The position numbers and the translations under genes are program-made. This document shows, one piece after another, positions 1 through 64,000 of a stretch of 64,000 nt of DNA. Origin of the DNA: Dehalococcoidia bacterium (GTDB lineage: Bacteria > Chloroflexota > Dehalococcoidia > GIF9 > AB-539-J10); contig PUON01000154.1 of NCBI GenBank assembly GCA_003552125.1, positions 21,965-85,964 on the forward strand, in the 5' to 3' direction. Each line of letters starts with the position of its first letter. Position 1 is the first letter of the stretch. The notes under the pieces were generated by a model that was not told the origin of the DNA, did not search any database, and worked only from the letters and a program-made list of their open reading frames with translations.

Positions 1-896
1 CGGTCCCCGTATCCGGCGTAGGCACTCTGAAACTCGAACACGAAGGTCCAAGCGTTCTCAATATCGGGGTAGACGGTCTCTACAAGTCCAAGTGTAGCCG
101 GAATCCCGTCAAACGCAAAAGTCGGGCTATTCCGTACGAAATCCTCAGCCATATCCCGTGCCGCATCCTCGTTCATCGAGATGAGCTGCTGCGCCAACAT
201 GTTCCACTTGCCGTCCATGACCGCTTCGACTATTTCCATCGTCTCCACTGTGACAACCACTCGATGGGGAGTAATAACCGGCAGCGTTACCAGATCAGAA
301 GTGTCGCCATAACCCGAATGGCGGCTGTCGAACTCGAACACGAACTCCCAACTGAACGGAGCTTCAGCATCGCGAGCCTCCACGAGATTGAGCGTATCGC
401 CCATGCCACTGGCGACAAAGGTAGGAGATGCTTCCACGAACCGCCGGGCAAGATCCGCAGCCAGTTCCCGGGTCATCTCCTGCATCTCGATGTCCTCACC
501 GACCGCGCCCCCAACGGCCTTCACCGTGCCTTCCCAGTACCATCCAAGCGTCGGATTTTTCAGTGTGATGGTGTAGGTCAGAAAGTCGGGAGCTACCACA
601 GCCCAGGACACATAGGCTTCCCATTCATCAGACACCAAGCGTTTTTGGGCTGCGCCCAGAAGCAGCTCTCCGTCCCCATTCGGAGCATCAGCGTCCACGA
701 CAATCCAGGAGATTCCCCGCTCAGGAGCGATATCCGGATATACTTCGCGCAACCATGTCAGCGCGGTCTCCACTGCATCTTCCGGCTCCAGGACCTTCGG
801 TTCGGGCTCCGATGCCTGCGCTTGCATGCACCCAACCGCAAGCAGAATCACCAACGTGAGTACGCTTCCAATTGTCGCCAGCATCTTCCTCTTCAT
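1..896 (-). CDS. Secreted lipoprotein with tandem ~90-aa repeats; 5' partial, runs off the window start.
   Basis: The reverse complement of 1..896 reads without a stop from ATG at 896 (MKRKMLATIGSVLTLVILLAVGCMQAQA...). It has a signal peptide with an LAVGC lipobox and a GGAGGT SD 5 nt upstream. Two repeats share a PTF..G...L.LVE....E..W.FVFEF.S...GYGD motif. It is missing from the ORF track only because no stop codon lies inside the window. Confidence 0.7.
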   Translation of the reverse strand, partial: MKRKMLATIGSVLTLVILLAVGCMQAQASEPEPKVLEPEDAVETALTWLREVYPDIAPERGISWIVVDADAPNGDGELLLGAAQKRLVSDEWEAYVSWAVVAPDFLTYTITLKNPTLGWYWEGTVKAVGGAVGEDIEMQEMTRELAADLARRFVEASPTFVASGMGDTLNLVEARDAEAPFSWEFVFEFDSRHSGYGDTSDLVTLPVITPHRVVVTVETMEIVEAVMDGKWNMLAQQLISMNEDAARDMAEDFVRNSPTFAFDGIPATLGLVETVYPDIENAWTFVFEFQSAYAGYGD

Positions 897-1053
897 TAGT
901 ACCTCCATATGGAGCCCGGCTATACCGGCTCCTCTTCTTCGTCATGTTTGGTTCATGCAGATATACGCCATCGTTTATGCAGTATCACACCCCGCCACGA
1001 AGACTTGTTGTCTCCTTCGCACGTGGGGACATGTTATGCTCTACTCACAGGGC

Positions 1054-1722
1054 ATGGATGAGCGACAGGTGCGGGCAATCGAGCTTCTCGCAGAGGAGTA
1101 CGACTATGGCCGCGGGTCGCTTCACGCACACAAAGTGGCTGAACTCGCTGCCTCCCTCTTCGACCAGATTCAACACCTCGGACTATACCCAGGACTCAGC
1201 CTCTCCGATCGTCGCACACTCGTAGCAGCATCTTATGCCCACGATCTGGGCGCGTCTCCGCGCGCGTTTCAAGACGCCATGCCAGTTCTCAGCCGGTCTG
1301 CCGAGCCAGCCGACAACCCGGACCTAGGAACGATCTCCTATCTGGCGTTGCGGTCACGCTTGGATGACCCTTCATCAGCATTCAGCAGCATCCCGCTCAC
1401 TCCAGAGGATCGATCTGTGCTGTTGCAGTCGGTCTTCTGGCTGACGTCCTCAACGACCTACAGTCCCGAAATGGACGTGCTCGCGGACGAGCGCAAGACT
1501 CGTCTCTTCGCAGGCATACTCCGCATCGTCGACGCACTGGATTTCCGACTTCGTCTCAGGGTGCGCAGCATCAAACTGCATGGTGCCTCTGCGTGGCTTC
1601 GAATTCTTGTGCGCATGTCGGCAACGGCCGACGAAGAGATTGACCGTGCACACCGAAACACCGGTCTCCTCGGAGACACTCTTCGCTTGCGCATCTTCAT
1701 ACAGGAGGTCATCGAAGACTGA
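1054..1722 (+). CDS. HD-domain phosphohydrolase-like protein.
   Basis: It carries an H..VA..A..L...L... and AASYAHDLG HD motif. The track ORF starts at 826 but would overlap the divergent lipoprotein start, so ATG 1054 (MDERQVRAIELL) is preferred. The start is uncertain. Confidence 0.55.
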   Translation: MDERQVRAIELLAEEYDYGRGSLHAHKVAELAASLFDQIQHLGLYPGLSLSDRRTLVAASYAHDLGASPRAFQDAMPVLSRSAEPADNPDLGTISYLALRSRLDDPSSAFSSIPLTPEDRSVLLQSVFWLTSSTTYSPEMDVLADERKTRLFAGILRIVDALDFRLRLRVRSIKLHGASAWLRILVRMSATADEEIDRAHRNTGLLGDTLRLRIFIQEVIED

Positions 1723-1875
1723 AGGAGCAGGTTCTGTTGCACGCCATGTGTAAGTGCGTCCCCACACGCTCATCTGCTATTCTTGCTCACATTCGTGAAC
1801 CAGACGGAGTCGCTGACAAACACTGCGGCGTTCCGCCTGAAGGGAGGGCGTGTGAAGCTACCGGAACCAAGAGAT

Positions 1876-2439
1876 ATGAGTCACGTATCGCTTGAGGAGG
1901 CGATACGAAGGCGCCGCTCGGTGAGGGCCTATAAGGATGGCTCCGTGACATTGAACGAGGCAGCTCAGCTTCTCTGGGCGGCTCAGGGCATCACCGGGAA
2001 GGATGGCCTCCGCGCTGCGCCATCCGCCGGCGCAACATACCCGCTGGAGACGTACCTCGCAGTCGGCGATGTAGCTGGACTTGAACCCGGGCTGTATCAT
2101 TACGAACCAGAAACCAATTCGTTGTCACTCGTCAAGCAGGGCGAGTTGCAATCCGAGCTTTCGGCGGCATCTCTTGATCAGCCCTGTGTGCGCGATGCGG
2201 CGATTATCATCATACTGACTGCGATCTATGAGAGAACCACTGAACGGTATGGTGACCGGGGGAGAATGTACGTCCACATGGATGTTGGGCACGCAGCAGA
2301 GAACGTGCTGCTGCAGGCAACCGCCCTTGGATTGGGTGGGGTGCCGGTAGGCGCCTTCAGGACCCGGACCGTTGCCCAGTTGCTCGGACTGCCGGAATCC
2401 GAGATTCCTCTCTACCTCCTGCCGTTGGGGAGGCTCTAG
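1876..2439 (+). CDS. Nitroreductase-family protein with a SagB-type dehydrogenase domain.
   Basis: RRRRSVRAY lies near the N-terminus. The signature APSAGATYPLETY...GLEPGLYHY is present. ATG 1876 is chosen over the upstream TTG 1783. Confidence 0.75.
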   Translation: MSHVSLEEAIRRRRSVRAYKDGSVTLNEAAQLLWAAQGITGKDGLRAAPSAGATYPLETYLAVGDVAGLEPGLYHYEPETNSLSLVKQGELQSELSAASLDQPCVRDAAIIIILTAIYERTTERYGDRGRMYVHMDVGHAAENVLLQATALGLGGVPVGAFRTRTVAQLLGLPESEIPLYLLPLGRL

Positions 2440-2790
2440 GTGAGTTCACCGCACGTCGTGGTAATCCTGGTAACTACCTCAGGTGAGGAGGAGTCCGAGC
2501 GCATCAGCCGCGCCCTGCTGGAAAGAAACCTGATCGCCTGTGCCAACATAGTTCCCCAGGTTCGCTCGCTGTTCCGCTGGGAAGGAGAGGTTGAGGATGA
2601 GAACGAGTCTCTCCTGATCCTGAAGTCAACCGCTGACGCGCTACACCTGGTGGACGAGTGCGTCCGCCAGGTCCACAGCTACGACGTCCCCGAGGTTATC
2701 GCACTGCCCGTCACAGGAGGCAGTCTGGCATACCTCTCCTGGGTCGGTGAGGAAGTCCTTTCCGAACGTTCAGGTCTCACCCGGGATTAA
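2440..2790 (+). CDS. cutA: Divalent-cation tolerance protein CutA.
   Basis: CutA1 motifs are present: IACANIVPQVRSLFRWEGEV ... HSYDVPEVIALPVTGGSLAYLSW. The start is GTG. Confidence 0.85.
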   Translation: MSSPHVVVILVTTSGEEESERISRALLERNLIACANIVPQVRSLFRWEGEVEDENESLLILKSTADALHLVDECVRQVHSYDVPEVIALPVTGGSLAYLSWVGEEVLSERSGLTRD

Positions 2791-2925
2791 GAACGCATTG
2801 ACGTAATCTCTTTTCCCATCTAGACTGTCTCCGACCAGCAGGCATTCGCTGGTCACTGCCCTTCTCCTCCTATTATTGACAGTCTCCTCAGTGGATCTAC
2901 TGAATTGTGAAAGGGGTGATTCCAA

Positions 2926-3591
2926 GTGATGTTCAGCAGTGACAAAGAGTTGTTTGACGCCATGGAGCAGAAGCTCTACTCCTCTGTGATCTCCGATATC
3001 GTCGATCAGTTAGGCTACCGGCACCAGGCGATGCGGGCGGACATCAATCCGATGTGGCAGGGAGCCGTGGTGGCAGGCAGGGCCCACACACTCCTCAGCG
3101 TGGACATCTTCGAAGTCAAAGAGAACCCTTACGAGAACGAGATAGCCGCTGTGGATTCTCTGAAGCCAAACGATGTGCTGGTGGCAGGCACGAACCGCTC
3201 CACGGAGACAGCCATGTGGGGTGAGTTGCTCTCTACGGCATCACGTGCTCGGGGTGCACGCGGAGCGATCATTGACGGCTACACTCGCGACATCGGACTC
3301 ATAGCGGAGATGCGCTTCCCCGTCTTCGCGACCGGAACCAGGCCACTTGACTCCAAAGGCAGGAGCATCGTCATGGAGTACGGCCGTCCCATACGATGCG
3401 GCGAAGTGCTGGTACATGAGGGTGATATAGTCCTGGCCGATATCGATGGCGTTGTGGTTATACCGCAGGCTATCGAGGATAAGGTCATAGAACTGTCCTT
3501 TGAGAAGGTCAAGGCCGAGGACACGGTGCGGGAGGAACTGCTGCAGGGCGCGTTGCTCGGCGACGTGTTCAGGAAGTACGGCGTACTATAA
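2926..3591 (+). CDS. RraA-family protein (RraA-like aldolase/decarboxylase fold).
   Basis: Family-level similarity only, e.g. GTNRSTETAMWGELLSTASRARGARGAIIDGYTRD. It is the first gene of a sugar-acid cluster. Confidence 0.7.
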   Translation: MMFSSDKELFDAMEQKLYSSVISDIVDQLGYRHQAMRADINPMWQGAVVAGRAHTLLSVDIFEVKENPYENEIAAVDSLKPNDVLVAGTNRSTETAMWGELLSTASRARGARGAIIDGYTRDIGLIAEMRFPVFATGTRPLDSKGRSIVMEYGRPIRCGEVLVHEGDIVLADIDGVVVIPQAIEDKVIELSFEKVKAEDTVREELLQGALLGDVFRKYGVL

Positions 3592-3654
3592 CGCTACAGT
3601 CACGGATCGAAATCTGTACGTTCAGCTTCAAGTGCTCGCATCAGGAGGGAAGAG

Positions 3655-4776
3655 TTGAAGATCACAAGTGTTGAAGCAATTGAACTGCGCCTGCCCGAGG
3701 ACCAGATAGAGGACAAATGTTCATCGGGACAGGACGCCCTCATCGTGAAGATACATACCGATGAGGGAATCACCGGCATAGGAGAGATAGACTCGTCCTC
3801 AAGGGTTGCCAAGGCTGCCATTGAGGCTCCTTTCAGCCATAGCGTGACGTCGGGACTTGCACGTCTGCTGATTGGGGAGAACCCTCTCGACGTACGTGTC
3901 CTCCATGAGAAGATGTACCAGGCGACCTTCTATTACGGCCGCCGGGGGGTCGTCATACACGCAATGGGTGGCATCGACATGGCCTTGTGGGACATCGCCG
4001 GGAAGTACTACAACAAGCCCATCTACCAGCTCCTGGGTGGAGCGTTCCACAACAGTATCCGCGCCTACGCCAGTATCCTCTTCGGAAGTGATGGAAATGA
4101 GACGGCTGAGATTGGCCGACGATGGGTGAGCGAGGGCTACACGGCGGTGAAGTTCGGATGGGGTCCCATGGGGCAGAGCGAGAAGGTGGACCTCGATCTC
4201 GTCGAAGGCGCCCGCCGCGGCGTGGGCCCGGACAAAGACGTGCTTATCGATGCCGGCTGCTGCTGGGATACGCTTACTGCCATCAAACGAGCGCGCCAAT
4301 TCGAGGAGTTCGGCATCATGTGGCTCGAGGAGCCGCTCCAGCAGGACAACCTGGAGGGCTATATGCGGCTCAGCAGCCTCTCACGTATTCCCATCGCTGC
4401 AGGTGAGGGCGACGCGGGCAGGTACGCGTGGAAAGACCTGGTCGACCGTGGCGGTATCCACATCGCTCAGATCGACCTAGCGCGCAACGGATTCACGGAC
4501 TCAATGCGTATCGCGGATTACATCGAGGACAAGAGTCTGCGGGTGGTCAACCACTTTTACACCACGGGAATCAACCTCGCCGCCGGGCTCCATTTCCTGG
4601 CCGCACGCAAGTCCACCTTCATACTGGAGTATTGCGTCGAGGAAACGCCAATGCGTTGGGACGTGACCAAACAGAAGATGAAGATCGACAGCGAGGGATA
4701 TGTACAGGTTCCCGAAGGGCCGGGACTGGGCATCGACCTCGATGACGATACGGTCGACAGGTTTCGCATCTCCTGA
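3655..4776 (+). CDS. Enolase-superfamily (mandelate racemase / muconate lactonizing enzyme) sugar-acid dehydratase or cycloisomerase.
   Basis: N-terminal capping domain MKITSVEAIELRLP and a TIM-barrel region ...KFGWGP...DAGCCWD...WLEEPL. TTG start with an AGGAGGG SD. Confidence 0.8.
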   Translation: MKITSVEAIELRLPEDQIEDKCSSGQDALIVKIHTDEGITGIGEIDSSSRVAKAAIEAPFSHSVTSGLARLLIGENPLDVRVLHEKMYQATFYYGRRGVVIHAMGGIDMALWDIAGKYYNKPIYQLLGGAFHNSIRAYASILFGSDGNETAEIGRRWVSEGYTAVKFGWGPMGQSEKVDLDLVEGARRGVGPDKDVLIDAGCCWDTLTAIKRARQFEEFGIMWLEEPLQQDNLEGYMRLSSLSRIPIAAGEGDAGRYAWKDLVDRGGIHIAQIDLARNGFTDSMRIADYIEDKSLRVVNHFYTTGINLAAGLHFLAARKSTFILEYCVEETPMRWDVTKQKMKIDSEGYVQVPEGPGLGIDLDDDTVDRFRIS

Positions 4777-4801
4777 GACCTGGCAGAAAAGGAGAGGGAA
4801 A

Positions 4802-5095
4802 ATGGCACTAGAGGCAATCATGTTCGACCCCACGGACAACACTGCAGTTGCCCTCACGGACCTTCCCGAGGGCAAGACCGTGAAGCTCACTGCGGGCAGA
4901 GAGACCAGAGAGGTTACCCTCACAGAGGCTATCACCTACCAGCACAAGTTCAGTACGATGCCCGTCGCGAAGGGCGACAGGATACTGAAGTATGGCCAGG
5001 TCATTGGTGAGGCGACCGCCGACATCAAGACTGGCGAGCACGTGCATATTCACAACATGGCTGGCCTTCGTATCAAGGCTGCAGGAAAGGCGTGA
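4802..5095 (+). CDS. UxaA-family dehydratase, small N-terminal (SAF domain) subunit.
   Basis: MALEAIMFDPTDNTAVAL...GEHVHIHNM is the typical altronate/galactarate dehydratase N-domain. A strong AAGGAGAGGG SD precedes it. Confidence 0.75.
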   Translation: MALEAIMFDPTDNTAVALTDLPEGKTVKLTAGRETREVTLTEAITYQHKFSTMPVAKGDRILKYGQVIGEATADIKTGEHVHIHNMAGLRIKAAGKA

Positions 5096-5103
5096 AAGGA
5101 GTC

Positions 5104-6267
5104 ATGAACATGGAATTCTGGGGTTTTCCTCGGCAGAATGGCAGCGCAGGTACGAGGAACTACATCGGCGTCATATCCAGTGCCGCGTGCACGAACGACC
5201 CGGCGGTTTGGATTTCGAACGCGGTTGAAGACGCGAAACTCTTCACTCACAAGCAGGCGTGCGGCCTGATCTCTCCGGACAAGGAAGTCGTCGAGCGCAC
5301 CCTTGTGAATCTCGGCAGGAACCCGAACCTTCACGGCGTTCTCGTAGTCGGCCCTGACTGTGCAGACTCGGACCCCGATAGCATTGCACAGCGCATCGCT
5401 GAGGCAGGCAAACCGGTCGACGTATGCAAGGCACACACGGAAGGCGGTGTCATGGTCGCCGTACAGCGCGGCATTGATACCGTCCGCAAGATGGCTGCCG
5501 ACGCGTCGCGCCTCCGCAGAGAACCAATGCCTCTCTCGAAGCTGCGCCATGGGGTAGAATGCGGAGGTTCGACTCCGCTATCCGGTGCGGTAACCAATGC
5601 GGCCCAGGGACACGCACTCGATCTGGTTATCAAACATGGTGGCAACGGGGGCTTCAGTGAGACGACAGAGATCATAGGTGCCGAACATCTGATTGCCGCG
5701 CGGGCTATCAACGACGAGGTCGGCCAGAAGATGCTGCAGGTCGTGCGCGACTTCGAGGCATGGCTGATGAAGGCAGGGCTGGACTTCCTCAAGTCGAATC
5801 CCGATGGACAGAACGTCGAGGACGGAATAAGCTCAATCGAGGAAAAGGCGCTCGGCGGCATGCATAAGGGTGGCACGACACCGCTTACCGAGGTCGTTGA
5901 CTATGCTGAGGTGCCCGAAGGCAAGGGCATGTGGTTCATGAATACTCCGGGGAATGACCTTATGTCCGTCACCGGACTGGCAGCCGGAGGCTGCAACATC
6001 ATTACGTACTCGACAGAAGGAGCCTGTCCGTATGGGTTCCCCTGGGTTCCTGTCATCAAGATGACTGCGCGGAAGGATCACTTCCGGAAGTTCCCCGACA
6101 CACTCGACTACCTCGTCGACGTCGATGAAGCTATCCTCAACATCGATGCGGTCGCTGAAGATCTGTTCAACCTGATGATCGAGGTCGCCAACGGCCGCAA
6201 GGTTCAAAGTGAGATACTCGGCTACACCTGTGCCCAGGACATCTGGCGCAAAGTTCCGGCCACCTAG
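5104..6267 (+). CDS. UxaA-family (altronate/galactarate) dehydratase, large subunit.
   Basis: Family-level similarity to the UxaA/GarD C-terminal catalytic domain. AAGGAG SD. It overlaps the end of the small subunit. Confidence 0.75.
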   Translation: MNMEFWGFPRQNGSAGTRNYIGVISSAACTNDPAVWISNAVEDAKLFTHKQACGLISPDKEVVERTLVNLGRNPNLHGVLVVGPDCADSDPDSIAQRIAEAGKPVDVCKAHTEGGVMVAVQRGIDTVRKMAADASRLRREPMPLSKLRHGVECGGSTPLSGAVTNAAQGHALDLVIKHGGNGGFSETTEIIGAEHLIAARAINDEVGQKMLQVVRDFEAWLMKAGLDFLKSNPDGQNVEDGISSIEEKALGGMHKGGTTPLTEVVDYAEVPEGKGMWFMNTPGNDLMSVTGLAAGGCNIITYSTEGACPYGFPWVPVIKMTARKDHFRKFPDTLDYLVDVDEAILNIDAVAEDLFNLMIEVANGRKVQSEILGYTCAQDIWRKVPAT

Positions 6268-6292
6268 AGTCCCTTACACCGGACAAATCACA

Positions 6293-6330
6293 GGGCGGCG
6301 GCATCAGTGATGCCGCCGCCCCTTTGTATT
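6293..6330. terminator. Bidirectional intrinsic terminator between the convergent uxaA-large and GGCT genes.
   Basis: Perfect 14-bp inverted repeat GGGCGGCGGCATCA/TGATGCCGCCGCCC, followed by CTTTGTATT. Confidence 0.6.
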
Positions 6331-6341
6331 CATGCGCAACC

Positions 6342-6743
6342 CTACAAGAGGCCCCAGTCACGGTACCCTTCGCGGATCACCGCCAGGTACTCCTTCGATG
6401 GAGGGTTCTCCGGATGCCGGCCCTTCCTGTAATACGTCACCGCCTCCACCGCATCTCCGAGATCGTTGAACACGATGACGTTCATTCGATCGTACTCAGT
6501 CGGATATCCCTCATACCGGTCGAGTGCCCGCAGGCAGGCGGCATCGATCTCATAGACGCCTCCCAATACGCGTTCGCCATTCTGCAGGCGTATGGTCGCC
6601 GTTCCGCCACCCGCAATGCGCGATCTGCCGGCAAATACCAGTGCCCAGTTCGGCAAACGGGCGCTGTACAGGCGTTGCGCCTGTGGGCACCGCTGCTGCA
6701 TCTGGCGCAGGCTTAGATTCGAACCATACGCGAAGTACTTCAT
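6342..6743 (-). CDS. Gamma-glutamylcyclotransferase (AIG2/GGCT-like) family protein.
   Basis: MKYFAYGSNL...YEGYP motif. Confidence 0.8.
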   Translation of the reverse strand: MKYFAYGSNLSLRQMQQRCPQAQRLYSARLPNWALVFAGRSRIAGGGTATIRLQNGERVLGGVYEIDAACLRALDRYEGYPTEYDRMNVIVFNDLGDAVEAVTYYRKGRHPENPPSKEYLAVIREGYRDWGLL

Positions 6744-6813
6744 GCAACCCTGTAAGCTTTGACGGCCTCATGCACGAAACTCGCACACGCCTTTGACGAG
6801 TTGCCCATACCCG

Positions 6814-7113
6814 TCAACACTGTAGCTTATCGGTGATTTCGGCGAACTCTTCGATGGGAATCACTGTCCAAGTCTCAGTCTGAATTGCCGAATCAAGATA
6901 CGAGATCGAGAGAGGAACGCTCGCAGCCTTCTCCTCGCTGGGCGCCTCGTACACGAATGCCATGTCGTATGGTCCCAGGATCCCGTACGAGCCCAACAGT
7001 TTGATACCGAGGCCCTCAATTCGCTTCGCGCTGTCCTGCCATTCCTTGCAGAAACTGGAGATGCCCCGTGCCTCCTGATGCGTGAATCGCACCATCGTCA
7101 TATACATCGCCAT
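6814..7113 (-). CDS. GYD-domain protein.
   Basis: ...GSYGILGPYDMAFVYEAPS. The start is set at the internal ATG, 8 nt after a GAGGAGG SD. Confidence 0.7.
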   Translation of the reverse strand: MAMYMTMVRFTHQEARGISSFCKEWQDSAKRIEGLGIKLLGSYGILGPYDMAFVYEAPSEEKAASVPLSISYLDSAIQTETWTVIPIEEFAEITDKLQC

Positions 7114-7245
7114 CGTCAATTCCTCCTCTCTGCTTCAGTAAGCACCCCGTATCACAGCAGGATACCTTGTCCAATCTGACTGTCACGTCGACAGTTCCTC
7201 TGCGCATCGCCACGGTTCACGCCTCGCATTAGGATCGTCGTGCGC

Positions 7246-7386
7246 CTATCCGGCAACGATGAGTATCACCCCGACAAGAATGAAGTATATACCCACAAGG
7301 TAGTTGAGGATCTTGGGGAATATCATCACGATAATACCGAACACCAGGCTTGCGATCCCAAAGAACAATCCTGCTCCAGTCATCAT
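7246..7386 (-). CDS. DUF3096-like small membrane protein.
   Basis: MMTGAGLFFGIASLVFGIIVMIFPKILNYLVGIYFILVGVILIVAG. An AAGGAGGAAGAAGGT SD sits immediately upstream. Confidence 0.6.
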   Translation of the reverse strand: MMTGAGLFFGIASLVFGIIVMIFPKILNYLVGIYFILVGVILIVAG

Positions 7387-7467
7387 ACCTTCTTCCTCCT
7401 TATGCCTGAACCTCTCCACATTGTGCAGAAGGTGTTCGGCAGACAAACCTTCCCACGCGTTTCAAAC

Positions 7468-8448
7468 CTAAGTGCCCTCATCCCACACCAGAGCCGCGGC
7501 TCCAAGCAACGGAGAATCATCTCCGAGCCGGGCCATGATGATGTCCACGTCACACGCCGAGGTGACATATGCACGCTCACGAGCTGTCGCGAAGGCCGGA
7601 CCCAGCAATGCATCGCCAATCTTGGTCAGCCCCCCGCCGACTACCACTACTGATGGATTGAAGATGTTGATAAGATTGCCAAGGCCAACTCCCACATAGA
7701 ATGCAGTGACGCCGATCATCTCCTGCGCCAAAGCGTCCCCCTGCTGTGCTGCGATTGAGACCACCTGGGCATCAACCTTGGCCATGTCGCCACCCACGAG
7801 TTCGCCGATAATACTCGGCTCACCTTGATCCAGTCGATGCACCGTTCTGGCTGCCAGCGCTGTTCCAGACCCAAGGGCCTCCCAACAGCCAGTCCTGCCA
7901 CACGCACACCGAGGGCCATTGACTTCAATAGTCATGTGGCCCACCTCGCCACCTGCACCACAGGAACCCTCAAGAAGCCTGCCTCCGCAGATTATCCCAC
8001 CACCGATGCCGGTACTCACTGTCACGTACACCAGGTCCTGGACCGCTGCGCCGACACCGAACTGCCATTCTCCCAGTGCAGCAAGCGTGGCGTCATTTCC
8101 CAGCCTCACCGGAATGCCGAGCCGATCACCGAGCATCATCTTCAGCGGCGTCCGACGCAGCGCAGTCACGTTTGGCGAATACACAACAACGCCATCGTGT
8201 ACGTTGACGATGCCAGCGCAGGAGACACCGAGCGCCGCCATATCCGTCGTCCGTGCGTCGATCGATGACAACGCCTCTCCGGCAACACGCGCAACCGCGT
8301 CAACAAGTTCCTGGTCATCGTCCGAATCGGGACTGGCGCCGCGCGCCCTTGACACCACTTCTCCGCTCGGCGCAACAACAGCCGCAGCGATTTTGGTCCC
8401 CCCTATATCGACGGTGAGCACTGGCCTGTCCGGTCTCTGGTTCATCAT
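7468..8448 (-). CDS. glk: ROK-family sugar kinase (glucokinase).
   Basis: LTVDIGGTKI ATP-binding motif. ROK zinc motif GHM...CxCGxxGCxE. Confidence 0.85.
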   Translation of the reverse strand: MMNQRPDRPVLTVDIGGTKIAAAVVAPSGEVVSRARGASPDSDDDQELVDAVARVAGEALSSIDARTTDMAALGVSCAGIVNVHDGVVVYSPNVTALRRTPLKMMLGDRLGIPVRLGNDATLAALGEWQFGVGAAVQDLVYVTVSTGIGGGIICGGRLLEGSCGAGGEVGHMTIEVNGPRCACGRTGCWEALGSGTALAARTVHRLDQGEPSIIGELVGGDMAKVDAQVVSIAAQQGDALAQEMIGVTAFYVGVGLGNLINIFNPSVVVVGGGLTKIGDALLGPAFATARERAYVTSACDVDIIMARLGDDSPLLGAAALVWDEGT

Positions 8449-8535
8449 AGTGTTAGCATACTACGAGTGCGCAAGCATTATTGTCAATGTTGCCATAAGC
8501 CATTACAATACATCGTAATGATAAGGTTCGATGAG

Positions 8536-9726
8536 ATGCGCAAGCTGTCCCAGGTGACGCCGTCCAAGATCGTACTTCTCGTGATGGACGGGGTGGGCGG
8601 ATTGCCCGACGACGAGACTGATAAGAGCGAACTTGAGACCGCCCGGTGCCCCAACCTTGACCGCCTGGCCGCAGAGGGTATTTGTGGGCTTACCTACACA
8701 GTCAGCCCGGGAATAACCCCGGGGAGTGCCCCGGGACACATGGCACTTTTCGGTTACGATCCTTCCAGTTATGATCTTGGCCGAGGCATCGTTGAGGCAC
8801 TGGGGCTCGATGTAGAAGTGAATCCCGGAGATGTTGTGGCCCGTGGCAACTTCTGTACTGTCGATGATAATGGCCGTATCACGGATCGCAGGGCCGGCCG
8901 CGTCCCCACCGAGACTACGCGAGAACTCTGTGCTTTGCTTGGCGAGCATGTGCGCGTTTCACAGGCGGAGGTGACCTTCTTCCCGGGCAAAGAGCATCGC
9001 TTCGTGATGCGTTTCCGCGGCGAGAACCTCTCCGCAAACATAGGGGACACCGATCCGCAACACGAGGGCATGGAGCCGCTGGAGGCACGCCCACTCGATG
9101 AATCAGCCAGTGACACCGCTGCAATGATCAACGATGCCGTCAGTCAGGCAGCCAGCCTGCTCGCAGACAAGCATCCCGCGAACATGCTACTACTGCGAGG
9201 CTTCTCTCAGCACCCGGATTTCCCGTCCGTTTCCGATGTCTTCCATTTGACTCCGGCATGCATCGCCACTTACCCCATGTACCGCGGCGTGGCCCGTGTT
9301 GTTGGCATGGACATTCTTCCTGCAGGAGAGTCGCTACAGGATCAACTGGAGACCCTGAGGGAGAACTGGGACAGCTACGACTACTTCTTCGTCCACTACA
9401 AGAAGACCGATGCCCGCGGAGAGGACGGCGATTTCGGGGGCAAAGTCCAGGCGATCGAAGAGTTCGACGCTGCACTACCTTCCATACTCGAGCTCAAACC
9501 CGACGTACTTATAGTCACAGGAGACCATTCCACTCCCGCTGCTCTGGCGATGCATAGCTGGCATACCATACCAGTCGTGCTGTGGGCCAAGTACTGTCGC
9601 CGTGACAGAGTGACGGAGTTCTCGGAGCCCTCATGTCTTCAGGGTGGACTCGGTCAGCTTCACGCAGTTGAACTCATGCCCCTGGCAATGGCCAACGCGT
9701 TGAAACTGAACAAGTACGGGGCCTAG
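8536..9726 (+). CDS. apgM: Archaeal-type cofactor-independent phosphoglycerate mutase (ApgM).
   Basis: KIVLLVMDGVGG... alkaline-phosphatase-superfamily iPGM. The alternative start at 8518 is not excluded. Confidence 0.75.
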   Translation: MRKLSQVTPSKIVLLVMDGVGGLPDDETDKSELETARCPNLDRLAAEGICGLTYTVSPGITPGSAPGHMALFGYDPSSYDLGRGIVEALGLDVEVNPGDVVARGNFCTVDDNGRITDRRAGRVPTETTRELCALLGEHVRVSQAEVTFFPGKEHRFVMRFRGENLSANIGDTDPQHEGMEPLEARPLDESASDTAAMINDAVSQAASLLADKHPANMLLLRGFSQHPDFPSVSDVFHLTPACIATYPMYRGVARVVGMDILPAGESLQDQLETLRENWDSYDYFFVHYKKTDARGEDGDFGGKVQAIEEFDAALPSILELKPDVLIVTGDHSTPAALAMHSWHTIPVVLWAKYCRRDRVTEFSEPSCLQGGLGQLHAVELMPLAMANALKLNKYGA

Positions 9727-9727
9727 C

Positions 9728-12001
9728 CTAGGGCTCTCCCTCCGGGCGTTGCTGCTCAACAGCGCCATCCTCGGGTGTTGGCGCCTCCTCCATTTCGAGT
9801 TGCTCCATAATCCGTGCTGCCCGGGGATAACCTATCCTGAGGCGCCGCTGCAGAAATGAGGCCGATATCTGCGAGTGCTCCGAAGCCAGCTTCCGCGCCT
9901 CAGCAAGCATCGGATCCGCCGTCACGCCCCTCTGTCCGGTGGCATCCGGACTGTCAACCTCGCTGAGATCGACGATCGCCTTTTCCTTTCGCCGCTGGCC
10001 AGCCCAGAACTGCACCAGGCGCTCCATCTCGACGTCCGAGACGAACGTGCCCTGCAGCCGCTTCGGCCGACCGGCCTCGCTCGGGAGGTAGAGCATATCG
10101 CCACGTCCAAGCAGTTTCTCCGCACCGACCGTATCTAGAATGGTTCGCGAGTCCACTTGTGAGGTCACGGCAAAACTCATACGTGTAGGAAAATTCGCCT
10201 TGATGAGACCCGTGACCACATCAACCGAAGGTCGTTGGGTGGCCACGATAAGGTGTATGCCCGTCGCACGCGCGAGTTGTGCCAGTCGACACAACGAGTG
10301 CTCGACCTCATCGAACGCTGCCATCATCAGATCGGCGAGCTCATCAACGATGAGCACAAGATAAGGCATCGATTCACCCGGCGCGCGATCTCTATTGTAT
10401 CCCTCGATGTTACGGGCTTTTACCTTCGCAAACTCTCTATAGCGCCGGTCCATCTCCATGTTGAGCCACCGCAACACCCTGACCGCCTTGTCTGTTTCAA
10501 CCACCACCGGAAAGGCCAGGTGAGGGATCTCCGCAAACGACACCAGTTCTACGCGTTTCGGATCAACCAGAAGCAACCGCAGGTCATCCGGGCTGTTGTG
10601 CATCAGGAGACAGCAGATAATCGAGTCCAGACACACCGTCTTCCCGCTTCCGGTGGATCCCGCGATGAGCAGGTGCGGCATCTTGGCAAGATCACCTGCA
10701 ATCGATTCACCACCGGCGCCTTTGCCCAATCCTAAGGACAGTTTCGTCTTCGCGTGCATCTTCTGGAAAGAGGTGCTCTCAATGACGCTTCTGAGCGACA
10801 CTGAGCCGAACGCTGAGTTCGGGACTTCCACGCCAACCATCGACTTACCTGGAATTGGTGCCTCAATTCGTATGCTCGGCGCCGCCAGTGCGAGTGCGAG
10901 GTCGTTCGAAAGTGCCGTAATGCGATCAACGCGTATGCGGGTCCTCGATACCTCCTCCTGCCTCTCTGCACCGTGTTCGTCAGTTACTTTGCGGTACTTG
11001 CGCACCCAACCGGGTTCAACCCCGAATTGCGTAACGGTGGGACCGGTGTTGATCTGGACGACCTTGCCTTCGACACCGTAGCTCTCCAGTGCCTCCTCAA
11101 TGAGGCGGGCTCGCTTATCGATCTCTTCCCGGTTGAGCTCCAGTTCCTTGGGTTTGTCGAGTACATCGATTGGCGGTATTTGCCATCCTCCCATCGTCAC
11201 TACCGGCTCGCGTATCGGCTCAATCGCCTGCACAGCCAGCGGCTCCGCTGGTTCCGGGTCCTTGCGGCCAAGACCGAAGGGGCGTTTCTTCTGGGGCATG
11301 ATGTCGGGCAGCGTATCGGGGGCCTTCATCGGTTCTGCAGGAGCAGAAGCGCCGCGTCGATCACTCTTCGCTGCAGCATCCTCTGATGAGACCGATCGTG
11401 AGCCTGTCGCAGACGGTCCACGATCGTGGCTGAATGGCACAGACGGTCGCTCCGCACGAGGCCGGGGCCTCGTAAGCCATCGAGTGATACGCAGCAGGGG
11501 TTGCGGTGCGATGAGGATCAACCCCACAATCAAGAGGGCTCCGACTCGCACCAGTCCCCAGGTCTCTGAGGGTCCAAGTATCGCCTGACCAACCCTCCCA
11601 CCCATCGTCACCGTCCAGAACACTGTACCCGGGGGCCGCACAAGTGCAAGAAGCCCCCAAATGCCCATACTCAGCAGAATCGCACCAAGGAACACGTTCC
11701 AGTGCTTCTGGAGCGGGCCGAAACCCTTCCAGATCATGCGTATGAGTACTGCAAGGGCGACCACGAGCAGGACAAGGCCAAGCCCGAAAGAGATAATGAG
11801 TCGATCCCACAGTTCCGCAGCCCCGGAGATCAACCGCGGCCCGAACAGGACCGCACCAACGCCGATGGCGACGACCACCACCAAACGCAGCACCACACGC
11901 AGGATGGAGCCAGCACTTGGACGCGCCTTCGGGTGCCACTCGGCCCCACGGCTGCTCCTCCCCTTCTTATACGCATTTCTGCCTGATCGCCGTTTGACCA
12001 T
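9728..12001 (-). CDS. ftsK: DNA translocase FtsK/SpoIIIE.
   Basis: N-terminal TM helices. Walker A GSTGSGKT. ...HLIVATQRPSVDV... A C-terminal gamma winged-helix domain is present. Confidence 0.9.
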   Translation of the reverse strand: MVKRRSGRNAYKKGRSSRGAEWHPKARPSAGSILRVVLRLVVVVAIGVGAVLFGPRLISGAAELWDRLIISFGLGLVLLVVALAVLIRMIWKGFGPLQKHWNVFLGAILLSMGIWGLLALVRPPGTVFWTVTMGGRVGQAILGPSETWGLVRVGALLIVGLILIAPQPLLRITRWLTRPRPRAERPSVPFSHDRGPSATGSRSVSSEDAAAKSDRRGASAPAEPMKAPDTLPDIMPQKKRPFGLGRKDPEPAEPLAVQAIEPIREPVVTMGGWQIPPIDVLDKPKELELNREEIDKRARLIEEALESYGVEGKVVQINTGPTVTQFGVEPGWVRKYRKVTDEHGAERQEEVSRTRIRVDRITALSNDLALALAAPSIRIEAPIPGKSMVGVEVPNSAFGSVSLRSVIESTSFQKMHAKTKLSLGLGKGAGGESIAGDLAKMPHLLIAGSTGSGKTVCLDSIICCLLMHNSPDDLRLLLVDPKRVELVSFAEIPHLAFPVVVETDKAVRVLRWLNMEMDRRYREFAKVKARNIEGYNRDRAPGESMPYLVLIVDELADLMMAAFDEVEHSLCRLAQLARATGIHLIVATQRPSVDVVTGLIKANFPTRMSFAVTSQVDSRTILDTVGAEKLLGRGDMLYLPSEAGRPKRLQGTFVSDVEMERLVQFWAGQRRKEKAIVDLSEVDSPDATGQRGVTADPMLAEARKLASEHSQISASFLQRRLRIGYPRAARIMEQLEMEEAPTPEDGAVEQQRPEGEP

Positions 12002-12056
12002 AGGTCATAATCCTACGGACCTGTCAATCCTTCCCGGTCCGAACGCCGTACCCGCC

Positions 12057-13799
12057 TCAGATTCCAGTAACCACGGGGATAATCACGGGCCGTCGATGCG
12101 TCTTCGCGAAGAAGTACTTCGCGAGTGCCTCACGCGCCTGAGATTCAAGCGCCGCTCTATCCTTGGCAGTGCGACGCCCCTGTCCCACAGCGGACATAAC
12201 CGCCTCCTGCGCTCCACGCATTATGTCTCCATCGCCGCGAGTATCTACAAAACCCTTGCTGACTATGGCCGGTTCTCCCATGAGCGTTCCTTTCTTCGGC
12301 ACAAACGGAAGCGTCACCACCACGACACCGTCCCGCGAGAGCAGCCTGCGATCACGCAGCATGTTCGGATCGAGAGGCCCCATCATCGGCCCGCTGGCCA
12401 CAATGTCGCCCGCCGACACTCTGCCAACAACCTTACCAACTGATTCCGTCAATTCCAGTACATCCCCATTGTTCAGCACGAAAACGTCTTCCCTTGCGAC
12501 GCCCATCTGCTGCGCGAGCTTTGCGTGTCTCGACAGGTGGCGATACTCGCCATGAACCGGCACAAAGAATCGAGGTCTTACAAGATTCAATATCGTCTTG
12601 AGCTCCTCTTGGCTACCGTGTCCGTGCACGTGGACCCTCGATTGAAAGCCGTACACTACGTTCGCGCCCAGCCGAAACAGATTGTCGATGGTCCGGCTCA
12701 CCAGTTCATCGTTGCCGGGTATCGGGGTTGCAGACATAATCACCGTGTCCCCAGATACGATACGCACCTGTGGATGCTCCCTGTTCGCCATCCGCACCAA
12801 CGCAGACGTGGGCTCGCCCTGTGTCCCCGTTGTAAGGATAACGACTTTGTCATGGGGAAGGTTGTGTATTTGTTCATACTTTCCGAGCGTCTTGGGCGGA
12901 ATTCTGAGGTAGCCAGCATCTGATGCCACCTTAACGATGTTCTCCATGGAGCGACCTGTGATCAGCACTTTGCGATCGCTCTTCGCCGCGATATCGAGCA
13001 CCTGCTGAATCCTGCCCAGCAGGGACGAAAACGTGGCTATAATCACTCGGCCGGGAGCGTCCGAGATGATGCGTTCCAGGCTCTCGGCCACCGTCCGCTC
13101 AGAGGGTGTGTACCCTGGAAGCTCTACGTAGGTAGAATCGGACATGAGCAGCAACACCTGCTGCGTACCAAGGAGTGCCAGGCTGTGAAGATCGGTAGGC
13201 TGACCGATTACGGGCGTATGGTCCAGTTTGAAGTCGCCCGTGTGCACCACGGTACCAAGCGGAGTGTTGATGATAAGGCCCATGGCATCCGGAATACTGT
13301 GACAAACGGCGAAGAACTCCACCGAGAGAGAGCCCAGGTTGATCCGCTCTCCTGCATTCACCTCGCGAAGATCAAGCTTGCTCTTGGCGCCCCTCTGCTT
13401 CACCCCCGCTGAGATGAGTCGTGCACTCAGTTTCGAAGCATAAACTGGCACATGAAGAGATTGGAGTAGATACGGAAGTGCACCGATATGATCCTCGTGC
13501 CCGTGGGTAATCACCACGCCTCGCACTTTCTCCCGGTTCTCGAGGAGGTAGGTGAAGTCCGGCACGAGAAGGTCTACACCCAGTAAGTCCTCGCTCGGGA
13601 ACATCAAGCCTGCATCGATGACGACAATGTCGTCGCCATACTCGACGGCCATCATATTCTTCCCGATCTCCCCCAGTCCGCCGAGAGGTACTACTCGGAG
13701 TTTGCGAGCAGCCTTCCTGCGTGCGCCGCGCCTTCTGGAGGAACTCCGTGAAGATTTCCTCCCGTGTGTCGAGTTCGTCTGTGTATTGATTTCGGACAT
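12057..13799 (-). CDS. rnj: Ribonuclease J.
   Basis: The metallo-beta-lactamase motif HGHEDHIG, a beta-CASP domain, and an Arg/Ser-rich N-terminus. Confidence 0.9.
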   Translation of the reverse strand: MSEINTQTNSTHGRKSSRSSSRRRGARRKAARKLRVVPLGGLGEIGKNMMAVEYGDDIVVIDAGLMFPSEDLLGVDLLVPDFTYLLENREKVRGVVITHGHEDHIGALPYLLQSLHVPVYASKLSARLISAGVKQRGAKSKLDLREVNAGERINLGSLSVEFFAVCHSIPDAMGLIINTPLGTVVHTGDFKLDHTPVIGQPTDLHSLALLGTQQVLLLMSDSTYVELPGYTPSERTVAESLERIISDAPGRVIIATFSSLLGRIQQVLDIAAKSDRKVLITGRSMENIVKVASDAGYLRIPPKTLGKYEQIHNLPHDKVVILTTGTQGEPTSALVRMANREHPQVRIVSGDTVIMSATPIPGNDELVSRTIDNLFRLGANVVYGFQSRVHVHGHGSQEELKTILNLVRPRFFVPVHGEYRHLSRHAKLAQQMGVAREDVFVLNNGDVLELTESVGKVVGRVSAGDIVASGPMMGPLDPNMLRDRRLLSRDGVVVVTLPFVPKKGTLMGEPAIVSKGFVDTRGDGDIMRGAQEAVMSAVGQGRRTAKDRAALESQAREALAKYFFAKTHRRPVIIPVVTGI

Positions 13800-13807
13800 G
13801 TTCGCCT

Positions 13808-14413
13808 CTAGAAGAGTGTCAGTTGCTGAGCATCCCCTCCCGTCACGTTCGGCTCATCGGTCGACTTCAGCGTGCCAAGAATCTCCGGGAGCCGACGAAT
13901 ATCCGCCTCGATGATGCTTCTCAGACTGCCCTGGTGCAGTGCAGCCGCTGGATGGTACATGGGGAAACAGACCACTTCACCCACTTGCCTCGGCTTGCCA
14001 TGCACCTTGCTGATGCTTTCGTTGGGGAGGAAGCGGGAGAGGGAGAACCGGCCCAGTGTCACGATTATCTTCGGCTCTATGATCTCGATCTGTCGGTCAA
14101 GCCAGGGCTTACACGCCACTATCTCACCCGGCAGAGGATCTCGATTGCCGGGAGGCCGGCACTTGATCACGTTGGCTATGTACACGTCCTTGCGGGTCAA
14201 ACCGATGGACGACAGCAATTCATCGAGGAACGAGCCTGCGGCTCCCACAAACGGACGCCCCAGGCGATCTTCATTGTAACCGGGAGCCTCGCCGATAAAG
14301 ATGATATCGGCGCGCTCTGTCCCTTCTCCAGGCACGACCTGCGTTCGCTGATGGGACAGGTCACATGCATGGCAAGCCGCCACCTGGCGGCAGAGGTCAC
14401 TGAGGGCCGACAT
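13808..14413 (-). CDS. udgA: Family-4 uracil-DNA glycosylase (Fe-S type).
   Basis: CxxCxL...GEAPG..ED..G.PFVG.AG ... KCRPP.NR.P motifs. Confidence 0.85.
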   Translation of the reverse strand: MSALSDLCRQVAACHACDLSHQRTQVVPGEGTERADIIFIGEAPGYNEDRLGRPFVGAAGSFLDELLSSIGLTRKDVYIANVIKCRPPGNRDPLPGEIVACKPWLDRQIEIIEPKIIVTLGRFSLSRFLPNESISKVHGKPRQVGEVVCFPMYHPAAALHQGSLRSIIEADIRRLPEILGTLKSTDEPNVTGGDAQQLTLF

Positions 14414-14446
14414 TCAAATTGATAGTACCATCAGTATTGTGAGCGG

Positions 14447-15304
14447 TCAATTGCGGCCGTAGTCCTGTTCTTCGTCCTCGTCATCCTCGTCACCCTCATC
14501 TTCCTCTTCCCCCGGGTTCTGTTCCCAGATCGGCTCGGTGAACTGATCGATATATGCAGCCGTGGCCTGCTTTGATATTACGTCCATCTCCAACTCGGAC
14601 TGTCGGGATACCCCCTCAAGCTCATCGGTATCGATCTCAATATCCAGCATCTCGGCGAGTACGCTCAGTACGGCAAGAGCCGCCTTCGGATGTGCCATCT
14701 GCGTGGCAAATCCAGGCACCTCTCCCAACAGGCATAATCCATCGATGCCCCGCTCCTTTGCCCTTCCCAGAATGAGCCCGTTCAGCCCCGCGATCCGGAG
14801 CGTTCCTCGCAGTACGATCTTGTACCTGCTGAATTCCTCCAGCAGCTCGGGGCGTGTCGCCACGCCCCACACTTTCGTCTCCTCCGAATAATGAATCTTA
14901 GTCACTGCGGCGGCACAACTGTAGATACGGCTCACACCAAGTTGCTCTGCGGCATCGAGCACCGTTTCGACCATCTCGTATCCCCTCGGTCGTGGCTGTT
15001 CCTCCCCAATGAACAAGACGAGCCCGAGGCTCTTGTCCTCTTTCTCCCAGTAGTAGAACTTGCTCTCCGGGAACCTGGGTTCCTCAACAACGTTCTCTCT
15101 AACCATTACACCTACAGGCTCGAAGAAATGCACGGGGTCGATCTCCCCCACCTCACGTGCATCCAGCTTCTCTTTCAGATAACGTGCAAGGATGAGCGAC
15201 ACATTACCGATGCCCGGCCACGAAGCCAGCATGACACACCGGTCTACCTTTGGTGTCTCGGTAAGACTTATAGACACTCCCTTTTGCCCTCTGTGTTCCT
15301 TCAC
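14447..15304 (-). CDS. PAC2-family (proteasome-assembly-chaperone-like) protein with a poly-acidic C-terminal tail.
   Basis: N-terminal LASWPGIGNVSLILARYL G-rich motif typical of PbaA/PAC2. C-terminal EEEDEGDEDDEDEEQDYGRN. Start GTG 15304 lies 6 nt after AGGAGG and 1 nt after the pmbA stop. Confidence 0.7.
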   Translation of the reverse strand: MKEHRGQKGVSISLTETPKVDRCVMLASWPGIGNVSLILARYLKEKLDAREVGEIDPVHFFEPVGVMVRENVVEEPRFPESKFYYWEKEDKSLGLVLFIGEEQPRPRGYEMVETVLDAAEQLGVSRIYSCAAAVTKIHYSEETKVWGVATRPELLEEFSRYKIVLRGTLRIAGLNGLILGRAKERGIDGLCLLGEVPGFATQMAHPKAALAVLSVLAEMLDIEIDTDELEGVSRQSELEMDVISKQATAAYIDQFTEPIWEQNPGEEEDEGDEDDEDEEQDYGRN

Positions 15305-15306
15305 GC

Positions 15307-16617
15307 TCAACCTCCTGTGGCGGACACCGAGACTCCCTGGCACAGCAGCGACGGGGTCCACAGGCTGCCGCCCACCCAGCGAGCATCGTTGCCGATAATC
15401 ACCGAAACGCCCATTGTCTCGAGGAGGTTTCCGGCAATCATCGTGTCCTTGACCCTGCCAACTATTTGCCCATCCTCGACCTTATAGCCGAGCAGCACGT
15501 TGCCACCAAAATCGCCCGCCAGAAGGTTTCCCTGACCGGCGCCGATAAGCTCCTCCACCACAAGGCCTTCCTTGATCCCGGCAAGCATCTCCTCGAAGGT
15601 CGCCTCTCCTGGCTCGATCACAAATGCGCTCATGCCGGGCCGGACCTGGCTGCGCGCATCGGCCCTTCTTCCACTGCCCGTGCTTTCGACTCCGGCAAGG
15701 GCTGCGGTCTGCAGGTCATACATGAATTCACCCACAACTCCGCGCTCGGTCAGGCTAATCCGTCGGGAACGAGTACCCTCGGCATCGCACGGGGCACTGG
15801 CGGTACTCTCTCCCAGCGTCGCATCGTCCCGCATCGTCAGACTGACATCAAATACGCGCTCACCCTCTCGACCCGCAAGCCGCGAAGCCTTTTCCAGAAC
15901 GTTCTTTCCATTGAAGGCTACGGCAAGAGGCATGAGCAGGGCTGCTCCCACTCCATGCGGAGTGAACAACACCGGGTATGTACCTGTTGATATCACTGCA
16001 CCCTGCGACGCTCTTTCAAGCTGCCGCAGCATTGTCTGCGTCAATTCATCGACATCCGTGAAAAGGTGTGTGGATCTCATACTGTCGCCAATGAACAGCA
16101 TGTCGGTCCCGTTGACACGCACACCTTCCAGCGCGACGCCAAGACCCGTCTTATGGTACGAGTTGTCGAGACCGGAGCTATTGGCAATTCGGACATGGCC
16201 TGTGCTCGCCGTCACCATTCCCTCGCACTGAAGCTGTGGGTCACGTGCAGTCACTCGCTCAATAACCCTGCATCCCATTCCGATCATAGTATCCGTATCG
16301 AGGGCAACAACCCTCTCATCGTACGTCGGCACCTCGGGCAGCATCTCTTCGCCACCGAAATTCCACCCGGCCAGTGCACCAAACGCAGCGGTCTGAACCG
16401 CCATCTGCACGAGACGGTCAACATCAATAGCACCACCTGCTGACGCGAAGCCTACTCTGCCGTTTCTCACGATTCTGAGCGCCACGCTGCTGCTCTGGCG
16501 ACTCTCCACCTGCTTCAGTCGATTGGCCTCAAAGTGCACAAGGGTGCTCTCCGAGCGAACTGCGAACACCTCGGCCTGTTCAGCTTCTCTCGTCGCAGCC
16601 TCAAGGAGACGTTCCAT
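15307..16617 (-). CDS. pmbA: TldE/PmbA-family metalloprotease subunit.
   Basis: Family-level similarity to PmbA/TldE. The start ATG overlaps the tldD stop (TAATG). Confidence 0.8.
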   Translation of the reverse strand: MERLLEAATREAEQAEVFAVRSESTLVHFEANRLKQVESRQSSSVALRIVRNGRVGFASAGGAIDVDRLVQMAVQTAAFGALAGWNFGGEEMLPEVPTYDERVVALDTDTMIGMGCRVIERVTARDPQLQCEGMVTASTGHVRIANSSGLDNSYHKTGLGVALEGVRVNGTDMLFIGDSMRSTHLFTDVDELTQTMLRQLERASQGAVISTGTYPVLFTPHGVGAALLMPLAVAFNGKNVLEKASRLAGREGERVFDVSLTMRDDATLGESTASAPCDAEGTRSRRISLTERGVVGEFMYDLQTAALAGVESTGSGRRADARSQVRPGMSAFVIEPGEATFEEMLAGIKEGLVVEELIGAGQGNLLAGDFGGNVLLGYKVEDGQIVGRVKDTMIAGNLLETMGVSVIIGNDARWVGGSLWTPSLLCQGVSVSATGG

Positions 16618-17984
16618 TACCGACCTCCTACCACGCACCGGCTGATTCGGATGTGGGGACTGCCGTTGGAGACCGGAAGTGGAGACTGACCCCCCTTTCC
16701 ACAACCTCCGCCCTGGTTCATATCCAGTTCATTGCCAATGGCATCGATACGCTCCAACGTGGTGAACACGTTCCCGGTCAATACGACGGGACGAAGCATT
16801 TCCGCCACCTCTCCGTTCCGAATCATGTACGCCTCTCCGGCGGAGAAAGTGAACATCTCGAGACTTGTCTGTCCACCATACCAGTCCTTGACGTACACGC
16901 CCTCTTCGATGTCTGCAAGCATGTCTGCCAGAGATACGTCCCCCGGCTCGATGTACGTGTTACTCATACGCACTATGGGCCCATGCCGATAGCTGATCGC
17001 CCTCGCATTGCCGGAGAATGGTTCTCGCATGCGCGCAGCAGTCTCACGTGAATGCAGCCTTCCTTCCAGAACGCCATCGTGTATGAGGGCAGTCCGTTGA
17101 CCTGGTGTTCCCTCATCATCGTAGGCGTAGCTGCCACGCAACGACGGCAGCGTGGCGTCGTCGACGATATTGAGGTGGCGTCCTCCAAACCTTCGACCCA
17201 GTACCATCAACTCCCTCAACTGTGGGTTGTGATACACAAGGTCTGCCTCGGACAGGTGTCCAAAAGCCTCGTGAGTGAACACGCCGGCCAGCACAGGATC
17301 AAGCACTACCGTGTACTCGCCACCTTTCAGGCTGTATGCATTGAGCAGGGATGCAGCACGTTGGGCCACATCGTGCGCCTGATCATGAAGCATCATAACG
17401 GGACCGAGATCTCCCACCGTGCCGACGCTCACGCCAGACTGCTGAACCTCATCTCCATCTCTTGCAATCGCAGTGAGTCTGAGAGACAGGTCGGGGACTT
17501 TCTGCTCGATGTAGGTGCCATCGGAAGACGAGTAGCGAACTGTCCTGTCGGTATCTCCATAGAGGATGTGTGAACTCTGAATGCGCGGGCTGGACATAAT
17601 GATGTCGTTGTACTCATCCAGCATCTGCTTCTTCTGCTCAAGCGACACCTGCGAGATGCTCACTGCGGGCAACGAGGTGACACTTGCCTCAACAGGCTCA
17701 CGTTCGGGCAATGACAGATGGTCCCCACTCGAATAGCGCGCTTCAGCGACTGCCTTGCGCACGCTGGCTTGAAGCGAATCCAGGTCGTTGAAGCTCGCGA
17801 ACCCCCATCCCCCATTCACCAGCGCACGGACGCATCCGCCACTGTCGCTCAGTATGCTGGCCTCCTCCAGTGTCCTACCACGATAGGAGATACGCGTGAC
17901 CATCCGCTCTTCCACACGGATGTCAACATGGTCGGCGCCATGACTTCGCAAAGCTTCGAACAGATGGTCTCTCATGGGGGTCAA
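16617..17984 (-). CDS. tldD: TldD metalloprotease.
   Basis: HEAFGH zinc motif. Family-level similarity to TldD. The start is either TTG 17984 or ATG 17975. Confidence 0.85.
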   Translation of the reverse strand: MTPMRDHLFEALRSHGADHVDIRVEERMVTRISYRGRTLEEASILSDSGGCVRALVNGGWGFASFNDLDSLQASVRKAVAEARYSSGDHLSLPEREPVEASVTSLPAVSISQVSLEQKKQMLDEYNDIIMSSPRIQSSHILYGDTDRTVRYSSSDGTYIEQKVPDLSLRLTAIARDGDEVQQSGVSVGTVGDLGPVMMLHDQAHDVAQRAASLLNAYSLKGGEYTVVLDPVLAGVFTHEAFGHLSEADLVYHNPQLRELMVLGRRFGGRHLNIVDDATLPSLRGSYAYDDEGTPGQRTALIHDGVLEGRLHSRETAARMREPFSGNARAISYRHGPIVRMSNTYIEPGDVSLADMLADIEEGVYVKDWYGGQTSLEMFTFSAGEAYMIRNGEVAEMLRPVVLTGNVFTTLERIDAIGNELDMNQGGGCGKGGQSPLPVSNGSPHIRISRCVVGGR

Positions 17985-18163
17985 CGCACTAGAATCAACG
18001 AGGGTGACCCATTGTACCTTAACCGGTGTCAGTGGAGCAAAGAATGCAGAGGCACAGACGACTATGTGACCGGCACCATCGTACCTCTAAAACATGACCT
18101 TTGAGGGATGGACAGGACACAGATTCTAGAGCTACAGTCAGTTGACAACAGGTGTAGTGAGGA

Positions 18164-18389
18164 AATGACAAGACGACAGATCGTTCCACAGAATCCACCG
18201 GGACTCCTGACGACAGCTCAGGCTGCGAACCTCCTTAATGTTCACCCCAATACCGTGCGCAACTGGGCCGATGCAGCATTGCTTCCCTCCTATCGAATAG
18301 GTCCGCGTCGAGACCGCAGATTCCGCCGCGATGACGTGGAATCGCTACTAACGGACCATCTGGGCAATCCTGCCAGTCTTCCGGATTAG
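18164..18389 (+). CDS. BldC-like / excisionase-family (MerR-type) helix-turn-helix DNA-binding protein.
   Basis: LLTTAQAANLLNVHPNTVRNWADAALLPSYRIGPRRDRRFRRDDVESLL is a Xis-family HTH. ATG 18164 with a GTGAGGAA SD. Confidence 0.65.
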
Positions 18390-18541
18390 CCCCATTAACG
18401 TCCCCTTGCATGTTTGCAGGTCGCTGGGCTTGGATCACCCTTTGCGGTATACTTTGCATGAGGGCGAGCGGGTGCAGCCCAACTTTGTCCGCCAGCGATT
18501 AAGGCCGACGCCCCAACGACACAGATAAGGAGGCCGTGTGG

Positions 18542-18799
18542 ATGAGGTCCAGTCTGATCGGTAAGATCGAGAAAGCCAGAAGATACGCAAAGGAACCGGG
18601 CCGTGTGACACTGACAAGTCTCACGGCCAATTTTCATGGCGAGAATGCCGACCACAGCGTCAGCTATGCCGGCGGACAGTGGTCGTGCAGCTGCGGCTTC
18701 TTCGGACAGTGGGAAACCTGCAGCCACGTGATGGCGCTCCAGGAGATGTACCGTACCGAGCTGCCTTCCGAGGCGCTGGAATCCTTCCCGGAGGAGTAG
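18542..18799 (+). CDS. Mini SWIM zinc-finger protein.
   Basis: CSCGFFGQWETCSHVMAL fits the CxCx(n)CxH SWIM pattern. An AAGGAGG SD lies 8 nt upstream of the ATG. Confidence 0.5.
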   Translation: MRSSLIGKIEKARRYAKEPGRVTLTSLTANFHGENADHSVSYAGGQWSCSCGFFGQWETCSHVMALQEMYRTELPSEALESFPEE

Positions 18800-18828
18800 C
18801 TGCAATCCAGCTGGCGAAATGCGGGACG

Positions 18829-20190
18829 TTATGTCCGCTTCGCAGGCCAGTCCGATGCCGCTGTGGCGTCGCTTTGCCACCATCGCAGGATGTCGGCGAC
18901 AAGGAACAATGAGCCAGCCACGCAGACTGAACCGGCCGCACCTGCCATCTTCCGCGCCCATCCTAACGCCTCCAGAGGATCTTCCTCACAACATAATGGA
19001 AGCCCCAAGTCACTGACCCGCTGCGCAATTTCACACGGACTGAGGGCTCGCGATTGGCTTGAACGGGTGAGTATGATTCGGCCGCCGAGCGGCAGCAGCT
19101 CTCTGATCGTCCCTCTGACATCCTTGTCACTTGAGAACCCGATCACGAACACAACGTCATTCACAATACCAAGCCTCGCCATGCTCTCAGCCAAACGACG
19201 CATAGATGCCGGATTGTGGGCACCATCCAGCACGAGCAGCGGGTGCAGTGCCAGTATCTGGAACCTTCCCGGCCAGCGTGTCTCCGCAAACCCTTGAGTC
19301 ACACATGCATGTTCCAGCTTCAGTCCTTCATCAGTAAGTGCCTCGAGTGCAGCCACCGCCGTGGCTGCGTTCTCCGCCTGAAACGATCCACACAGCGAGG
19401 TGCGGTACTCACGCTGACCACTGGCCGTCCGAACCTTGAGTAGTTGCCCGCTGAGAGAGAGTTCTTCCACTTGAAATGTCACGTCTGCCCCCACTCGCAC
19501 CAGTCGTGCGCCGCTACGGGAACACGCAGCCGCAATCACCCGCATGGCGCCAGGATCCTGCGGCGCACTCACCACCACCGCACCCGGCTTGATGATACCC
19601 GTCTTTTCTCCGGCAATTGCTTCGATGGTATTGCCAAGCACCGCCGTGTGCTCCAGACTGATCGGCGCGATGACACATACATGCGGCCTCACCACATTGG
19701 TCGCATCGAGCCGTCCTCCCAGTCCCACTTCTATCACTTGTGCCTCCACGCCTCTCGCGCGAAAGTACAAGAACGCGAGAGTAGTGACCACCTCGAAGTA
19801 CGTGAAACGCCGCCATTGGCCCTCGGACTGCATCGCTTCCAGGTGCGGCAGCGCCAGGTCCAGCATTTCGCTGAGCTCTGTCGGGGTGATGCACTCGCCA
19901 TCAACCTGGATGCGCTCTCCCAAGTGGACCAGATGCGGCGACGTGTACAGGCCGGTCTTCAGGCCGCACGCGCCCAGACCACCGGCAGTCAGTGCGGAGA
20001 TGCTGCCCTTGCCCTTGCTTCCCGCCACGTGAATAGTGACGGGTCCCAGGTGAGGATCTCCGAGCCGACGCAATAACTCACGCACGTGGCTGAGATCATA
20101 ACCGGCATCAGCGAAACCGAAACCCGGGATGGTTTCGTAGTTGGCGTACAAAGCGAGCCGACGCTCAATTGTGGAGAAGTCCTCGATCAT
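18829..20190 (-). CDS. folC: Bifunctional folylpolyglutamate synthase / dihydrofolate synthase.
   Basis: VAGSKGKGS P-loop. Mur-ligase fold. The start is trimmed to ATG 20190 to avoid overlapping the divergent MaoC gene. Confidence 0.8.
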   Translation of the reverse strand: MIEDFSTIERRLALYANYETIPGFGFADAGYDLSHVRELLRRLGDPHLGPVTIHVAGSKGKGSISALTAGGLGACGLKTGLYTSPHLVHLGERIQVDGECITPTELSEMLDLALPHLEAMQSEGQWRRFTYFEVVTTLAFLYFRARGVEAQVIEVGLGGRLDATNVVRPHVCVIAPISLEHTAVLGNTIEAIAGEKTGIIKPGAVVVSAPQDPGAMRVIAAACSRSGARLVRVGADVTFQVEELSLSGQLLKVRTASGQREYRTSLCGSFQAENAATAVAALEALTDEGLKLEHACVTQGFAETRWPGRFQILALHPLLVLDGAHNPASMRRLAESMARLGIVNDVVFVIGFSSDKDVRGTIRELLPLGGRIILTRSSQSRALSPCEIAQRVSDLGLPLCCEEDPLEALGWARKMAGAAGSVCVAGSLFLVADILRWWQSDATAASDWPAKRT

Positions 20191-20281
20191 TTCCGGCGCA
20201 CCAAAGAATTCGCGGCAGAAATCCTTGCAGGCTGGAGTAACGGCACCTACAATACCATAGCACGCGCTCTGGAGGGATACG

Positions 20282-20719
20282 GTGAACCAGCAGGTATACT
20301 TTGACGACGTTTCCGTGGGTGACGAAATCCCGTCGCTGAGGAAGCACCCCACCCGCCGTCAGCTCGTCATGTGGGCAGGGGCATCCGAGGATTACTACGA
20401 GATTCACTACGACACCGAGTTCGCGAGGAAGAACAGGCTCGACGACGTGGTCGTACATGGCCGATTGAAAGCGGCGTTCCTCGGACAACTGCTTACCACG
20501 TGGATCGGCCCTGAGGGAATGCTGAGGTCGATGAGTTGTCGCTACACGAACACAGACCCGGCAGGCGACGATATTGTTCTCCGAGCTACGGTAACAGCCA
20601 AACGCATCGAGGACCCCGATCATCTGGTTGATCTCGATATCTGGAGCGAGCGTCCGGACGGCACCAAGACGACGCAGGGAACGGCCACAGTATCCCTGCC
20701 GGAAGGGTCTGCCTGTTGA
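20282..20719 (+). CDS. MaoC-family (R)-specific hydratase/dehydratase, catalytic HadB-like hot-dog subunit.
   Basis: GASEDYYEIHYD...VVHG hydratase motif. GTG start 5 nt after GGAGGG. Confidence 0.7.
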   Translation: MNQQVYFDDVSVGDEIPSLRKHPTRRQLVMWAGASEDYYEIHYDTEFARKNRLDDVVVHGRLKAAFLGQLLTTWIGPEGMLRSMSCRYTNTDPAGDDIVLRATVTAKRIEDPDHLVDLDIWSERPDGTKTTQGTATVSLPEGSAC

Positions 20720-20764
20720 TATCGCAGCCAGGCGTCCACGCGATACGACGGAGGAGGACACGAC

Positions 20765-21250
20765 ATGAGCGAAGAGCTACTTACATTTGAAGACATGCAG
20801 CAGTTCATTGGGTCTGAATCCACGCCTCATGTGCTGCAGGTAGAGAATGAACTCGTGCGACGCTTTCTCGAGGCGGTCCAGGACAGCAACCCACTCTGGT
20901 GTGATGACGACTATGCGCGTGACACGCACTTCGGTGGCAGGATTGTCCCGCCGCACATCTTCTGCGCCATCATGACCATTGCCAGATGCAGCCCGGAGGC
21001 GGGGCGCGTTCCCGTTCCCCTTCCGGAGGTTCCTTTGCCACGCGAAAACGTGCTTGAAGGCGAAGAGAATTGGCAGTTCTTCGCGCCATTGCGACTCGGC
21101 GACACCATCACTTCGCACGTACGTCTTGCGGATGTCAAGCGCAGGGAAGGGCGCCTCGGGGAGATGTTCATTCTCACGTACGAAGCCGAGACGGTGAACC
21201 AGCACGGGAAGCTGATCGCGAAGAGCACCAACACCATCGTCAATTACTAG
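20765..21250 (+). CDS. MaoC-like N-terminal hot-dog protein (HadA-like partner subunit).
   Basis: Family-level similarity to the FAS1-like dehydratase N-domain. Adjacent to the MaoC gene. Confidence 0.6.
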   Translation: MSEELLTFEDMQQFIGSESTPHVLQVENELVRRFLEAVQDSNPLWCDDDYARDTHFGGRIVPPHIFCAIMTIARCSPEAGRVPVPLPEVPLPRENVLEGEENWQFFAPLRLGDTITSHVRLADVKRREGRLGEMFILTYEAETVNQHGKLIAKSTNTIVNY

Positions 21251-21265
21251 GGGAGGTAACAGTAC

Positions 21266-22066
21266 GTGGAATTTGGACGCAAGCTGCGCGAGGCCGTCGT
21301 CCGCAACAACAGCCTGCTGTGTGTGGGCCTTGACCCCAATCCGCAACATCTCCCCGCCAGCGTGAGCATCACGCAGTTCAATCGCGAAATCGTGGCGGCA
21401 ACCCATGATCTCGTGTGCGCCTACAAGCCTAACTTTGCCTTCTACGAGGCACGGGGGATCGAGGGCATGCGTGCCCTCGAAGAAACGGTGTCGTGCATCC
21501 CCTCAGATATACCTGTCATTGGAGATGCCAAACGCGGCGACATTGGAAATACCGCGAAGCAGTACGCGAGAGCATTGTACGATTCCTTCGGGTTCGATGC
21601 TGCCACGATAAGTCCCTATCTCGGTTTCGATTCCGTTGAGCCTTTCATTGCGTACGCGGAAAAGGGAGTATTTCTCCTGTGCCGCACTTCGAATCCAAGC
21701 GCCAAAGACTTTCAGGATCTGGTTGCAGAGGGCAAGCCGCTTTATGAGCATGTCGCCCTCAAGGCGATGGAATGGAACGCCCACGGCAATGTGGGGCTTG
21801 TTGTAGGCGCCACCTACATACACGAGCTCGCGCGTATCCGCGAGTTATGCCCGGGGATGAACCTGCTCGTGCCCGGCATTGGAACGCAGGGAGGCGACAT
21901 AGAGGCAGCCGTGCGTCGTGGCACTGACAGCACTGGAGCGGGAATCATTCTCAACGTTTCAAGGGCGGTCATCTTCGCCTCACCGAACTCCGATTTCGCC
22001 GAGGCGGCAAGGTTGAGTGCATCACAGCTGCGAGACGACATTAACCGGCATCGGGCCAGTCTATGA
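21266..22066 (+). CDS. pyrF: Orotidine-5'-phosphate decarboxylase (type 2).
   Basis: [10 protein letters not shown] motif. Long-form PyrF. GTG start after GGGGAGG. Confidence 0.85.
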
Positions 22067-22290
22067 ATGAAGATACAGATGGCCGGGATGCGGCTTCGCT
22101 GCACGTCAGTACCGGAGACACGGTAGAGCTACGCAAGTTGCATCCATGCGGCAGCAGACATTGGGAGGTCACACGTACTGGCGCCGATATTGGACTGAAG
22201 TGTTTCGGCTGCAGCCACGTCATCCTCCTGCCCCGTCACGAGTTTCGCAGAAAACTGCTTCGCGTGATCTCGCAAGAAGTCCCGAGATAA
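22063..22290 (+). CDS. DUF951-family small zinc-ribbon protein.
   Basis: [45 protein letters not shown] overlap with the pyrF stop. Confidence 0.6.
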
Positions 22291-22353
22291 GCGACTGAAT
22301 CGTCGGCCTGACGTTATGTTGCGACCGCTTTCCTGTAACTCTACAATCATACG

Positions 22354-23541
22354 GTGACTCGTTTCATATTCCACGTTGATCTGGATGCGTTCTTCGTTGC
22401 GGTGGAGCAGCTTCACAATCCATCGCTGCGAGGAAAGCCAGTCATCGTTGGAGGCCAACCGGGCTCCCGCGGCGTCGTGTCGGCGGCTTCATACGAGGCA
22501 CGGGAATACGGAGTTCGCTCTGCAATGCCACTCATACAGGCGCAGCGACTCTGTCCGCAGGCGGTATTCCTCCCCGTTCACTACTCGCGCTACGCACAGG
22601 CATCGAAACAGTTCATGATGCTGCTGGAAACACTGTCGGCCCGATTGGAACCCCTCGGCCTCGACGAAGCGTTCCTCGATGTGTCTTCCGTGGTTACAGG
22701 CACCGGGGAAGCAGCTGCACTCGCCCAGGCTCTGAAGCGACGCGTCAGTGACGAGCTAGGTCTCTGCTGCTCCGTAGGAGTGGCTACCTGCAAGACTGTG
22801 GCAAAGGTCGCCTCGGATTTCGACAAACCGGATGGTCTCACTGTGGTCCCCCCGGGTGAGGAGGCCTCCTTTCTTGCTCCGCTGGAGATTCGAAAACTAC
22901 CCGGCGCAGGAAGGAAGACAGCAGAATGCCTCGGAGACCTGGGGGTGCACACCATAGGTCAACTGGCAAGTCTTCGGGAAGGCGTCGTACGGAACAAGCT
23001 CGGCAGATACGGCGATCTGCTGCTGCAGCACGCCAGAGGAATCGATACCAGCGAAGTCGAACCTCGCGGTGAACCGCGCTCAGTGAGCCGGGAGACGACG
23101 TTTCAAATCGACTCGCGAGATATCACCACGCTGTACTCAGTGTTGCGGGCTATGAGCGAGGAGGTGGCTCAAGACCTGCGAACTCATCGAAAGCGTGCGG
23201 GCACTGTCACTCTCAAGCTGCGCTACCAGGACTTCCAGACAGTTACACGCCAGACCACGCTCAAGAAGCACTCCGCCGATGCGAACGAGTTCTTTCTGGC
23301 CGCGAGAGATCTGCTGCAGAGACTCCTAAGCGTCGATGAGCGACTCGTCCGGCTCATAGGCATTCGGACCTCCCGGCTCTGCGGACCGGAGCATCAGTTG
23401 GGCATGTTCTCTTCCGATGCAGCCAGGCTGCAGAATCTGGAGAGGGTTATTACCGAGATCCATGATCGGTATGGACCGGACTCCATTCGCCCCCTGAGTG
23501 ACCGCAAAAGGAGCCGGGATTCTTCTCCTCGAAAGACTTGA
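22354..23541 (+). CDS. dinB: DNA polymerase IV.
   Basis: IFHVDLDAFFVAVEQ...PVIVGG ... Y-family polymerase motifs. Confidence 0.9.
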   Translation: MTRFIFHVDLDAFFVAVEQLHNPSLRGKPVIVGGQPGSRGVVSAASYEAREYGVRSAMPLIQAQRLCPQAVFLPVHYSRYAQASKQFMMLLETLSARLEPLGLDEAFLDVSSVVTGTGEAAALAQALKRRVSDELGLCCSVGVATCKTVAKVASDFDKPDGLTVVPPGEEASFLAPLEIRKLPGAGRKTAECLGDLGVHTIGQLASLREGVVRNKLGRYGDLLLQHARGIDTSEVEPRGEPRSVSRETTFQIDSRDITTLYSVLRAMSEEVAQDLRTHRKRAGTVTLKLRYQDFQTVTRQTTLKKHSADANEFFLAARDLLQRLLSVDERLVRLIGIRTSRLCGPEHQLGMFSSDAARLQNLERVITEIHDRYGPDSIRPLSDRKRSRDSSPRKT

Positions 23542-23567
23542 CAGGCGACACCCGGGCCCTCTATTAT
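23538..23567 (+). promoter_or_regulatory. Sigma-70-like promoter for the ilv leader.
   Basis: TTGACA (23538-23543, overlapping the dinB stop), an 18-nt spacer, and TATTAT (23562-23567). The leader ATG is at 23584. Confidence 0.5.
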
Positions 23568-23583
23568 CTACAGTTAATACGAC

Positions 23584-23682
23584 ATGGAAAGCCTTGCATT
23601 AATAGTCTCCCCCGGTCTCATCCTTATTAGCATCATCATTATTGTGCGCACCGTGCGTGCGCCCGGGAGGCTGTTCGGCTAG
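23584..23682 (+). CDS. ilvL: ilvB-operon attenuator leader peptide, 32 aa.
   Basis: MESLALIVSPGLILISIIIIVRTVRAPGRLFG has 15 of 32 residues as Ile/Leu/Val, including four consecutive Ile codons. It is followed by an antiterminator segment and a terminator. Confidence 0.75.
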   Translation: MESLALIVSPGLILISIIIIVRTVRAPGRLFG

Positions 23683-23708
23683 TCCATACCATCAGATCAA
23701 CGACAAGC

Positions 23709-23746
23709 AGAGGGGCTCTCCCGGGTGGAGAGCCCCTCTCTTTTGT
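23709..23746 (+). terminator. Attenuator terminator upstream of ilvB.
   Basis: 12-bp perfect stem AGAGGGGCUCUC/GAGAGCCCCUCU with a CCGGGUG loop, then CUUUUG. The upstream CCCGGGAG (23662-23669) is complementary to CUCCCGGG (23718-23725), giving an antiterminator. Confidence 0.8.
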
Positions 23747-23788
23747 CCGCGCGAGAACAAGGCGTTACGACGAGAAGAAAGGAGCATC

Positions 23789-25474
23789 ATGAATAGGACG
23801 GGTGCACAGATCCTCTGCGAATCCCTGGTACGCGAAGGGGTAGAAGTGATCTTCGGCATCTCCGGTGGTACCGTCATTCCCCTCTACGATGCCTTCTCGG
23901 AGTATCCGCAGATTCGGCGGGTCCTCGTGCGCCACGAGCAGGCTGCAGCCCACGCAGCTGCAGGCTATGCGCGGACGAAGCAGAAGGCAGGCGTATGTGT
24001 CGCCACTTCCGGACCGGGTGCCACTAACCTTGTGACCGGCATCGCCGATGCCTACATGGACTCCACTCCGATGGTTGTCATTACCGGACAGGTTGCCACA
24101 AGCTTCATCGGTAAAGACGCCTTTCAGGAATGCGACATCACGGGAATCACTCTGCCAATCATCAAGCACAACTATCTGGTACACGACGTGCGGGATCTGG
24201 CGCGAATCGTCAAGGAGGCGTTCCACATTGCTCAGACAGGCAGGCCGGGGCCGGTACTCATCGACATCCCCAAGAGCGTCCAGATGGCGGTGACCGAATT
24301 CGAGTATCCGGATTCAGTGGATCTGCCGGGCTACAAACCCACTGCGGAACCGGACTACTCGCATGTCACCTGTGCAGCAGAACTGCTCAACAGGGCTGAG
24401 CGGCCGGTTATTATGGCGGGCAGGGGAGTGATCGTTTCGCAGGCATACGAGGAGCTGAGACAACTCGCCGAAATGTATCAGGCTCCGGTCGTTCACACGA
24501 TGCTGGGCCTCGGTTCGTTCCCTCCGCAGCATGATCTCGATCTGGGCATGATCGGTCACCACGGCACTGTGGCTGCCAACAAAACCGTGCAGGCTGCGGA
24601 TCTTGTCCTGGCAGTGGGGACACGTTTCGGAGATCGTGCCACGATGAGAACCAGAGATTTCGCTCCTCATGCGGTAGTGGTGCACATTGACATAGACCCG
24701 GCTGAGATAGGCAAGAACGTGATTCCGTTCGCATCTGTTGTAGGAGACGCAAAGACCGTGCTGAACATGCTGATTCCGCTGGTTCAGCCGGCAGTCAGGC
24801 CAGAATGGATACAGCAGATCCGCACGTGGCGGTCGACACATCCGCTCGTACCCTGCGCCCGGACCTCCAAGCTGTCCGCCCGCACGGTGATCAGGAACGT
24901 CTGTCGCTCCGCCGACAGCCATACCGTCATAGTAACCGGGGTCGGCCAGCATCAGATGTTTACGGCCCAGGAATACATGTCTCCAAGAACGAACGGCCTG
25001 ATATCTTCTGGAGGACTTGGGACCATGGGATTCGAGCTCCCTGCCGCGATTGGAGCACAGTTGGCTTCTCCTGAAGACGCAGTGTGGGTGGTCGCCGGTG
25101 ACGGTGGCTTCCAGATGACCATGCAGGAGCTGTCAACCGTCGTACAGGAAGGTCTCTCCATCAAGATCGCCATTATCAGTAATGGATACCTGGGCATGGT
25201 GCGACAATGGCAGGATCTCTTCCAGCAACGCAACTACGTTGATGTGGCACTCCACGCGCCGGATTTTGTCAAGCTTGCCGACGCCTACGGCATCACCGCG
25301 ATGCGTGTCGAGACGGAGGAGGAGATTGGTCCTGCGCTGAGGAAAGCGAACGAACACAGTGGGCCGTTTCTGATCGACTTTGTAGTCGATGCCGAGGAAA
25401 ACGTATATCCGATGGTCGCGCCCGGAGCAAGCCTCGACTGTATTATCGAATCACCTGAGAAGGTCGCAGCTTGA
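23789..25474 (+). CDS. ilvB: Acetolactate synthase large subunit.
   Basis: ThDP-enzyme motifs. N-terminus MNRTGAQILCESLVREGVEVIFG. AAAGGAG SD. Confidence 0.9.
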   Translation: MNRTGAQILCESLVREGVEVIFGISGGTVIPLYDAFSEYPQIRRVLVRHEQAAAHAAAGYARTKQKAGVCVATSGPGATNLVTGIADAYMDSTPMVVITGQVATSFIGKDAFQECDITGITLPIIKHNYLVHDVRDLARIVKEAFHIAQTGRPGPVLIDIPKSVQMAVTEFEYPDSVDLPGYKPTAEPDYSHVTCAAELLNRAERPVIMAGRGVIVSQAYEELRQLAEMYQAPVVHTMLGLGSFPPQHDLDLGMIGHHGTVAANKTVQAADLVLAVGTRFGDRATMRTRDFAPHAVVVHIDIDPAEIGKNVIPFASVVGDAKTVLNMLIPLVQPAVRPEWIQQIRTWRSTHPLVPCARTSKLSARTVIRNVCRSADSHTVIVTGVGQHQMFTAQEYMSPRTNGLISSGGLGTMGFELPAAIGAQLASPEDAVWVVAGDGGFQMTMQELSTVVQEGLSIKIAIISNGYLGMVRQWQDLFQQRNYVDVALHAPDFVKLADAYGITAMRVETEEEIGPALRKANEHSGPFLIDFVVDAEENVYPMVAPGASLDCIIESPEKVAA

Positions 25475-25491
25475 CTGCCGGGAGGAGCACC

Positions 25492-25995
25492 ATGGAAGAG
25501 AAGCTGCACACCCTCGTCGCACTCGTTCAGGACGAACCAGGAGTCCTGACGCGCATCGCGGGACTGTTTCGCCGCAGGGGATTCAATATAGAGAGCCTCT
25601 CAGTGGGGCACTGCGAACAACACCGTCTGTCGCGCATGACCATCGTAGTTAAGGGGGATGATGCAGAAGTCGACCAGGTGACCAGGCAACTCGACAAGCT
25701 GATAAACGTCGTGAGTGTCACCGACATCACTCGTTGCGACATGGTCGCAAGGGAACTCGCCCTGATTAAGGTGACAGCCACATCTGAGGATCGCAGCGAA
25801 ATCATGCAGATGGTCGATATCTATCGCGCGAAGATAGTCGATGTTGCCCCTGACTCAGTCACCGTGGAGATTACCGGGGGGGAAGACAAGATCGACTCTC
25901 TTCTCACTTTGCTCAGGCCCTTTGGGATCACTGAAATGGCGAGAACCGGACGAACGGCGCTCATCAGGGGCGCCAAATCCAGTATCAATAATTAA
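25492..25995 (+). CDS. ilvN: Acetolactate synthase small (regulatory) subunit.
   Basis: ACT domain [30 protein letters not shown]. Confidence 0.9.
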
Positions 25996-26015
25996 GCGGA
26001 TTGGAGGATTTCGAC

Positions 26016-27008
26016 ATGGCCAAGGTTTACTACGACAGCGACGCCGATCTTTCTCACTTGAAGGGAGGCGTCATAGGCATCGTTGGTTACGGCAGCCAGG
26101 GACACGCCCATGCGCAGAACCTAAGAGACAGTGGCTGCGAGGTGGTGGTGGCAAGCAGGCCCGGCGGTGCCGGCTGGAAAGCGGCCGAGGCTGATGGCTT
26201 TGCCGTCATGAGCGTCGCACAGGCGACGAAGAAGGCGGACATCCTGACGCTGTTGGCGCCCGACAATCAGCATGCCGCGATATATACTGAGTCGATCGAG
26301 CCGAACCTGACGGCGGGTAAGACGCTCATGTTCGCTCATGGCTTCAACGTTCATTTCTCCCAGGTTGTGCCTCCCCGGGATGTAGACGTCAGCATGGTGG
26401 CGCCGAAGTGTCCCGGACACATGCTTCGGGCAATATACACGGAAGACGCAGGCCCTCCGGCCATCATGGCCGTGTATCAGGACGTCTCCGGCAAGGCGAA
26501 GGAGGTGGCCCTGGCGTACGCCAGGGGTCTTGGCTGTACTCGTGCGGGCGTCATCGAGACGACGTTCGCGGAGGAGACCGAGACCGACCTGTTTGGTGAA
26601 CAGACCGTGCTCTGTGGCGGAGTGACCGCCCTGATCAAGGCAGGATTTGACACGCTTGTCGAAGCTGGTTACCAGCCGGAGATCGCCTACTTCGAATGCC
26701 TCAACGAGTTGAAGCTTATCGTTGACCTCATCTACCAGGGTGGAATGAAGTACATGCGCTACTCGGTTAGCGATGTCGCCGAGTTCGGCGACTACACCCG
26801 GGGACCACGCATCATAAATGAGTCAGTCCGCGAGGAGATGAGAAAGGTACTCAAGGAAGTCAAGGATGGCACGTTCGCTCTCGAATGGGTCGTGGAAAAC
26901 CAGGCGGGTCGGCCTCATTTCAACGCCATGAAAAGAAACGAACAACAGGAGCTCATCGAGGTAGTCGGTGAGCAATTGAGAGGAATGATGCCATGGACGA
27001 AGAAGTAG
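26016..27008 (+). CDS. ilvC: Ketol-acid reductoisomerase.
   Basis: [13 protein letters not shown]...[17 protein letters not shown]. Confidence 0.95.
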
Positions 27009-28636
27009 ACATTACGAGGGAGAGGTGCGGACAGGAACCGCCCCCTTCGCCCGTTCTCAGATCAGTACCCGACACCGTTATCATCTTCGATACAACCCTG
27101 CGGGATGGAGAGCAGGCTGCAGGCACGAGCCTCACCGCGAAGGAGAAGCTCACCATCGCGCGACAACTCGACACTTTGGGTGTCGATGTCATCGAAGCGG
27201 GCTTTCCGATAAGCTCGCCGGGCGATTTCGAGGCTGTGCAACTCATCGCCCGGGAAGTACGTCGGCCGGTCATCTGCGCCCTGGCGCATTGCAGACCAGC
27301 TGCAATCGACCGGGCATGGGAGGCGCTCAGAGAGGCCCCTCACCCGCGCATCCACGTCTTTCTGTCCGCCTCGGACGTACAACTCGCCCACATGCTCAAG
27401 AAGAGCCGTCAGGAGGCTCTGGAACTGGCACGTGAGATGGTGGCAAGGGCAAAGACCTACACAGACGACGTGGAGTTCTCCCCGATGGACGCCACACGTG
27501 CCGAGCCGGAGTTTCTGAACCAGTTGCTTGCAGCAGTCATTGATGCCGGAGCTGTCACCGTGAACATCGCCGATACCGTCGGCTATAGCACGGTAAACGA
27601 GTTCTCCTCGCTGATACATGGAATCACGAAGAATGTAGCGAACATCGACAGCGCCTGCATCAGCGTCCACTGTCACGATGATCTCGGCCTGGCAGTTGCG
27701 AATAGCCTGGAAGCTGTGCGAATGGGAGCCAGGCAGGTTGAGTGCACCATAAACGGCATCGGTGAGCGCGCCGGCAACGCTGCACTGGAAGAAATCGTAA
27801 TGGCGTTGCGAACACGGGCAGATACGTTCTCCGTGGCAACAAACATAGACACCACTCAACTCTACAAGACAAGCAGGTCGGTGAGCGACCTCACCGGGTT
27901 CCTTGTACAATCGAACAAGGCAATCGTGGGTGCGAACGCGTTCAGACACCAGTCCGGCATACACCAGGACGGGATGGTTAAGGAGTCCTCCACATACGAG
28001 ATCATGGACCCGCGATCCGTCGGAATCCCCGCCAGCAGTCTTGTACTCGGGAAACTGAGTGGCAAGCATGCATTTCGTGAACGACTGGCCGAGCTGGGGT
28101 TTTCTCTCAGCGATGAGGCGTTGAGTCATTCATTCCAGGCGTTCAAGGAACTGGCCGACAAGAAGCGAGAGATACGGGACCGCGACCTGATATCGCTCGT
28201 TAGCGAAGAGCTCCGGCAGGAGACCCAGGTGTACCGGCTGGATCACGTCGATGTCTCCTGCGGCGACCACAGCCTGCACTCGGCAGCCGTGCGCCTCATC
28301 GGCCCGGAAGGCCAGATCCTTGCGGATGCAGCTCTTGGCACCGGACCGGTGGATGCCGTGTACCAGGTGATCAACCGGATCATCGGCATTCCCAACACAC
28401 TCGTAGAGTTCAGCATTAACGCGAATACCGAGGGATTCGATGCCATCGGAGAGGTGCTAATTCGCATCGAGAGCGAGGGCGGACTCTATACAGGCCGTGG
28501 CGCATCCACAGATATCGTTGTGGCCAGCGCAAAAGCGTACATGAACGCACTTAACCGGCTGATTCTCTCCCGGCAGGAACATGTGGATCAATCCGGGGCC
28601 GGGAACTACAATCGCGGTATGCACGAGGCATCGTGA
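26993..28636 (+). CDS. leuA: 2-isopropylmalate synthase (a citramalate synthase cannot be excluded).
   Basis: [11 protein letters not shown]. HxH metal site. A C-terminal LeuA-type regulatory domain is present. The start is uncertain. Confidence 0.85.
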
Positions 28637-29931
28637 TGGCCACCATCACAGAGAAGATTCTGGCAGCACACTCCGGGCGGGCCTTCGTCTCGCCCGGAGA
28701 TTTCGCCAATGTGTCGGTGGATATGGTGCTCGCCAACGACATCACCGGTCCTCTCGCCATCAGGGAATTCCGCAAGCTGGGTGTGACACGTGTGTTCAAT
28801 CCGGCGCGCGTGGTAATGGTGCCTGACCACTTCATACCCAACAAGGACATCCCATCGGCGATTCAGGCACAGGACATTCGCGAATTCGCGAGGGAGCAGG
28901 GTATCGTGTATTTCGAGGCCGGGAGGTCCGGAATCGAACACGTGTTGCTACCCGAGGAAGGTCTTGTCGGACCCGGGCACGTCGTCATTGGTGCCGATTC
29001 TCACACCTGCACCTACGGCGCCCTTGGTGCCTTCGCGACCGGCATGGGATCTACTGACATCGCTGCCGCCATGGCCACCGGGGACATCTGGATGAAGGTG
29101 CCTCCCACGATCAAGCTGGTGTTCCATGGGTCGCTCCAGCCCTGGACCAGCGGCAAAGACCTCATCCTGCACGCCATCGGCGACATCGGCATCGACGGGG
29201 CTCTGTATTCAGCCATGGAGTTTCACGGTGAGGCAATCCAGTTCATGGACATGGACGGGCGGTTCACGATGGCCAACATGGCCATCGAGGCAGGGGCAAA
29301 GGCCGGCGTATTCGAAGTCGATGCCACCACCGAAGAATACCTCGCCACACATCCTCAACGCGCGGGAACCGCACCCTGCCGGAGATACTTCACCGATTCG
29401 AACGCGGACTACTCGAGAATCATCGAATACGATGCCTCAACGATCGAGCCCGTGGTTGCGTTTCCACATCTCCCGTCAAACGTCAGGCCGGCGAGCACGG
29501 CCGGTGACGTGGTAATCGATCAGGTGGTCATCGGAAGCTGCACAAACGGCCGCCTGTCGGATCTGCGCATTGCGGCGCAGATCCTGCGCGGCCGCTCCGT
29601 CCACGAGTCGCTGAGATGCATCATAATTCCGGGATCGCAAAGGGTCTACCGGCAGGCAGTGGACGAGGGACTGGTCCACGTGTTCCTCGACGCGGGTGCG
29701 GTGGTCAGCACGCCCACCTGCGGCCCCTGCCTCGGAGGGTACATGGGAATCCTCGCGCCCGGCGAGCGTTGTCTCTCGACCACTAACCGGAACTTCGTCG
29801 GCCGGATGGGAAGTCCTCAGTCCGAGGTATACCTTTCCAGCCCGGCGGTCGCTGCAGCCACCGCAATCGCTGGCAGAATCTCACCGCCCGGGAACACATA
29901 CGGAGAGTCCAGGGAGGAAATCTCATGGTAG
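28633..29931 (+). CDS. leuC: 3-isopropylmalate dehydratase large subunit.
   Basis: Aconitase-family domain. Overlaps the leuA stop. Confidence 0.9.
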
Positions 29932-30431
29932 TGTTGCGTGGCAAAGCACACCTCTACGGCGCAGACGTGGACACAGACGCTATCATCCCGGCACGATACC
30001 TGAACGTCTCTGAACCTGCTCTCCTTGCAGAACACTGTATGGAGGATATCGATCCCGGGTTCCGTGAACGGGTGTCTGAGGGCGACGTAATCGTGGCCAC
30101 CACGAACTTCGGTTGCGGGTCGTCACGTGAGCATGCCCCTATTGCGATCAAGGCCTGTGGCGTATCGTGTATCATCGCCCATAGCTTCGCCCGCATCTTC
30201 TTCCGCAACGCGATCAATATCGGGCTACCCCTGCTCGAATGCCCCGAAGCCGTCTCCGGCTGCACGGACGGTGATATACTGGAAATCGACCTCATCGAAG
30301 GCAAGGTAACCAATGCGACGAGAGCACTGTCTTTCACCGCCAAGCCTTACCCACAGTTCATGATGGGCATTGTCAACGCCGGGGGTCTCATTGCATACAC
30401 GAAGCGAAGACTGGAGGAAATAGAGGCATGA
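29925..30431 (+). CDS. leuD: 3-isopropylmalate dehydratase small subunit.
   Basis: Aconitase swivel domain. Its ATG lies just upstream of the leuC stop. Confidence 0.9.
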   Translation: MVVLRGKAHLYGADVDTDAIIPARYLNVSEPALLAEHCMEDIDPGFRERVSEGDVIVATTNFGCGSSREHAPIAIKACGVSCIIAHSFARIFFRNAINIGLPLLECPEAVSGCTDGDILEIDLIEGKVTNATRALSFTAKPYPQFMMGIVNAGGLIAYTKRRLEEIEA

Positions 30432-31525
30432 GCTACAGAATCGCAGTGCTCCGGGGAGACGGAATCGGTCCGGAAGTGACTGTGGAGGCGCTCAAGGCAC
30501 TTGCTGCCATAAGGGAGCGATACGGACACGATTTCGCCTACGAGGAGGGACTTGTCGGAGGGGCATCAATTGACGAATTGGGTGTTCCCATGACCGATGA
30601 GACGCTGGCACTATGCCAAAGCTCCGATGCCGTCCTGTTCGGAGCGGCAGGAGGTCCAAAATGGGATGACGCCAGCACCGATTTTCGGCCGGAACAGGCA
30701 CTGTTTCGCCTCCGCAAGGAACTTAACCTCTTCGCCAACCTGAGGCCGGTACGATCCTATCCAATGCTCGATGAGATGAGTCCGCTGCGACCAGAGGTGG
30801 TGAAGGGGGCGGACATCATCTTCGTGAGAGAACTCACGGGCGGCCTCTATTTCGGACAGCCAAAAATGCGATGGGAGACTCCTGAAGGGAGACGCGCAGT
30901 TGATTCGGAGGACTATTCAGAACAAGAGATCGCCAGGGTGGTCCGTGTCGCATGCGAACTGGCCAGGAAACGACGCAGAAAGGTTGTGTCTGTAGACAAG
31001 TTCAACGCCCTCATTTCGTCCCGGCTCTGGCGACAGGTCGCGACTGAGGTCGGTGCGGAGTACCCCGATATCGACCTTACGCACATGCTGGCCGATACGT
31101 TTGCGATGCAACTCATCGTGCGTCCGACCCAATTCGATGTAGTCGTCACCACCAACATGTTCGGGGACATATTCACCGATGAGGCCGCTGTGCTTGCGGG
31201 TTCGATGGGCATGCTTCCCTCTGCGAGTCTTTCAGGGCTGCCCTCCGGAAGGACGCTCGGCCTCTACGAACCGATTCATGGCTCCGCTCCTGATATCGCC
31301 GGACAGGGTATAGCCAATCCGCTTGCCTCGATACTCTGTTGTGCACTACTTCTCAGGTACTCCCTGGGACTCGAGGAAGAGGCACGAGTTGTGGCTGATG
31401 CCGTCACGACGGTACTTGAGGAGGGATACCGGACGAGCGATATTCACTCGGAGGGAACGAGCAAGGTAAGCACCCAAGAGATGGGAGATCTGGTTGCTGC
31501 CAGAATTCGTGAGCCGAGGGGTTGA
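30428..31525 (+). CDS. leuB: 3-isopropylmalate dehydrogenase.
   Basis: IAVLRGDGIGPEV ... ATGA overlap with leuD. Confidence 0.9.
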   Translation: MSYRIAVLRGDGIGPEVTVEALKALAAIRERYGHDFAYEEGLVGGASIDELGVPMTDETLALCQSSDAVLFGAAGGPKWDDASTDFRPEQALFRLRKELNLFANLRPVRSYPMLDEMSPLRPEVVKGADIIFVRELTGGLYFGQPKMRWETPEGRRAVDSEDYSEQEIARVVRVACELARKRRRKVVSVDKFNALISSRLWRQVATEVGAEYPDIDLTHMLADTFAMQLIVRPTQFDVVVTTNMFGDIFTDEAAVLAGSMGMLPSASLSGLPSGRTLGLYEPIHGSAPDIAGQGIANPLASILCCALLLRYSLGLEEEARVVADAVTTVLEEGYRTSDIHSEGTSKVSTQEMGDLVAARIREPRG

Positions 31526-31577
31526 CACTGTACTACCGGCTTCTTACAATGTTAGCTTGTCGGCTGGAAGGTTGCGA

Positions 31578-31679
31578 ATGATAGCTCCAGTGGTACTTGT
31601 GACAATCGTGGTGGCAGCTGCGATCCTTATCGTGCGCACTGATGGTGCGCACGGGAGGATTCTTCAGCCGGCAAGATAG
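31578..31679 (+). CDS. Second BCAA attenuator leader peptide, 33 aa, upstream of ilvE.
   Basis: MIAPVVLVTIVVAAAILIVRTDGAHGRILQPAR has 14 of 33 residues as Val/Ile/Leu. A GGAAGG SD lies 6 nt upstream. Confidence 0.75.
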   Translation: MIAPVVLVTIVVAAAILIVRTDGAHGRILQPAR

Positions 31680-31708
31680 GCAGATACAGCAAGTCCGATA
31701 AGAGAAAC

Positions 31709-31742
31709 GAAGAAGCCTCCCGAGGGAGGCTTCTTCTTATTC
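31709..31742 (+). terminator. Attenuator terminator upstream of ilvE.
   Basis: Stem GAAGAAGCCUCCC/GGGAGGCUUCUUC with a GAG loop, then UUAUU. The upstream GGGAGGAUUCUUC (31653-31665) can pair with the 5' arm as an antiterminator. A perfect pause hairpin GUGCGCAC-UGAUG-GUGCGCAC lies at 31632-31652. Confidence 0.8.
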
Positions 31743-31872
31743 GGGGGATGCGACGGGAAGACAGGGAGGAATGGTAGAGGCCGGCAACTGGTACGACACC
31801 CGTCCCCGGGCGAAACGCAGCGCCGCGGAGCCGGGGAGATGACCGAAGACTTATGACAGGAGGAATGCGACA

Positions 31873-32790
31873 TTGGAACCCTATGCCTTTTTCAAAGGAG
31901 AGTACATGCCTCTCAAGGATGCCAAGATTGGCATCCTGACTCAGGCGCTGCACTACGGCACCGCATGCTTCGGCGGAATACGCGCGAACTGGGACGCCGA
32001 GAGAGAGCAGTTCTGCATATTCCGGCTGAAGGATCACTACCGCCGTCAGCTCGATGCGTGCAAGATCCTGAACATTGAACTGCCGTATGACGAGCACGAT
32101 CTTGCCGGGTTCACCGTGGAAACCTTGAAGCGGGCCGGCTTCAGGGAGAATCTCTACTGCAGGCCGCTCGCCTACAAGTCCTCGGAGGCGATCGGGGTGA
32201 AGCTACACGACCTCGAGGACGATTTCTTCGTCATCGTAACCCCTCTTCCCCCGTACCTGGGCACCGGCGGAATCAAGTGCTGTACGTCATCCTGGCGGAG
32301 AGTGAGCGACAGCCAGATATCGCCCCGGGGAAAGATCACCGGCATCTACGTCAACAGCGCGCTCGCGAAGACCGACGCCAACAGAACAGGCTTTGATGAA
32401 GCCATCATGCTGAACGAAAAGGGACACGTATCCGAGGGAACTGGCGAGAACATCTTTGTAGTCATCAAGGGACAGCTCATCACTCCTCCCTCCTATGACA
32501 GCATCCTGCTCGGAATCACCCGGGATAGCGTGATGCAACTGGCGCAGAACGAATTGGGTCTGCAGACTGTTGAACGCAGCATCGACCGAAGTGAGCTGTA
32601 CGTGGCGGATGAGGCGTTCTTCACGGGTACCGCGACCAATGTCGCGCCAATCGTGTCGGTCGACCTGCGGACGATCGGCAACGGCGAAACCGGTCCGATT
32701 ACAGCAAGGCTTCAGGAATTGTATGCAGAGGTGGCACTGGGACGCAATCCGAAGTACTCTGAGTGGTACACGATTGTGAAGCAGGACTAG
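31873..32790 (+). CDS. ilvE: Branched-chain amino-acid aminotransferase.
   Basis: ...KGEYMPLKDAKIGILTQALHYGTACFGGIR. TTG start after ACAGGAGGA. Confidence 0.9.
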   Translation: MEPYAFFKGEYMPLKDAKIGILTQALHYGTACFGGIRANWDAEREQFCIFRLKDHYRRQLDACKILNIELPYDEHDLAGFTVETLKRAGFRENLYCRPLAYKSSEAIGVKLHDLEDDFFVIVTPLPPYLGTGGIKCCTSSWRRVSDSQISPRGKITGIYVNSALAKTDANRTGFDEAIMLNEKGHVSEGTGENIFVVIKGQLITPPSYDSILLGITRDSVMQLAQNELGLQTVERSIDRSELYVADEAFFTGTATNVAPIVSVDLRTIGNGETGPITARLQELYAEVALGRNPKYSEWYTIVKQD

Positions 32791-32959
32791 CCCTCAGCTA
32801 CCTGACTGCCCGAATGCGTCCGGCTTCATATTGCCGTCGAAGACGGTACCCGAGTTGGCAGCCCACAATTGGGCAGGGTCGCCTGCCACTGCGGTGGCAG
32901 GTGCACCGCAACAGTCGCTGCGCAATCCATTGCCTCAGGACTGCAGGAGGACAGGCCCC

Positions 32960-33238
32960 CTAGCTGGAAGTAGTTGCGCTCAGGGCATTCGCCTTCTTCA
33001 CAAGGCGGGACTTCAGCCGCGCAACCTTGTTCTTGTGGTACAGGTTCTTTGTTACCGCGCGATCCAGTGTGGATACCGCACGGGCAGTAGCTGGTGACGC
33101 ATTGTCAGCATCGCCTGATGCAACGGTCTGCCTCGCCTGCTTCAGAACGGTCCTGGTCCGGTTACGCAACAGGCGGTTTCGCAGGCGCCGTCTCTCCTGC
33201 GCCCTGACGGCTTTATTTGGTGACTTGCTCCCTGACAA
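32960..33238 (-). CDS. rpsT: 30S ribosomal protein S20.
   Basis: KSPNKAVRAQERRRLRNR... TTG start lying 26 nt inside the 3' end of rel. AAGGAG SD. Confidence 0.75.
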   Translation of the reverse strand: MSGSKSPNKAVRAQERRRLRNRLLRNRTRTVLKQARQTVASGDADNASPATARAVSTLDRAVTKNLYHKNKVARLKSRLVKKANALSATTSS

Positions 33239-35396
33239 TTGAATCTCCTTTTCGCACTACGCTGATAACACTCCATAATGACTGGAGTTTGGCTACAAGC
33301 TTGCTGAGCTGAGACGTACTGGTGACCTCCACATCAATGTGAAGAGATGCCATACCCGCATCCTCGCGGGAGAAATCCACGTCGGTAATGTTAACCCCTG
33401 CCTCGGCAATGACCGCACTGATATCCCGCAGTAAGGCAGTCCGATCCCAGGCGTCGATCTGAAGCTTGACGGGATAGACCTGCGCCACATCTCCCCAGTC
33501 CACGGCCACCAGCCGCTCTTTCTCTGCCTCGTTAACTACATTGATGCAGTCGCGGCGGTGCACCGTGACACCACGGCCCTGCGTAATATACCCGATTATT
33601 TCCTCACCCGGCAAGGGATTACAGCAATTCGCCATCCTGGTGTACAGGTCCCCCACTCCCAGGACGCGAATGCTTCCCGGGCTCACTCGTTTGGAAGCCG
33701 ACACTTCGATCTTCTTATCAGGGGCCTCAAGATCAGAGCTCAGTTTGACCGCCACCTGAGACACCGTAAGATTGCCTCTTCCAACCGCGAGGTAGAGGTC
33801 GTCCGGGTGTCCGTATCCGAGCTTGCTGGCGAGCTTCTCAGCTCGCGGCACGGTCACTGCCAGTCGCTTCAGGCCGCTCTCGAGCATCTGTCTGCCGGTC
33901 TCGATACTCTGGCTGCGCTCCTGCTTATTGAACCATTGCCGCACCTTGTTCTGCGCATGTGATGTGCGTACGTAGCCCAACTCCGGATTCAACCAATCCA
34001 GGCTTGGTCCTCGCTCGGTCTTTGCGGCGACGATCTCCACAACATCGCCATTGTTGAGGGGTTGGTTAAGCTGCACGAGTTTTCCGTTTACCTTGGCGCC
34101 AATGCACCGATAGCCCAGGTCCGTGTGGATCCTGAAGGCGAAGTCCAAAGGGGTCGCCCCCTTCGGCAGATCCTTGATCTCTCCCTTCGGCGTGTACACG
34201 AACACCTGATCAGTGAGGACGTCGGTCTTGAGCGATTCGATAAACTGTTCCCCATCGAGCTCATCTTCGTCTCTTCGCTCGGCCAGTTCCTGCAGCCAGG
34301 CGATGCGCGGATCCATCGAGCGTTCGTGTCGACCGCCCTCCTTATAGTGCCAGTGCGCCGCGACTCCGAATGTGGCCACCTGGTTCATCTCGTGCGTCCT
34401 GATCTGCACCTCTATCGGAGTCGTCCCATAGCAGAGTACGGTGGTGTGAAGCGACTGATAGCCATTGTCCTTCGGGTTGGCGATGAAGTCGTTGAATTCC
34501 TCGATGATCGGATGCCAGAAGTTGTGCACCACACCAAGCGCCTTGTAGCAATCAGCTACCGTATTCACAAGCACTCTCAGCGCGAACAGGTCGTGGATAT
34601 CACCAACGCTCTTGCCCTGTTCCGCGTAACGTTTTGCCTTCAGATACGTACTGTAGATGTGCTTCGGCCTTCCCAGCACCCGTGCCTCCACTCCCTGTCG
34701 ATTTAACTCCTCGCTGAGAGAGCTGATCGCATCCTCAACGAATCCCTCTCGTTCCGCACGTTTCGTGGCGATCAACCGCGAGAACCGACGGTACTGTTTC
34801 GGTTCCAGGTACCGGAACGCCAGGTCTTCCAGCTGCCACTTGGTCCGACGCAAACCCAGGCGGTGCGCCAAGGGCGCGTACACGTCGAGCGTCTGTTGTG
34901 CGATAGCGCGGCGTCGTGCCAGCGGTAGCGCGCCCAGCGTCCGCATGTTGTGCAGCCTGTCGGCCAGCTTGATGAGCACCACCCGAAGATCCTCCGCGGT
35001 TGCCAACAGCAGCTTACGAAGGTTCTCCGCCTGAGTCTTGGAATCGAATTCTTTCTGCTCGCTCTTGCTCGCCAGTCGTTTCAGCTTGGTCACACCATCG
35101 ACAAGTTTCGCTACCTCAGAACCAAATCGAGATGAGATGTCGGCGAGCGACACATCGCAGTCCTCAACCACATCGTGCAACAGCGCAGCTGCGATCGACT
35201 CGGCATCCAACTGGTACTCAACCAGGGTCAGCCCCACATTGAGCGGATGCTCCAGATAAGGCTCACCGGAGGCACGCACCTGGCCGTCGTGCGCCTTAGC
35301 AGCAAAGGCGTAGGCCGAACCTATGAACTCCAGCTTGTCCGAAGGTAGATAGGCCCCAGCCTCTTTGAGCAGGGTCTCGACATCCATAGCTGGCAT
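33213..35396 (-). CDS. rel: Bifunctional (p)ppGpp synthetase/hydrolase Rel.
   Basis: N-terminal HD domain. Central RelA/SpoT synthetase domain. TGS and ACT domains. Confidence 0.9.
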   Translation of the reverse strand: MPAMDVETLLKEAGAYLPSDKLEFIGSAYAFAAKAHDGQVRASGEPYLEHPLNVGLTLVEYQLDAESIAAALLHDVVEDCDVSLADISSRFGSEVAKLVDGVTKLKRLASKSEQKEFDSKTQAENLRKLLLATAEDLRVVLIKLADRLHNMRTLGALPLARRRAIAQQTLDVYAPLAHRLGLRRTKWQLEDLAFRYLEPKQYRRFSRLIATKRAEREGFVEDAISSLSEELNRQGVEARVLGRPKHIYSTYLKAKRYAEQGKSVGDIHDLFALRVLVNTVADCYKALGVVHNFWHPIIEEFNDFIANPKDNGYQSLHTTVLCYGTTPIEVQIRTHEMNQVATFGVAAHWHYKEGGRHERSMDPRIAWLQELAERRDEDELDGEQFIESLKTDVLTDQVFVYTPKGEIKDLPKGATPLDFAFRIHTDLGYRCIGAKVNGKLVQLNQPLNNGDVVEIVAAKTERGPSLDWLNPELGYVRTSHAQNKVRQWFNKQERSQSIETGRQMLESGLKRLAVTVPRAEKLASKLGYGHPDDLYLAVGRGNLTVSQVAVKLSSDLEAPDKKIEVSASKRVSPGSIRVLGVGDLYTRMANCCNPLPGEEIIGYITQGRGVTVHRRDCINVVNEAEKERLVAVDWGDVAQVYPVKLQIDAWDRTALLRDISAVIAEAGVNITDVDFSREDAGMASLHIDVEVTSTSQLSKLVAKLQSLWSVISVVRKGDSIVREQVTK

Positions 35397-35452
35397 AATA
35401 ACTCAGGGCTGATGGTCACGCAAACGGTAGAGCGCAGGCGTTTCCTGGCCGG

Positions 35453-36205
35453 ATGCTATTATCCTTAGCAGCGATGTCTACATTGCCTCGTCTCGTAGAG
35501 GGCCTTGCCGCACTGGACTTCCATCTCAGTTCAGCGCAGTTAGCCACGTTCGAAACCTATCGACAGGAACTGCTCCGTTGGAATCAGCACACCAATCTCA
35601 CGGCGATAATCGACCCGGTTGAGATCGAGGTCCGGCACTTCCTCGATTCGCTGACCATTCTCCAGGCGCTGAGGGATACGAATTACCACAATGAAATGAG
35701 AATCATCGATGTCGGTACTGGAGCGGGCTTTCCGGGCATTCCGTTGAAGGTGGTCCTCAACAACGCCCGGCTCGTGCTGCTGGAAGCAACGGAGAAGAAG
35801 GCGGCGTTTCTCTCACATGTAATAGAGGTGCTCGGCCTGGGTAATACAACGGTCCTTCATGGCAGGGCAGAGAAGCTGGCCCACGATCCCGCACACCGCG
35901 AGGCATACGATGTCGTCGTTTCGCGCGCAGTTGCGCCGCTAACCACACTGGCTGAGTTCTGCCTTCCCTTCACCTCTGTGGGCGGGCGGTTCATCGCACC
36001 GAAGAAAGGAGATGTGGGTACCGAGACTGCCGCTGCTCATTACGCCATTGACCTGCTTGGCGGAGGCAATCTGCAACTCATCGAAGTTCGCCTTCCGCAA
36101 TTGACCGACGGCCGGACGCTCGTAAGTGTTACCAAGTTGGCAACCTCACCCGGGCGTTATCCGAGACGCGACGGGATGCCGGCGAAACGCCCCCTTGAGG
36201 CCTGA
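35453..36205 (+). CDS. rsmG: 16S rRNA (guanine527-N7)-methyltransferase.
   Basis: GidB family. IDVGTGAGFPGIPLK. Confidence 0.85.
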   Translation: MLLSLAAMSTLPRLVEGLAALDFHLSSAQLATFETYRQELLRWNQHTNLTAIIDPVEIEVRHFLDSLTILQALRDTNYHNEMRIIDVGTGAGFPGIPLKVVLNNARLVLLEATEKKAAFLSHVIEVLGLGNTTVLHGRAEKLAHDPAHREAYDVVVSRAVAPLTTLAEFCLPFTSVGGRFIAPKKGDVGTETAAAHYAIDLLGGGNLQLIEVRLPQLTDGRTLVSVTKLATSPGRYPRRDGMPAKRPLEA

Positions 36206-36310
36206 CTCCTGCATCAGACAAGCCGTCGTGTTCATGACCACCGCCTTGCTGACTGAACCGCCCGGGCAAATGTGGTACGATACGGGCACACTTCAGGAAG
36301 GAGCGTTCGT

Positions 36311-37075
36311 ATGCAGCCGACACCGTTCTCTCTCGAGGGCAAAGTAGCGCTCATCACAGGCGGGGGAGGAGGAATAGGCAGACAGACTGCACTCTCAGTG
36401 GCAAAGGCTGGCGCCCATGTGGTACTTGCCGATATCAGCGACAACCTGGAATCAGTTGCCGAGGAGGTCAGGGCTCTTGGTCGGAATGCGCGCGCCATGC
36501 GCGTGGACGTGTCAGAGAATCCACAGATCTACGAAGCCGTCGCGGCCGCACAAGCGGAATTCGGCAGGATCGATATACTGGTCAACAACGCTGCGATGCA
36601 TCTCGTCGAGCGTTTCTCGGAAGGCTCACCTGAAAACTGGGACAAGTGCCTTCGCATCAACCTCCTGGGACAGATCGTCTTCTGCCACGCTGTCATGGGC
36701 GGCATGATAGAGCGCCGATCCGGCAAGATAGTGAACGTCGCCTCAGACGCAGGGAGGGTGGGGAGCCTGGGACAGGCGGTGTATGGCGCCTCCAAAGGGG
36801 GGCTCATCGCCTTCACGCGGAATCTGGCTGTGGAACTGGCGCGCTATCACATCAACGTCAACTGCGTCTCTCCCGGGCTCGTCAACACCGAGATGTGGAA
36901 CTCGACCCGCCGCGACAACCCCAAACTGGCTCACGCATACGAGAACACCGTCCTCTGGAAGCGACTGGGCGAACCCGAGGAGATTGCCGCGGCCATACTA
37001 TTCCTCGTGTCGCAGGAAGCAGAGTACATCACCGGTCAGACGTTGAGCGTTAACGGCGGAGTGTTCATAGCGTAG
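36311..37075 (+). CDS. SDR-family oxidoreductase (FabG-like).
   Basis: ALITGGGGGIGR Rossmann motif and a YxxxK catalytic motif. GGAAGGAG SD. Confidence 0.8.
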   Translation: MQPTPFSLEGKVALITGGGGGIGRQTALSVAKAGAHVVLADISDNLESVAEEVRALGRNARAMRVDVSENPQIYEAVAAAQAEFGRIDILVNNAAMHLVERFSEGSPENWDKCLRINLLGQIVFCHAVMGGMIERRSGKIVNVASDAGRVGSLGQAVYGASKGGLIAFTRNLAVELARYHINVNCVSPGLVNTEMWNSTRRDNPKLAHAYENTVLWKRLGEPEEIAAAILFLVSQEAEYITGQTLSVNGGVFIA

Positions 37076-37143
37076 GGCCGCCCCTTGCTCCGGAAGCAGC
37101 GGCTCCTGCAGATCGAGTCAATAGGCAAGGAGGAACGCGTCGC

Positions 37144-38001
37144 ATGGACATCAGGAGCATCGGTGTAGTTGGCTGCGGCTTGATGGGCTCTGGTATTGCG
37201 GAGATATCGGCCCGTGCCGGCTACCAGGTTGTCGTCACCGAGGTAACCGACGAGTTTCTGAAAAAGGGACTCGCCCGGATTGAAGCTTCGACACAGAAGG
37301 CCGTCGACAAGGGCAAATCAACCGCCGAAGAACGCGCGGACACCCTCTCCCGCATCAAAGGGTCGACCAGTCTTGAGGACCTCCAAGGGTGCCATCTCAT
37401 CATCGAGGCTGCCATCGAGCGGATGGATGAGAAGAAGAGGATCTTCAGCACCCTTGACAGCATCTGTCCGCCCGAAACCATACTGACAAGCAACACCTCG
37501 TCGCTCTCGATTACGGAAATAGCCGGCGCCACCACACGTCCGGATAGAGTTTTGGGACTGCATTTTTTCAGCCCGGTTCCCGTGATGAAGCTGCTTGAAG
37601 TGGTACGAACCTTGATGGTGAACGAAGACGTCGTCAATACGGGTGTTGCCTACGGCCAGGCCGTCGGCAAAGAGACGGTCGTCTGCAAGGATGCTCCGGG
37701 GTTCATCGTGAACCAACTCTACCTCCCGTATACGCTCGTTGCTGTCCGCCAGTGGGAGCGCGGGCTCGCCTCCAAGGAGGATATCGACAAGGCCATGATG
37801 CTGGGACTGAACTACCCCATGGGCCCGTTCACGCTCATGGATTTCGTGGGACTCGATATTCACTACAACGCGTGCATGGCCATTTACGAGGAGACACGGG
37901 ATCCCGCGTATTTCCCTCCACCGGTGCTCAAGAAGATGATTCAGGCGGGCCACCTGGGTCGCAAGACCGGCAAGGGGTTCTACGACTACAGCAGCAAATA
38001 G
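37144..38001 (+). CDS. hbd: 3-hydroxybutyryl-CoA (3-hydroxyacyl-CoA) dehydrogenase.
   Basis: IGVVGCGLMGSGIAE NAD-binding motif and a C-terminal 3HCDH domain. Confidence 0.85.
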   Translation: MDIRSIGVVGCGLMGSGIAEISARAGYQVVVTEVTDEFLKKGLARIEASTQKAVDKGKSTAEERADTLSRIKGSTSLEDLQGCHLIIEAAIERMDEKKRIFSTLDSICPPETILTSNTSSLSITEIAGATTRPDRVLGLHFFSPVPVMKLLEVVRTLMVNEDVVNTGVAYGQAVGKETVVCKDAPGFIVNQLYLPYTLVAVRQWERGLASKEDIDKAMMLGLNYPMGPFTLMDFVGLDIHYNACMAIYEETRDPAYFPPPVLKKMIQAGHLGRKTGKGFYDYSSK

Positions 38002-38053
38002 GAATCCGGCAGCGAAATCTGCGGCCGGATGAAGGAAGGAGTCAGTAACTAAT

Positions 38054-39469
38054 ATGACTGGAATAGTATCGTATGCAACCTATCTGCCAATGTATCGCCT
38101 CAGCCGTTCCGAGATCGGTCGCGCCTGGGGCACGGGAGGCAAGGGAGAGAAGGCCATAGCCAGCCATGACGAGGACAGCCTTACCATGGCCGTGGCCGCT
38201 GCACAGCAGTGCCTTGCGGGCCTGGACGCCAGCAAGGTCGATGGTGTCTACTTCGCCTCGACGACCGCCCCTTACCACGAGAAGCAGTCTGCCGCCACCA
38301 TCGCCGCCGTCCTCAATATGAATGCCGAGGTGTGCACCGTTGATTTTGGCAGATCTCTCAGATGTGGGACCAATGCACTGAGAGCAGCGGCCGATGCAGT
38401 CAGGAGCGGGTCCCTCAAAAACGTGCTGGTCCTCGTTGCGGATTGTCGTCTCGGACAACCGAACGGCGCCAACGAAATGGCTTTTGGCGATGGCGCCAGC
38501 GCGCTCCTCATAGGATCCGATAACGTGATCGCTTCGCTCGACTCAATGTACACATTAGCCGACGAGATCATTGACGTGTTCCGCTCCGACAAGGATCGTT
38601 TCGTGCGCACGTGGGAAGCGCGCTTCGTCCGAGACGACGGACACGGGCGCGTGGTTCCGCAGGCCCTGAAGGCCGCCATGGATAGAACCGGACTTTCTAT
38701 GGCGGATTTCGCCAAACTGGTTATGTACTCACCCGACCAGCGACAGCTTCAGGCGGTCAGCAAGTCGATGAAGCTGGATGCCGAGATCGTGCAGGATACT
38801 CTGTACAATCAGTTTGGCGACACCGGGGCTGCACAGGTATTTATCTCCCTGTGCGCAGCCATGGAGCAAGTGAAGGATGGCGACCGGATCCTGCTTGCAT
38901 CCTACGGAAATGGTGCCGACGTCATCACACTGACCGCCCAATCCGGTATCGCCTCTCGGAAACCTGCCCGGGGTATTGAGTACTACCTCAACACCAAGCT
39001 CATGATACCCACATACGAGAAATACCTTCGATGGCGCCAGATCATCGAGCTCGAGCCGCCGGCGACCGCCCCCATGGAACAACCTTCTCCGGTCGCGCTA
39101 TGGCGTGATAACAAGAGCGGACTGGACCTGCACGGAGTGAAGTGCCGCGCGTGCGGAACGCCGCAGTATCCGGCACAACGCGTGTGCATGGAGTGCGGCT
39201 CAAAGGATGACTTCGACGACTACGCGTTTTCAGACAAAGCTGCAGTTCTTGCTACATTTAGTCACGACAGCCTGGGTATCAGTGCGGATCCACCAACCAC
39301 TGTGGCAGCAGTCGATTTCGAGGGCGGCGGCAGGATCACCTGCGACATGACCGACCGCGATCCCTCGGAGATTCGAATCGGGATGCCGGTCGAGATGGTC
39401 TTCAGGGTGCTCAGGTACATCGGCGGGTTCTACACCTACTGGTGGAAGGCCCGACCGAAAAGGGATTAG
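38054..39469 (+). CDS. Archaeal-type HMG-CoA synthase-like condensing enzyme fused to a C-terminal DUF35 (Zn-ribbon/OB-fold) domain.
   Basis: N-terminus MTGIVSYATYLPMYRLS...DEDSLTMAVAAA (HMGCS fold). C-terminal ~120 aa CRACGTPQYPAQRVCMECGS...ITCDMTD resembles DUF35. Confidence 0.75.
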   Translation: MTGIVSYATYLPMYRLSRSEIGRAWGTGGKGEKAIASHDEDSLTMAVAAAQQCLAGLDASKVDGVYFASTTAPYHEKQSAATIAAVLNMNAEVCTVDFGRSLRCGTNALRAAADAVRSGSLKNVLVLVADCRLGQPNGANEMAFGDGASALLIGSDNVIASLDSMYTLADEIIDVFRSDKDRFVRTWEARFVRDDGHGRVVPQALKAAMDRTGLSMADFAKLVMYSPDQRQLQAVSKSMKLDAEIVQDTLYNQFGDTGAAQVFISLCAAMEQVKDGDRILLASYGNGADVITLTAQSGIASRKPARGIEYYLNTKLMIPTYEKYLRWRQIIELEPPATAPMEQPSPVALWRDNKSGLDLHGVKCRACGTPQYPAQRVCMECGSKDDFDDYAFSDKAAVLATFSHDSLGISADPPTTVAAVDFEGGGRITCDMTDRDPSEIRIGMPVEMVFRVLRYIGGFYTYWWKARPKRD

Positions 39470-39496
39470 GAACGTTAGCCTGATACGAGGTGAGAC

Positions 39497-40687
39497 ATGG
39501 AAGGAATCAAAGACAAAGTCGCAATCATCGGCATGGGCTGCTCCAAATTTGGAGAGAATTGGGACAAGAGCGCAGATGACATGATCATCGACGCCGTATA
39601 CGAAGCATACGAGGATGCGGGCATCGAATCGAAAGATATTGGTGCGGCCTGGCTCGGAACCTACGTTACCGAATGGACGGGACAGATGCTGTCACGGGCG
39701 CTTAAGCTTGATTACGTACCTGTGACACGGGTCGAGAACGCGTGTGCAACTGGGTCGGACGCATTGAGAAACGCCTGTTATGCAGTCGCGTCCGGTGCAT
39801 GCGATATCGCACTTGCGGTCGGTGTCGAGAAGCTCAAGGACTCGGGCTATACCGGACTGCCGGATTTCGAGTTGTTGCGCCGACAGAGCAACACGTATCG
39901 CACGAGAACGTACAGCCCTCCGGGACACTTCGCCATGATGGCGACGAAGTACTTCGACAAGTACGGGCTCGATCCCGAAGAGGGGAAGAGGATCATTGGG
40001 GAGATCGCCGTGAAGAATCATCATAACGGCGCCCTGGCCCCGAAGGCCCATTTCCAGTCCGAGACCACACTTGAGAAGGTGCTCGCGGCTCCGATGGTCG
40101 CCTGGCCTCTCGGCCTGTTCGACTGTTGTGGGGTGAGCGATGGCGCAGCGGCGGCAATCGTCACTCGGGCTGATCTGGCGGAGAAGTTCCGCGCAGATCC
40201 AGTCTACATCAAGGCGTTACAAATTGCCGTCGGCCCCTACGAGGGGTACATGAGCCCGAAGTACGACTGGGTTCACGTGGAGGAAACGGCACGCGCTGGA
40301 GAGCGTGCCTACGCTGAGGCCGGGATCAAAAACCCCCGCGAGGAAATCAGCATCGCCGAGGTGCACGACTGCTTCACCATCACCGAGCTCGTGATCATGG
40401 AGGATCTCAAGTTCAGCGAGCGCGGCAAGGCCGCCGATGACGTCAGAAGCGGCTTCTTCCACCTCGACGGAGGCCTGCCTGTGAACACGGATGGCGGACT
40501 GAAGTGCTTCGGCCACCCCATTGGTGCGAGCGGCCTGCGTATGATGTACGAGGTGTACAAGCAGCTGCAGCAAAAGGCGGACAAGCGGCAGATCAAGAAT
40601 CCGCGACTCGGATTGACGCACAACCTTGGGGGGACGCCCGCCACCTGTAGCGTGAGCGTCATCATCGCGGGCAACGAGAAAGGCTAG
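39497..40687 (+). CDS. Archaeal-type thiolase (acetyl-CoA C-acetyltransferase, SCP-x-like).
   Basis: [13 protein letters not shown]...[11 protein letters not shown]-terminal GHPIGASG motif. Confidence 0.8.
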
Positions 40688-40722
40688 AAGACAATCGCTA
40701 TCGTCAGAGAATGAATAGCGAA

Positions 40723-40750
40723 GGGGCCGCTGGTAGCAGCGGCCCTTTTG
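40723..40750 (+). terminator. Intrinsic terminator after the thiolase gene.
   Basis: GGGGCCGCUG-GUAG-CAGCGGCCCU then UUUUG. Confidence 0.7.
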
Positions 40751-40783
40751 TCGCAATATCACCACCATCCTTCGCGCATACCT

Positions 40784-40812
40784 TTGCGTCCGGGGGAGAC
40801 CTGACCTATAAT
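40784..40812 (+). promoter_or_regulatory. Putative pdxS promoter (leaderless).
   Basis: TTGCGT, a 17-nt spacer, then a perfect TATAAT (40807-40812) 6 nt before the ATG at 40819. Confidence 0.4.
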
Positions 40813-40818
40813 ACGACC

Positions 40819-41700
40819 ATGGAGAAGAGTACGTTCCGTACGAAGAGTGGCCTCGCTCAATCCCTTAAGGGCGGGGTTATCATGGACGTGGTAACGCCGG
40901 AGCAGGCACGTATCGCCGAAGATGCAGGTGCGTGTGCGGTTATGGCGCTTGAACGGGTTCCTGCCGATATACGGGCTGCAGGTGGCGTGGCGCGAATGGC
41001 CGATCCGACCGTCATTACAGCGATCATGGAGACAGTGAGCATTCCGGTCATGGCTAAGTGCCGGATCGGGCATTTCGTGGAAGCACAGATACTCGAAGCA
41101 CTAGGGGTCGATTTCGTCGACGAATCGGAGGTGCTCACTCCAGCTGACGAGAGTTTCCACGTGTGGAAGCACGATTTTCGGGTCCCGTTCGTGTGCGGTT
41201 GCCGTGAGCTTGGTGAGGCGCTGAGGCGGATTGCCGAAGGGGCAGCTATGGTGCGGACCAAGGGCGAAGCCGGCACAGGGAACATCGTGGAGGCAGTGCG
41301 CCACATGCGCACGGTTCAGGACGGCATACGAAAGGTGAAGGGGCTTCCGAAGGAAGAACTGGTTACCGAAGCGAAGTCGCTTGGCGCCTCTCTGCAACTC
41401 CTCATTGACCTTCACGAATCCGGATCCCTGCCAGTGGTCAACTTCGCCGCCGGTGGCGTGGCCACCCCGGCCGATGCCGCTCTCATGATGCAGCTCGGCG
41501 CTGATGGAGTATTCGTCGGCTCTGGAATATTCAAGTCGAGCAACCCTGGGGCCAGGGCCAAGGCAATTGTGGAGGCAGTGACCCACTATCGCGACCCGGA
41601 GATACTCGCCAGAGTCTCAAGGAACCTCGGAGAGGCGATGCCCGGAATCGAAATTGCAGCCATCCCACAGCAGGATTTGCTCGCCTCGAGGGGCTGGTAG
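40819..41700 (+). CDS. pdxS: Pyridoxal 5'-phosphate synthase, synthase subunit PdxS.
   Basis: KGGVIMDVV...AKCRIGHF...[14 protein letters not shown]. Confidence 0.9.
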
Positions 41701-41708
41701 GAAGGGGT

Positions 41709-43130
41709 TTGCGACAGGTAGTAGCCGACAAACTGGACGCGCTCCTCGAGGTGCTGCCGCCCCACATACGTGAACTCTTGACTGAGCAGGCACGCATCAA
41801 CGATCTGCTTGAGGTCGTCATGGATCTCGGTGCTCCCCCGGAAGCCCGTTTCCCCCAAGGTGAGGTTATCATAAGCGACAAGGAGGTCGACCAGCACGAC
41901 ATCGCCTTCGTCGTCGGCCGGATAGGCGAGTTTACCTCTGACAACAGGGCGGGCATTGAACGGACGCTGCATCGAATCTCCGCAATGCGCAACCGCCGAG
42001 GTACGATTGTCGGGCTTACCTGCCGCGTCGGGCGCGCAGTGTTCGGGATGGTCGACATGATAGCCGACCTTATTGAATCGGGACAGAACATCCTGCTCCT
42101 GGGCAGGCCGGGGGTTGGTAAGACAACGATGCTTCGAGAATCTGCGAGGGTGCTCGCCGATTCAGCAAGGAAGAGAGTGGTCGTCATCGATACCTCAAAT
42201 GAGATCGCCGGAGATGGCGATATCCCGCATCCCGCAATAGGCCACGCCAGGAGAATGCAGGTGCCGACACCCGAGAGGCAGCATTCGGTGATGATCGAGG
42301 CGGTGGAAAACCATATGCCGGAGGTTATCGTTATCGACGAGATCGGCACTGAGCTTGAGGCACAGGCGGCCCGGACCATCGCAGAGCGGGGAGTGCAACT
42401 CATCGGCACCGCACATGGTAACAATCTCGAGAATCTTATACTAAATCCAACGCTGTCCGACCTCGTGGGCGGCACTCAGTCGGTTACTCTTGGCGACGAA
42501 GAGGCGCGCAGGCGCCATACGCAGAAATCCATTCTTGAACGCAAGGCTCCGCCGACATTCGATGTTGTGGTCGAGATACTCGGCTTCTACCGCGTGTCGG
42601 TACATACAGATGTGCAGGAGGCGGTGGACGGCATTCTCACCCGGAAGCCGACACGAACTGAATCGCGCTGGGTTGAGAGTAACGATGAGGTCCGTAAGGA
42701 GACCGTGCTCTCTTCGCACACAGGCGCCGCCACAGCGCAGGAAGAAGAGCTTGTACCTCCGAGCTCGCCACGCGACCGTGCAGTGAAGGTGTTTCCCTTC
42801 GGCGTTAACCGTAATCGGCTTGAGACCGTTGCAAGGCGGGAGCGCACCAATATTCAGATCGTAGACGATCTGGATGCATCCGATCTCTTTCTGACTACCC
42901 GGACTCACTATCGGCGTAAGCCACAGCGGGTTCGGGATGCCGAAGCGCTCGGGATCCCGATCTATGCCCTGAAAGGGAATGACCTCCACCAGATGCGACA
43001 ATGCCTTCATGCGGTTGCTCCGGGACTCTCCCGCTCCAGCTATGTCCACCAGTTGCAGGAACTGCTGAACGAGGGCAAGGGCGAAGGAGAGAAACGACCG
43101 CGGACGAAGAGCCCAAGGAGGGGCGGCTGA
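41709..43130 (+). CDS. SpoIIIAA/ycf45-like P-loop ATPase with a C-terminal R3H-like nucleic-acid-binding region.
   Basis: Walker A GRPGVGKTT. Walker B VIVIDEIGT. ...LIGTAHGNNLENL... The TTG start is tentative. Confidence 0.6.
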   Translation: MRQVVADKLDALLEVLPPHIRELLTEQARINDLLEVVMDLGAPPEARFPQGEVIISDKEVDQHDIAFVVGRIGEFTSDNRAGIERTLHRISAMRNRRGTIVGLTCRVGRAVFGMVDMIADLIESGQNILLLGRPGVGKTTMLRESARVLADSARKRVVVIDTSNEIAGDGDIPHPAIGHARRMQVPTPERQHSVMIEAVENHMPEVIVIDEIGTELEAQAARTIAERGVQLIGTAHGNNLENLILNPTLSDLVGGTQSVTLGDEEARRRHTQKSILERKAPPTFDVVVEILGFYRVSVHTDVQEAVDGILTRKPTRTESRWVESNDEVRKETVLSSHTGAATAQEEELVPPSSPRDRAVKVFPFGVNRNRLETVARRERTNIQIVDDLDASDLFLTTRTHYRRKPQRVRDAEALGIPIYALKGNDLHQMRQCLHAVAPGLSRSSYVHQLQELLNEGKGEGEKRPRTKSPRRGG

Positions 43131-43133
43131 CTC

Positions 43134-43778
43134 GTGGGGCTGTTCATCTCTTTCGAGGGATGCGAGGGATGCGGCAAGAGCACGCAGGCGAAGCGCCTGG
43201 CTGCGGAGTTGCAGCGGCAGGGTTACCCGGTGACGCGCACCTACGAGCCGGGGGGGACCCCTCTTGGCGCCCAGTTGCGTCGCTATCTGAAGAGAGCCAG
43301 TGATTCGACCATCTCGCCCGAGGCCGAGTTGCTGTTGTTTACCGCAGCCAGGAGCCAGCTTACCAGGGACATTATTCTGCCTGCACTTGAGCAAGGCCAC
43401 ATCGTAATCTGCGACAGGTATTCCGATTCCACTGTAGCGTACCAGGGCTATGGGCGCGGTCTGTCCCTCGATACGATAGCCGTGGTCAACCAATTAGCCA
43501 CGAACGGCCTCCGGCCGGACCTGGTGCTGTTGCTCGATATGGATCCGTTTTGCGCGCTACAACGAAAGAAGATGCCGAGAGACAGATTCGAACACGAGGT
43601 GCTCGACTTCCACCAGCGGGTGAGAAACGGCTACCTTCGGCTCGCGCGCGAGGACCCGTCGCGCTGGGTTGTCCTCGATGCCTCCCACTCCTTTCCAGGC
43701 ACAGCCCGGACCATCCAACAGGTAGTGTCGTCGTTGGTGAAGAGCACCGGCATTCTGCAACAACTGTCCGAACACTAG
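43134..43778 (+). CDS. tmk: Thymidylate kinase.
   Basis: FISFEGCEGCGKST P-loop. DRY motif. GTG start. Confidence 0.9.
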   Translation: MGLFISFEGCEGCGKSTQAKRLAAELQRQGYPVTRTYEPGGTPLGAQLRRYLKRASDSTISPEAELLLFTAARSQLTRDIILPALEQGHIVICDRYSDSTVAYQGYGRGLSLDTIAVVNQLATNGLRPDLVLLLDMDPFCALQRKKMPRDRFEHEVLDFHQRVRNGYLRLAREDPSRWVVLDASHSFPGTARTIQQVVSSLVKSTGILQQLSEH

Positions 43779-43812
43779 TACAATTCGGCGCGGGCTCCAG
43801 GGAACCGCAACC

Positions 43813-44889
43813 ATGAAGCAACGCGTTGCAGTCGCTCTCAGTGGAGGAGCCGATTCGGCGATCGCAGCATCGCTGCTCGCAGCTCAGGGCTACGACGTGA
43901 TCGGCATTCACCTCTTGATGACCCGCTCACAGCAAGCGGCTACACAGGCGGAACGCGCCCGGCGTGTGGCCACACACCTCGGTATTGGGTTCGAGACAAT
44001 GGATGTCGCCGACTCTTTCGAAGCAGGAGTAATCACGCCGTTCTGTGAAGAGTACGCGGAGGGAAGGACTCCGAATCCCTGTGTAAGATGCAACCGGGAG
44101 ATAAAGTTCGGCATCCTGCTGCAGGAGGTACTGGCACGAGGCGCTGAGCTGCTCGCGACCGGCCACTATGCGAGGGTTGCCACAGAAGGAGATCGTTTCC
44201 TGCTGCAGAAGGCAGTCGATCGCAGAGCGGATCAATCCTACTTCCTGTACGCCATTCCTCAATCGTGCCTACCCAGACTGGCTATGCCACTTGGAACCGT
44301 GTCTCGCGGAGAGGTCAGGCTGCGAGCGGCGCAAATAGGGCTTAACCCCTCGGAGTCCAGCCAGGATATCTGTTTCGTCGGCGAGCGGGGCTATCGGAGC
44401 TTTGTGGAAAAGCGCATACTGGCCTCACCAGGAGACATCGTCGATGCCAAGGGAGTGGTGCGAGGGCACCACATAGGCTTACCATACTACACGGTGGGAC
44501 AGCGACACGGGCTGGGTATCGCGCTTGGCGAGCCAGCATATGTGGTCCGACTCGATGTGGGGATGAACAGGGTCATGGTGGGAGATGCTGATCTCCTGCT
44601 TGCCCGAGCGGCAATGGTGCGCGAACTGAACTGGCTTAGCGCCACGCCTGCGACAGTAGAATTCGACGTCCAGGCACGTATTCGATACCGTGCACCATGT
44701 ACTAACGCGGGAGTCTCGCTCCGGACGGACGGTGCGCTGGTGCGCTTCGAGGATCCACAACGTGCAGTTACTCCGGGACAGTCGCTTGTATTCTACGATG
44801 GTGATACGGTACTCGGTGGCGGCATCATAGTAGAATCTCTCAAGGACAAGGCAGATGCAGAAACGGATAGTTCGGCCGAACTGGGATAG
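43813..44889 (+). CDS. mnmA: tRNA-specific 2-thiouridylase.
   Basis: VALSGGADS PP-loop. C...CN motifs. Confidence 0.9.
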   Translation: MKQRVAVALSGGADSAIAASLLAAQGYDVIGIHLLMTRSQQAATQAERARRVATHLGIGFETMDVADSFEAGVITPFCEEYAEGRTPNPCVRCNREIKFGILLQEVLARGAELLATGHYARVATEGDRFLLQKAVDRRADQSYFLYAIPQSCLPRLAMPLGTVSRGEVRLRAAQIGLNPSESSQDICFVGERGYRSFVEKRILASPGDIVDAKGVVRGHHIGLPYYTVGQRHGLGIALGEPAYVVRLDVGMNRVMVGDADLLLARAAMVRELNWLSATPATVEFDVQARIRYRAPCTNAGVSLRTDGALVRFEDPQRAVTPGQSLVFYDGDTVLGGGIIVESLKDKADAETDSSAELG

Positions 44890-45496
44890 GGAACGGAATC
44901 TGCGCGAACAGGGATTCTGGCCGGTAGCAGGAGTAGATGAGGCGGGTAGGGGCGCAATCGCAGGCCCAGTCGTTGCTGCGGCAGTAGTTGCAGACTGGTC
45001 GATCCCCCGCACCTGGCACGAATCGGTCCGCGACAGCAAACAACTCTCCGCGGTTCAGAGGGAACGGGTCTTCGAGCACATATCGGCAGATGCTGTCGCA
45101 GTGGGCACTGGCATCGTGCCGTGCCAGGTTATCGACCGGATCGGCATCGCCGCAGCCTCCCGCAGGGCCATGCATGAGGCGCTGCAATCTCTCTCCGTAA
45201 CCCCTTCGTGGGTGCTAATAGACTGGTTCACGCTACCGTCGTTGCGGATGAGACAGGAAGGCGTGCCCGGAGGAGATAGCGCCTGTATCTCCATCGCCTG
45301 CGCATCGATAGTAGCTAAAGTGACGCGCGACCGCCTTATGGAAGAGTTCGATGCTGTATACGATGGCTATGCGTTCGCTCTGCACAAAGGATACGGCACC
45401 ACGGCACACTTGCGCTTTCTTGCTGAGCGCGGAGTGTCTCCTGTGCATCGGGTCACCTTCGAGCCGGTGCGCCGCATCGTAGGAGCGTTGCTGTGA
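44855..45496 (+). CDS. rnhB: Ribonuclease HII.
   Basis: AGVDEAGRGAIAGPVV motif. It overlaps the mnmA end by 35 nt, so the start is uncertain. Confidence 0.8.
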   Translation: MQKRIVRPNWDRERNLREQGFWPVAGVDEAGRGAIAGPVVAAAVVADWSIPRTWHESVRDSKQLSAVQRERVFEHISADAVAVGTGIVPCQVIDRIGIAAASRRAMHEALQSLSVTPSWVLIDWFTLPSLRMRQEGVPGGDSACISIACASIVAKVTRDRLMEEFDAVYDGYAFALHKGYGTTAHLRFLAERGVSPVHRVTFEPVRRIVGALL

Positions 45497-45861
45497 ACTA
45501 CGCCGACGTGGGCCAGCGGGGCGAAGAAATCGCCCGCAAGCTCCTCAGGAAGCGCGGCTACAGGATACTGGAAACCAACGTCCGAGGGCACTTTGGCGAG
45601 ATAGATATTGTCGCACGACAGCAGCGCTGCCACGTGTTTGTCGAAGTGAGAACGAAAACGGGGGATTCCTTTGGCACACCGGAGGAGTCGATCACGCAGC
45701 ATAAGAAGCACAAGCTGGTTACCTGTGCGCTGGCGTATGTTGCGTCACATCCCGAGCTGCACGAAGCGGAATGGCGCATCGATGTCGTCGCCATAGAACT
45801 TGACGAGAACGGACGGCAGGTACGCGCCGAGATCATTGAGTCGGCTGTCCCAACAGATTGA
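45493..45861 (+). CDS. yraN: YraN-family (UPF0102) endonuclease.
   Basis: GEEIARKLLRKRGYRILETNVRGHFGEIDIVA. GTGA overlap with the rnhB stop. Confidence 0.8.
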   Translation: MNYADVGQRGEEIARKLLRKRGYRILETNVRGHFGEIDIVARQQRCHVFVEVRTKTGDSFGTPEESITQHKKHKLVTCALAYVASHPELHEAEWRIDVVAIELDENGRQVRAEIIESAVPTD

Positions 45862-45917
45862 TGTCTTCGTTGGGTTATAATGGGCTGCAACCACCCGGAG
45901 AAGAGGAGGTAACACAC

Positions 45918-46886
45918 ATGAAAGTGTACGTTTCGTTCTGGCTCCCAGAGGCCCCGTTGAACGCACTCAGGGAGAAGCATGACGTGACAATCAACGACAA
46001 GGAAGAGTTGCCGTCGGCAGATGACCTGGCCGCGCAACTCTCCGATGCCGATGCGTTCCTCTGCGTGGGCAGCAGGGTGGACCGCGCGGTGCTCGACCGG
46101 GTAGGCGATCGCCTGAAGATCATCGCCAACTGGGGGGTGGGCTACAACAACATCGACGCCGATTACGCTGCGCAGAAGGGCATCATGGTCACTAATACGC
46201 CCGACGTGCTGACGGAGACGACCGCCGACATGGCGTGGGCGCTGCTCATGGCGGTTGCGCGCAGGGTTGTCGAGGCCGACACGTATGTGAGGGCGGGAGA
46301 GTTTCAGGGCTTCAAACCGTTTGCCATGCTTGGGTCAGATGTGTGGGGCAAGACACTCGGAGTTGTAGGGTTCGGCCGCATCGGACAGGCGGTCGGCAGG
46401 CGTGCACTCGGATTCGGCATGAAGGTGCTGTACTACGATGCCGTCAGGCTCTCTCCTGAAGCAGAAAGGGAAATCCCGGCCACTTATGTGGATCTCGATA
46501 CACTCGTCAAGGTATCCGACTTCGTGTCGCTTCACGTCCCGCTGGCAGAGGATACTCGACATCTGATCGATGCGGCCCGATTATCAACGATGAAACCCTC
46601 CGCCTTCCTCGTGAACGCGGCGAGGGGGCCGGTTGTCGATGAGCAGGCACTGCTCGAGGCACTAAGGGACGGCACGATAGCCGGAGCCGGTCTCGATGTA
46701 TTTGAGCGTGAACCGGAGGTAACTCCGGGACTGCTGGATCTCCCCAACGTGGTGCTCACGCCTCACACCGGCAGCGGCACGTGGGAGACAAGAACGAACA
46801 TGGCGCACGTCGCGGTGAACAACATACTCGCTGCACTCGATGGAGGGACGCCCCCTAACCTGGTCAACAAGCCAGCCACAAGATAG
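45918..46886 (+). CDS. D-isomer-specific 2-hydroxyacid dehydrogenase (glyoxylate/hydroxypyruvate reductase).
   Basis: GVVGFGRIGQAVGRR NAD motif. GGAGGT SD. Confidence 0.8.
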   Translation: MKVYVSFWLPEAPLNALREKHDVTINDKEELPSADDLAAQLSDADAFLCVGSRVDRAVLDRVGDRLKIIANWGVGYNNIDADYAAQKGIMVTNTPDVLTETTADMAWALLMAVARRVVEADTYVRAGEFQGFKPFAMLGSDVWGKTLGVVGFGRIGQAVGRRALGFGMKVLYYDAVRLSPEAEREIPATYVDLDTLVKVSDFVSLHVPLAEDTRHLIDAARLSTMKPSAFLVNAARGPVVDEQALLEALRDGTIAGAGLDVFEREPEVTPGLLDLPNVVLTPHTGSGTWETRTNMAHVAVNNILAALDGGTPPNLVNKPATR

Positions 46887-46919
46887 CGTCCTTAAGTCGG
46901 CACGGATCAATTAACGGCC

Positions 46920-46946
46920 GAAGGGCGGGATTGAATCCCGCCCTTC
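46920..46946. terminator. Bidirectional terminator between convergent genes.
   Basis: GAAGGGCGGGA-UUGAA-UCCCGCCCUUC then UUCGUCUCUU. Confidence 0.65.
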
Positions 46947-46968
46947 TTCGTCTCTTAACAAAGACCTC

Positions 46969-48678
46969 TCAAGCGGTCTCGATGCCGGCTGCCTTCTCCA
47001 GACCCAGTTCCTTGATCGCCACCTCTCGCATCTTGAACTTCTGTATCTTCCCGGTGACGGTCATGGGGTACTCGGTCACGAACTTAACGTATCGCGGTAT
47101 CTTGTAGTGGGCTATCCTGCCCTTGCAGAACTCCCGTATCTCCTCCTCGGTCGCCGTCTCGCCTTCCCGGAGCTCTATCCACGCCTGGATCTCCTCACCG
47201 TATTTCTCGTCCGGCACGCCGATGATCTGGACGTTCTTGATCTTGGGGTGGGTAAACAGAAACTCTTCGATCTCCCTCGGGTAGATATTCTCGCCACCGC
47301 GAATGATCATCTCTTTCGCGCGTCCCGTGATTCTGCAGTAGCCTCTCTCGTCCATGGTCGCAAGGTCGCCGCTGTGGAGCCAGCCAGCTTCGTCGATGGC
47401 CTCGCTCGTACCCTCGGGGTTGTTGTAGTAGCCACGCATAATGTTGTAGCCCCGATAGCAGATCTCCCCCTGTGCGCCGCACGGCACTATGGCGCCTGTT
47501 TCCACATCGATGACCTTCAGTTCAACGTGCGGTGATGCCCGGCCAACGGTACCCGTGCGATCTTCGATCGACGCATCCACGGATGTCTGGGTCGCGATGG
47601 GAGAAGCCTCGGTCTCACCATAGCCGATCGTCACCTGTGATGCATGCATCTTAGTGATCACCTTCTTCATAACCTCGATCGGGCAGGGTGCGCCAGCCAT
47701 GATGCCGGTGCGCAGTGATGACAGGTCGAAAGAGTCGAAGTCCTCGTGCTCCAGCTCGGCGATGAACATTGTCGGCACACCATGCAGCGCCGTGCAGCGC
47801 TCCTGCTGCACGGCCCGAAGCGTCGCCCCAGGATCGAAGCTCTCCGCGGGCAGCACCATGGTCGCCCCGTGGGTCATGCAGGCCAGGTTGGCGAGCACCA
47901 TGCCGAAGCAGTGGTAGAAAGGCACCGGGATACACAGGCGGTCCGTGTGCTTCAGCAGCATACCCTCTCCGGCAAAGAAGCCGTTGTTGAGAATGTTGTG
48001 GTGCGTCAGGGAGGCCCCCTTTGGCATTCCCGTGGTACCCGACGTGTACTGAATATTGATGACATCATCAACGTCGAGCGATGCCTGCCGCTCTTCCAAG
48101 TCACCATCCGCGATGTCATTGCCGAGCTCCAGGAACCGGTCCCAAGAATAGATGCCGGGGTGTTCTTCCTGCTCAAGCAGGATAGCCGCCTTCATGAGCG
48201 GCAGTTTCGCTGCCTTCAACTCCCCGGGGCTGGAGTCTTTCGTCTCGGGACAGACGTCATAGAACATGGAGACGTAGTTGGACGACTTGAACCGCTCGAT
48301 CAGGAACAGGGCACTCGTCTCGGAATTCCCCAGCGCGTATTCAAGCTCGTGCGTCCGGTACGCAGGATTGATATTGACGAGTACCGCTCCCATGATCGCC
48401 GTGCCGAACTGCACCAGCACCCACTCGGGATGATTGGTGGCCCAGATAGCGACACGGTCTCCGCGCTTAATACCGAGCTTCATGAGCGACTTGGCCACAC
48501 GCCGACAGTCATCCCTCAACTCCGCATACGTCCAGCGCCGACCAGAAGGCACGTCGACCAGTGCATCATTATCGGGGTGCTGCGCGACGATGCGGTCGAG
48601 ATAGTCCGGTATGGTATGGCCAATGAGCGGCGTCTCAGAAACGCCATGAGAATAGCTTAATGGGACCGATTGAGCCAT
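46969..48678 (-). CDS. AMP-dependent acyl-CoA synthetase/ligase (FadD-like).
   Basis: [14 protein letters not shown]-binding motif. AGGAGG SD. Confidence 0.85.
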
Positions 48679-48767
48679 GAGTATCTGCCTCCTTTGGTAC
48701 TGAGCGCTTCGGGGTTGCTCCGTGTCTGTACCATAGCACAGGGTGTGGTACCAGCGCTTCTAGATTC

Positions 48768-50009
48768 TCACATGTACCTGCTGAGCACCTCTGGCACGAG
48801 CACCGTGCCATCGACCTGCTGACAATTCTCCAGTATAGCGATGAAAACGCGCGGCAGCGCAAGCCCTGAGCCGTTCAGCGTGTGCGCAAATCGCGGTTTG
48901 GCGCCAGCTTCGGGGCGAAAGCGTATATTGGTGCGGCGCGCCTGGAAGTCGCCACAATTGCTGCATGAGCTGACCTCCAGCCATTCATTCGACCCTGGTG
49001 CCCAGACCTCGATGTCGAACGTCTTGCTCGAAGCGAATCCAAGATCGCCTATGCACAACTGCACGATCCTGTACGGCAGATCCAGACGCTTCAACACCTC
49101 CTCGGCGTCCGCAACGAGCCCATCAAGCTCCCGATCTGAGTCTTCCGGCACCACATACTTGTACAACTCCACTTTGTCGAACTGGTGGCCCCGCTTGATG
49201 CCACGGGTATCCTTGCCTGCGGCCATCTTCTCCCTGCGAAAGCATGGCGTGTACGCCGTGTAGAAGAGTGGAAGCATATCTCTGTCAAGAATCTCGTCTC
49301 GGTGCAGATTCGTCAGAGGCACCTCAGCCGTCGGCACGAACCAGTAGTCTTCCTCAGCATCGTGGTAGAGGTTGTCCGCAAACTTTGGCAGATTTCCGGA
49401 TCCCACCATGCACTCGCGGTGCAGCATAAACGGCGGGTACACCTCGCTGTAGCCATGTTCCTTCGTGTGAAGGTCCAGCATGAACGAGATAAGCGCCCGC
49501 TGCAGCCGTGCTCCCATTCCTTTGAGCACGTAGAACCGGCTGCCCGAGAGCTTCACCCCCCGACTGAAGTCTATGATGTCCAGCCGCTCTCCTATGTCCC
49601 AGTGCGGCAGTGGTTCGAAACTGAACTCGCGAACCTTGCCCCCGGAGCGAACGACTATGTTATCGCTCGCATCCGCTCCTTCCGGCACGCTTTCGTGCGG
49701 GAGATTGGGCAACTCGAGGAGAAGCGCGTCGACCACCTCCTTCGCCTCGCGAGTTTCGCGCTGCAGCTCCGCCACTCGTTCTCCAAGGGATCTTAGTTCG
49801 TCGAGCAGCTCCTGCGGCTTCTCCGTGGTTCGCCCCAGCTGCTTGCTCTCGTGGTTATGGCGCGCACGGAGGTCCTCGGTCTGGCGGAGCAGTTCGCGAT
49901 ACCGTTCGTCCGCTTCGACCACGGGACCCAATGCGTCGGATAATCCCCTGAGAGCCATTGCGCGCTCCACTCCGGCACGGTCTTCGCGAATGAGTCTGAT
50001 ATCAATCAT
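48768..50009 (-). CDS. serS: Seryl-tRNA synthetase.
   Basis: N-terminal coiled coil and a class II aaRS core. Confidence 0.9.
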   Translation of the reverse strand: MIDIRLIREDRAGVERAMALRGLSDALGPVVEADERYRELLRQTEDLRARHNHESKQLGRTTEKPQELLDELRSLGERVAELQRETREAKEVVDALLLELPNLPHESVPEGADASDNIVVRSGGKVREFSFEPLPHWDIGERLDIIDFSRGVKLSGSRFYVLKGMGARLQRALISFMLDLHTKEHGYSEVYPPFMLHRECMVGSGNLPKFADNLYHDAEEDYWFVPTAEVPLTNLHRDEILDRDMLPLFYTAYTPCFRREKMAAGKDTRGIKRGHQFDKVELYKYVVPEDSDRELDGLVADAEEVLKRLDLPYRIVQLCIGDLGFASSKTFDIEVWAPGSNEWLEVSSCSNCGDFQARRTNIRFRPEAGAKPRFAHTLNGSGLALPRVFIAILENCQQVDGTVLVPEVLSRYM

Positions 50010-51474
50010 CCCGCTTCCCCCTTAGTTGAGGAAAAAGTATGACATCGCGTATGGAATCCTGTCCGGTCAGCAGCATCACCAGTCGGTCGATACCGATGCC
50101 CAGCCCGCCGGTCGGAGGCATCCCGTACTCCATCGCCTCGAGGAAATCCTCGTCGGCCACCTGGACCTCTTCATCACCGGACCGGTCGCGAAGCTGCTTC
50201 TCCAAGCGCTGGCGCTGGTCGACAGGGTCGTTCAATTCGGTAAACGCATTTGCGAACTCGAGACCACAGATGAATGCCTCGAAGCGTTCCACCAGATGGT
50301 CGTTGCCTCTTTTCTTTTTGGGAAACGGCGACATCTCGACGGGGTAGTCGACCAGGAAGGTAGGCTGTTCCAGCTTCGGCTCGACGAACGTTGAGATCAG
50401 CTCGTCGATCAATCTGCCCCTGCCCGGCGTGCCCTCAATTCGCACACCCTCCTGCAGCAGGCGCTCGTGCAGGGACTCCGCATCGGGATAATCCTCGAAG
50501 TCCACTCCGCAGGCCTCCCGAATCGCCTCGCGGAGGGAAACCCTGGGCCAGGGTGGTGCGAGCTCCACGATTCGGCCGCGGAACTCCACCCGCGTAGTTC
50601 CGAGAACCTCTCCGGCCACCGATGCGAACATCCGCTCGGTGAGATCCATCATGTCCTCGTAATCGGCATAGGCACAGTAGCACTCCATGAGTGTGAACTC
50701 CGGATTGTGTCGCACCGAGATGCCCTCATTTCTGAAGACCCGACCCAGTTCGTAGACGCGGTCGATACCGCCGACGACGAGCTTCTTAAGCGGAAGCTCG
50801 AGGGCTATGCGAAGGTACAGGTCCTCATCAAGCGTGTGATGGTGTGTTACGAAAGGACGCGCCAGTGCTCCTCCAGCCGTCGATTGCAGCACAGGAGTAT
50901 CCACCTCGAGGTAGCCCTCTCCATCGAGAAACCGCCTGGTCGCACTGATTATCCTGCTGCGCAATGTGAATGTCCGGCGAGACTCTTCGTTGGATATAAG
51001 ATCCAGGTAGCGCTGGCGATAGCGAGTCTCCACGTCAACCAGTCCATGCCATTTCTCGGGCAGCGGGCGAAGCGACTTCGAGAGCAGAGTCAGAGATGCA
51101 ACCTCCACGGTGACCTCTCCCGTCTTCGTGAGGAACAGCTCGCCCTCGACTCCTACGAAATCTCCGATGTCGATGTTGCGGAGAACCCCATAGCACTTAT
51201 CGCCCAGTAGATCCTTGCGGAGGCTGACCTGCAACTTGCCCGAAGCATCTCTGACGTCGAGGAATGCCATCTTCCCCATCTTACGTTTCGCCATGACCCG
51301 ACCCGCGATGGAGATAACGGTGGTGCGCTCTCCCTCTCTCTCTAGCAACTCGCGTGCAGCACGTGTGGAACAGGACGGGCGAAAGATGTGAGGAAAGGGG
51401 TCCACTCCGTCCTCTCGGAGGCATGCGACGGTTCTGAGGCGTTCTTCAGTCACACGATCCAAGCGTGAGCCCAT
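50002..51474 (-). CDS. lysS: Lysyl-tRNA synthetase (class II).
   Basis: OB-fold plus a class II core. Start ATG 51474 after GGGAAGGGAAG; an upstream TTG 51510 is less likely. It overlaps the serS start by 8 nt. Confidence 0.85.
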   Translation of the reverse strand: MGSRLDRVTEERLRTVACLREDGVDPFPHIFRPSCSTRAARELLEREGERTTVISIAGRVMAKRKMGKMAFLDVRDASGKLQVSLRKDLLGDKCYGVLRNIDIGDFVGVEGELFLTKTGEVTVEVASLTLLSKSLRPLPEKWHGLVDVETRYRQRYLDLISNEESRRTFTLRSRIISATRRFLDGEGYLEVDTPVLQSTAGGALARPFVTHHHTLDEDLYLRIALELPLKKLVVGGIDRVYELGRVFRNEGISVRHNPEFTLMECYCAYADYEDMMDLTERMFASVAGEVLGTTRVEFRGRIVELAPPWPRVSLREAIREACGVDFEDYPDAESLHERLLQEGVRIEGTPGRGRLIDELISTFVEPKLEQPTFLVDYPVEMSPFPKKKRGNDHLVERFEAFICGLEFANAFTELNDPVDQRQRLEKQLRDRSGDEEVQVADEDFLEAMEYGMPPTGGLGIGIDRLVMLLTGQDSIRDVILFPQLRGKRDD

Positions 51475-51527
51475 GATCTTCCCTTCCCGGCGCCGGGGGG
51501 CGCCACTCAAATGACGTGGAGGTCCTG

Positions 51528-51782
51528 CTACACAGGATCTTCAGGGCCATCGCTCTCAGCATCGTAGCTTTCGGCGAGCACGGCCCTGGCCTGCTCGTAG
51601 TACGCTTGGGGCACCAGTATCCTTACCTCGCCAAGTCCATCCACGGTCAGGCCATACACGACACCGGCGCTCTCGTAGCTGAGGGCAGTCGGAATGCCAT
51701 GGTCCTCAAGTCGTGCCTGAATAATCTGTGCGGCACCATGCACAGAAGTACACAGGACTACAAGCGCGCTACCATCAGTCAT
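51528..51782 (-). CDS. DUF2007-domain protein.
   Basis: MTDGSALVVLCTSVHGAAQIIQARLEDHGIPT... The start is taken at the internal ATG. Confidence 0.55.
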   Translation of the reverse strand: MTDGSALVVLCTSVHGAAQIIQARLEDHGIPTALSYESAGVVYGLTVDGLGEVRILVPQAYYEQARAVLAESYDAESDGPEDPV

Positions 51783-51906
51783 CGTGCTCTCGAGGTATTC
51801 TAACAGAAAGCGTAGCTGGCGCACACACACGAGGGGTTTGACACGGTTGTCACGGTGTGGTGGACTGTACCTGTAAGTCTTGCACATACCAAGGAGGATT
51901 CACTCG

Positions 51907-52989
51907 ATGACGATCAGAGTTGCTGCAGTTCAGGCATCCCCGGTCCTGCCGATCAACAGAGAAGCAACGGTCGATAAGGCGTGCTCGCTTATACGGGAGG
52001 CCGGCAGCAATGGCGCGCGGCTGGTGGTTCTGCCGGAGACCTTCATCCCGATGTACCCCAACTGGTCTATCGACCTCAGCAACCCGATGGAGTGGCCCAG
52101 GAACCTGCTGGCACTCACGCGTAACTCAATCCAGGTCCCGGGGCCGGAGACCGCCAGGCTCTGCGAAGCTGCGGGATCAGCACAGGCCTGTGTTTGCATC
52201 GGGGTAAACGAGTATCTGCCGCTCTACGAGGGGATGCTGTTTAACTCTCTCGTATTCATCGATGCCGATGGCACGCTGCTTGGAGTGCACCGAAAGCTCA
52301 CACCGTCGAATCGCGAGCGGTGCTTCTGGGCACGTGGCGACGGCACATCGCTTCGCGTCTACGATACAGCCGTCGGCCGTCTGGGAGGACTGATCTGCTA
52401 CGAGCATCTGCAGCCTCTCAACAAGTACTCGCTTATGGCGCAGGGAGAGCAGATCCATTGCACCTGCTGGCCGGGCTGGCCGAACTTCCCCAACGGCAGA
52501 ACGAACAAACACGTCTTCGATGTCCAGACGCGCTCGTACGCAATCGAGGGACAGTGCTTCGTAGTGGCTTCATCAATGTACATTAACCCTGCCGAAGGTG
52601 AGCGCGCCGGGCTCGGCAACGCCAGTTGGACGTTCTTCGGCGGCAGCATGATCGTGGGGCCGGAGGGCGACTATGTAGCGGAGCCGGTGTACGATAAGGA
52701 AGCCATTCTCTACGGCGACATCGATCTCGACCGCATCGTGCTACGCAAAGCAGCCGTCGACCTCACCGGAAAGGATCATCGCTGGGACGTGCTACGCATC
52801 GAAAACAACGCCCGTCCATATGCGCCGTTCACCGGCACCCACGGCAGCCAGATCTCTGCGGAGATGGGGATTAACCTCCCAGAGTGCGCGCAACGAGGCG
52901 GCGATGCCGGCGACCGGTTGCGGGTTGTGGAGGCCGAACTGCAACGGCTGAGAGAGCAGCTTGAAGGCGGTCAGCGTACGTTTTCTTGA
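51907..52989 (+). CDS. Nitrilase / carbon-nitrogen hydrolase family protein (paralog 1).
   Basis: IRVAAVQ...LVVLPE(T)...GLICYE gives the Glu-Lys-Cys triad. AAGGAGGA SD. C-terminal coiled-coil extension. Confidence 0.8.
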   Translation: MTIRVAAVQASPVLPINREATVDKACSLIREAGSNGARLVVLPETFIPMYPNWSIDLSNPMEWPRNLLALTRNSIQVPGPETARLCEAAGSAQACVCIGVNEYLPLYEGMLFNSLVFIDADGTLLGVHRKLTPSNRERCFWARGDGTSLRVYDTAVGRLGGLICYEHLQPLNKYSLMAQGEQIHCTCWPGWPNFPNGRTNKHVFDVQTRSYAIEGQCFVVASSMYINPAEGERAGLGNASWTFFGGSMIVGPEGDYVAEPVYDKEAILYGDIDLDRIVLRKAAVDLTGKDHRWDVLRIENNARPYAPFTGTHGSQISAEMGINLPECAQRGGDAGDRLRVVEAELQRLREQLEGGQRTFS

Positions 52990-53014
52990 CCCCCCCCCCT
53001 CCTTGCTATACAAT
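52986..53014 (+). promoter_or_regulatory. Putative speH promoter containing a C10 homopolymer in its spacer.
   Basis: TTGACC (52986-52991), a 17-nt spacer made of C10 (52990-52999) plus TCCTTGC, then TACAAT (53009-53014). Confidence 0.4.
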
Positions 53015-53090
53015 TCCCTTTCGTGTGCCCAGCAGCGCTGGGCACTCTCTCTTACTTACGACTTCTAATGCTCCAAGGAGGGAAGGTGAT

Positions 53091-53468
53091 TTGTATGCGC
53101 TGGGAAGACATCTTCTTATAGAGCTAAAGGGCTGCAACACAAACCTGCTAGATGATCTCGAGTTCCTCAGCGAGTGCCTCCATTCCGCAGCAGTCCGATG
53201 CGGCGCCACAGTAGTCGGAGATTCGTTCTATCATTTCTCCCCACAGGGCGTGAGCGGCGTGGTGAACATCGCCGAATCGCACCTGTCCATTCACACCTGG
53301 CCTGAGTGTGGCTACGCCGCTGTGGACGTTTTCACGTGCGGAGACAAGGTTGAACCCGAGGAAGCAGCACGGGCGATCATGCAGTCAGTGGAGGCAACGG
53401 ATTGCTCTCTGGTCGAGCTTCGCCGCGGACTGCTCCAGGCGAGCCCGGCGCAGGGCGCACAAGTATGA
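53091..53468 (+). CDS. speH: S-adenosylmethionine decarboxylase proenzyme (SpeH type).
   Basis: MYALGRHLLIELKGCN... AESHLSIHTWPE processing motif. TTG start after AAGGAGGGAAGG. Confidence 0.8.
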   Translation: MYALGRHLLIELKGCNTNLLDDLEFLSECLHSAAVRCGATVVGDSFYHFSPQGVSGVVNIAESHLSIHTWPECGYAAVDVFTCGDKVEPEEAARAIMQSVEATDCSLVELRRGLLQASPAQGAQV

Positions 53469-54388
53469 ACGACAACTTACCTCCCAAACGTACCTGGTTC
53501 TACGATGCTCTGACCCCCGATCTCGGGATAGCGCATCGCGTCGATGACTTTCTGTATTCGGGAAGGAGCGACTACCAGGGTATCGAGATCATCCGGACAC
53601 GCAGTTTCGGCACGTGCCTGGTACTCGACGGCAAGATACAGTCGAGCGAGGCGGACGAGTTCATCTATCATGAGGCGCTCGTCCATCCGGCCATGATCGC
53701 TCACCCCCAGCCACGAAAGGTTCTCATCGCCGGGGGGGGTGAGGGAGCCACACTGCGGGAGATTCTGCGCCACCACTCGGTGGAGCAGGCAACGATGGTA
53801 GACCTGGACGAACAGGTAGTCGCCATCTGCCGCCAGTTCCTGCCTTCCTTCAGCGACGGAGCATTCCAGGACCCTCGAACGGAATTCATCGTCGGCGACG
53901 CGCGACGATTCGTCGAAGACAGCCCGCGTACGTTTGACGTCATAGTGATCGATCTGCCGGACCCCCTCGAAGTTGGCCCGGCACAGTTGCTCTACACCTG
54001 CGAGTTCTACTCTGCTGCAAGGAACCGACTGGCGCCCGGAGGCATCATCAGCGTCCAGACGGAATCCTCACGATGGTACGACCTCGATGCGTTCGTGGCA
54101 ATCGTCCGCACCATCCGCGAGGCTTTCCGATTCGTGGCACCATATCAGGTTCACGTACCCTCCTTCTCGAGCCTCTGGGGCTTCGTAACGGCGTCAGACT
54201 CACTGAGACCGGAGACGTTGTCGGTCGGAGAAGTCGACCGCCGCATCGCTCAGAAGCTGCGGCGCGAACTTCGCTCCTACGATGGGACTTCGCACCGAAG
54301 TATGTTCTCCCTTCCGAAGCACATACGAACCGCTGTCGACAACGCCGAAACGATAATCACCGACAACTCCCCCCTGTCGGTGTACTGA
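53465..54388 (+). CDS. speE: Spermidine synthase (polyamine aminopropyltransferase).
   Basis: ...VLIAGGGEGATLRE...VIVIDLPDP. ATGA overlap with speH. Confidence 0.85.
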   Translation: MNDNLPPKRTWFYDALTPDLGIAHRVDDFLYSGRSDYQGIEIIRTRSFGTCLVLDGKIQSSEADEFIYHEALVHPAMIAHPQPRKVLIAGGGEGATLREILRHHSVEQATMVDLDEQVVAICRQFLPSFSDGAFQDPRTEFIVGDARRFVEDSPRTFDVIVIDLPDPLEVGPAQLLYTCEFYSAARNRLAPGGIISVQTESSRWYDLDAFVAIVRTIREAFRFVAPYQVHVPSFSSLWGFVTASDSLRPETLSVGEVDRRIAQKLRRELRSYDGTSHRSMFSLPKHIRTAVDNAETIITDNSPLSVY

Positions 54389-54424
54389 CGACCTGCTTGT
54401 CGTTTCTCGTGGCTTCCGGCACGA

Positions 54425-54433
54425 TGGTATAAT
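54425..54433 (+). promoter_or_regulatory. Extended -10 promoter for pcrA.
   Basis: TGgTATAAT, 15 nt upstream of the pcrA ATG. Confidence 0.4.
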
Positions 54434-54448
54434 CGGCTGGTATCCATC

Positions 54449-56620
54449 ATGGACATCCTGTCAGCTCTGAATCCGGCTCAGCGCGAGGCCACGCAGACGT
54501 GCAGCGGTCCGCTGCTCATTATCGCCGGACCAGGCAGCGGCAAGACCCGCGTGATCACCAGTCGCATCTCTTATCTTCTGTCATCCTGCGGTGTCGATCC
54601 GAGATCGATACTCGCCGTCACCTTCACAAACAAGGCTGCGCGAGAGATGAAGGAGCGCCTGGAGCGTTCGCTGGAACACTCTGCAGCAGAGCTTACGATC
54701 GGCACGTTTCACGCCGTGTGCTGTCGCATCCTGCGGATCGACGGACAGGCGGTCGGCCTGAGCCGTGGATTCGTGATTTACGACGATGATGATCAGGTGA
54801 ACCTCATCAAGCAGTGTATGACCGACCTGGGGCTTGACCCCAAGCAGTATTCTCCCCGCCTCGTACAATCGGCCATCAGTGCGGCCAAGAGTCGGCTCCT
54901 CTCCGAGCAGCGACACGCAGAGGGAATCGACAGCTACTTCGAGGAGATTGTGCACAGGGTCTACCAGCGATACCAGTCCATATTAGAACACAGCGACGCT
55001 GTCGACTTCGACGACATTCTGCTGAAGACAGTGCGGCTTTTTGAGACGCGTCCCGACATCCTTGAGCGCTACCAGGAGCGCTTCGTCCATGTGCTGGTAG
55101 ATGAGTTTCAGGACACGAACCTTGCGCAGTTCGAGATCGTCAAGATGCTTGCGGCGAAGCACCGCAACCTCTGTGTCGTCGGCGATCCGGACCAGTCGAT
55201 CTACTCCTGGCGTTCTGCAGACCTTCGCAACATTCTCAGCTTCGAGAAGGAATTTCCCGATGCCAAGGTCGTAGTGCTGGAACAAAACTACCGCTCCTCC
55301 AAGACGATCCTCAAAGCGGCGACTCAGGTGATTACGGCAAACGCACTGCGCAAGGAAAAGGTCCTCTGGACCCATAACGAAGAGGGCAAGCCGGTCGTAC
55401 TAACCGAGTGTCTTAACGAAAAGGAAGAGGCTCAGTTCGTAGTTGAAACCATAGAGAAGCTGGTTCGCCGCGAGAAGCTTGGTTACGGCGATTGTGCCGT
55501 TCTGTATCGCATCAATGCACAGTCCCGCACTATTGAGGAGAGCCTCATGCGGTACGGAATTCCCTACAGGCTCATCGGAGGACCCCGCTTCTACCGGCGA
55601 CAGGAGATCAAGGACATCATTGCCTACCTCCGGGTGTTGAATAACCCTCACGACAGCATCAGTCTGTCGCGCATCATCAATACGCCGGGCCGGGGTATCG
55701 GACAGGGAACGCTTTCCAAGCTTCAGGCGTGGGCAACGGAACGCGGCATCTCCCTGTACGACGCATTGTCTCAGATGGTCCAGGAGAAAGATCTCGCAGC
55801 GAGAGCGAGCAACGCGCTCACGAGGTTCATCGACATACTTAACGGGCTGATTAAGAAGAGACACCACGCATCTTTGCCCGACCTGATCGACGAGATCCTA
55901 TTACAGACTTCGTATCGCACCTATCTTCACGAGAACGACGACGGGGAGGATCGCTGGCAGAACGTGATGGAACTGAGGAGTGTGGCCACCGAGTACGCCG
56001 ATCTCGCGCCCGATGAGGCGCTCGCGGCGTTCCTCGAGAAGGTCAGTCTGGTATCCGATGTCGACGAAATGGACTCATCCTCGGACGCCGTAACTCTCAT
56101 CACGCTTCACCAGGCAAAGGGACTCGAGTTCCCCGCAGTTTTCATCGTCGGCATGGAGGACGGTGTCCTGCCACATCGGAAATCGTTCGACGACCCTGCA
56201 GATATGGAGGAGGAGTGCAGACTGTGCTACGTCGGGATCACCAGGGCTCAGCGCTACCTGTTCCTCTCTCGGGCCCACCGGCGAAGCCTGTTCGGCAACG
56301 GCCTCGCCAACCCACCCTCCCGGTACCTCGAGCGCATCAGCCCGGACCTCATCAGCTCCCGTGGACTCTGGGAGGATGAAGAGGTCGGAATGGGCGGCGC
56401 CGTCTATCCGCAGCCGCTGGCCTTCGGCGTATCCGATGATGAGTTCAGGGTAGGCGACTGGGTATTCCATAAGAAGTTTGGCCAGGGCGTCGTCATGGAC
56501 TGTTTTCCAGACCGAAGCGACCTTGTCGTCACGGTCTCATTCGAGGAAACAGGCGTCAAGAGACTGTTGCTGAGCCTCGCGCACCTGGAGAAGGTGGAAC
56601 GATTCGACGGAATGGCCTGA
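54449..56620 (+). CDS. pcrA: ATP-dependent DNA helicase PcrA/UvrD.
   Basis: LNPAQREA...AGPGSGKT. SF1 helicase motifs. C-terminal Tudor-like tail. Confidence 0.9.
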   Translation: MDILSALNPAQREATQTCSGPLLIIAGPGSGKTRVITSRISYLLSSCGVDPRSILAVTFTNKAAREMKERLERSLEHSAAELTIGTFHAVCCRILRIDGQAVGLSRGFVIYDDDDQVNLIKQCMTDLGLDPKQYSPRLVQSAISAAKSRLLSEQRHAEGIDSYFEEIVHRVYQRYQSILEHSDAVDFDDILLKTVRLFETRPDILERYQERFVHVLVDEFQDTNLAQFEIVKMLAAKHRNLCVVGDPDQSIYSWRSADLRNILSFEKEFPDAKVVVLEQNYRSSKTILKAATQVITANALRKEKVLWTHNEEGKPVVLTECLNEKEEAQFVVETIEKLVRREKLGYGDCAVLYRINAQSRTIEESLMRYGIPYRLIGGPRFYRRQEIKDIIAYLRVLNNPHDSISLSRIINTPGRGIGQGTLSKLQAWATERGISLYDALSQMVQEKDLAARASNALTRFIDILNGLIKKRHHASLPDLIDEILLQTSYRTYLHENDDGEDRWQNVMELRSVATEYADLAPDEALAAFLEKVSLVSDVDEMDSSSDAVTLITLHQAKGLEFPAVFIVGMEDGVLPHRKSFDDPADMEEECRLCYVGITRAQRYLFLSRAHRRSLFGNGLANPPSRYLERISPDLISSRGLWEDEEVGMGGAVYPQPLAFGVSDDEFRVGDWVFHKKFGQGVVMDCFPDRSDLVVTVSFEETGVKRLLLSLAHLEKVERFDGMA

Positions 56621-56663
56621 GGGTCGTTGACTTTTTACACGCCACCGTGTAAACTCGCCTCCA

Positions 56664-58349
56664 GTGGAACTCCGTGTGCTTTCTCCCGACGTCGTTTCGC
56701 GCATCGCAGCCGGTGAAGTTGTCGAGCGCCCCGCATCCATCGTCAAGGAACTCGTCGAGAATTCCATCGATGCGGGAGCCGACAGGATCGACATTGAGTG
56801 CAGTGGTGGCGGTGCAGCACTCGTCTGCGTCGCCGATAACGGACAGGGCATACCTGCAGAGCAGGTCGACATGGCGTTCCTTCGCCACGCGACAAGCAAG
56901 ATCGCATCGCTGGATGATCTGGTAAATGTACATTCGCTCGGCTTCAGGGGGGAGGCATTACCAAGCATCGCGGCTGTTGCGGACGTCGAGGTCTCAACCA
57001 GCATCGGAGATGCAGTTCCCGGCACCTACCTCTACATGCGTGGAGGCACCATCCAGCACCACGAAAGCAGACCCCGGGCGAGGGGAACTACGATTGCGGT
57101 ACGGCGGTTGTTCCGGCACTTCCCGGCGCGACTCAAGTTCCTCAAGGCGGAGTCGACCGAGAACGGACATAGTGCGCAGGTGGTGAGCCAGTATGCACTG
57201 GCGTATCCGTCTCTTGCCTTCAGCCTCCTCCTTGAGGACCGGGTGGCACTGCGAAGCACTGGAAATGGAGACCTTCGCGATGTCGTAGCGGGCCTCTTCG
57301 GTGCCGAACTGGCGCGTGCCATGGTCCCGGTTGAGTACGCATCAGAACGGTTGAGCGTTGCCGGGCTTGCAGCCCCTGCTTCTCTTTCCAGGGCCGGACG
57401 GTCACACCAGAGCACGTTCATCAACCACAGATGGGTTCGCAGCCCATTGCTTCAGAGAGCGATCGACGAAGCCTATCGCGGGATGCTGCATGAGGGGAGG
57501 AACCCCATCGCCATTCTGAACCTGGATCTACCCCCGAACCGCGTCGACGTCAACGTGCACCCAAGTAAGGCACAGGTGAAGTTCGCCGATGAACAGGAGG
57601 TCTTCAGGGCCGTCCGCGAGGCGTTGAAGGGGGCTCTGGCGAGGACGAGCGTGGCGACTGACTCGCGGCATATCTCCCTGTCCTCAGGGGGTACCCAGGG
57701 CGCATGGCTCGTTGCCGAGGCTACGCAAGACAGCGCCTACCCGCCCGCTGCAGCAGAACCCACCACCGGCGCCGGATCTCTGCCTCCTTTGCGCGTCCTC
57801 GGACAGATACGTAATACCTACGTCGCTGCTGAGGGACCGGATGGGCTCTACCTCATAGATCAGCATGCAGCACACGAACGGGTAGTCTACGATCGCCTCA
57901 TCGGCAGGCGCACGGGACATGAGATCGAGGTCCAGGGATTGCTTGAGCCAATCGCCATTGAGCTGACACCGGCCGAGGATGCCACCCTCAGCACTATAAT
58001 GGACAGATTGACTGAAGTGGGCTTCGCAATCGAGGCTTTCGGCAGTCGAACCTATCTACTGCGGAGCTTTCCGGCCGTCATAGGAGAGGCGGACGTCGTC
58101 GACATTGTACACGACCTGCTGCGGGAGTTGACGGACGTCAACCAGCGGGGTGTATACGAACGACTCGCCACCTCTATCGCGTGTCATGCCGCGGTTCGAG
58201 CTGGCAAGCACCTCGCGACGGAAGAGATGCGGCACCTGATTCGGCAACTCGAGGCTTCCACGCAGCCGCGCACGTGCCCGCATGGCCGCCCCACTGTGGT
58301 GCGATTCGACGAGGCACAGCTCGAGAAGATGTTCGGTCGGCGCACCTAG
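56664..58349 (+). CDS. mutL: DNA mismatch repair protein MutL.
   Basis: RIAAGEVVERPASIVKELVENSIDAG GHKL ATPase. Endonuclease motif in the C-terminal domain. TTGACT-17-TAAACT upstream suggests a near-leaderless GTG start. Confidence 0.85.
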   Translation: MELRVLSPDVVSRIAAGEVVERPASIVKELVENSIDAGADRIDIECSGGGAALVCVADNGQGIPAEQVDMAFLRHATSKIASLDDLVNVHSLGFRGEALPSIAAVADVEVSTSIGDAVPGTYLYMRGGTIQHHESRPRARGTTIAVRRLFRHFPARLKFLKAESTENGHSAQVVSQYALAYPSLAFSLLLEDRVALRSTGNGDLRDVVAGLFGAELARAMVPVEYASERLSVAGLAAPASLSRAGRSHQSTFINHRWVRSPLLQRAIDEAYRGMLHEGRNPIAILNLDLPPNRVDVNVHPSKAQVKFADEQEVFRAVREALKGALARTSVATDSRHISLSSGGTQGAWLVAEATQDSAYPPAAAEPTTGAGSLPPLRVLGQIRNTYVAAEGPDGLYLIDQHAAHERVVYDRLIGRRTGHEIEVQGLLEPIAIELTPAEDATLSTIMDRLTEVGFAIEAFGSRTYLLRSFPAVIGEADVVDIVHDLLRELTDVNQRGVYERLATSIACHAAVRAGKHLATEEMRHLIRQLEASTQPRTCPHGRPTVVRFDEAQLEKMFGRRT

Positions 58350-59791
58350 CCATTGCGGGCCGCAAGCTCCCGATTCCTCCGCGAGTACCGCTCGAACCTG
58401 ATAGTGGATCTCGCCGCGTGCCGAATCGAGTTGTATACGGGAATACCCGCCCTATAGCATTTCTCACGGGCATGCACCAGCCAGTCATAGTGCTCGGGAA
58501 ACGTCACCATCTGGATCACCACAACCACCGGCTTCCCAAAATCACGGTATCCTCGCACCACATCGTCCACCAACTTGTCCCATATCTCCTCATGAAGCTC
58601 GGGTGGCCGCGCAATGAGTCCCACCGAGAAGTGCACTATTGAGAAGTCGATATCCCTGTACTCGCTGAAGACCTTGAGCACCGGGTAGTAGCCCACCGCC
58701 CATGCTTGCGCCGAGAGATCCATCGGATTGTTGATGATCGTGCCCGCCTCGGAGCCAAGCAGCCCGGCAGTGCGTCTGCGCATCTCCTCCGGGAACCCCG
58801 GGATCTCCAGTCCCTCATTGTTCGCCTCATCGCCAGCAAGCACGGTGGCCCCCCCGCCGAGACCAAGCAGCGCCACTTTCCTCCCCATGGGCTTCTTGAA
58901 GAAGCTGAACGTGACCGCCATATCGATCCACTCTTCGATGGTGTGCACACGAACAGCGTTCACCTGGTGCAGCAGGCCTTCCCACACCTTGTCTGCTCCG
59001 GCGAGGGAGCCGGTATGTGACGCCGCTGCCCGAGCGCCAGACTCGCTGGTGCCGACCTTCAACATGATAACCGGTTTTCGCCGCGCGGCACGCTCAAGTG
59101 CCTTCTTGAAGCGGAACCCGTCCTTCACACCCTCGATATACGCCATGATGATCCTCGTGTCGGGATCATCGGCCATGTACTCCATCAGGTCGGTTTCGTT
59201 CACATCGCTCGCGTTACCGTACGACACCACTTTGCTGAAGCGCACACCACGACGCGCAGCTTCGCGGGCAACATAGATAGCGTTGCCCCCACTCTGGCAG
59301 ATGGCACCGACCGGCCCACTCTCGTTGCAGAGGTCGGCGAGAAACGATATTCCGGATCCGGGACAGTACACACCCATACAGTTAGGGCCGATGACCCGAA
59401 TCCCGTACTGGCGCGCCACTGCGAGCACATCCTTCTCGAGTTGTATACCCTCGGGCTGCCCCAGCTCAGAGAACCCGGACGTAAAGAAGTGAATCGCTTT
59501 CACTCCCTTCGCGGCGCAATCGTTCGTCAACTGCAGTGCACCGGCAGCTGGTATTGAGGATATGACGTAGTCGACCGGACCCGGGATATCCCTAACACTC
59601 GGGTACACAGTGAGCCCCCGCATCTCTCCACCCCTCGGGTTTACCGGGTAGAGTTGCCCTTTGAACCCGCACCTCATCATCGCATCGAGATAACCATTGC
59701 CGCCCAACTGGCTGGGACCTGCTTTCGTAGAGACTCCCACGATTGCAATCGACCGTGGATTGAAGACGGCGTCGAGATTGGATGTGCTCAT
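58346..59791 (-). CDS. ADP-forming (NDP-forming) acyl-CoA synthetase, alpha-type CoA-binding/ligase protein.
   Basis: Succinyl-CoA-synthetase-like CoA-binding and ligase-CoA domains. Confidence 0.75.
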   Translation of the reverse strand: MSTSNLDAVFNPRSIAIVGVSTKAGPSQLGGNGYLDAMMRCGFKGQLYPVNPRGGEMRGLTVYPSVRDIPGPVDYVISSIPAAGALQLTNDCAAKGVKAIHFFTSGFSELGQPEGIQLEKDVLAVARQYGIRVIGPNCMGVYCPGSGISFLADLCNESGPVGAICQSGGNAIYVAREAARRGVRFSKVVSYGNASDVNETDLMEYMADDPDTRIIMAYIEGVKDGFRFKKALERAARRKPVIMLKVGTSESGARAAASHTGSLAGADKVWEGLLHQVNAVRVHTIEEWIDMAVTFSFFKKPMGRKVALLGLGGGATVLAGDEANNEGLEIPGFPEEMRRRTAGLLGSEAGTIINNPMDLSAQAWAVGYYPVLKVFSEYRDIDFSIVHFSVGLIARPPELHEEIWDKLVDDVVRGYRDFGKPVVVVIQMVTFPEHYDWLVHAREKCYRAGIPVYNSIRHAARSTIRFERYSRRNRELAARNG

Positions 59792-59805
59792 CGTGCTCCT
59801 TCCGG

Positions 59806-59838
59806 CATGTAGTATCCTTGCGCGGGAATTCTACTACA
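59806..59838. promoter_or_regulatory. Palindromic candidate operator in the divergent acd/asd intergenic region.
   Basis: ATGTAGTA-N17-TACTACAT perfect 8-bp inverted repeat with a GAATTC centre. Confidence 0.35.
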
Positions 59839-59965
59839 TCTCCTCGTGCGAGGGCCGATGCAAACGCCGACCGAAGAGCATCTGCGCCCCATGCCCGGTC
59901 GCTCACACGCACGACCTCGTATGCTACACTTGAGCGCTCATAGACCGTTTAGAGGAGGCGTCGCG

Positions 59966-61045
59966 ATGATCAGGGCGGCAGTCGTAGGTGCAACAGGAAT
60001 AGTGGGCCAGCAGTTCCTCGTCGCGCTTAAGAATCACCCCTGGATCGAGGTCAGGTCCCTTGCAGCCTCCGAGCGTTCGGCAGGGCAGAGCTACCGGCAG
60101 GCTATCACGGACCCCTCCTCTGGAGCCCTGCGCTGGTTCTGTGATGAACCGCCCGTGGATGAGGCCATGGAAATGCCGGTGGTCAACGCGGCGGACCTCG
60201 ACGTTGGGGATCTTGATGTCGTGTTCACCGCGATCGAATCCGATCCTGCGAAGTCCCTCGAGCCTCTGTACGCAGCCGACGTGCCGGTCATCAGCACCGC
60301 GTCCGCGTTCCGCTATGAGGATGATGTGCCGATTCTCATTCCCGGGGTGAACGCCAGCCATGCGCGCCTGCTGGAGACGCAAAGGAAGCGGCGTGGATGG
60401 AAGGGCTTCATCACGCCGATCCCCAACTGCACCACGTGCGGTCTTGCTATCACACTGAAGCCGCTGCACCAGGCCTTCGGCATCGATTCAGTCATCATGA
60501 CCTCGCTCCAGGCGATGTCAGGCGCGGGACGGAGTCCCGGTGTCATCGGCCTCGACATACTGGACAACGTCATTCCTTTCATACCGGGTGAGGAGGACAA
60601 GGTCGAAAAGGAGACCCAGAAGCTTCTCGGACAGGTGAGCGCTGATTCCATACTTCCGGCTGCCTTCAAGGTGAGCTGTACGTGCACTCGAGTCGCCGTG
60701 CTCGAGGGTCACACCGAGGCGGTGTTCGCGTCCACCCAACAGCCGTGTGATGTGGATTCAGCGGTCAAGGTTATGCGGGAATTCACCGGAGGAGACGATA
60801 TTGCGGGGCTGCCGTCTGCGCCGCAACACATGATTCTGGTAAACGATGATCCATTCCGGCCACAGCCACGACTTGACAGGGACAATGATGGTGGCATGGC
60901 CACCACGGTGGGACGTGTGCGACAGGAGTCGGTGCTTGAGAACGGCATCAAGTACGTGCTGGTCTCTCACAACACCAAGATGGGTGCGGCACGCGGCGCG
61001 GTACTTGTGGCAGAGATGCTGATGCGCGACGGCTACATCGCCTAG
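59966..61045 (+). CDS. asd: Aspartate-semialdehyde dehydrogenase, archaeal-type (a malonyl-/succinyl-CoA reductase cannot be excluded).
   Basis: AVVGATGIVGQ NADP motif. Catalytic Cys in IPNCTTCGL. GGAGG SD. Confidence 0.75.
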   Translation: MIRAAVVGATGIVGQQFLVALKNHPWIEVRSLAASERSAGQSYRQAITDPSSGALRWFCDEPPVDEAMEMPVVNAADLDVGDLDVVFTAIESDPAKSLEPLYAADVPVISTASAFRYEDDVPILIPGVNASHARLLETQRKRRGWKGFITPIPNCTTCGLAITLKPLHQAFGIDSVIMTSLQAMSGAGRSPGVIGLDILDNVIPFIPGEEDKVEKETQKLLGQVSADSILPAAFKVSCTCTRVAVLEGHTEAVFASTQQPCDVDSAVKVMREFTGGDDIAGLPSAPQHMILVNDDPFRPQPRLDRDNDGGMATTVGRVRQESVLENGIKYVLVSHNTKMGAARGAVLVAEMLMRDGYIA

Positions 61046-61052
61046 CGCCGTG

Positions 61053-62045
61053 TCAGAACTCCGCGAACTTCAGCGGCTCCATGCGTCGGCGATTCACCTC
61101 GAGGGAGAAGACGTCCGGCCGGGCATAGTGCCCCGCCACATCGAGCAATTCCTTCTCCTCAGGAATCCGGCCGAGGTCAATTTCCGCATAGATGATGGTT
61201 TCGCAGTCGTACACAGGCCCAGCCAGATAGCGGGCATCCGGACCGATTATCGCACTGCCTCCCAGGCACAGCTGCTCAGGGAAAACCTCCATTTCTTTGG
61301 CCAGGGGGAAGTCAGCGGGCAGCATAGACCTGGTAAGGTAGCTGGCAGCCGCCACAACGAAGACCTTGCCCTCGAACGCCATAGCCCGGCATGAGAGAAG
61401 AAAGGTCTCGGGAGCGCTCGGCCAGACCGCGGCGTGTACCTGTTCTCCCTGCGCGTAGAGGGTGTAGCGGGCCAGCGGCATCCAGTGCTCCCAGCAGACG
61501 AGTCCGCCGAGTCTACCGACTGAGGAGTCGAAGACCGACAGGGTCGATCCATCCCCCCTGCCCCATACCATCCGCTCGTGATACGTGGGGACGAGCTTCC
61601 GATGGGTGCCCAGAAGCGTTCCGTCGCTATCGATAAACAGCATTGAGTTGTATATCGTCCCCGTCGGCGAACGTTCGTTGATGCCCACTACGACTGTCAT
61701 CGAGTGCCTTTCCGCTGCCTCGCAGAGGCGCTCGACCGCCGGACTCGGGATCTCAACCGCATTGCGGTAAAACTGAGCGTACAGCTGTTTGGAAGGCCGA
61801 TAGTTCCAGCGCGAATCGGCATTGGTCCACACAGGGTATCCGGACACCCAGGTCTCAGGAAACACCGCCAGCTTCGCTCCAGCCGCCGCCGCCTCTGCGA
61901 TAAGGCCGCAGCCCTTCTCAACTGTCGCGTCCCTGTCCAGAAAGACCGGGGCCGCCTGAACCGCAGCTACCTTGAATGCGCCTGGCTGGTCGCGAGTTAC
62001 GGCCCCTCTGTGGGCGTTTCGTTCAGCAGACTGTTCCTGGTGTTC
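61053..62045 (-). CDS. Nitrilase / carbon-nitrogen hydrolase family protein (paralog 2).
   Basis: FKVAAVQ...LAVFPETW...GLVCWEH. The start is either ATG 62045 or the upstream ATG 62096. Confidence 0.75.
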   Translation of the reverse strand, partial: EHQEQSAERNAHRGAVTRDQPGAFKVAAVQAAPVFLDRDATVEKGCGLIAEAAAAGAKLAVFPETWVSGYPVWTNADSRWNYRPSKQLYAQFYRNAVEIPSPAVERLCEAAERHSMTVVVGINERSPTGTIYNSMLFIDSDGTLLGTHRKLVPTYHERMVWGRGDGSTLSVFDSSVGRLGGLVCWEHWMPLARYTLYAQGEQVHAAVWPSAPETFLLSCRAMAFEGKVFVVAAASYLTRSMLPADFPLAKEMEVFPEQLCLGGSAIIGPDARYLAGPVYDCETIIYAEIDLGRIPEEKELLDVAGHYARPDVFSLEVNRRRMEPLKFAEF

Positions 62046-62231
62046 CATATCCTGCGCCTTTCCATTCGGTACCCTGGTCCACCGGCTTCCGTCCACCCCG
62101 CACGTTCATGAGAGTATAGAGGTGCCACAACGAGTGGTCAATCTGAACCCGGAATGTACTCCGTTGTCCTCACCCGCCATCCGCGCGCTATAATGGCAAC
62201 GGCTTCGCACTCCCTGAGGAGCATGATTAGA

Positions 62232-62483
62232 GTGGATGATCAGGTAACCGTACAGATCAGGATTCCGCGGCAGGTACTTGCCGACGTCGAAGAACAGAGC
62301 CAGGCGCGAGGTGAGACTCTCAGCCAGTTCTTCTGCAGGGGGGCACAGACGTTGCTGCGCCGCCACAAGGAGCGACGCATGCTCGAGGAATACGTCGAGT
62401 CGCGCTCGAAGATGCCGGACCCGGCGGAAATCGAGGATGCCCGCAAAGTGCTGGAGGACGTAACCGACGAAGAGGATGCATAG
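62232..62483 (+). CDS. Ribbon-helix-helix (CopG/MetJ-like) DNA-binding protein.
   Basis: N-terminal beta-strand VTVQIRIP followed by two helices. GTG start 10 nt after GAGGAG. The start is uncertain. Confidence 0.5.
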   Translation: MDDQVTVQIRIPRQVLADVEEQSQARGETLSQFFCRGAQTLLRRHKERRMLEEYVESRSKMPDPAEIEDARKVLEDVTDEEDA

Positions 62484-62490
62484 TCAGATG

Positions 62491-64000
62491 CTAGTGGTAG
62501 AGTCGCGGGAGCAGCCGCGCGAGCACCTGCGGCAACTCTGATACCGAGTACGCCACCTCGCACTTCCCTGCACCATATAGCCCCTCCTGGGGCGCTGCTA
62601 TTGAAATCGTGAGTACATCTACACCCATTCTTCGTCCCAGTTCAAGCGCCTGGCGCACCACATATGAGTCTTTAGGATGACCGTCCGTGAAGTGTAGCAC
62701 AAGCTTGCGTTCGGCAGTCCTGCGTCGGAGCTCCAGCATCGCGGCGGCAATCGCCTCGCCGCTGGGCGTTCCTCCCTCCATCCACACTTCACGCAAGGAG
62801 AGAGGGGAGCCAGTCGACGCCAGTCTTGTCAGCCGTACCGGCGCGCCCTGTTGCAGCCCGGCGCTCGTATACGTCAATATCTCAAACCAGACGCGCGGCG
62901 CCAGCGGCCCCAGAGCCTCGGCCACCACGCATGAGGCACGATTGACTACCGGCATGTGAGAGCGCATCGACGCCGATACGTCAACGAGAAATACCAGCGC
63001 CAGAGAGCATCCCCCCCGACGATCGCGCCTCTTGAATACATGGTCCTTGCCCGCAGCTGCCTTGGTGAGGGCTCTTCCATCCAGCTTGCCCCGAGGCAGC
63101 CCGTAACGCCAGCGCGTCCGCGACTCTTCCAGTCGCGAGAACAGGTGCCTCACCGATTCTATCTCACGCGCCGTCTCGCGCAGTGCGCGTTCATGCTCGA
63201 TCGGGTCGTACCGGGCATGTCTGATCGCAGTGACGGCCGCTCGTACGCCCATCTCCCGCAGTTCTCCCGTCACAAACTGGACTTCATGGGATGATGCGCC
63301 TTCCTCCTCAGGCCAGTCGCCAGAGTGGTTAGCTGGAACAGGAGTACTGATTCCCGTCATATCCAGAAGACCCCCCGGGTCCGCCCCTCCCTGTGCGTTT
63401 CTGCGCAGTTGTCGCTGGCTCTCCAAAGTTTCTTCTTCCGCGAGAGGTCCTTCCAGCTCGTCGCACCATCTTCCCTCATGCGGCGAGGCATCGCGGGGAA
63501 GTCGGCTCAACCATTCCCACAGCTTTCCTGCCAACTCAACCCGCTTCAGTGAATCCCGCTCTTTGAGGTAAACTCTGGCACGGGTGTCGAGTTCCCCTAC
63601 CATGTCCCACACGTTTGCATCAGATTCTGCTCCCCGGGTCTCACCGTAGAGCCTCCATCCAACCCAGGCGCCCAATACCATGTTCCGTGAAGGGCACACC
63701 CCAGTATCGTTGGAACGCGCAGGATTCCGCCACGGCAGCAGCGTGCGCCGCATAGTCCGAAGGTATTCCACCAGAGTTGGTGATAGCCTCCGGAGTCTCC
63801 TTACGATGTACATCTCTTCCAGTGTATGGTGGAACCGGGCGAATTCGTTGCGACTCTCCTCATCGAGTTCCTCCCAACCCGACCATTCGGAGCTTGCTAC
63901 GGACAGCTCGCGCATGGCCGCCTGCCGAACTGCGATGCCGACGATACAATCCACCACGAGGCCCGGAATCGGTGCCGCGAATCCGCTCAGCAACCGCGGA
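62491..64000 (-). CDS. NorD/CbbO-like von Willebrand factor A domain protein; the 5' end probably lies beyond the window.
   Basis: C-terminal VWA with MIDAS LVFLVDVSASM ... LTYTSAG ... HFTDGHP. No stop between 63993 and the window end. Confidence 0.65.
   Translation of the reverse strand, partial: PRLLSGFAAPIPGLVVDCIVGIAVRQAAMRELSVASSEWSGWEELDEESRNEFARFHHTLEEMYIVRRLRRLSPTLVEYLRTMRRTLLPWRNPARSNDTGVCPSRNMVLGAWVGWRLYGETRGAESDANVWDMVGELDTRARVYLKERDSLKRVELAGKLWEWLSRLPRDASPHEGRWCDELEGPLAEEETLESQRQLRRNAQGGADPGGLLDMTGISTPVPANHSGDWPEEEGASSHEVQFVTGELREMGVRAAVTAIRHARYDPIEHERALRETAREIESVRHLFSRLEESRTRWRYGLPRGKLDGRALTKAAAGKDHVFKRRDRRGGCSLALVFLVDVSASMRSHMPVVNRASCVVAEALGPLAPRVWFEILTYTSAGLQQGAPVRLTRLASTGSPLSLREVWMEGGTPSGEAIAAAMLELRRRTAERKLVLHFTDGHPKDSYVVRQALELGRRMGVDVLTISIAAPQEGLYGAGKCEVAYSVSELPQVLARLLPRLYH

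Follow-up and report, generated by a model that had tools for sequence, protein, structure and literature searches.

What does a bacterium do with a protein that resembles 3-hydroxy-3-methylglutaryl-CoA (HMG-CoA) synthase (HMGS), is fused to a DUF35 module and is encoded next to a thiolase? The question is raised by a locus on a Dehalococcoidia MAG, for which we analysed a stretch of 64 kb, hereafter called the window. Our answer, to which we assign a probability of about 0.65, is that the four genes of the locus form an operon serving the distal steps of a route akin to short-chain beta-oxidation.

The operon is real and structurally sound. ORF calling yields four co-directional frames on the + strand, encoding an SDR, an Hbd, the HMGS-like::DUF35 fusion and an SCP2-type thiolase; they are separated by short gaps of 68, 52 and 27 nt, and each is preceded by a Shine-Dalgarno-like motif. 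As the start codon of the SDR gene, we prefer the ATG at 36311, preceded by AGGAG at a distance of 7 nt, to the GTG at 36272. An intrinsic-terminator-like hairpin closes the operon (40718-40751, + strand; GC core 40724-40745, U-run 40746-40749). Folding the RNA of positions 40705-40765 gives a 15-bp hairpin with the GC core GGGCCGCUG/CAGCGGCCC, followed by UUUUGU, at -29.2 kcal/mol (z = -5.2; 0/200 shuffles as stable). A consensus terminator scan yielded no match on the + strand, since in the best stem the U-run is itself paired, with A residues that precede the hairpin core. The preliminary description had drawn the same gene order, with the same 27 nt between fusion and thiolase and a terminator behind the latter, and in all of this it was accurate. 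In 7 related Dehalococcoidia genomes the operon is retained with the same housekeeping genes around it.

The first gene (36311-37075, + strand) encodes a classical SDR oxidoreductase of 254 aa, matching Pfam adh_short (about 1e-61 to 2e-61) and adh_short_C2 (1e-64). In NCBIfam, the generic subfamily PRK07231 is the only model above its cut-off, and the BadH model is missed (245 bits, cut-off 431). In the PDB, the protein is most closely related to a (3R)-hydroxyacyl-CoA dehydrogenase (2et6), BbsD (7pcs_B) and FabG enzymes, and we regard it as a candidate dehydrogenase for (3R)- or substituted 3-hydroxyacyl-CoA. It carries a YGASK motif and an Asp (D41) ending beta-2, a single residue that presumably points to NAD(H) rather than NADPH, and the enzyme is probably NAD-dependent. 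The second gene (37144-38001, + strand) encodes an (S)-3-hydroxybutyryl-CoA/3-hydroxyacyl-CoA dehydrogenase (Hbd) of 285 aa, with matches to 3HCDH_N (6.5e-62) and 3HCDH (1.9e-31) in Pfam and a score of 344.4 bits on NF005875, '3-hydroxybutyryl-CoA dehydrogenase' (cut-off 319).

The third gene (38054-39469, + strand), delimited by its ORF and domain matches, encodes the fusion of 471 aa. Its residues 1-330 (38054-39043, + strand) form an HMGS/PhlA-type domain of the thiolase superfamily, as assigned from PDB matches, an AF2 model (pLDDT 86) and Foldseek, and this part also matches Pfam ACP_syn_III_C. In a phmmer search of the PDB, the hits are PhlA (9skh_A, 1e-34), the archaeal HMGCS (6esq_I, 2.6e-32) and again PhlA (5m3k_A, 3e-30). 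Foldseek places 6esq_I and 6et9_I first (target TM-scores 0.86-0.89), followed by PhlA and MucA. The kinship with the archaeal thiolase/HMGCS/DUF35 complex that had been proposed is therefore borne out by the fold.

The proposed identity as an HMG-CoA synthase is another matter, as it goes no further than fold homology. Aligned to the M. thermolithotrophicus enzyme (6esq_I), the Glu/Cys/His/Asn tetrad of HMGS reads Thr70/Leu102/Tyr225/Asp256 in the fusion; the catalytic triad that had been set beforehand as a test of this domain (Glu, Cys, His) is thus absent. Among the 120 best database relatives (52-100% identity to the query), the Glu, Cys and His positions hold T in 116, L in 119 and Y in 109, respectively. 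In the alignment drawn from 80 species-genome pairs, 80 of the 81 sequences have T at the Glu position; at the Cys position, L, V, I or T is found. The nucleophile Cys occurs in 0 of the roughly 200 fusion relatives checked, in which Glu has been exchanged as well, and the tetrad is equally lost in plasmid homologues of 32-35% identity and in one Bathyarchaeia homologue. Moreover, the fusion stays below the cut-offs of both archaeal HMGS models in NCBIfam (224 vs 244 bits and 167 vs 353 bits). A shifted, KAS III-type active site with Cys104 as the nucleophile is unlikely as well, because this position is not conserved and varies between C, S, A and G among relatives.

Judged by its sequence, the N-terminal domain is a pseudo-enzyme or scaffold and not an HMG-CoA synthase. 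Since the tetrad is replaced, HMG-CoA synthesis, the 3-hydroxy-3-methylglutaryl chemistry suggested earlier and substrate channelling into an HMGS site are not expected. Databases label relatives of the fusion 'hydroxymethylglutaryl-CoA synthase'; that this widespread annotation is misleading for such fusions is the main practical point of this work. Purifying selection clearly acts on the domain, which shows ~46% identity in distant pairs; even the substitutes T70 and L102 are near-invariant. The domain may therefore have a role beyond holding a complex together.

A flexible linker (about residues 331-360; 39044-39133, + strand) follows, recognizable by low pLDDT (<50 at residues 334-336 and 342-353) and by low conservation; with 33% identity in distant pairs, it is the least conserved segment of the fusion. 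The C-terminal part is indeed the DUF35 module that had been claimed, as both of its Pfam models score above their cut-offs. The rubredoxin-like zinc ribbon (residues 361-385; 39134-39208, + strand) matches zf-ChsH2 (PF12172; 30.5 bits, cut-off 23.2) with the pattern C364xxC367...C378xxC381. These four Cys are invariant in 120/120 database relatives and are also kept in a further alignment, in the plasmid homologues and in the archaeal one. The OB-fold (residues 387-468; 39212-39457, + strand) matches OB_ChsH2_C (PF01796) over residues 397-451 (43.5 bits, cut-off 27.1) and is all-beta in the predicted model, with strands between residues 387 and 468. In the PDB search, residues 347-467 match the archaeal DUF35 subunit 6esq_E (1.3e-12).

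The fourth gene (39497-40687, + strand) encodes an SCP2/archaeal-type 3-ketoacyl-CoA (acetoacetyl-CoA) thiolase of 396 aa, as supported by NF004810, Pfam and PDB matches. The adjacent thiolase of the preliminary description holds up well: the protein scores 588.7 bits on the 'acetyl-CoA acetyltransferase' equivalog NF004810 (cut-off 403), matches Thiolase_N and Thiolase_C_1 and retains the complete active-site motifs (Cys83, H290-D-C-F293 and G339-H340 in GHP). Cys83, HDCF and GH are invariant in 78/78 partner thiolases. In the PDB it is closest to the archaeal complex thiolase (6esq_A, 5.6e-61, 210 bits), compared with 2.5e-44 for BbsB (7pxp_C) and ~1e-25 (about 90-97 bits) for PhlC. It is the only condensing/thiolytic catalyst of the operon.

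At least 593 species genomes have the fusion-thiolase pair, which often occurs in tandem or has ACAD, ECH and Hbd genes for neighbours. In 78/80 loci the fusion is followed immediately by the thiolase, the two exceptions being a contig that ends just past the fusion and a locus with reverse order; the gene pairing is obligate. ACAD, ECH or Hbd genes occur within 10 kb in 33/80 loci, one of which (L003) reads SDR-ACAD-ECH-Hbd-fusion-thiolase, and in several loci genes for ADP-forming acyl-CoA synthetases follow the pair. Plasmid p3 of Novosphingobium ES2-1 has the order ACAD-SDR-fusion-ACAT-ECH-ECH...FadD3, and Rhodococcus DK17 has fusion-ACAT-thiolase-SDR-crotonase. Distant fused homologues also reside in steroid-/xenobiotic-type clusters with FadD3, Ltp, DUF35 and P450 genes, and tandem paralogous pairs are found. 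The context of the pairs is thus mostly catabolic (ACAD, ECH, FadD3 and acyl-CoA synthetase neighbours). Around the operon itself, Pfam models were run on about 45 ORFs from the whole 64 kb window and revealed no HMG-CoA reductase or GHMP kinase, in agreement with the earlier remark that no mevalonate genes lie nearby. Neither the operon nor the window contains ACAD or ECH, so that genes for a complete beta-oxidation cycle are not present at this site.

Taken together, the operon probably covers the last two steps of short-chain beta-oxidation or of an acetoacetyl-CoA route. Hbd would oxidize (S)-3-hydroxyacyl-CoA to 3-ketoacyl-CoA, and the SDR probably also oxidizes 3-hydroxyacyl-CoA, perhaps the (R) or a substituted form. 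By analogy with the archaeal, PhlACB and MucABC complexes, the HMGS-fold domain, linker and DUF35 would dock on the thiolase as a non-catalytic partner or scaffold. The thiolase complex would then convert 3-ketoacyl-CoA and CoA to acetyl-CoA and a shortened acyl-CoA, or, with acetoacetyl-CoA as the substrate, yield two acetyl-CoA. Thiolases and Hbd are reversible; we infer the thiolytic direction, along with the physical complex and the substrate chain length. A caveat for this direction is that the sole assay on record was performed in vitro on a distant Pseudomonas member. Of the preliminary description, the architecture and the archaeal kinship stand and the non-mevalonate, beta-oxidation-like route is supported, whereas the HMGS enzyme identity and HMG chemistry are not.

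The direction is also where the alternatives begin. Hbd homologues work reductively in butyrate fermenters, and it is possible, albeit rather unlikely, that the thiolase complex condenses acetyl-CoA (or acyl-CoA with acetyl-CoA) in a reverse-beta-oxidation, butyrate/PHB-type or ACP-independent fatty-acid route. As the dead HMGS cannot pull the reaction, reduction by Hbd and/or SDR would have to do so. The co-transcription of both genes with the thiolase pair, the lack of ACAD and ECH in the operon and its stable inheritance among housekeeping and biosynthetic genes fit such a route, as does S. acidocaldarius, where an SDR ketoacyl-CoA reductase and a MaoC dehydratase are bound by a ketothiolase/DUF35 pair that drives condensation (10.1101/2024.07.05.601840). 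On the other hand, a dehydratase and an enoyl reductase are missing from the operon, D41 would favour NAD over NADPH, and the neighbours elsewhere are mostly catabolic, including the ADP-forming acyl-CoA synthetase that harvests ATP from acetyl-CoA. In addition, the Pseudomonas member of the same architecture was only thiolytic and made no acetoacetyl-CoA from acetyl-CoA, in an assay without a coupled reductase (PMC12960953).

A further alternative is a DUF35-dependent specialist for bulky or otherwise unusual CoA esters instead of a general acetoacetyl-CoA thiolase, namely a BbsAB-like thiolase or an Ltp2/Sal-like retro-aldolase with the SDR as dedicated dehydrogenase. The resemblance of the SDR to BbsD- and BadH-type enzymes, the BbsB match of the thiolase, the steroid-/xenobiotic-type clusters of distant homologues and the tandem pairs, which suggest substrate diversification, speak for it. 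We nevertheless consider it improbable, given a butyryl-type Hbd above its cut-off, the wide margin on NF004810 and a 64 kb window without aromatic or steroid genes near the operon. A retro-aldolase would be expected to have altered thiolase motifs, and the intact set, including the Cys83 nucleophile and the Cys of HDCF, argues for a true thiolase. Less credible still is a role in secondary metabolism, in which a Friedel-Crafts C-acyltransferase of the PhlACB/MucABC type would acetylate a small-molecule acceptor: the N-domain does score best against PhlA and shares its tetrad loss, including Asp at the Asn position, but PhlC and MucB lack the HDxF (PMC12960953) that is invariant here as HDCF, the thiolase is much closer to the archaeal ACAT than to PhlC, and the flanks are housekeeping genes without PKS/NRPS. 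A genuine channelling complex providing HMG-CoA for mevalonate or another HMG-based route has very little to recommend it either. Both the HMGS-like part and the thiolase are closest to those of the archaeal complex, DUF35 is present and the database labels agree; this reading is, however, already contradicted by the sequence, with all four catalytic residues replaced, the nucleophile gone from every relative checked, both NCBIfam cut-offs missed and no HMG-CoA reductase or GHMP kinase in the window. Mutating the same tetrad abolished HMG-CoA formation in the archaeal complex, and the tetrad-less Pseudomonas complex made none (PMC12960953).

Compared with known systems, the degradative module proposed here shares with the archaeal complex its three modules, each with its best structural match there (6esq_I, 6esq_A, 6esq_E), and the HDxF of the thiolase. 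It differs in its bacterial host, the lack of a mevalonate context, a fused rather than free DUF35 and a dead HMGS site, owing to which acetoacetyl-CoA cannot be channelled into HMG-CoA. PhlACB (P. protegens, 5M3K/5MG5) and MucABC (S. macacae, 9VBO) likewise have an HMGS-like subunit without the tetrad (PhlA/MucA, with PhlA as the top sequence match of the N-domain) and a zinc-ribbon/OB subunit as scaffold. They consist of three separate subunits encoded in secondary-metabolite clusters, unlike the fused and differently placed proteins here, and HDxF is gone from their thiolase subunit, which has acquired residues that bind the acceptor (PMC12960953). In BbsAB benzoylsuccinyl-CoA thiolase, ChsH2(DUF35)-Ltp2, the Shy-Sal aldolases and the S. 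acidocaldarius KT/DUF35, DUF35 also binds an SCP2-type thiolase-fold enzyme, and it can recruit further pathway enzymes, e.g., in S. acidocaldarius (10.1101/2024.07.05.601840). The pathways of the Bbs and Sulfolobus systems also include an SDR dehydrogenase, as may be the case here. In none of these systems does the DUF35 polypeptide contain an HMGS-fold pseudo-enzyme; its fusion partner in the steroid systems is a MaoC hydratase instead.

The operon matches the bacterial ACAT/HMGS-DUF35 class, which has already been described and accounts for 1,001 'orphan' loci among 1,030 bacterial HMGS/ACAT/DUF35 loci (PMC12960953). Going by published features, its P. fluorescens member joins DUF35 to an HMGS domain that lacks the E-C-H-N tetrad, and the ACAT has Cys, HDxF and GHx (PMC12960953); the complex made no HMG-CoA or acetoacetyl-CoA and cleaved acetoacetyl-CoA (Liao et al., Nat Commun 2026, PMC12960953). 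Our operon has the same fusion, tetrad loss, intact adjacent SCP2-type ACAT and absence of PKS/NRPS neighbours, yet belongs to another phylum and co-transcribes the pair with Hbd and SDR. The class has been viewed as an 'evolutionary intermediate' with no defined pathway (PMC12960953); its conservation, its paralogues and the beta-oxidation genes in its vicinity rather point to a functional catabolic module.

In the fused protein encoded at 38054-39469 on the forward strand (471 aa), the catalytic residues of HMG-CoA synthase (HMGS) have been replaced. When the protein is aligned by phmmer with the HMGCS of M. thermolithotrophicus (6esq_I), Thr70 falls on the Glu of GSES, Leu102 on the nucleophilic Cys of FACKAG, Tyr225 on the His of FHQPN, and Asp256 on the Asn of GNTY; the same tetrad residues are lost in PhlA (9skh_A, 1e-34), the best sequence match of the fusion. 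Columns were counted over the 120 best database relatives (52-100% identity to the query), with the PhlA reference included among the minority residues and a single gap in the column of the Glu. Position 70 (catalytic Glu) is occupied by T in 116 sequences, A in 2, V in 1, and C in 1; position 102 (Cys) by L in 119, I in 1, and G in 1; and position 225 (His) by Y in 109, N in 6, and other residues in 6, while position 256 (Asn) is divided among D (59), N (59), and E (3). Among 80 fusion-thiolase pairs from species-representative genomes, 80 of the 81 sequences have T in place of the Glu; L, V, I, or T, but never Cys, takes the place of the nucleophile. The loss of the tetrad extends to plasmid-borne homologues from Novosphingobium and Rhodococcus that are 32-35% identical and to a Bathyarchaeia homologue, and the catalytic Cys is absent from every relative examined (roughly 200).

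The fusion also stays below the curated HMGS cut-offs, namely NF003274 (224.1 vs 244), TIGR00748 (166.9 vs 353), and TIGR01835 (84.7 bits vs 360). The preliminary description had taken the N-terminal domain for an HMG-CoA synthase, an identity that has to be given up now that Glu, Cys, and His are found replaced and the curated cut-offs missed; a genuine HMGCS is thus ruled out by the loss of the E-C-H-N tetrad together with the NCBIfam cut-offs. Both observations point to an HMGS-fold pseudo-enzyme, which is what we predict this domain to be on sequence grounds. A KAS III-type enzyme using the nearby Cys104 was considered as well. In the relatives this position can be C, S, A, or G, so Cys104 is no shifted nucleophile; with the canonical Cys position being Leu, this candidate was rejected. 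FabH models give 71-76 bits on the fusion vs cut-offs of 249-292.

Pfam places the HMGS-fold domain and DUF35 on a single 471-aa open reading frame (ORF), with the N-terminal part matching ACP_syn_III_C. As had been proposed, the C-terminal region is therefore DUF35: both models score above their Pfam cut-offs, zf-ChsH2 (PF12172) at aa 361-385 with 30.5 bits vs 23.2 and OB_ChsH2_C (PF01796) at aa 397-451 with 43.5 bits vs 27.1, and the zinc ribbon CxxC...CxxC is formed by C364, C367, C378, and C381, all four of which are invariant in the relatives. This part further matches 6esq_E at 1.3e-12. An AlphaFold2 model of the fusion built with 70 relatives (pLDDT 86, pTM 0.89) consists of two folded parts joined by a disordered linker at about residues 334-353. 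In Foldseek its top matches come from the archaeal thiolase/HMGCS/DUF35 complex, whose HMGCS subunit (6esq_I, 6et9_I) it resembles with E about 2e-28 and a target TM-score of 0.86-0.89; PhlA (9skh, 5mg5, 5m3k) and MucA (9vbo) come next. The model and these matches together give the fusion an HMGS-type thiolase-superfamily fold.

The thiolase gene (39497-40687, forward strand, 396 aa) reaches 588.7 bits on NF004810 (cut-off 403). Its product is closest to the archaeal-complex thiolase 6esq_A (5.6e-61), with PhlC far behind at about 1e-25, and it carries the SCP2-type motifs Cys83, H290-D-C-F293, and G339-H340 (GHP motif). Across an alignment of 78 partner thiolases, Cys83, HDCF, and GH never vary. 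With its SCP2-type active-site motifs intact, the thiolase would be the live enzyme of the pair.

Both genes belong to an operon of four, all on the forward strand, that is placed between RsmG (35453-36205) and PdxS and opens with an SDR (36311-37075, 254 aa) and an Hbd (37144-38001, 285 aa). The intergenic gaps measure 68, 52, and 27 nt, and a Shine-Dalgarno-like motif precedes each of the four ATGs. Directly 3' of the thiolase, folding of 40705-40765 yields a GC-rich 15-bp hairpin built around a GC core (40718-40751), after which comes the short U-tract UUUUGU; at -29.2 kcal/mol the hairpin has a z of -5.2, and none of 200 shuffles folds equally well. A consensus terminator scan reported no forward-strand site after the thiolase: in an extended stem, A residues lying upstream can take up the U-run. 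Upstream of the SDR, a promoter scan found no forward-strand promoter; an extended -10-like TGgTACGAT at 36273-36281 was spotted by eye and is weak evidence. On the basis of the gaps, the Shine-Dalgarno motifs, and the terminator, we conclude that the four genes are co-transcribed. The operon coordinates first noted are exact according to the ORF calls, as is the 27-nt spacing between fusion and thiolase; the gene order SDR-Hbd-fusion-thiolase was likewise confirmed, and the closing terminator is supported by the hairpin.

The longest ORF of the following gene, PdxS, begins at 40711 and would overlap the terminator hairpin. PdxS family models align from residue 35-45 of the ORF onward, and the true start is likely the ATG at 40819. 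Since this ATG lacks a Shine-Dalgarno motif and has a perfect TATAAT (40807-40812) 6 nt upstream, pdxS is a candidate for a leaderless mRNA. Directly after pdxS, in this and all seven related genomes, comes a gene (41709-43130, forward strand, 473 aa) whose product joins a P-loop ATPase region resembling SpoIIIAA to a PTPase-family domain (PF25516) at its C-terminus.

According to the Pfam survey, the remaining genes of the window are housekeeping, amino-acid, and nucleotide genes only, and ACAD and ECH are absent from the 64 kb. The reverse strand carries an AMP-binding acyl-CoA synthetase (46969-48678) and an ACD-alpha-like protein (58346-59791; CoA_binding_2 plus Succ_CoA_lig, 481 aa); the latter lies 18 kb downstream of the operon, and a gene of the same type directly follows the pair in other genomes. 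Elsewhere, a PAC2-family protein (14447-15361, reverse strand), homologous to proteasome assembly chaperones, adjoins two tandem TldD/PmbA metallopeptidase paralogues (15307-17984, reverse strand). A spermidine-synthase gene region has a CN_hydrolase (nitrilase-superfamily) gene on either side (51880-52989 and 53402-54388, forward strand; 61053-62096, reverse strand), an arrangement that may represent a route to polyamines of the N-carbamoylputrescine amidase type. Two overlapping forward-strand ORFs of 211 and 298 aa (264-1722) have no Pfam match at 1e-5.

The two upstream enzymes of the operon both suit 3-hydroxyacyl-CoA chemistry. Hbd passes the 3-hydroxybutyryl-CoA dehydrogenase model NF005875 (344.4 bits vs 319) and has both the N- and C-terminal 3HCDH domains. 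The SDR is a classical adh_short protein that, among the NCBIfam cut-offs, passes only that of the generic PRK07231 subfamily and remains far under the BadH cut-off (245 vs 431 bits); its closest solved relatives are (3R)-hydroxyacyl-CoA dehydrogenase, BbsD, and FabG enzymes, and D41 at the end of beta-2 suggests the use of NAD. In the route we propose, Hbd would oxidize an (S)-3-hydroxyacyl-CoA and the SDR probably a different 3-hydroxyacyl-CoA, in (R) configuration or substituted, after which the thiolase would cleave the 3-ketoacyl-CoA, with the fusion protein docked on it, by analogy, as a non-catalytic partner. As there would be no active HMGS to pull the unfavorable condensation, thiolysis would be the natural direction, and it is the one measured for the P. 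fluorescens complex (PMC12960953). The main rival to this reading runs the pathway in reverse, with Hbd or the SDR supplying the pull for condensation. It stays alive because ACAD and ECH are missing from the operon and the surroundings are housekeeping genes, and it has a precedent in S. acidocaldarius, whose KT/DUF35 forms a complex with an SDR reductase and a MaoC dehydratase (bioRxiv 10.1101/2024.07.05.601840); given the thiolytic activity of the P. fluorescens complex, however, we regard the reverse direction as unlikely.

A pattern scan over one genome per species, with matches confirmed as relatives, found the fusion in at least 593 species-level genomes, and an identical protein is encoded on GCA_003567335.1 (contig PWZS01000204.1). 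The 80 loci kept for counts come chiefly from Dehalococcoidia and other Chloroflexota and also take in Actinomycetota, Desulfobacterota ('delta'), Armatimonadota, Nitrospinae, Peptococcaceae, and one Bathyarchaeia (L numbers below designate individual loci). In 78 of the 80, the fusion is followed immediately by the thiolase gene. The upstream SDR-Hbd pair, on the other hand, occurs only in the clade of the query itself (identity 76% or more), where the block RelA-RsmG / SDR-Hbd-fusion-thiolase / PdxS-SpoIIIAA-like-Tmk is kept in seven genomes. RsmG also adjoins the fusion-thiolase pair, on the opposite strand, in the distant Dehalococcoidia loci L032, L039, L045, L056, and L083, which may be a remnant of old synteny.

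The surroundings of the pair are consistently beta-oxidation-like. ACAD, ECH, or Hbd occurs within 10 kb in 33 of the 80 loci, a descriptive count without background control that was made with single-sequence phmmer queries on naive ORF calls, in loci many of which are short. L003 holds a complete operon SDR-ACAD-ECH-Hbd-fusion-thiolase, whereas in L002 both subunits of an ADP-forming acyl-CoA synthetase follow the pair, with a gene for a beta-keto-acid cleavage enzyme (BKACE) and SDRs nearby. Cultured degraders have the pair within catabolic clusters. On plasmid p3 of Novosphingobium sp. ES2-1 (L085, NZ_CP063448.1 133596-152960), a 35%-identical fused homologue and its thiolase are found in the order ACAD-SDR-fusion-ACAT-ECH-ECH, and then Ltp plus a free DUF35, P450, TetR, and FadD3 (HIP-CoA-ligase-like); Rhodococcus DK17 pDK3 has fusion-ACAT-thiolase-SDR-crotonase. 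The recurrent neighbors are thus ACAD, ECH, Hbd, SDR, ADP-forming acyl-CoA synthetase, and catabolic megaplasmid clusters, and from these neighborhoods we hypothesize that many anaerobes and xenobiotic degraders use the fusion-thiolase pair as their standard thiolase module for beta-oxidation. As for the overall reading in the preliminary description, ancestry in the archaeal complex type holds up in the fold matches to 6esq_I/6et9_I and the thiolase match to 6esq_A, and a non-mevalonate role fits the beta-oxidation-like neighbors; the HMG-CoA synthase activity it assumed is not expected of a protein without the tetrad.

Some of these loci show further variation. In L002 (10653-14707), L013, L016, and L018, genes for the subunits of an ADP-forming acyl-CoA synthetase (ATP-grasp_5, and CoA_binding_2 plus Succ_CoA_lig) and/or for BKACE come after the pair, a context that hints at acetoacetate or acetyl-CoA-to-ATP metabolism. 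The L085 cluster is of a steroid-type catabolic kind, in which fused and free DUF35 systems stand side by side. The Bathyarchaeia copy (L077 7084-11410; MAG contig JAWBZV010000008.1) is a tetrad-less fusion with its thiolase upstream, in the order Hbd-ECH-thiolase-fusion, and could reflect inter-domain transfer or bin contamination. At least nine loci contain more than one fusion gene, for the most part in fusion-thiolase pairs arranged in tandem. Tandem double pairs are seen in many Dehalococcoidia/Chloroflexota loci (L032, L036, L039, L042, L048, L056, L059, L068, L069, and L083), with the two pairs of L036 arranged divergently, and some genomes have extra copies on other contigs. Duplication of whole pairs suggests co-evolving partners with differing substrates.

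The dead domain is well conserved. In distant pairs, identity is 46% in the HMGS-like domain and 60% in the thiolase, and two of the substituted residues, T70 and L102, are near-invariant, indicating family-wide purifying selection. In homologous systems, DUF35 links the subunits of thiolase fold and HMGS fold, which share an interfacial CoA chamber that is kept even in the tetrad-less PhlACB and MucABC. A speculative reading, to which we give rather low odds, is that the HMGS-fold domain is not a vestige and would be an obligatory functional subunit keeping this shared chamber, and possibly more: it might set acyl-chain specificity, or it might dock Hbd and SDR so that 3-hydroxyacyl-CoA, 3-ketoacyl-CoA, and acetyl-CoA are channeled. 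The purifying selection (T70 and L102 included), the strict pairing, and the tandem duplications of whole pairs are compatible with such an obligatory subunit. They are left unexplained by the view of Liao et al. (Nat Commun 2026, PMC12960953), who, in the only published study of this architecture, call the class an evolutionary intermediate without a pathway. If true, the obligatory-subunit reading would mean a bacterial beta-oxidation (or reverse) metabolon on the scaffold of the archaeal mevalonate complex, like the KT/DUF35/SDR/MaoC assembly of Sulfolobus.

The findings change no major paradigm, and their significance is modest and practical. NCBI and JGI records name the relatives "hydroxymethylglutaryl-CoA synthase (family protein)". 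With the fusion in at least 593 genomes and the catalytic Cys missing from all of the roughly 200 relatives, the entry step of the mevalonate pathway could therefore be wrongly inferred, and reconstructions of metabolism from MAGs of the Dehalococcoidia, Actinomycetota, and Desulfobacterota are at risk. The practical value lies in correcting this widespread annotation. In addition, the pair offers a clean example of a conserved pseudo-enzyme kept as the partner of an active enzyme of paralogous fold.

Among the known systems, the archaeal mevalonate complex combines an active HMGCS with mevalonate genes, and replacement of its tetrad abolished HMG-CoA formation (PMC12960953); the pair described here, in contrast, has a dead tetrad, and the Pfam survey found neither HMGR nor a GHMP kinase in the 64-kb window. 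The Friedel-Crafts acyltransferases PhlACB and MucABC have lost HDxF too (PMC12960953) and lie in PKS/NRPS clusters, whereas here HDCF is invariant and the neighbors are housekeeping genes. A PhlACB-like acyltransferase is thus ruled out, the thiolase keeping HDCF and PKS/NRPS neighbors being absent. The oestrogen-degradation system (PMC8913865) consists of a MaoC-DUF35 protein (AedL) and the Ltp2-like AedK and is not a fusion of the present type. A literature search on the fusion family in Dehalococcoidia or syntrophs, and on DUF35/SCP2 in anaerobic beta-oxidation, returned nothing specific. The closest counterpart comes from the survey of Liao et al., which lists 1,030 bacterial loci with clustered HMGS, ACAT, and DUF35, 1,001 of them without secondary-metabolism neighbors (PMC12960953). 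Its P. fluorescens member, PfACAT/HMGS-DUF35, pairs an HMGS-DUF35 fusion protein devoid of the E-C-H-N tetrad with an ACAT that carries Cys, HDxF, and GHx; given acetyl-CoA, the complex produced neither HMG-CoA nor acetoacetyl-CoA, but it cleaved acetoacetyl-CoA thiolytically, an activity nearly abolished by H294Y in HDxF (PMC12960953). Like it, the window pair unites the HMGS fold and DUF35 in a single polypeptide, lacks the tetrad, and has an adjacent ACAT with these motifs, and by this architecture and these motifs we assign it as a predicted member of the same class. The architecture has already been described; what is new here is a Dehalococcoidia member of this recently characterized class.
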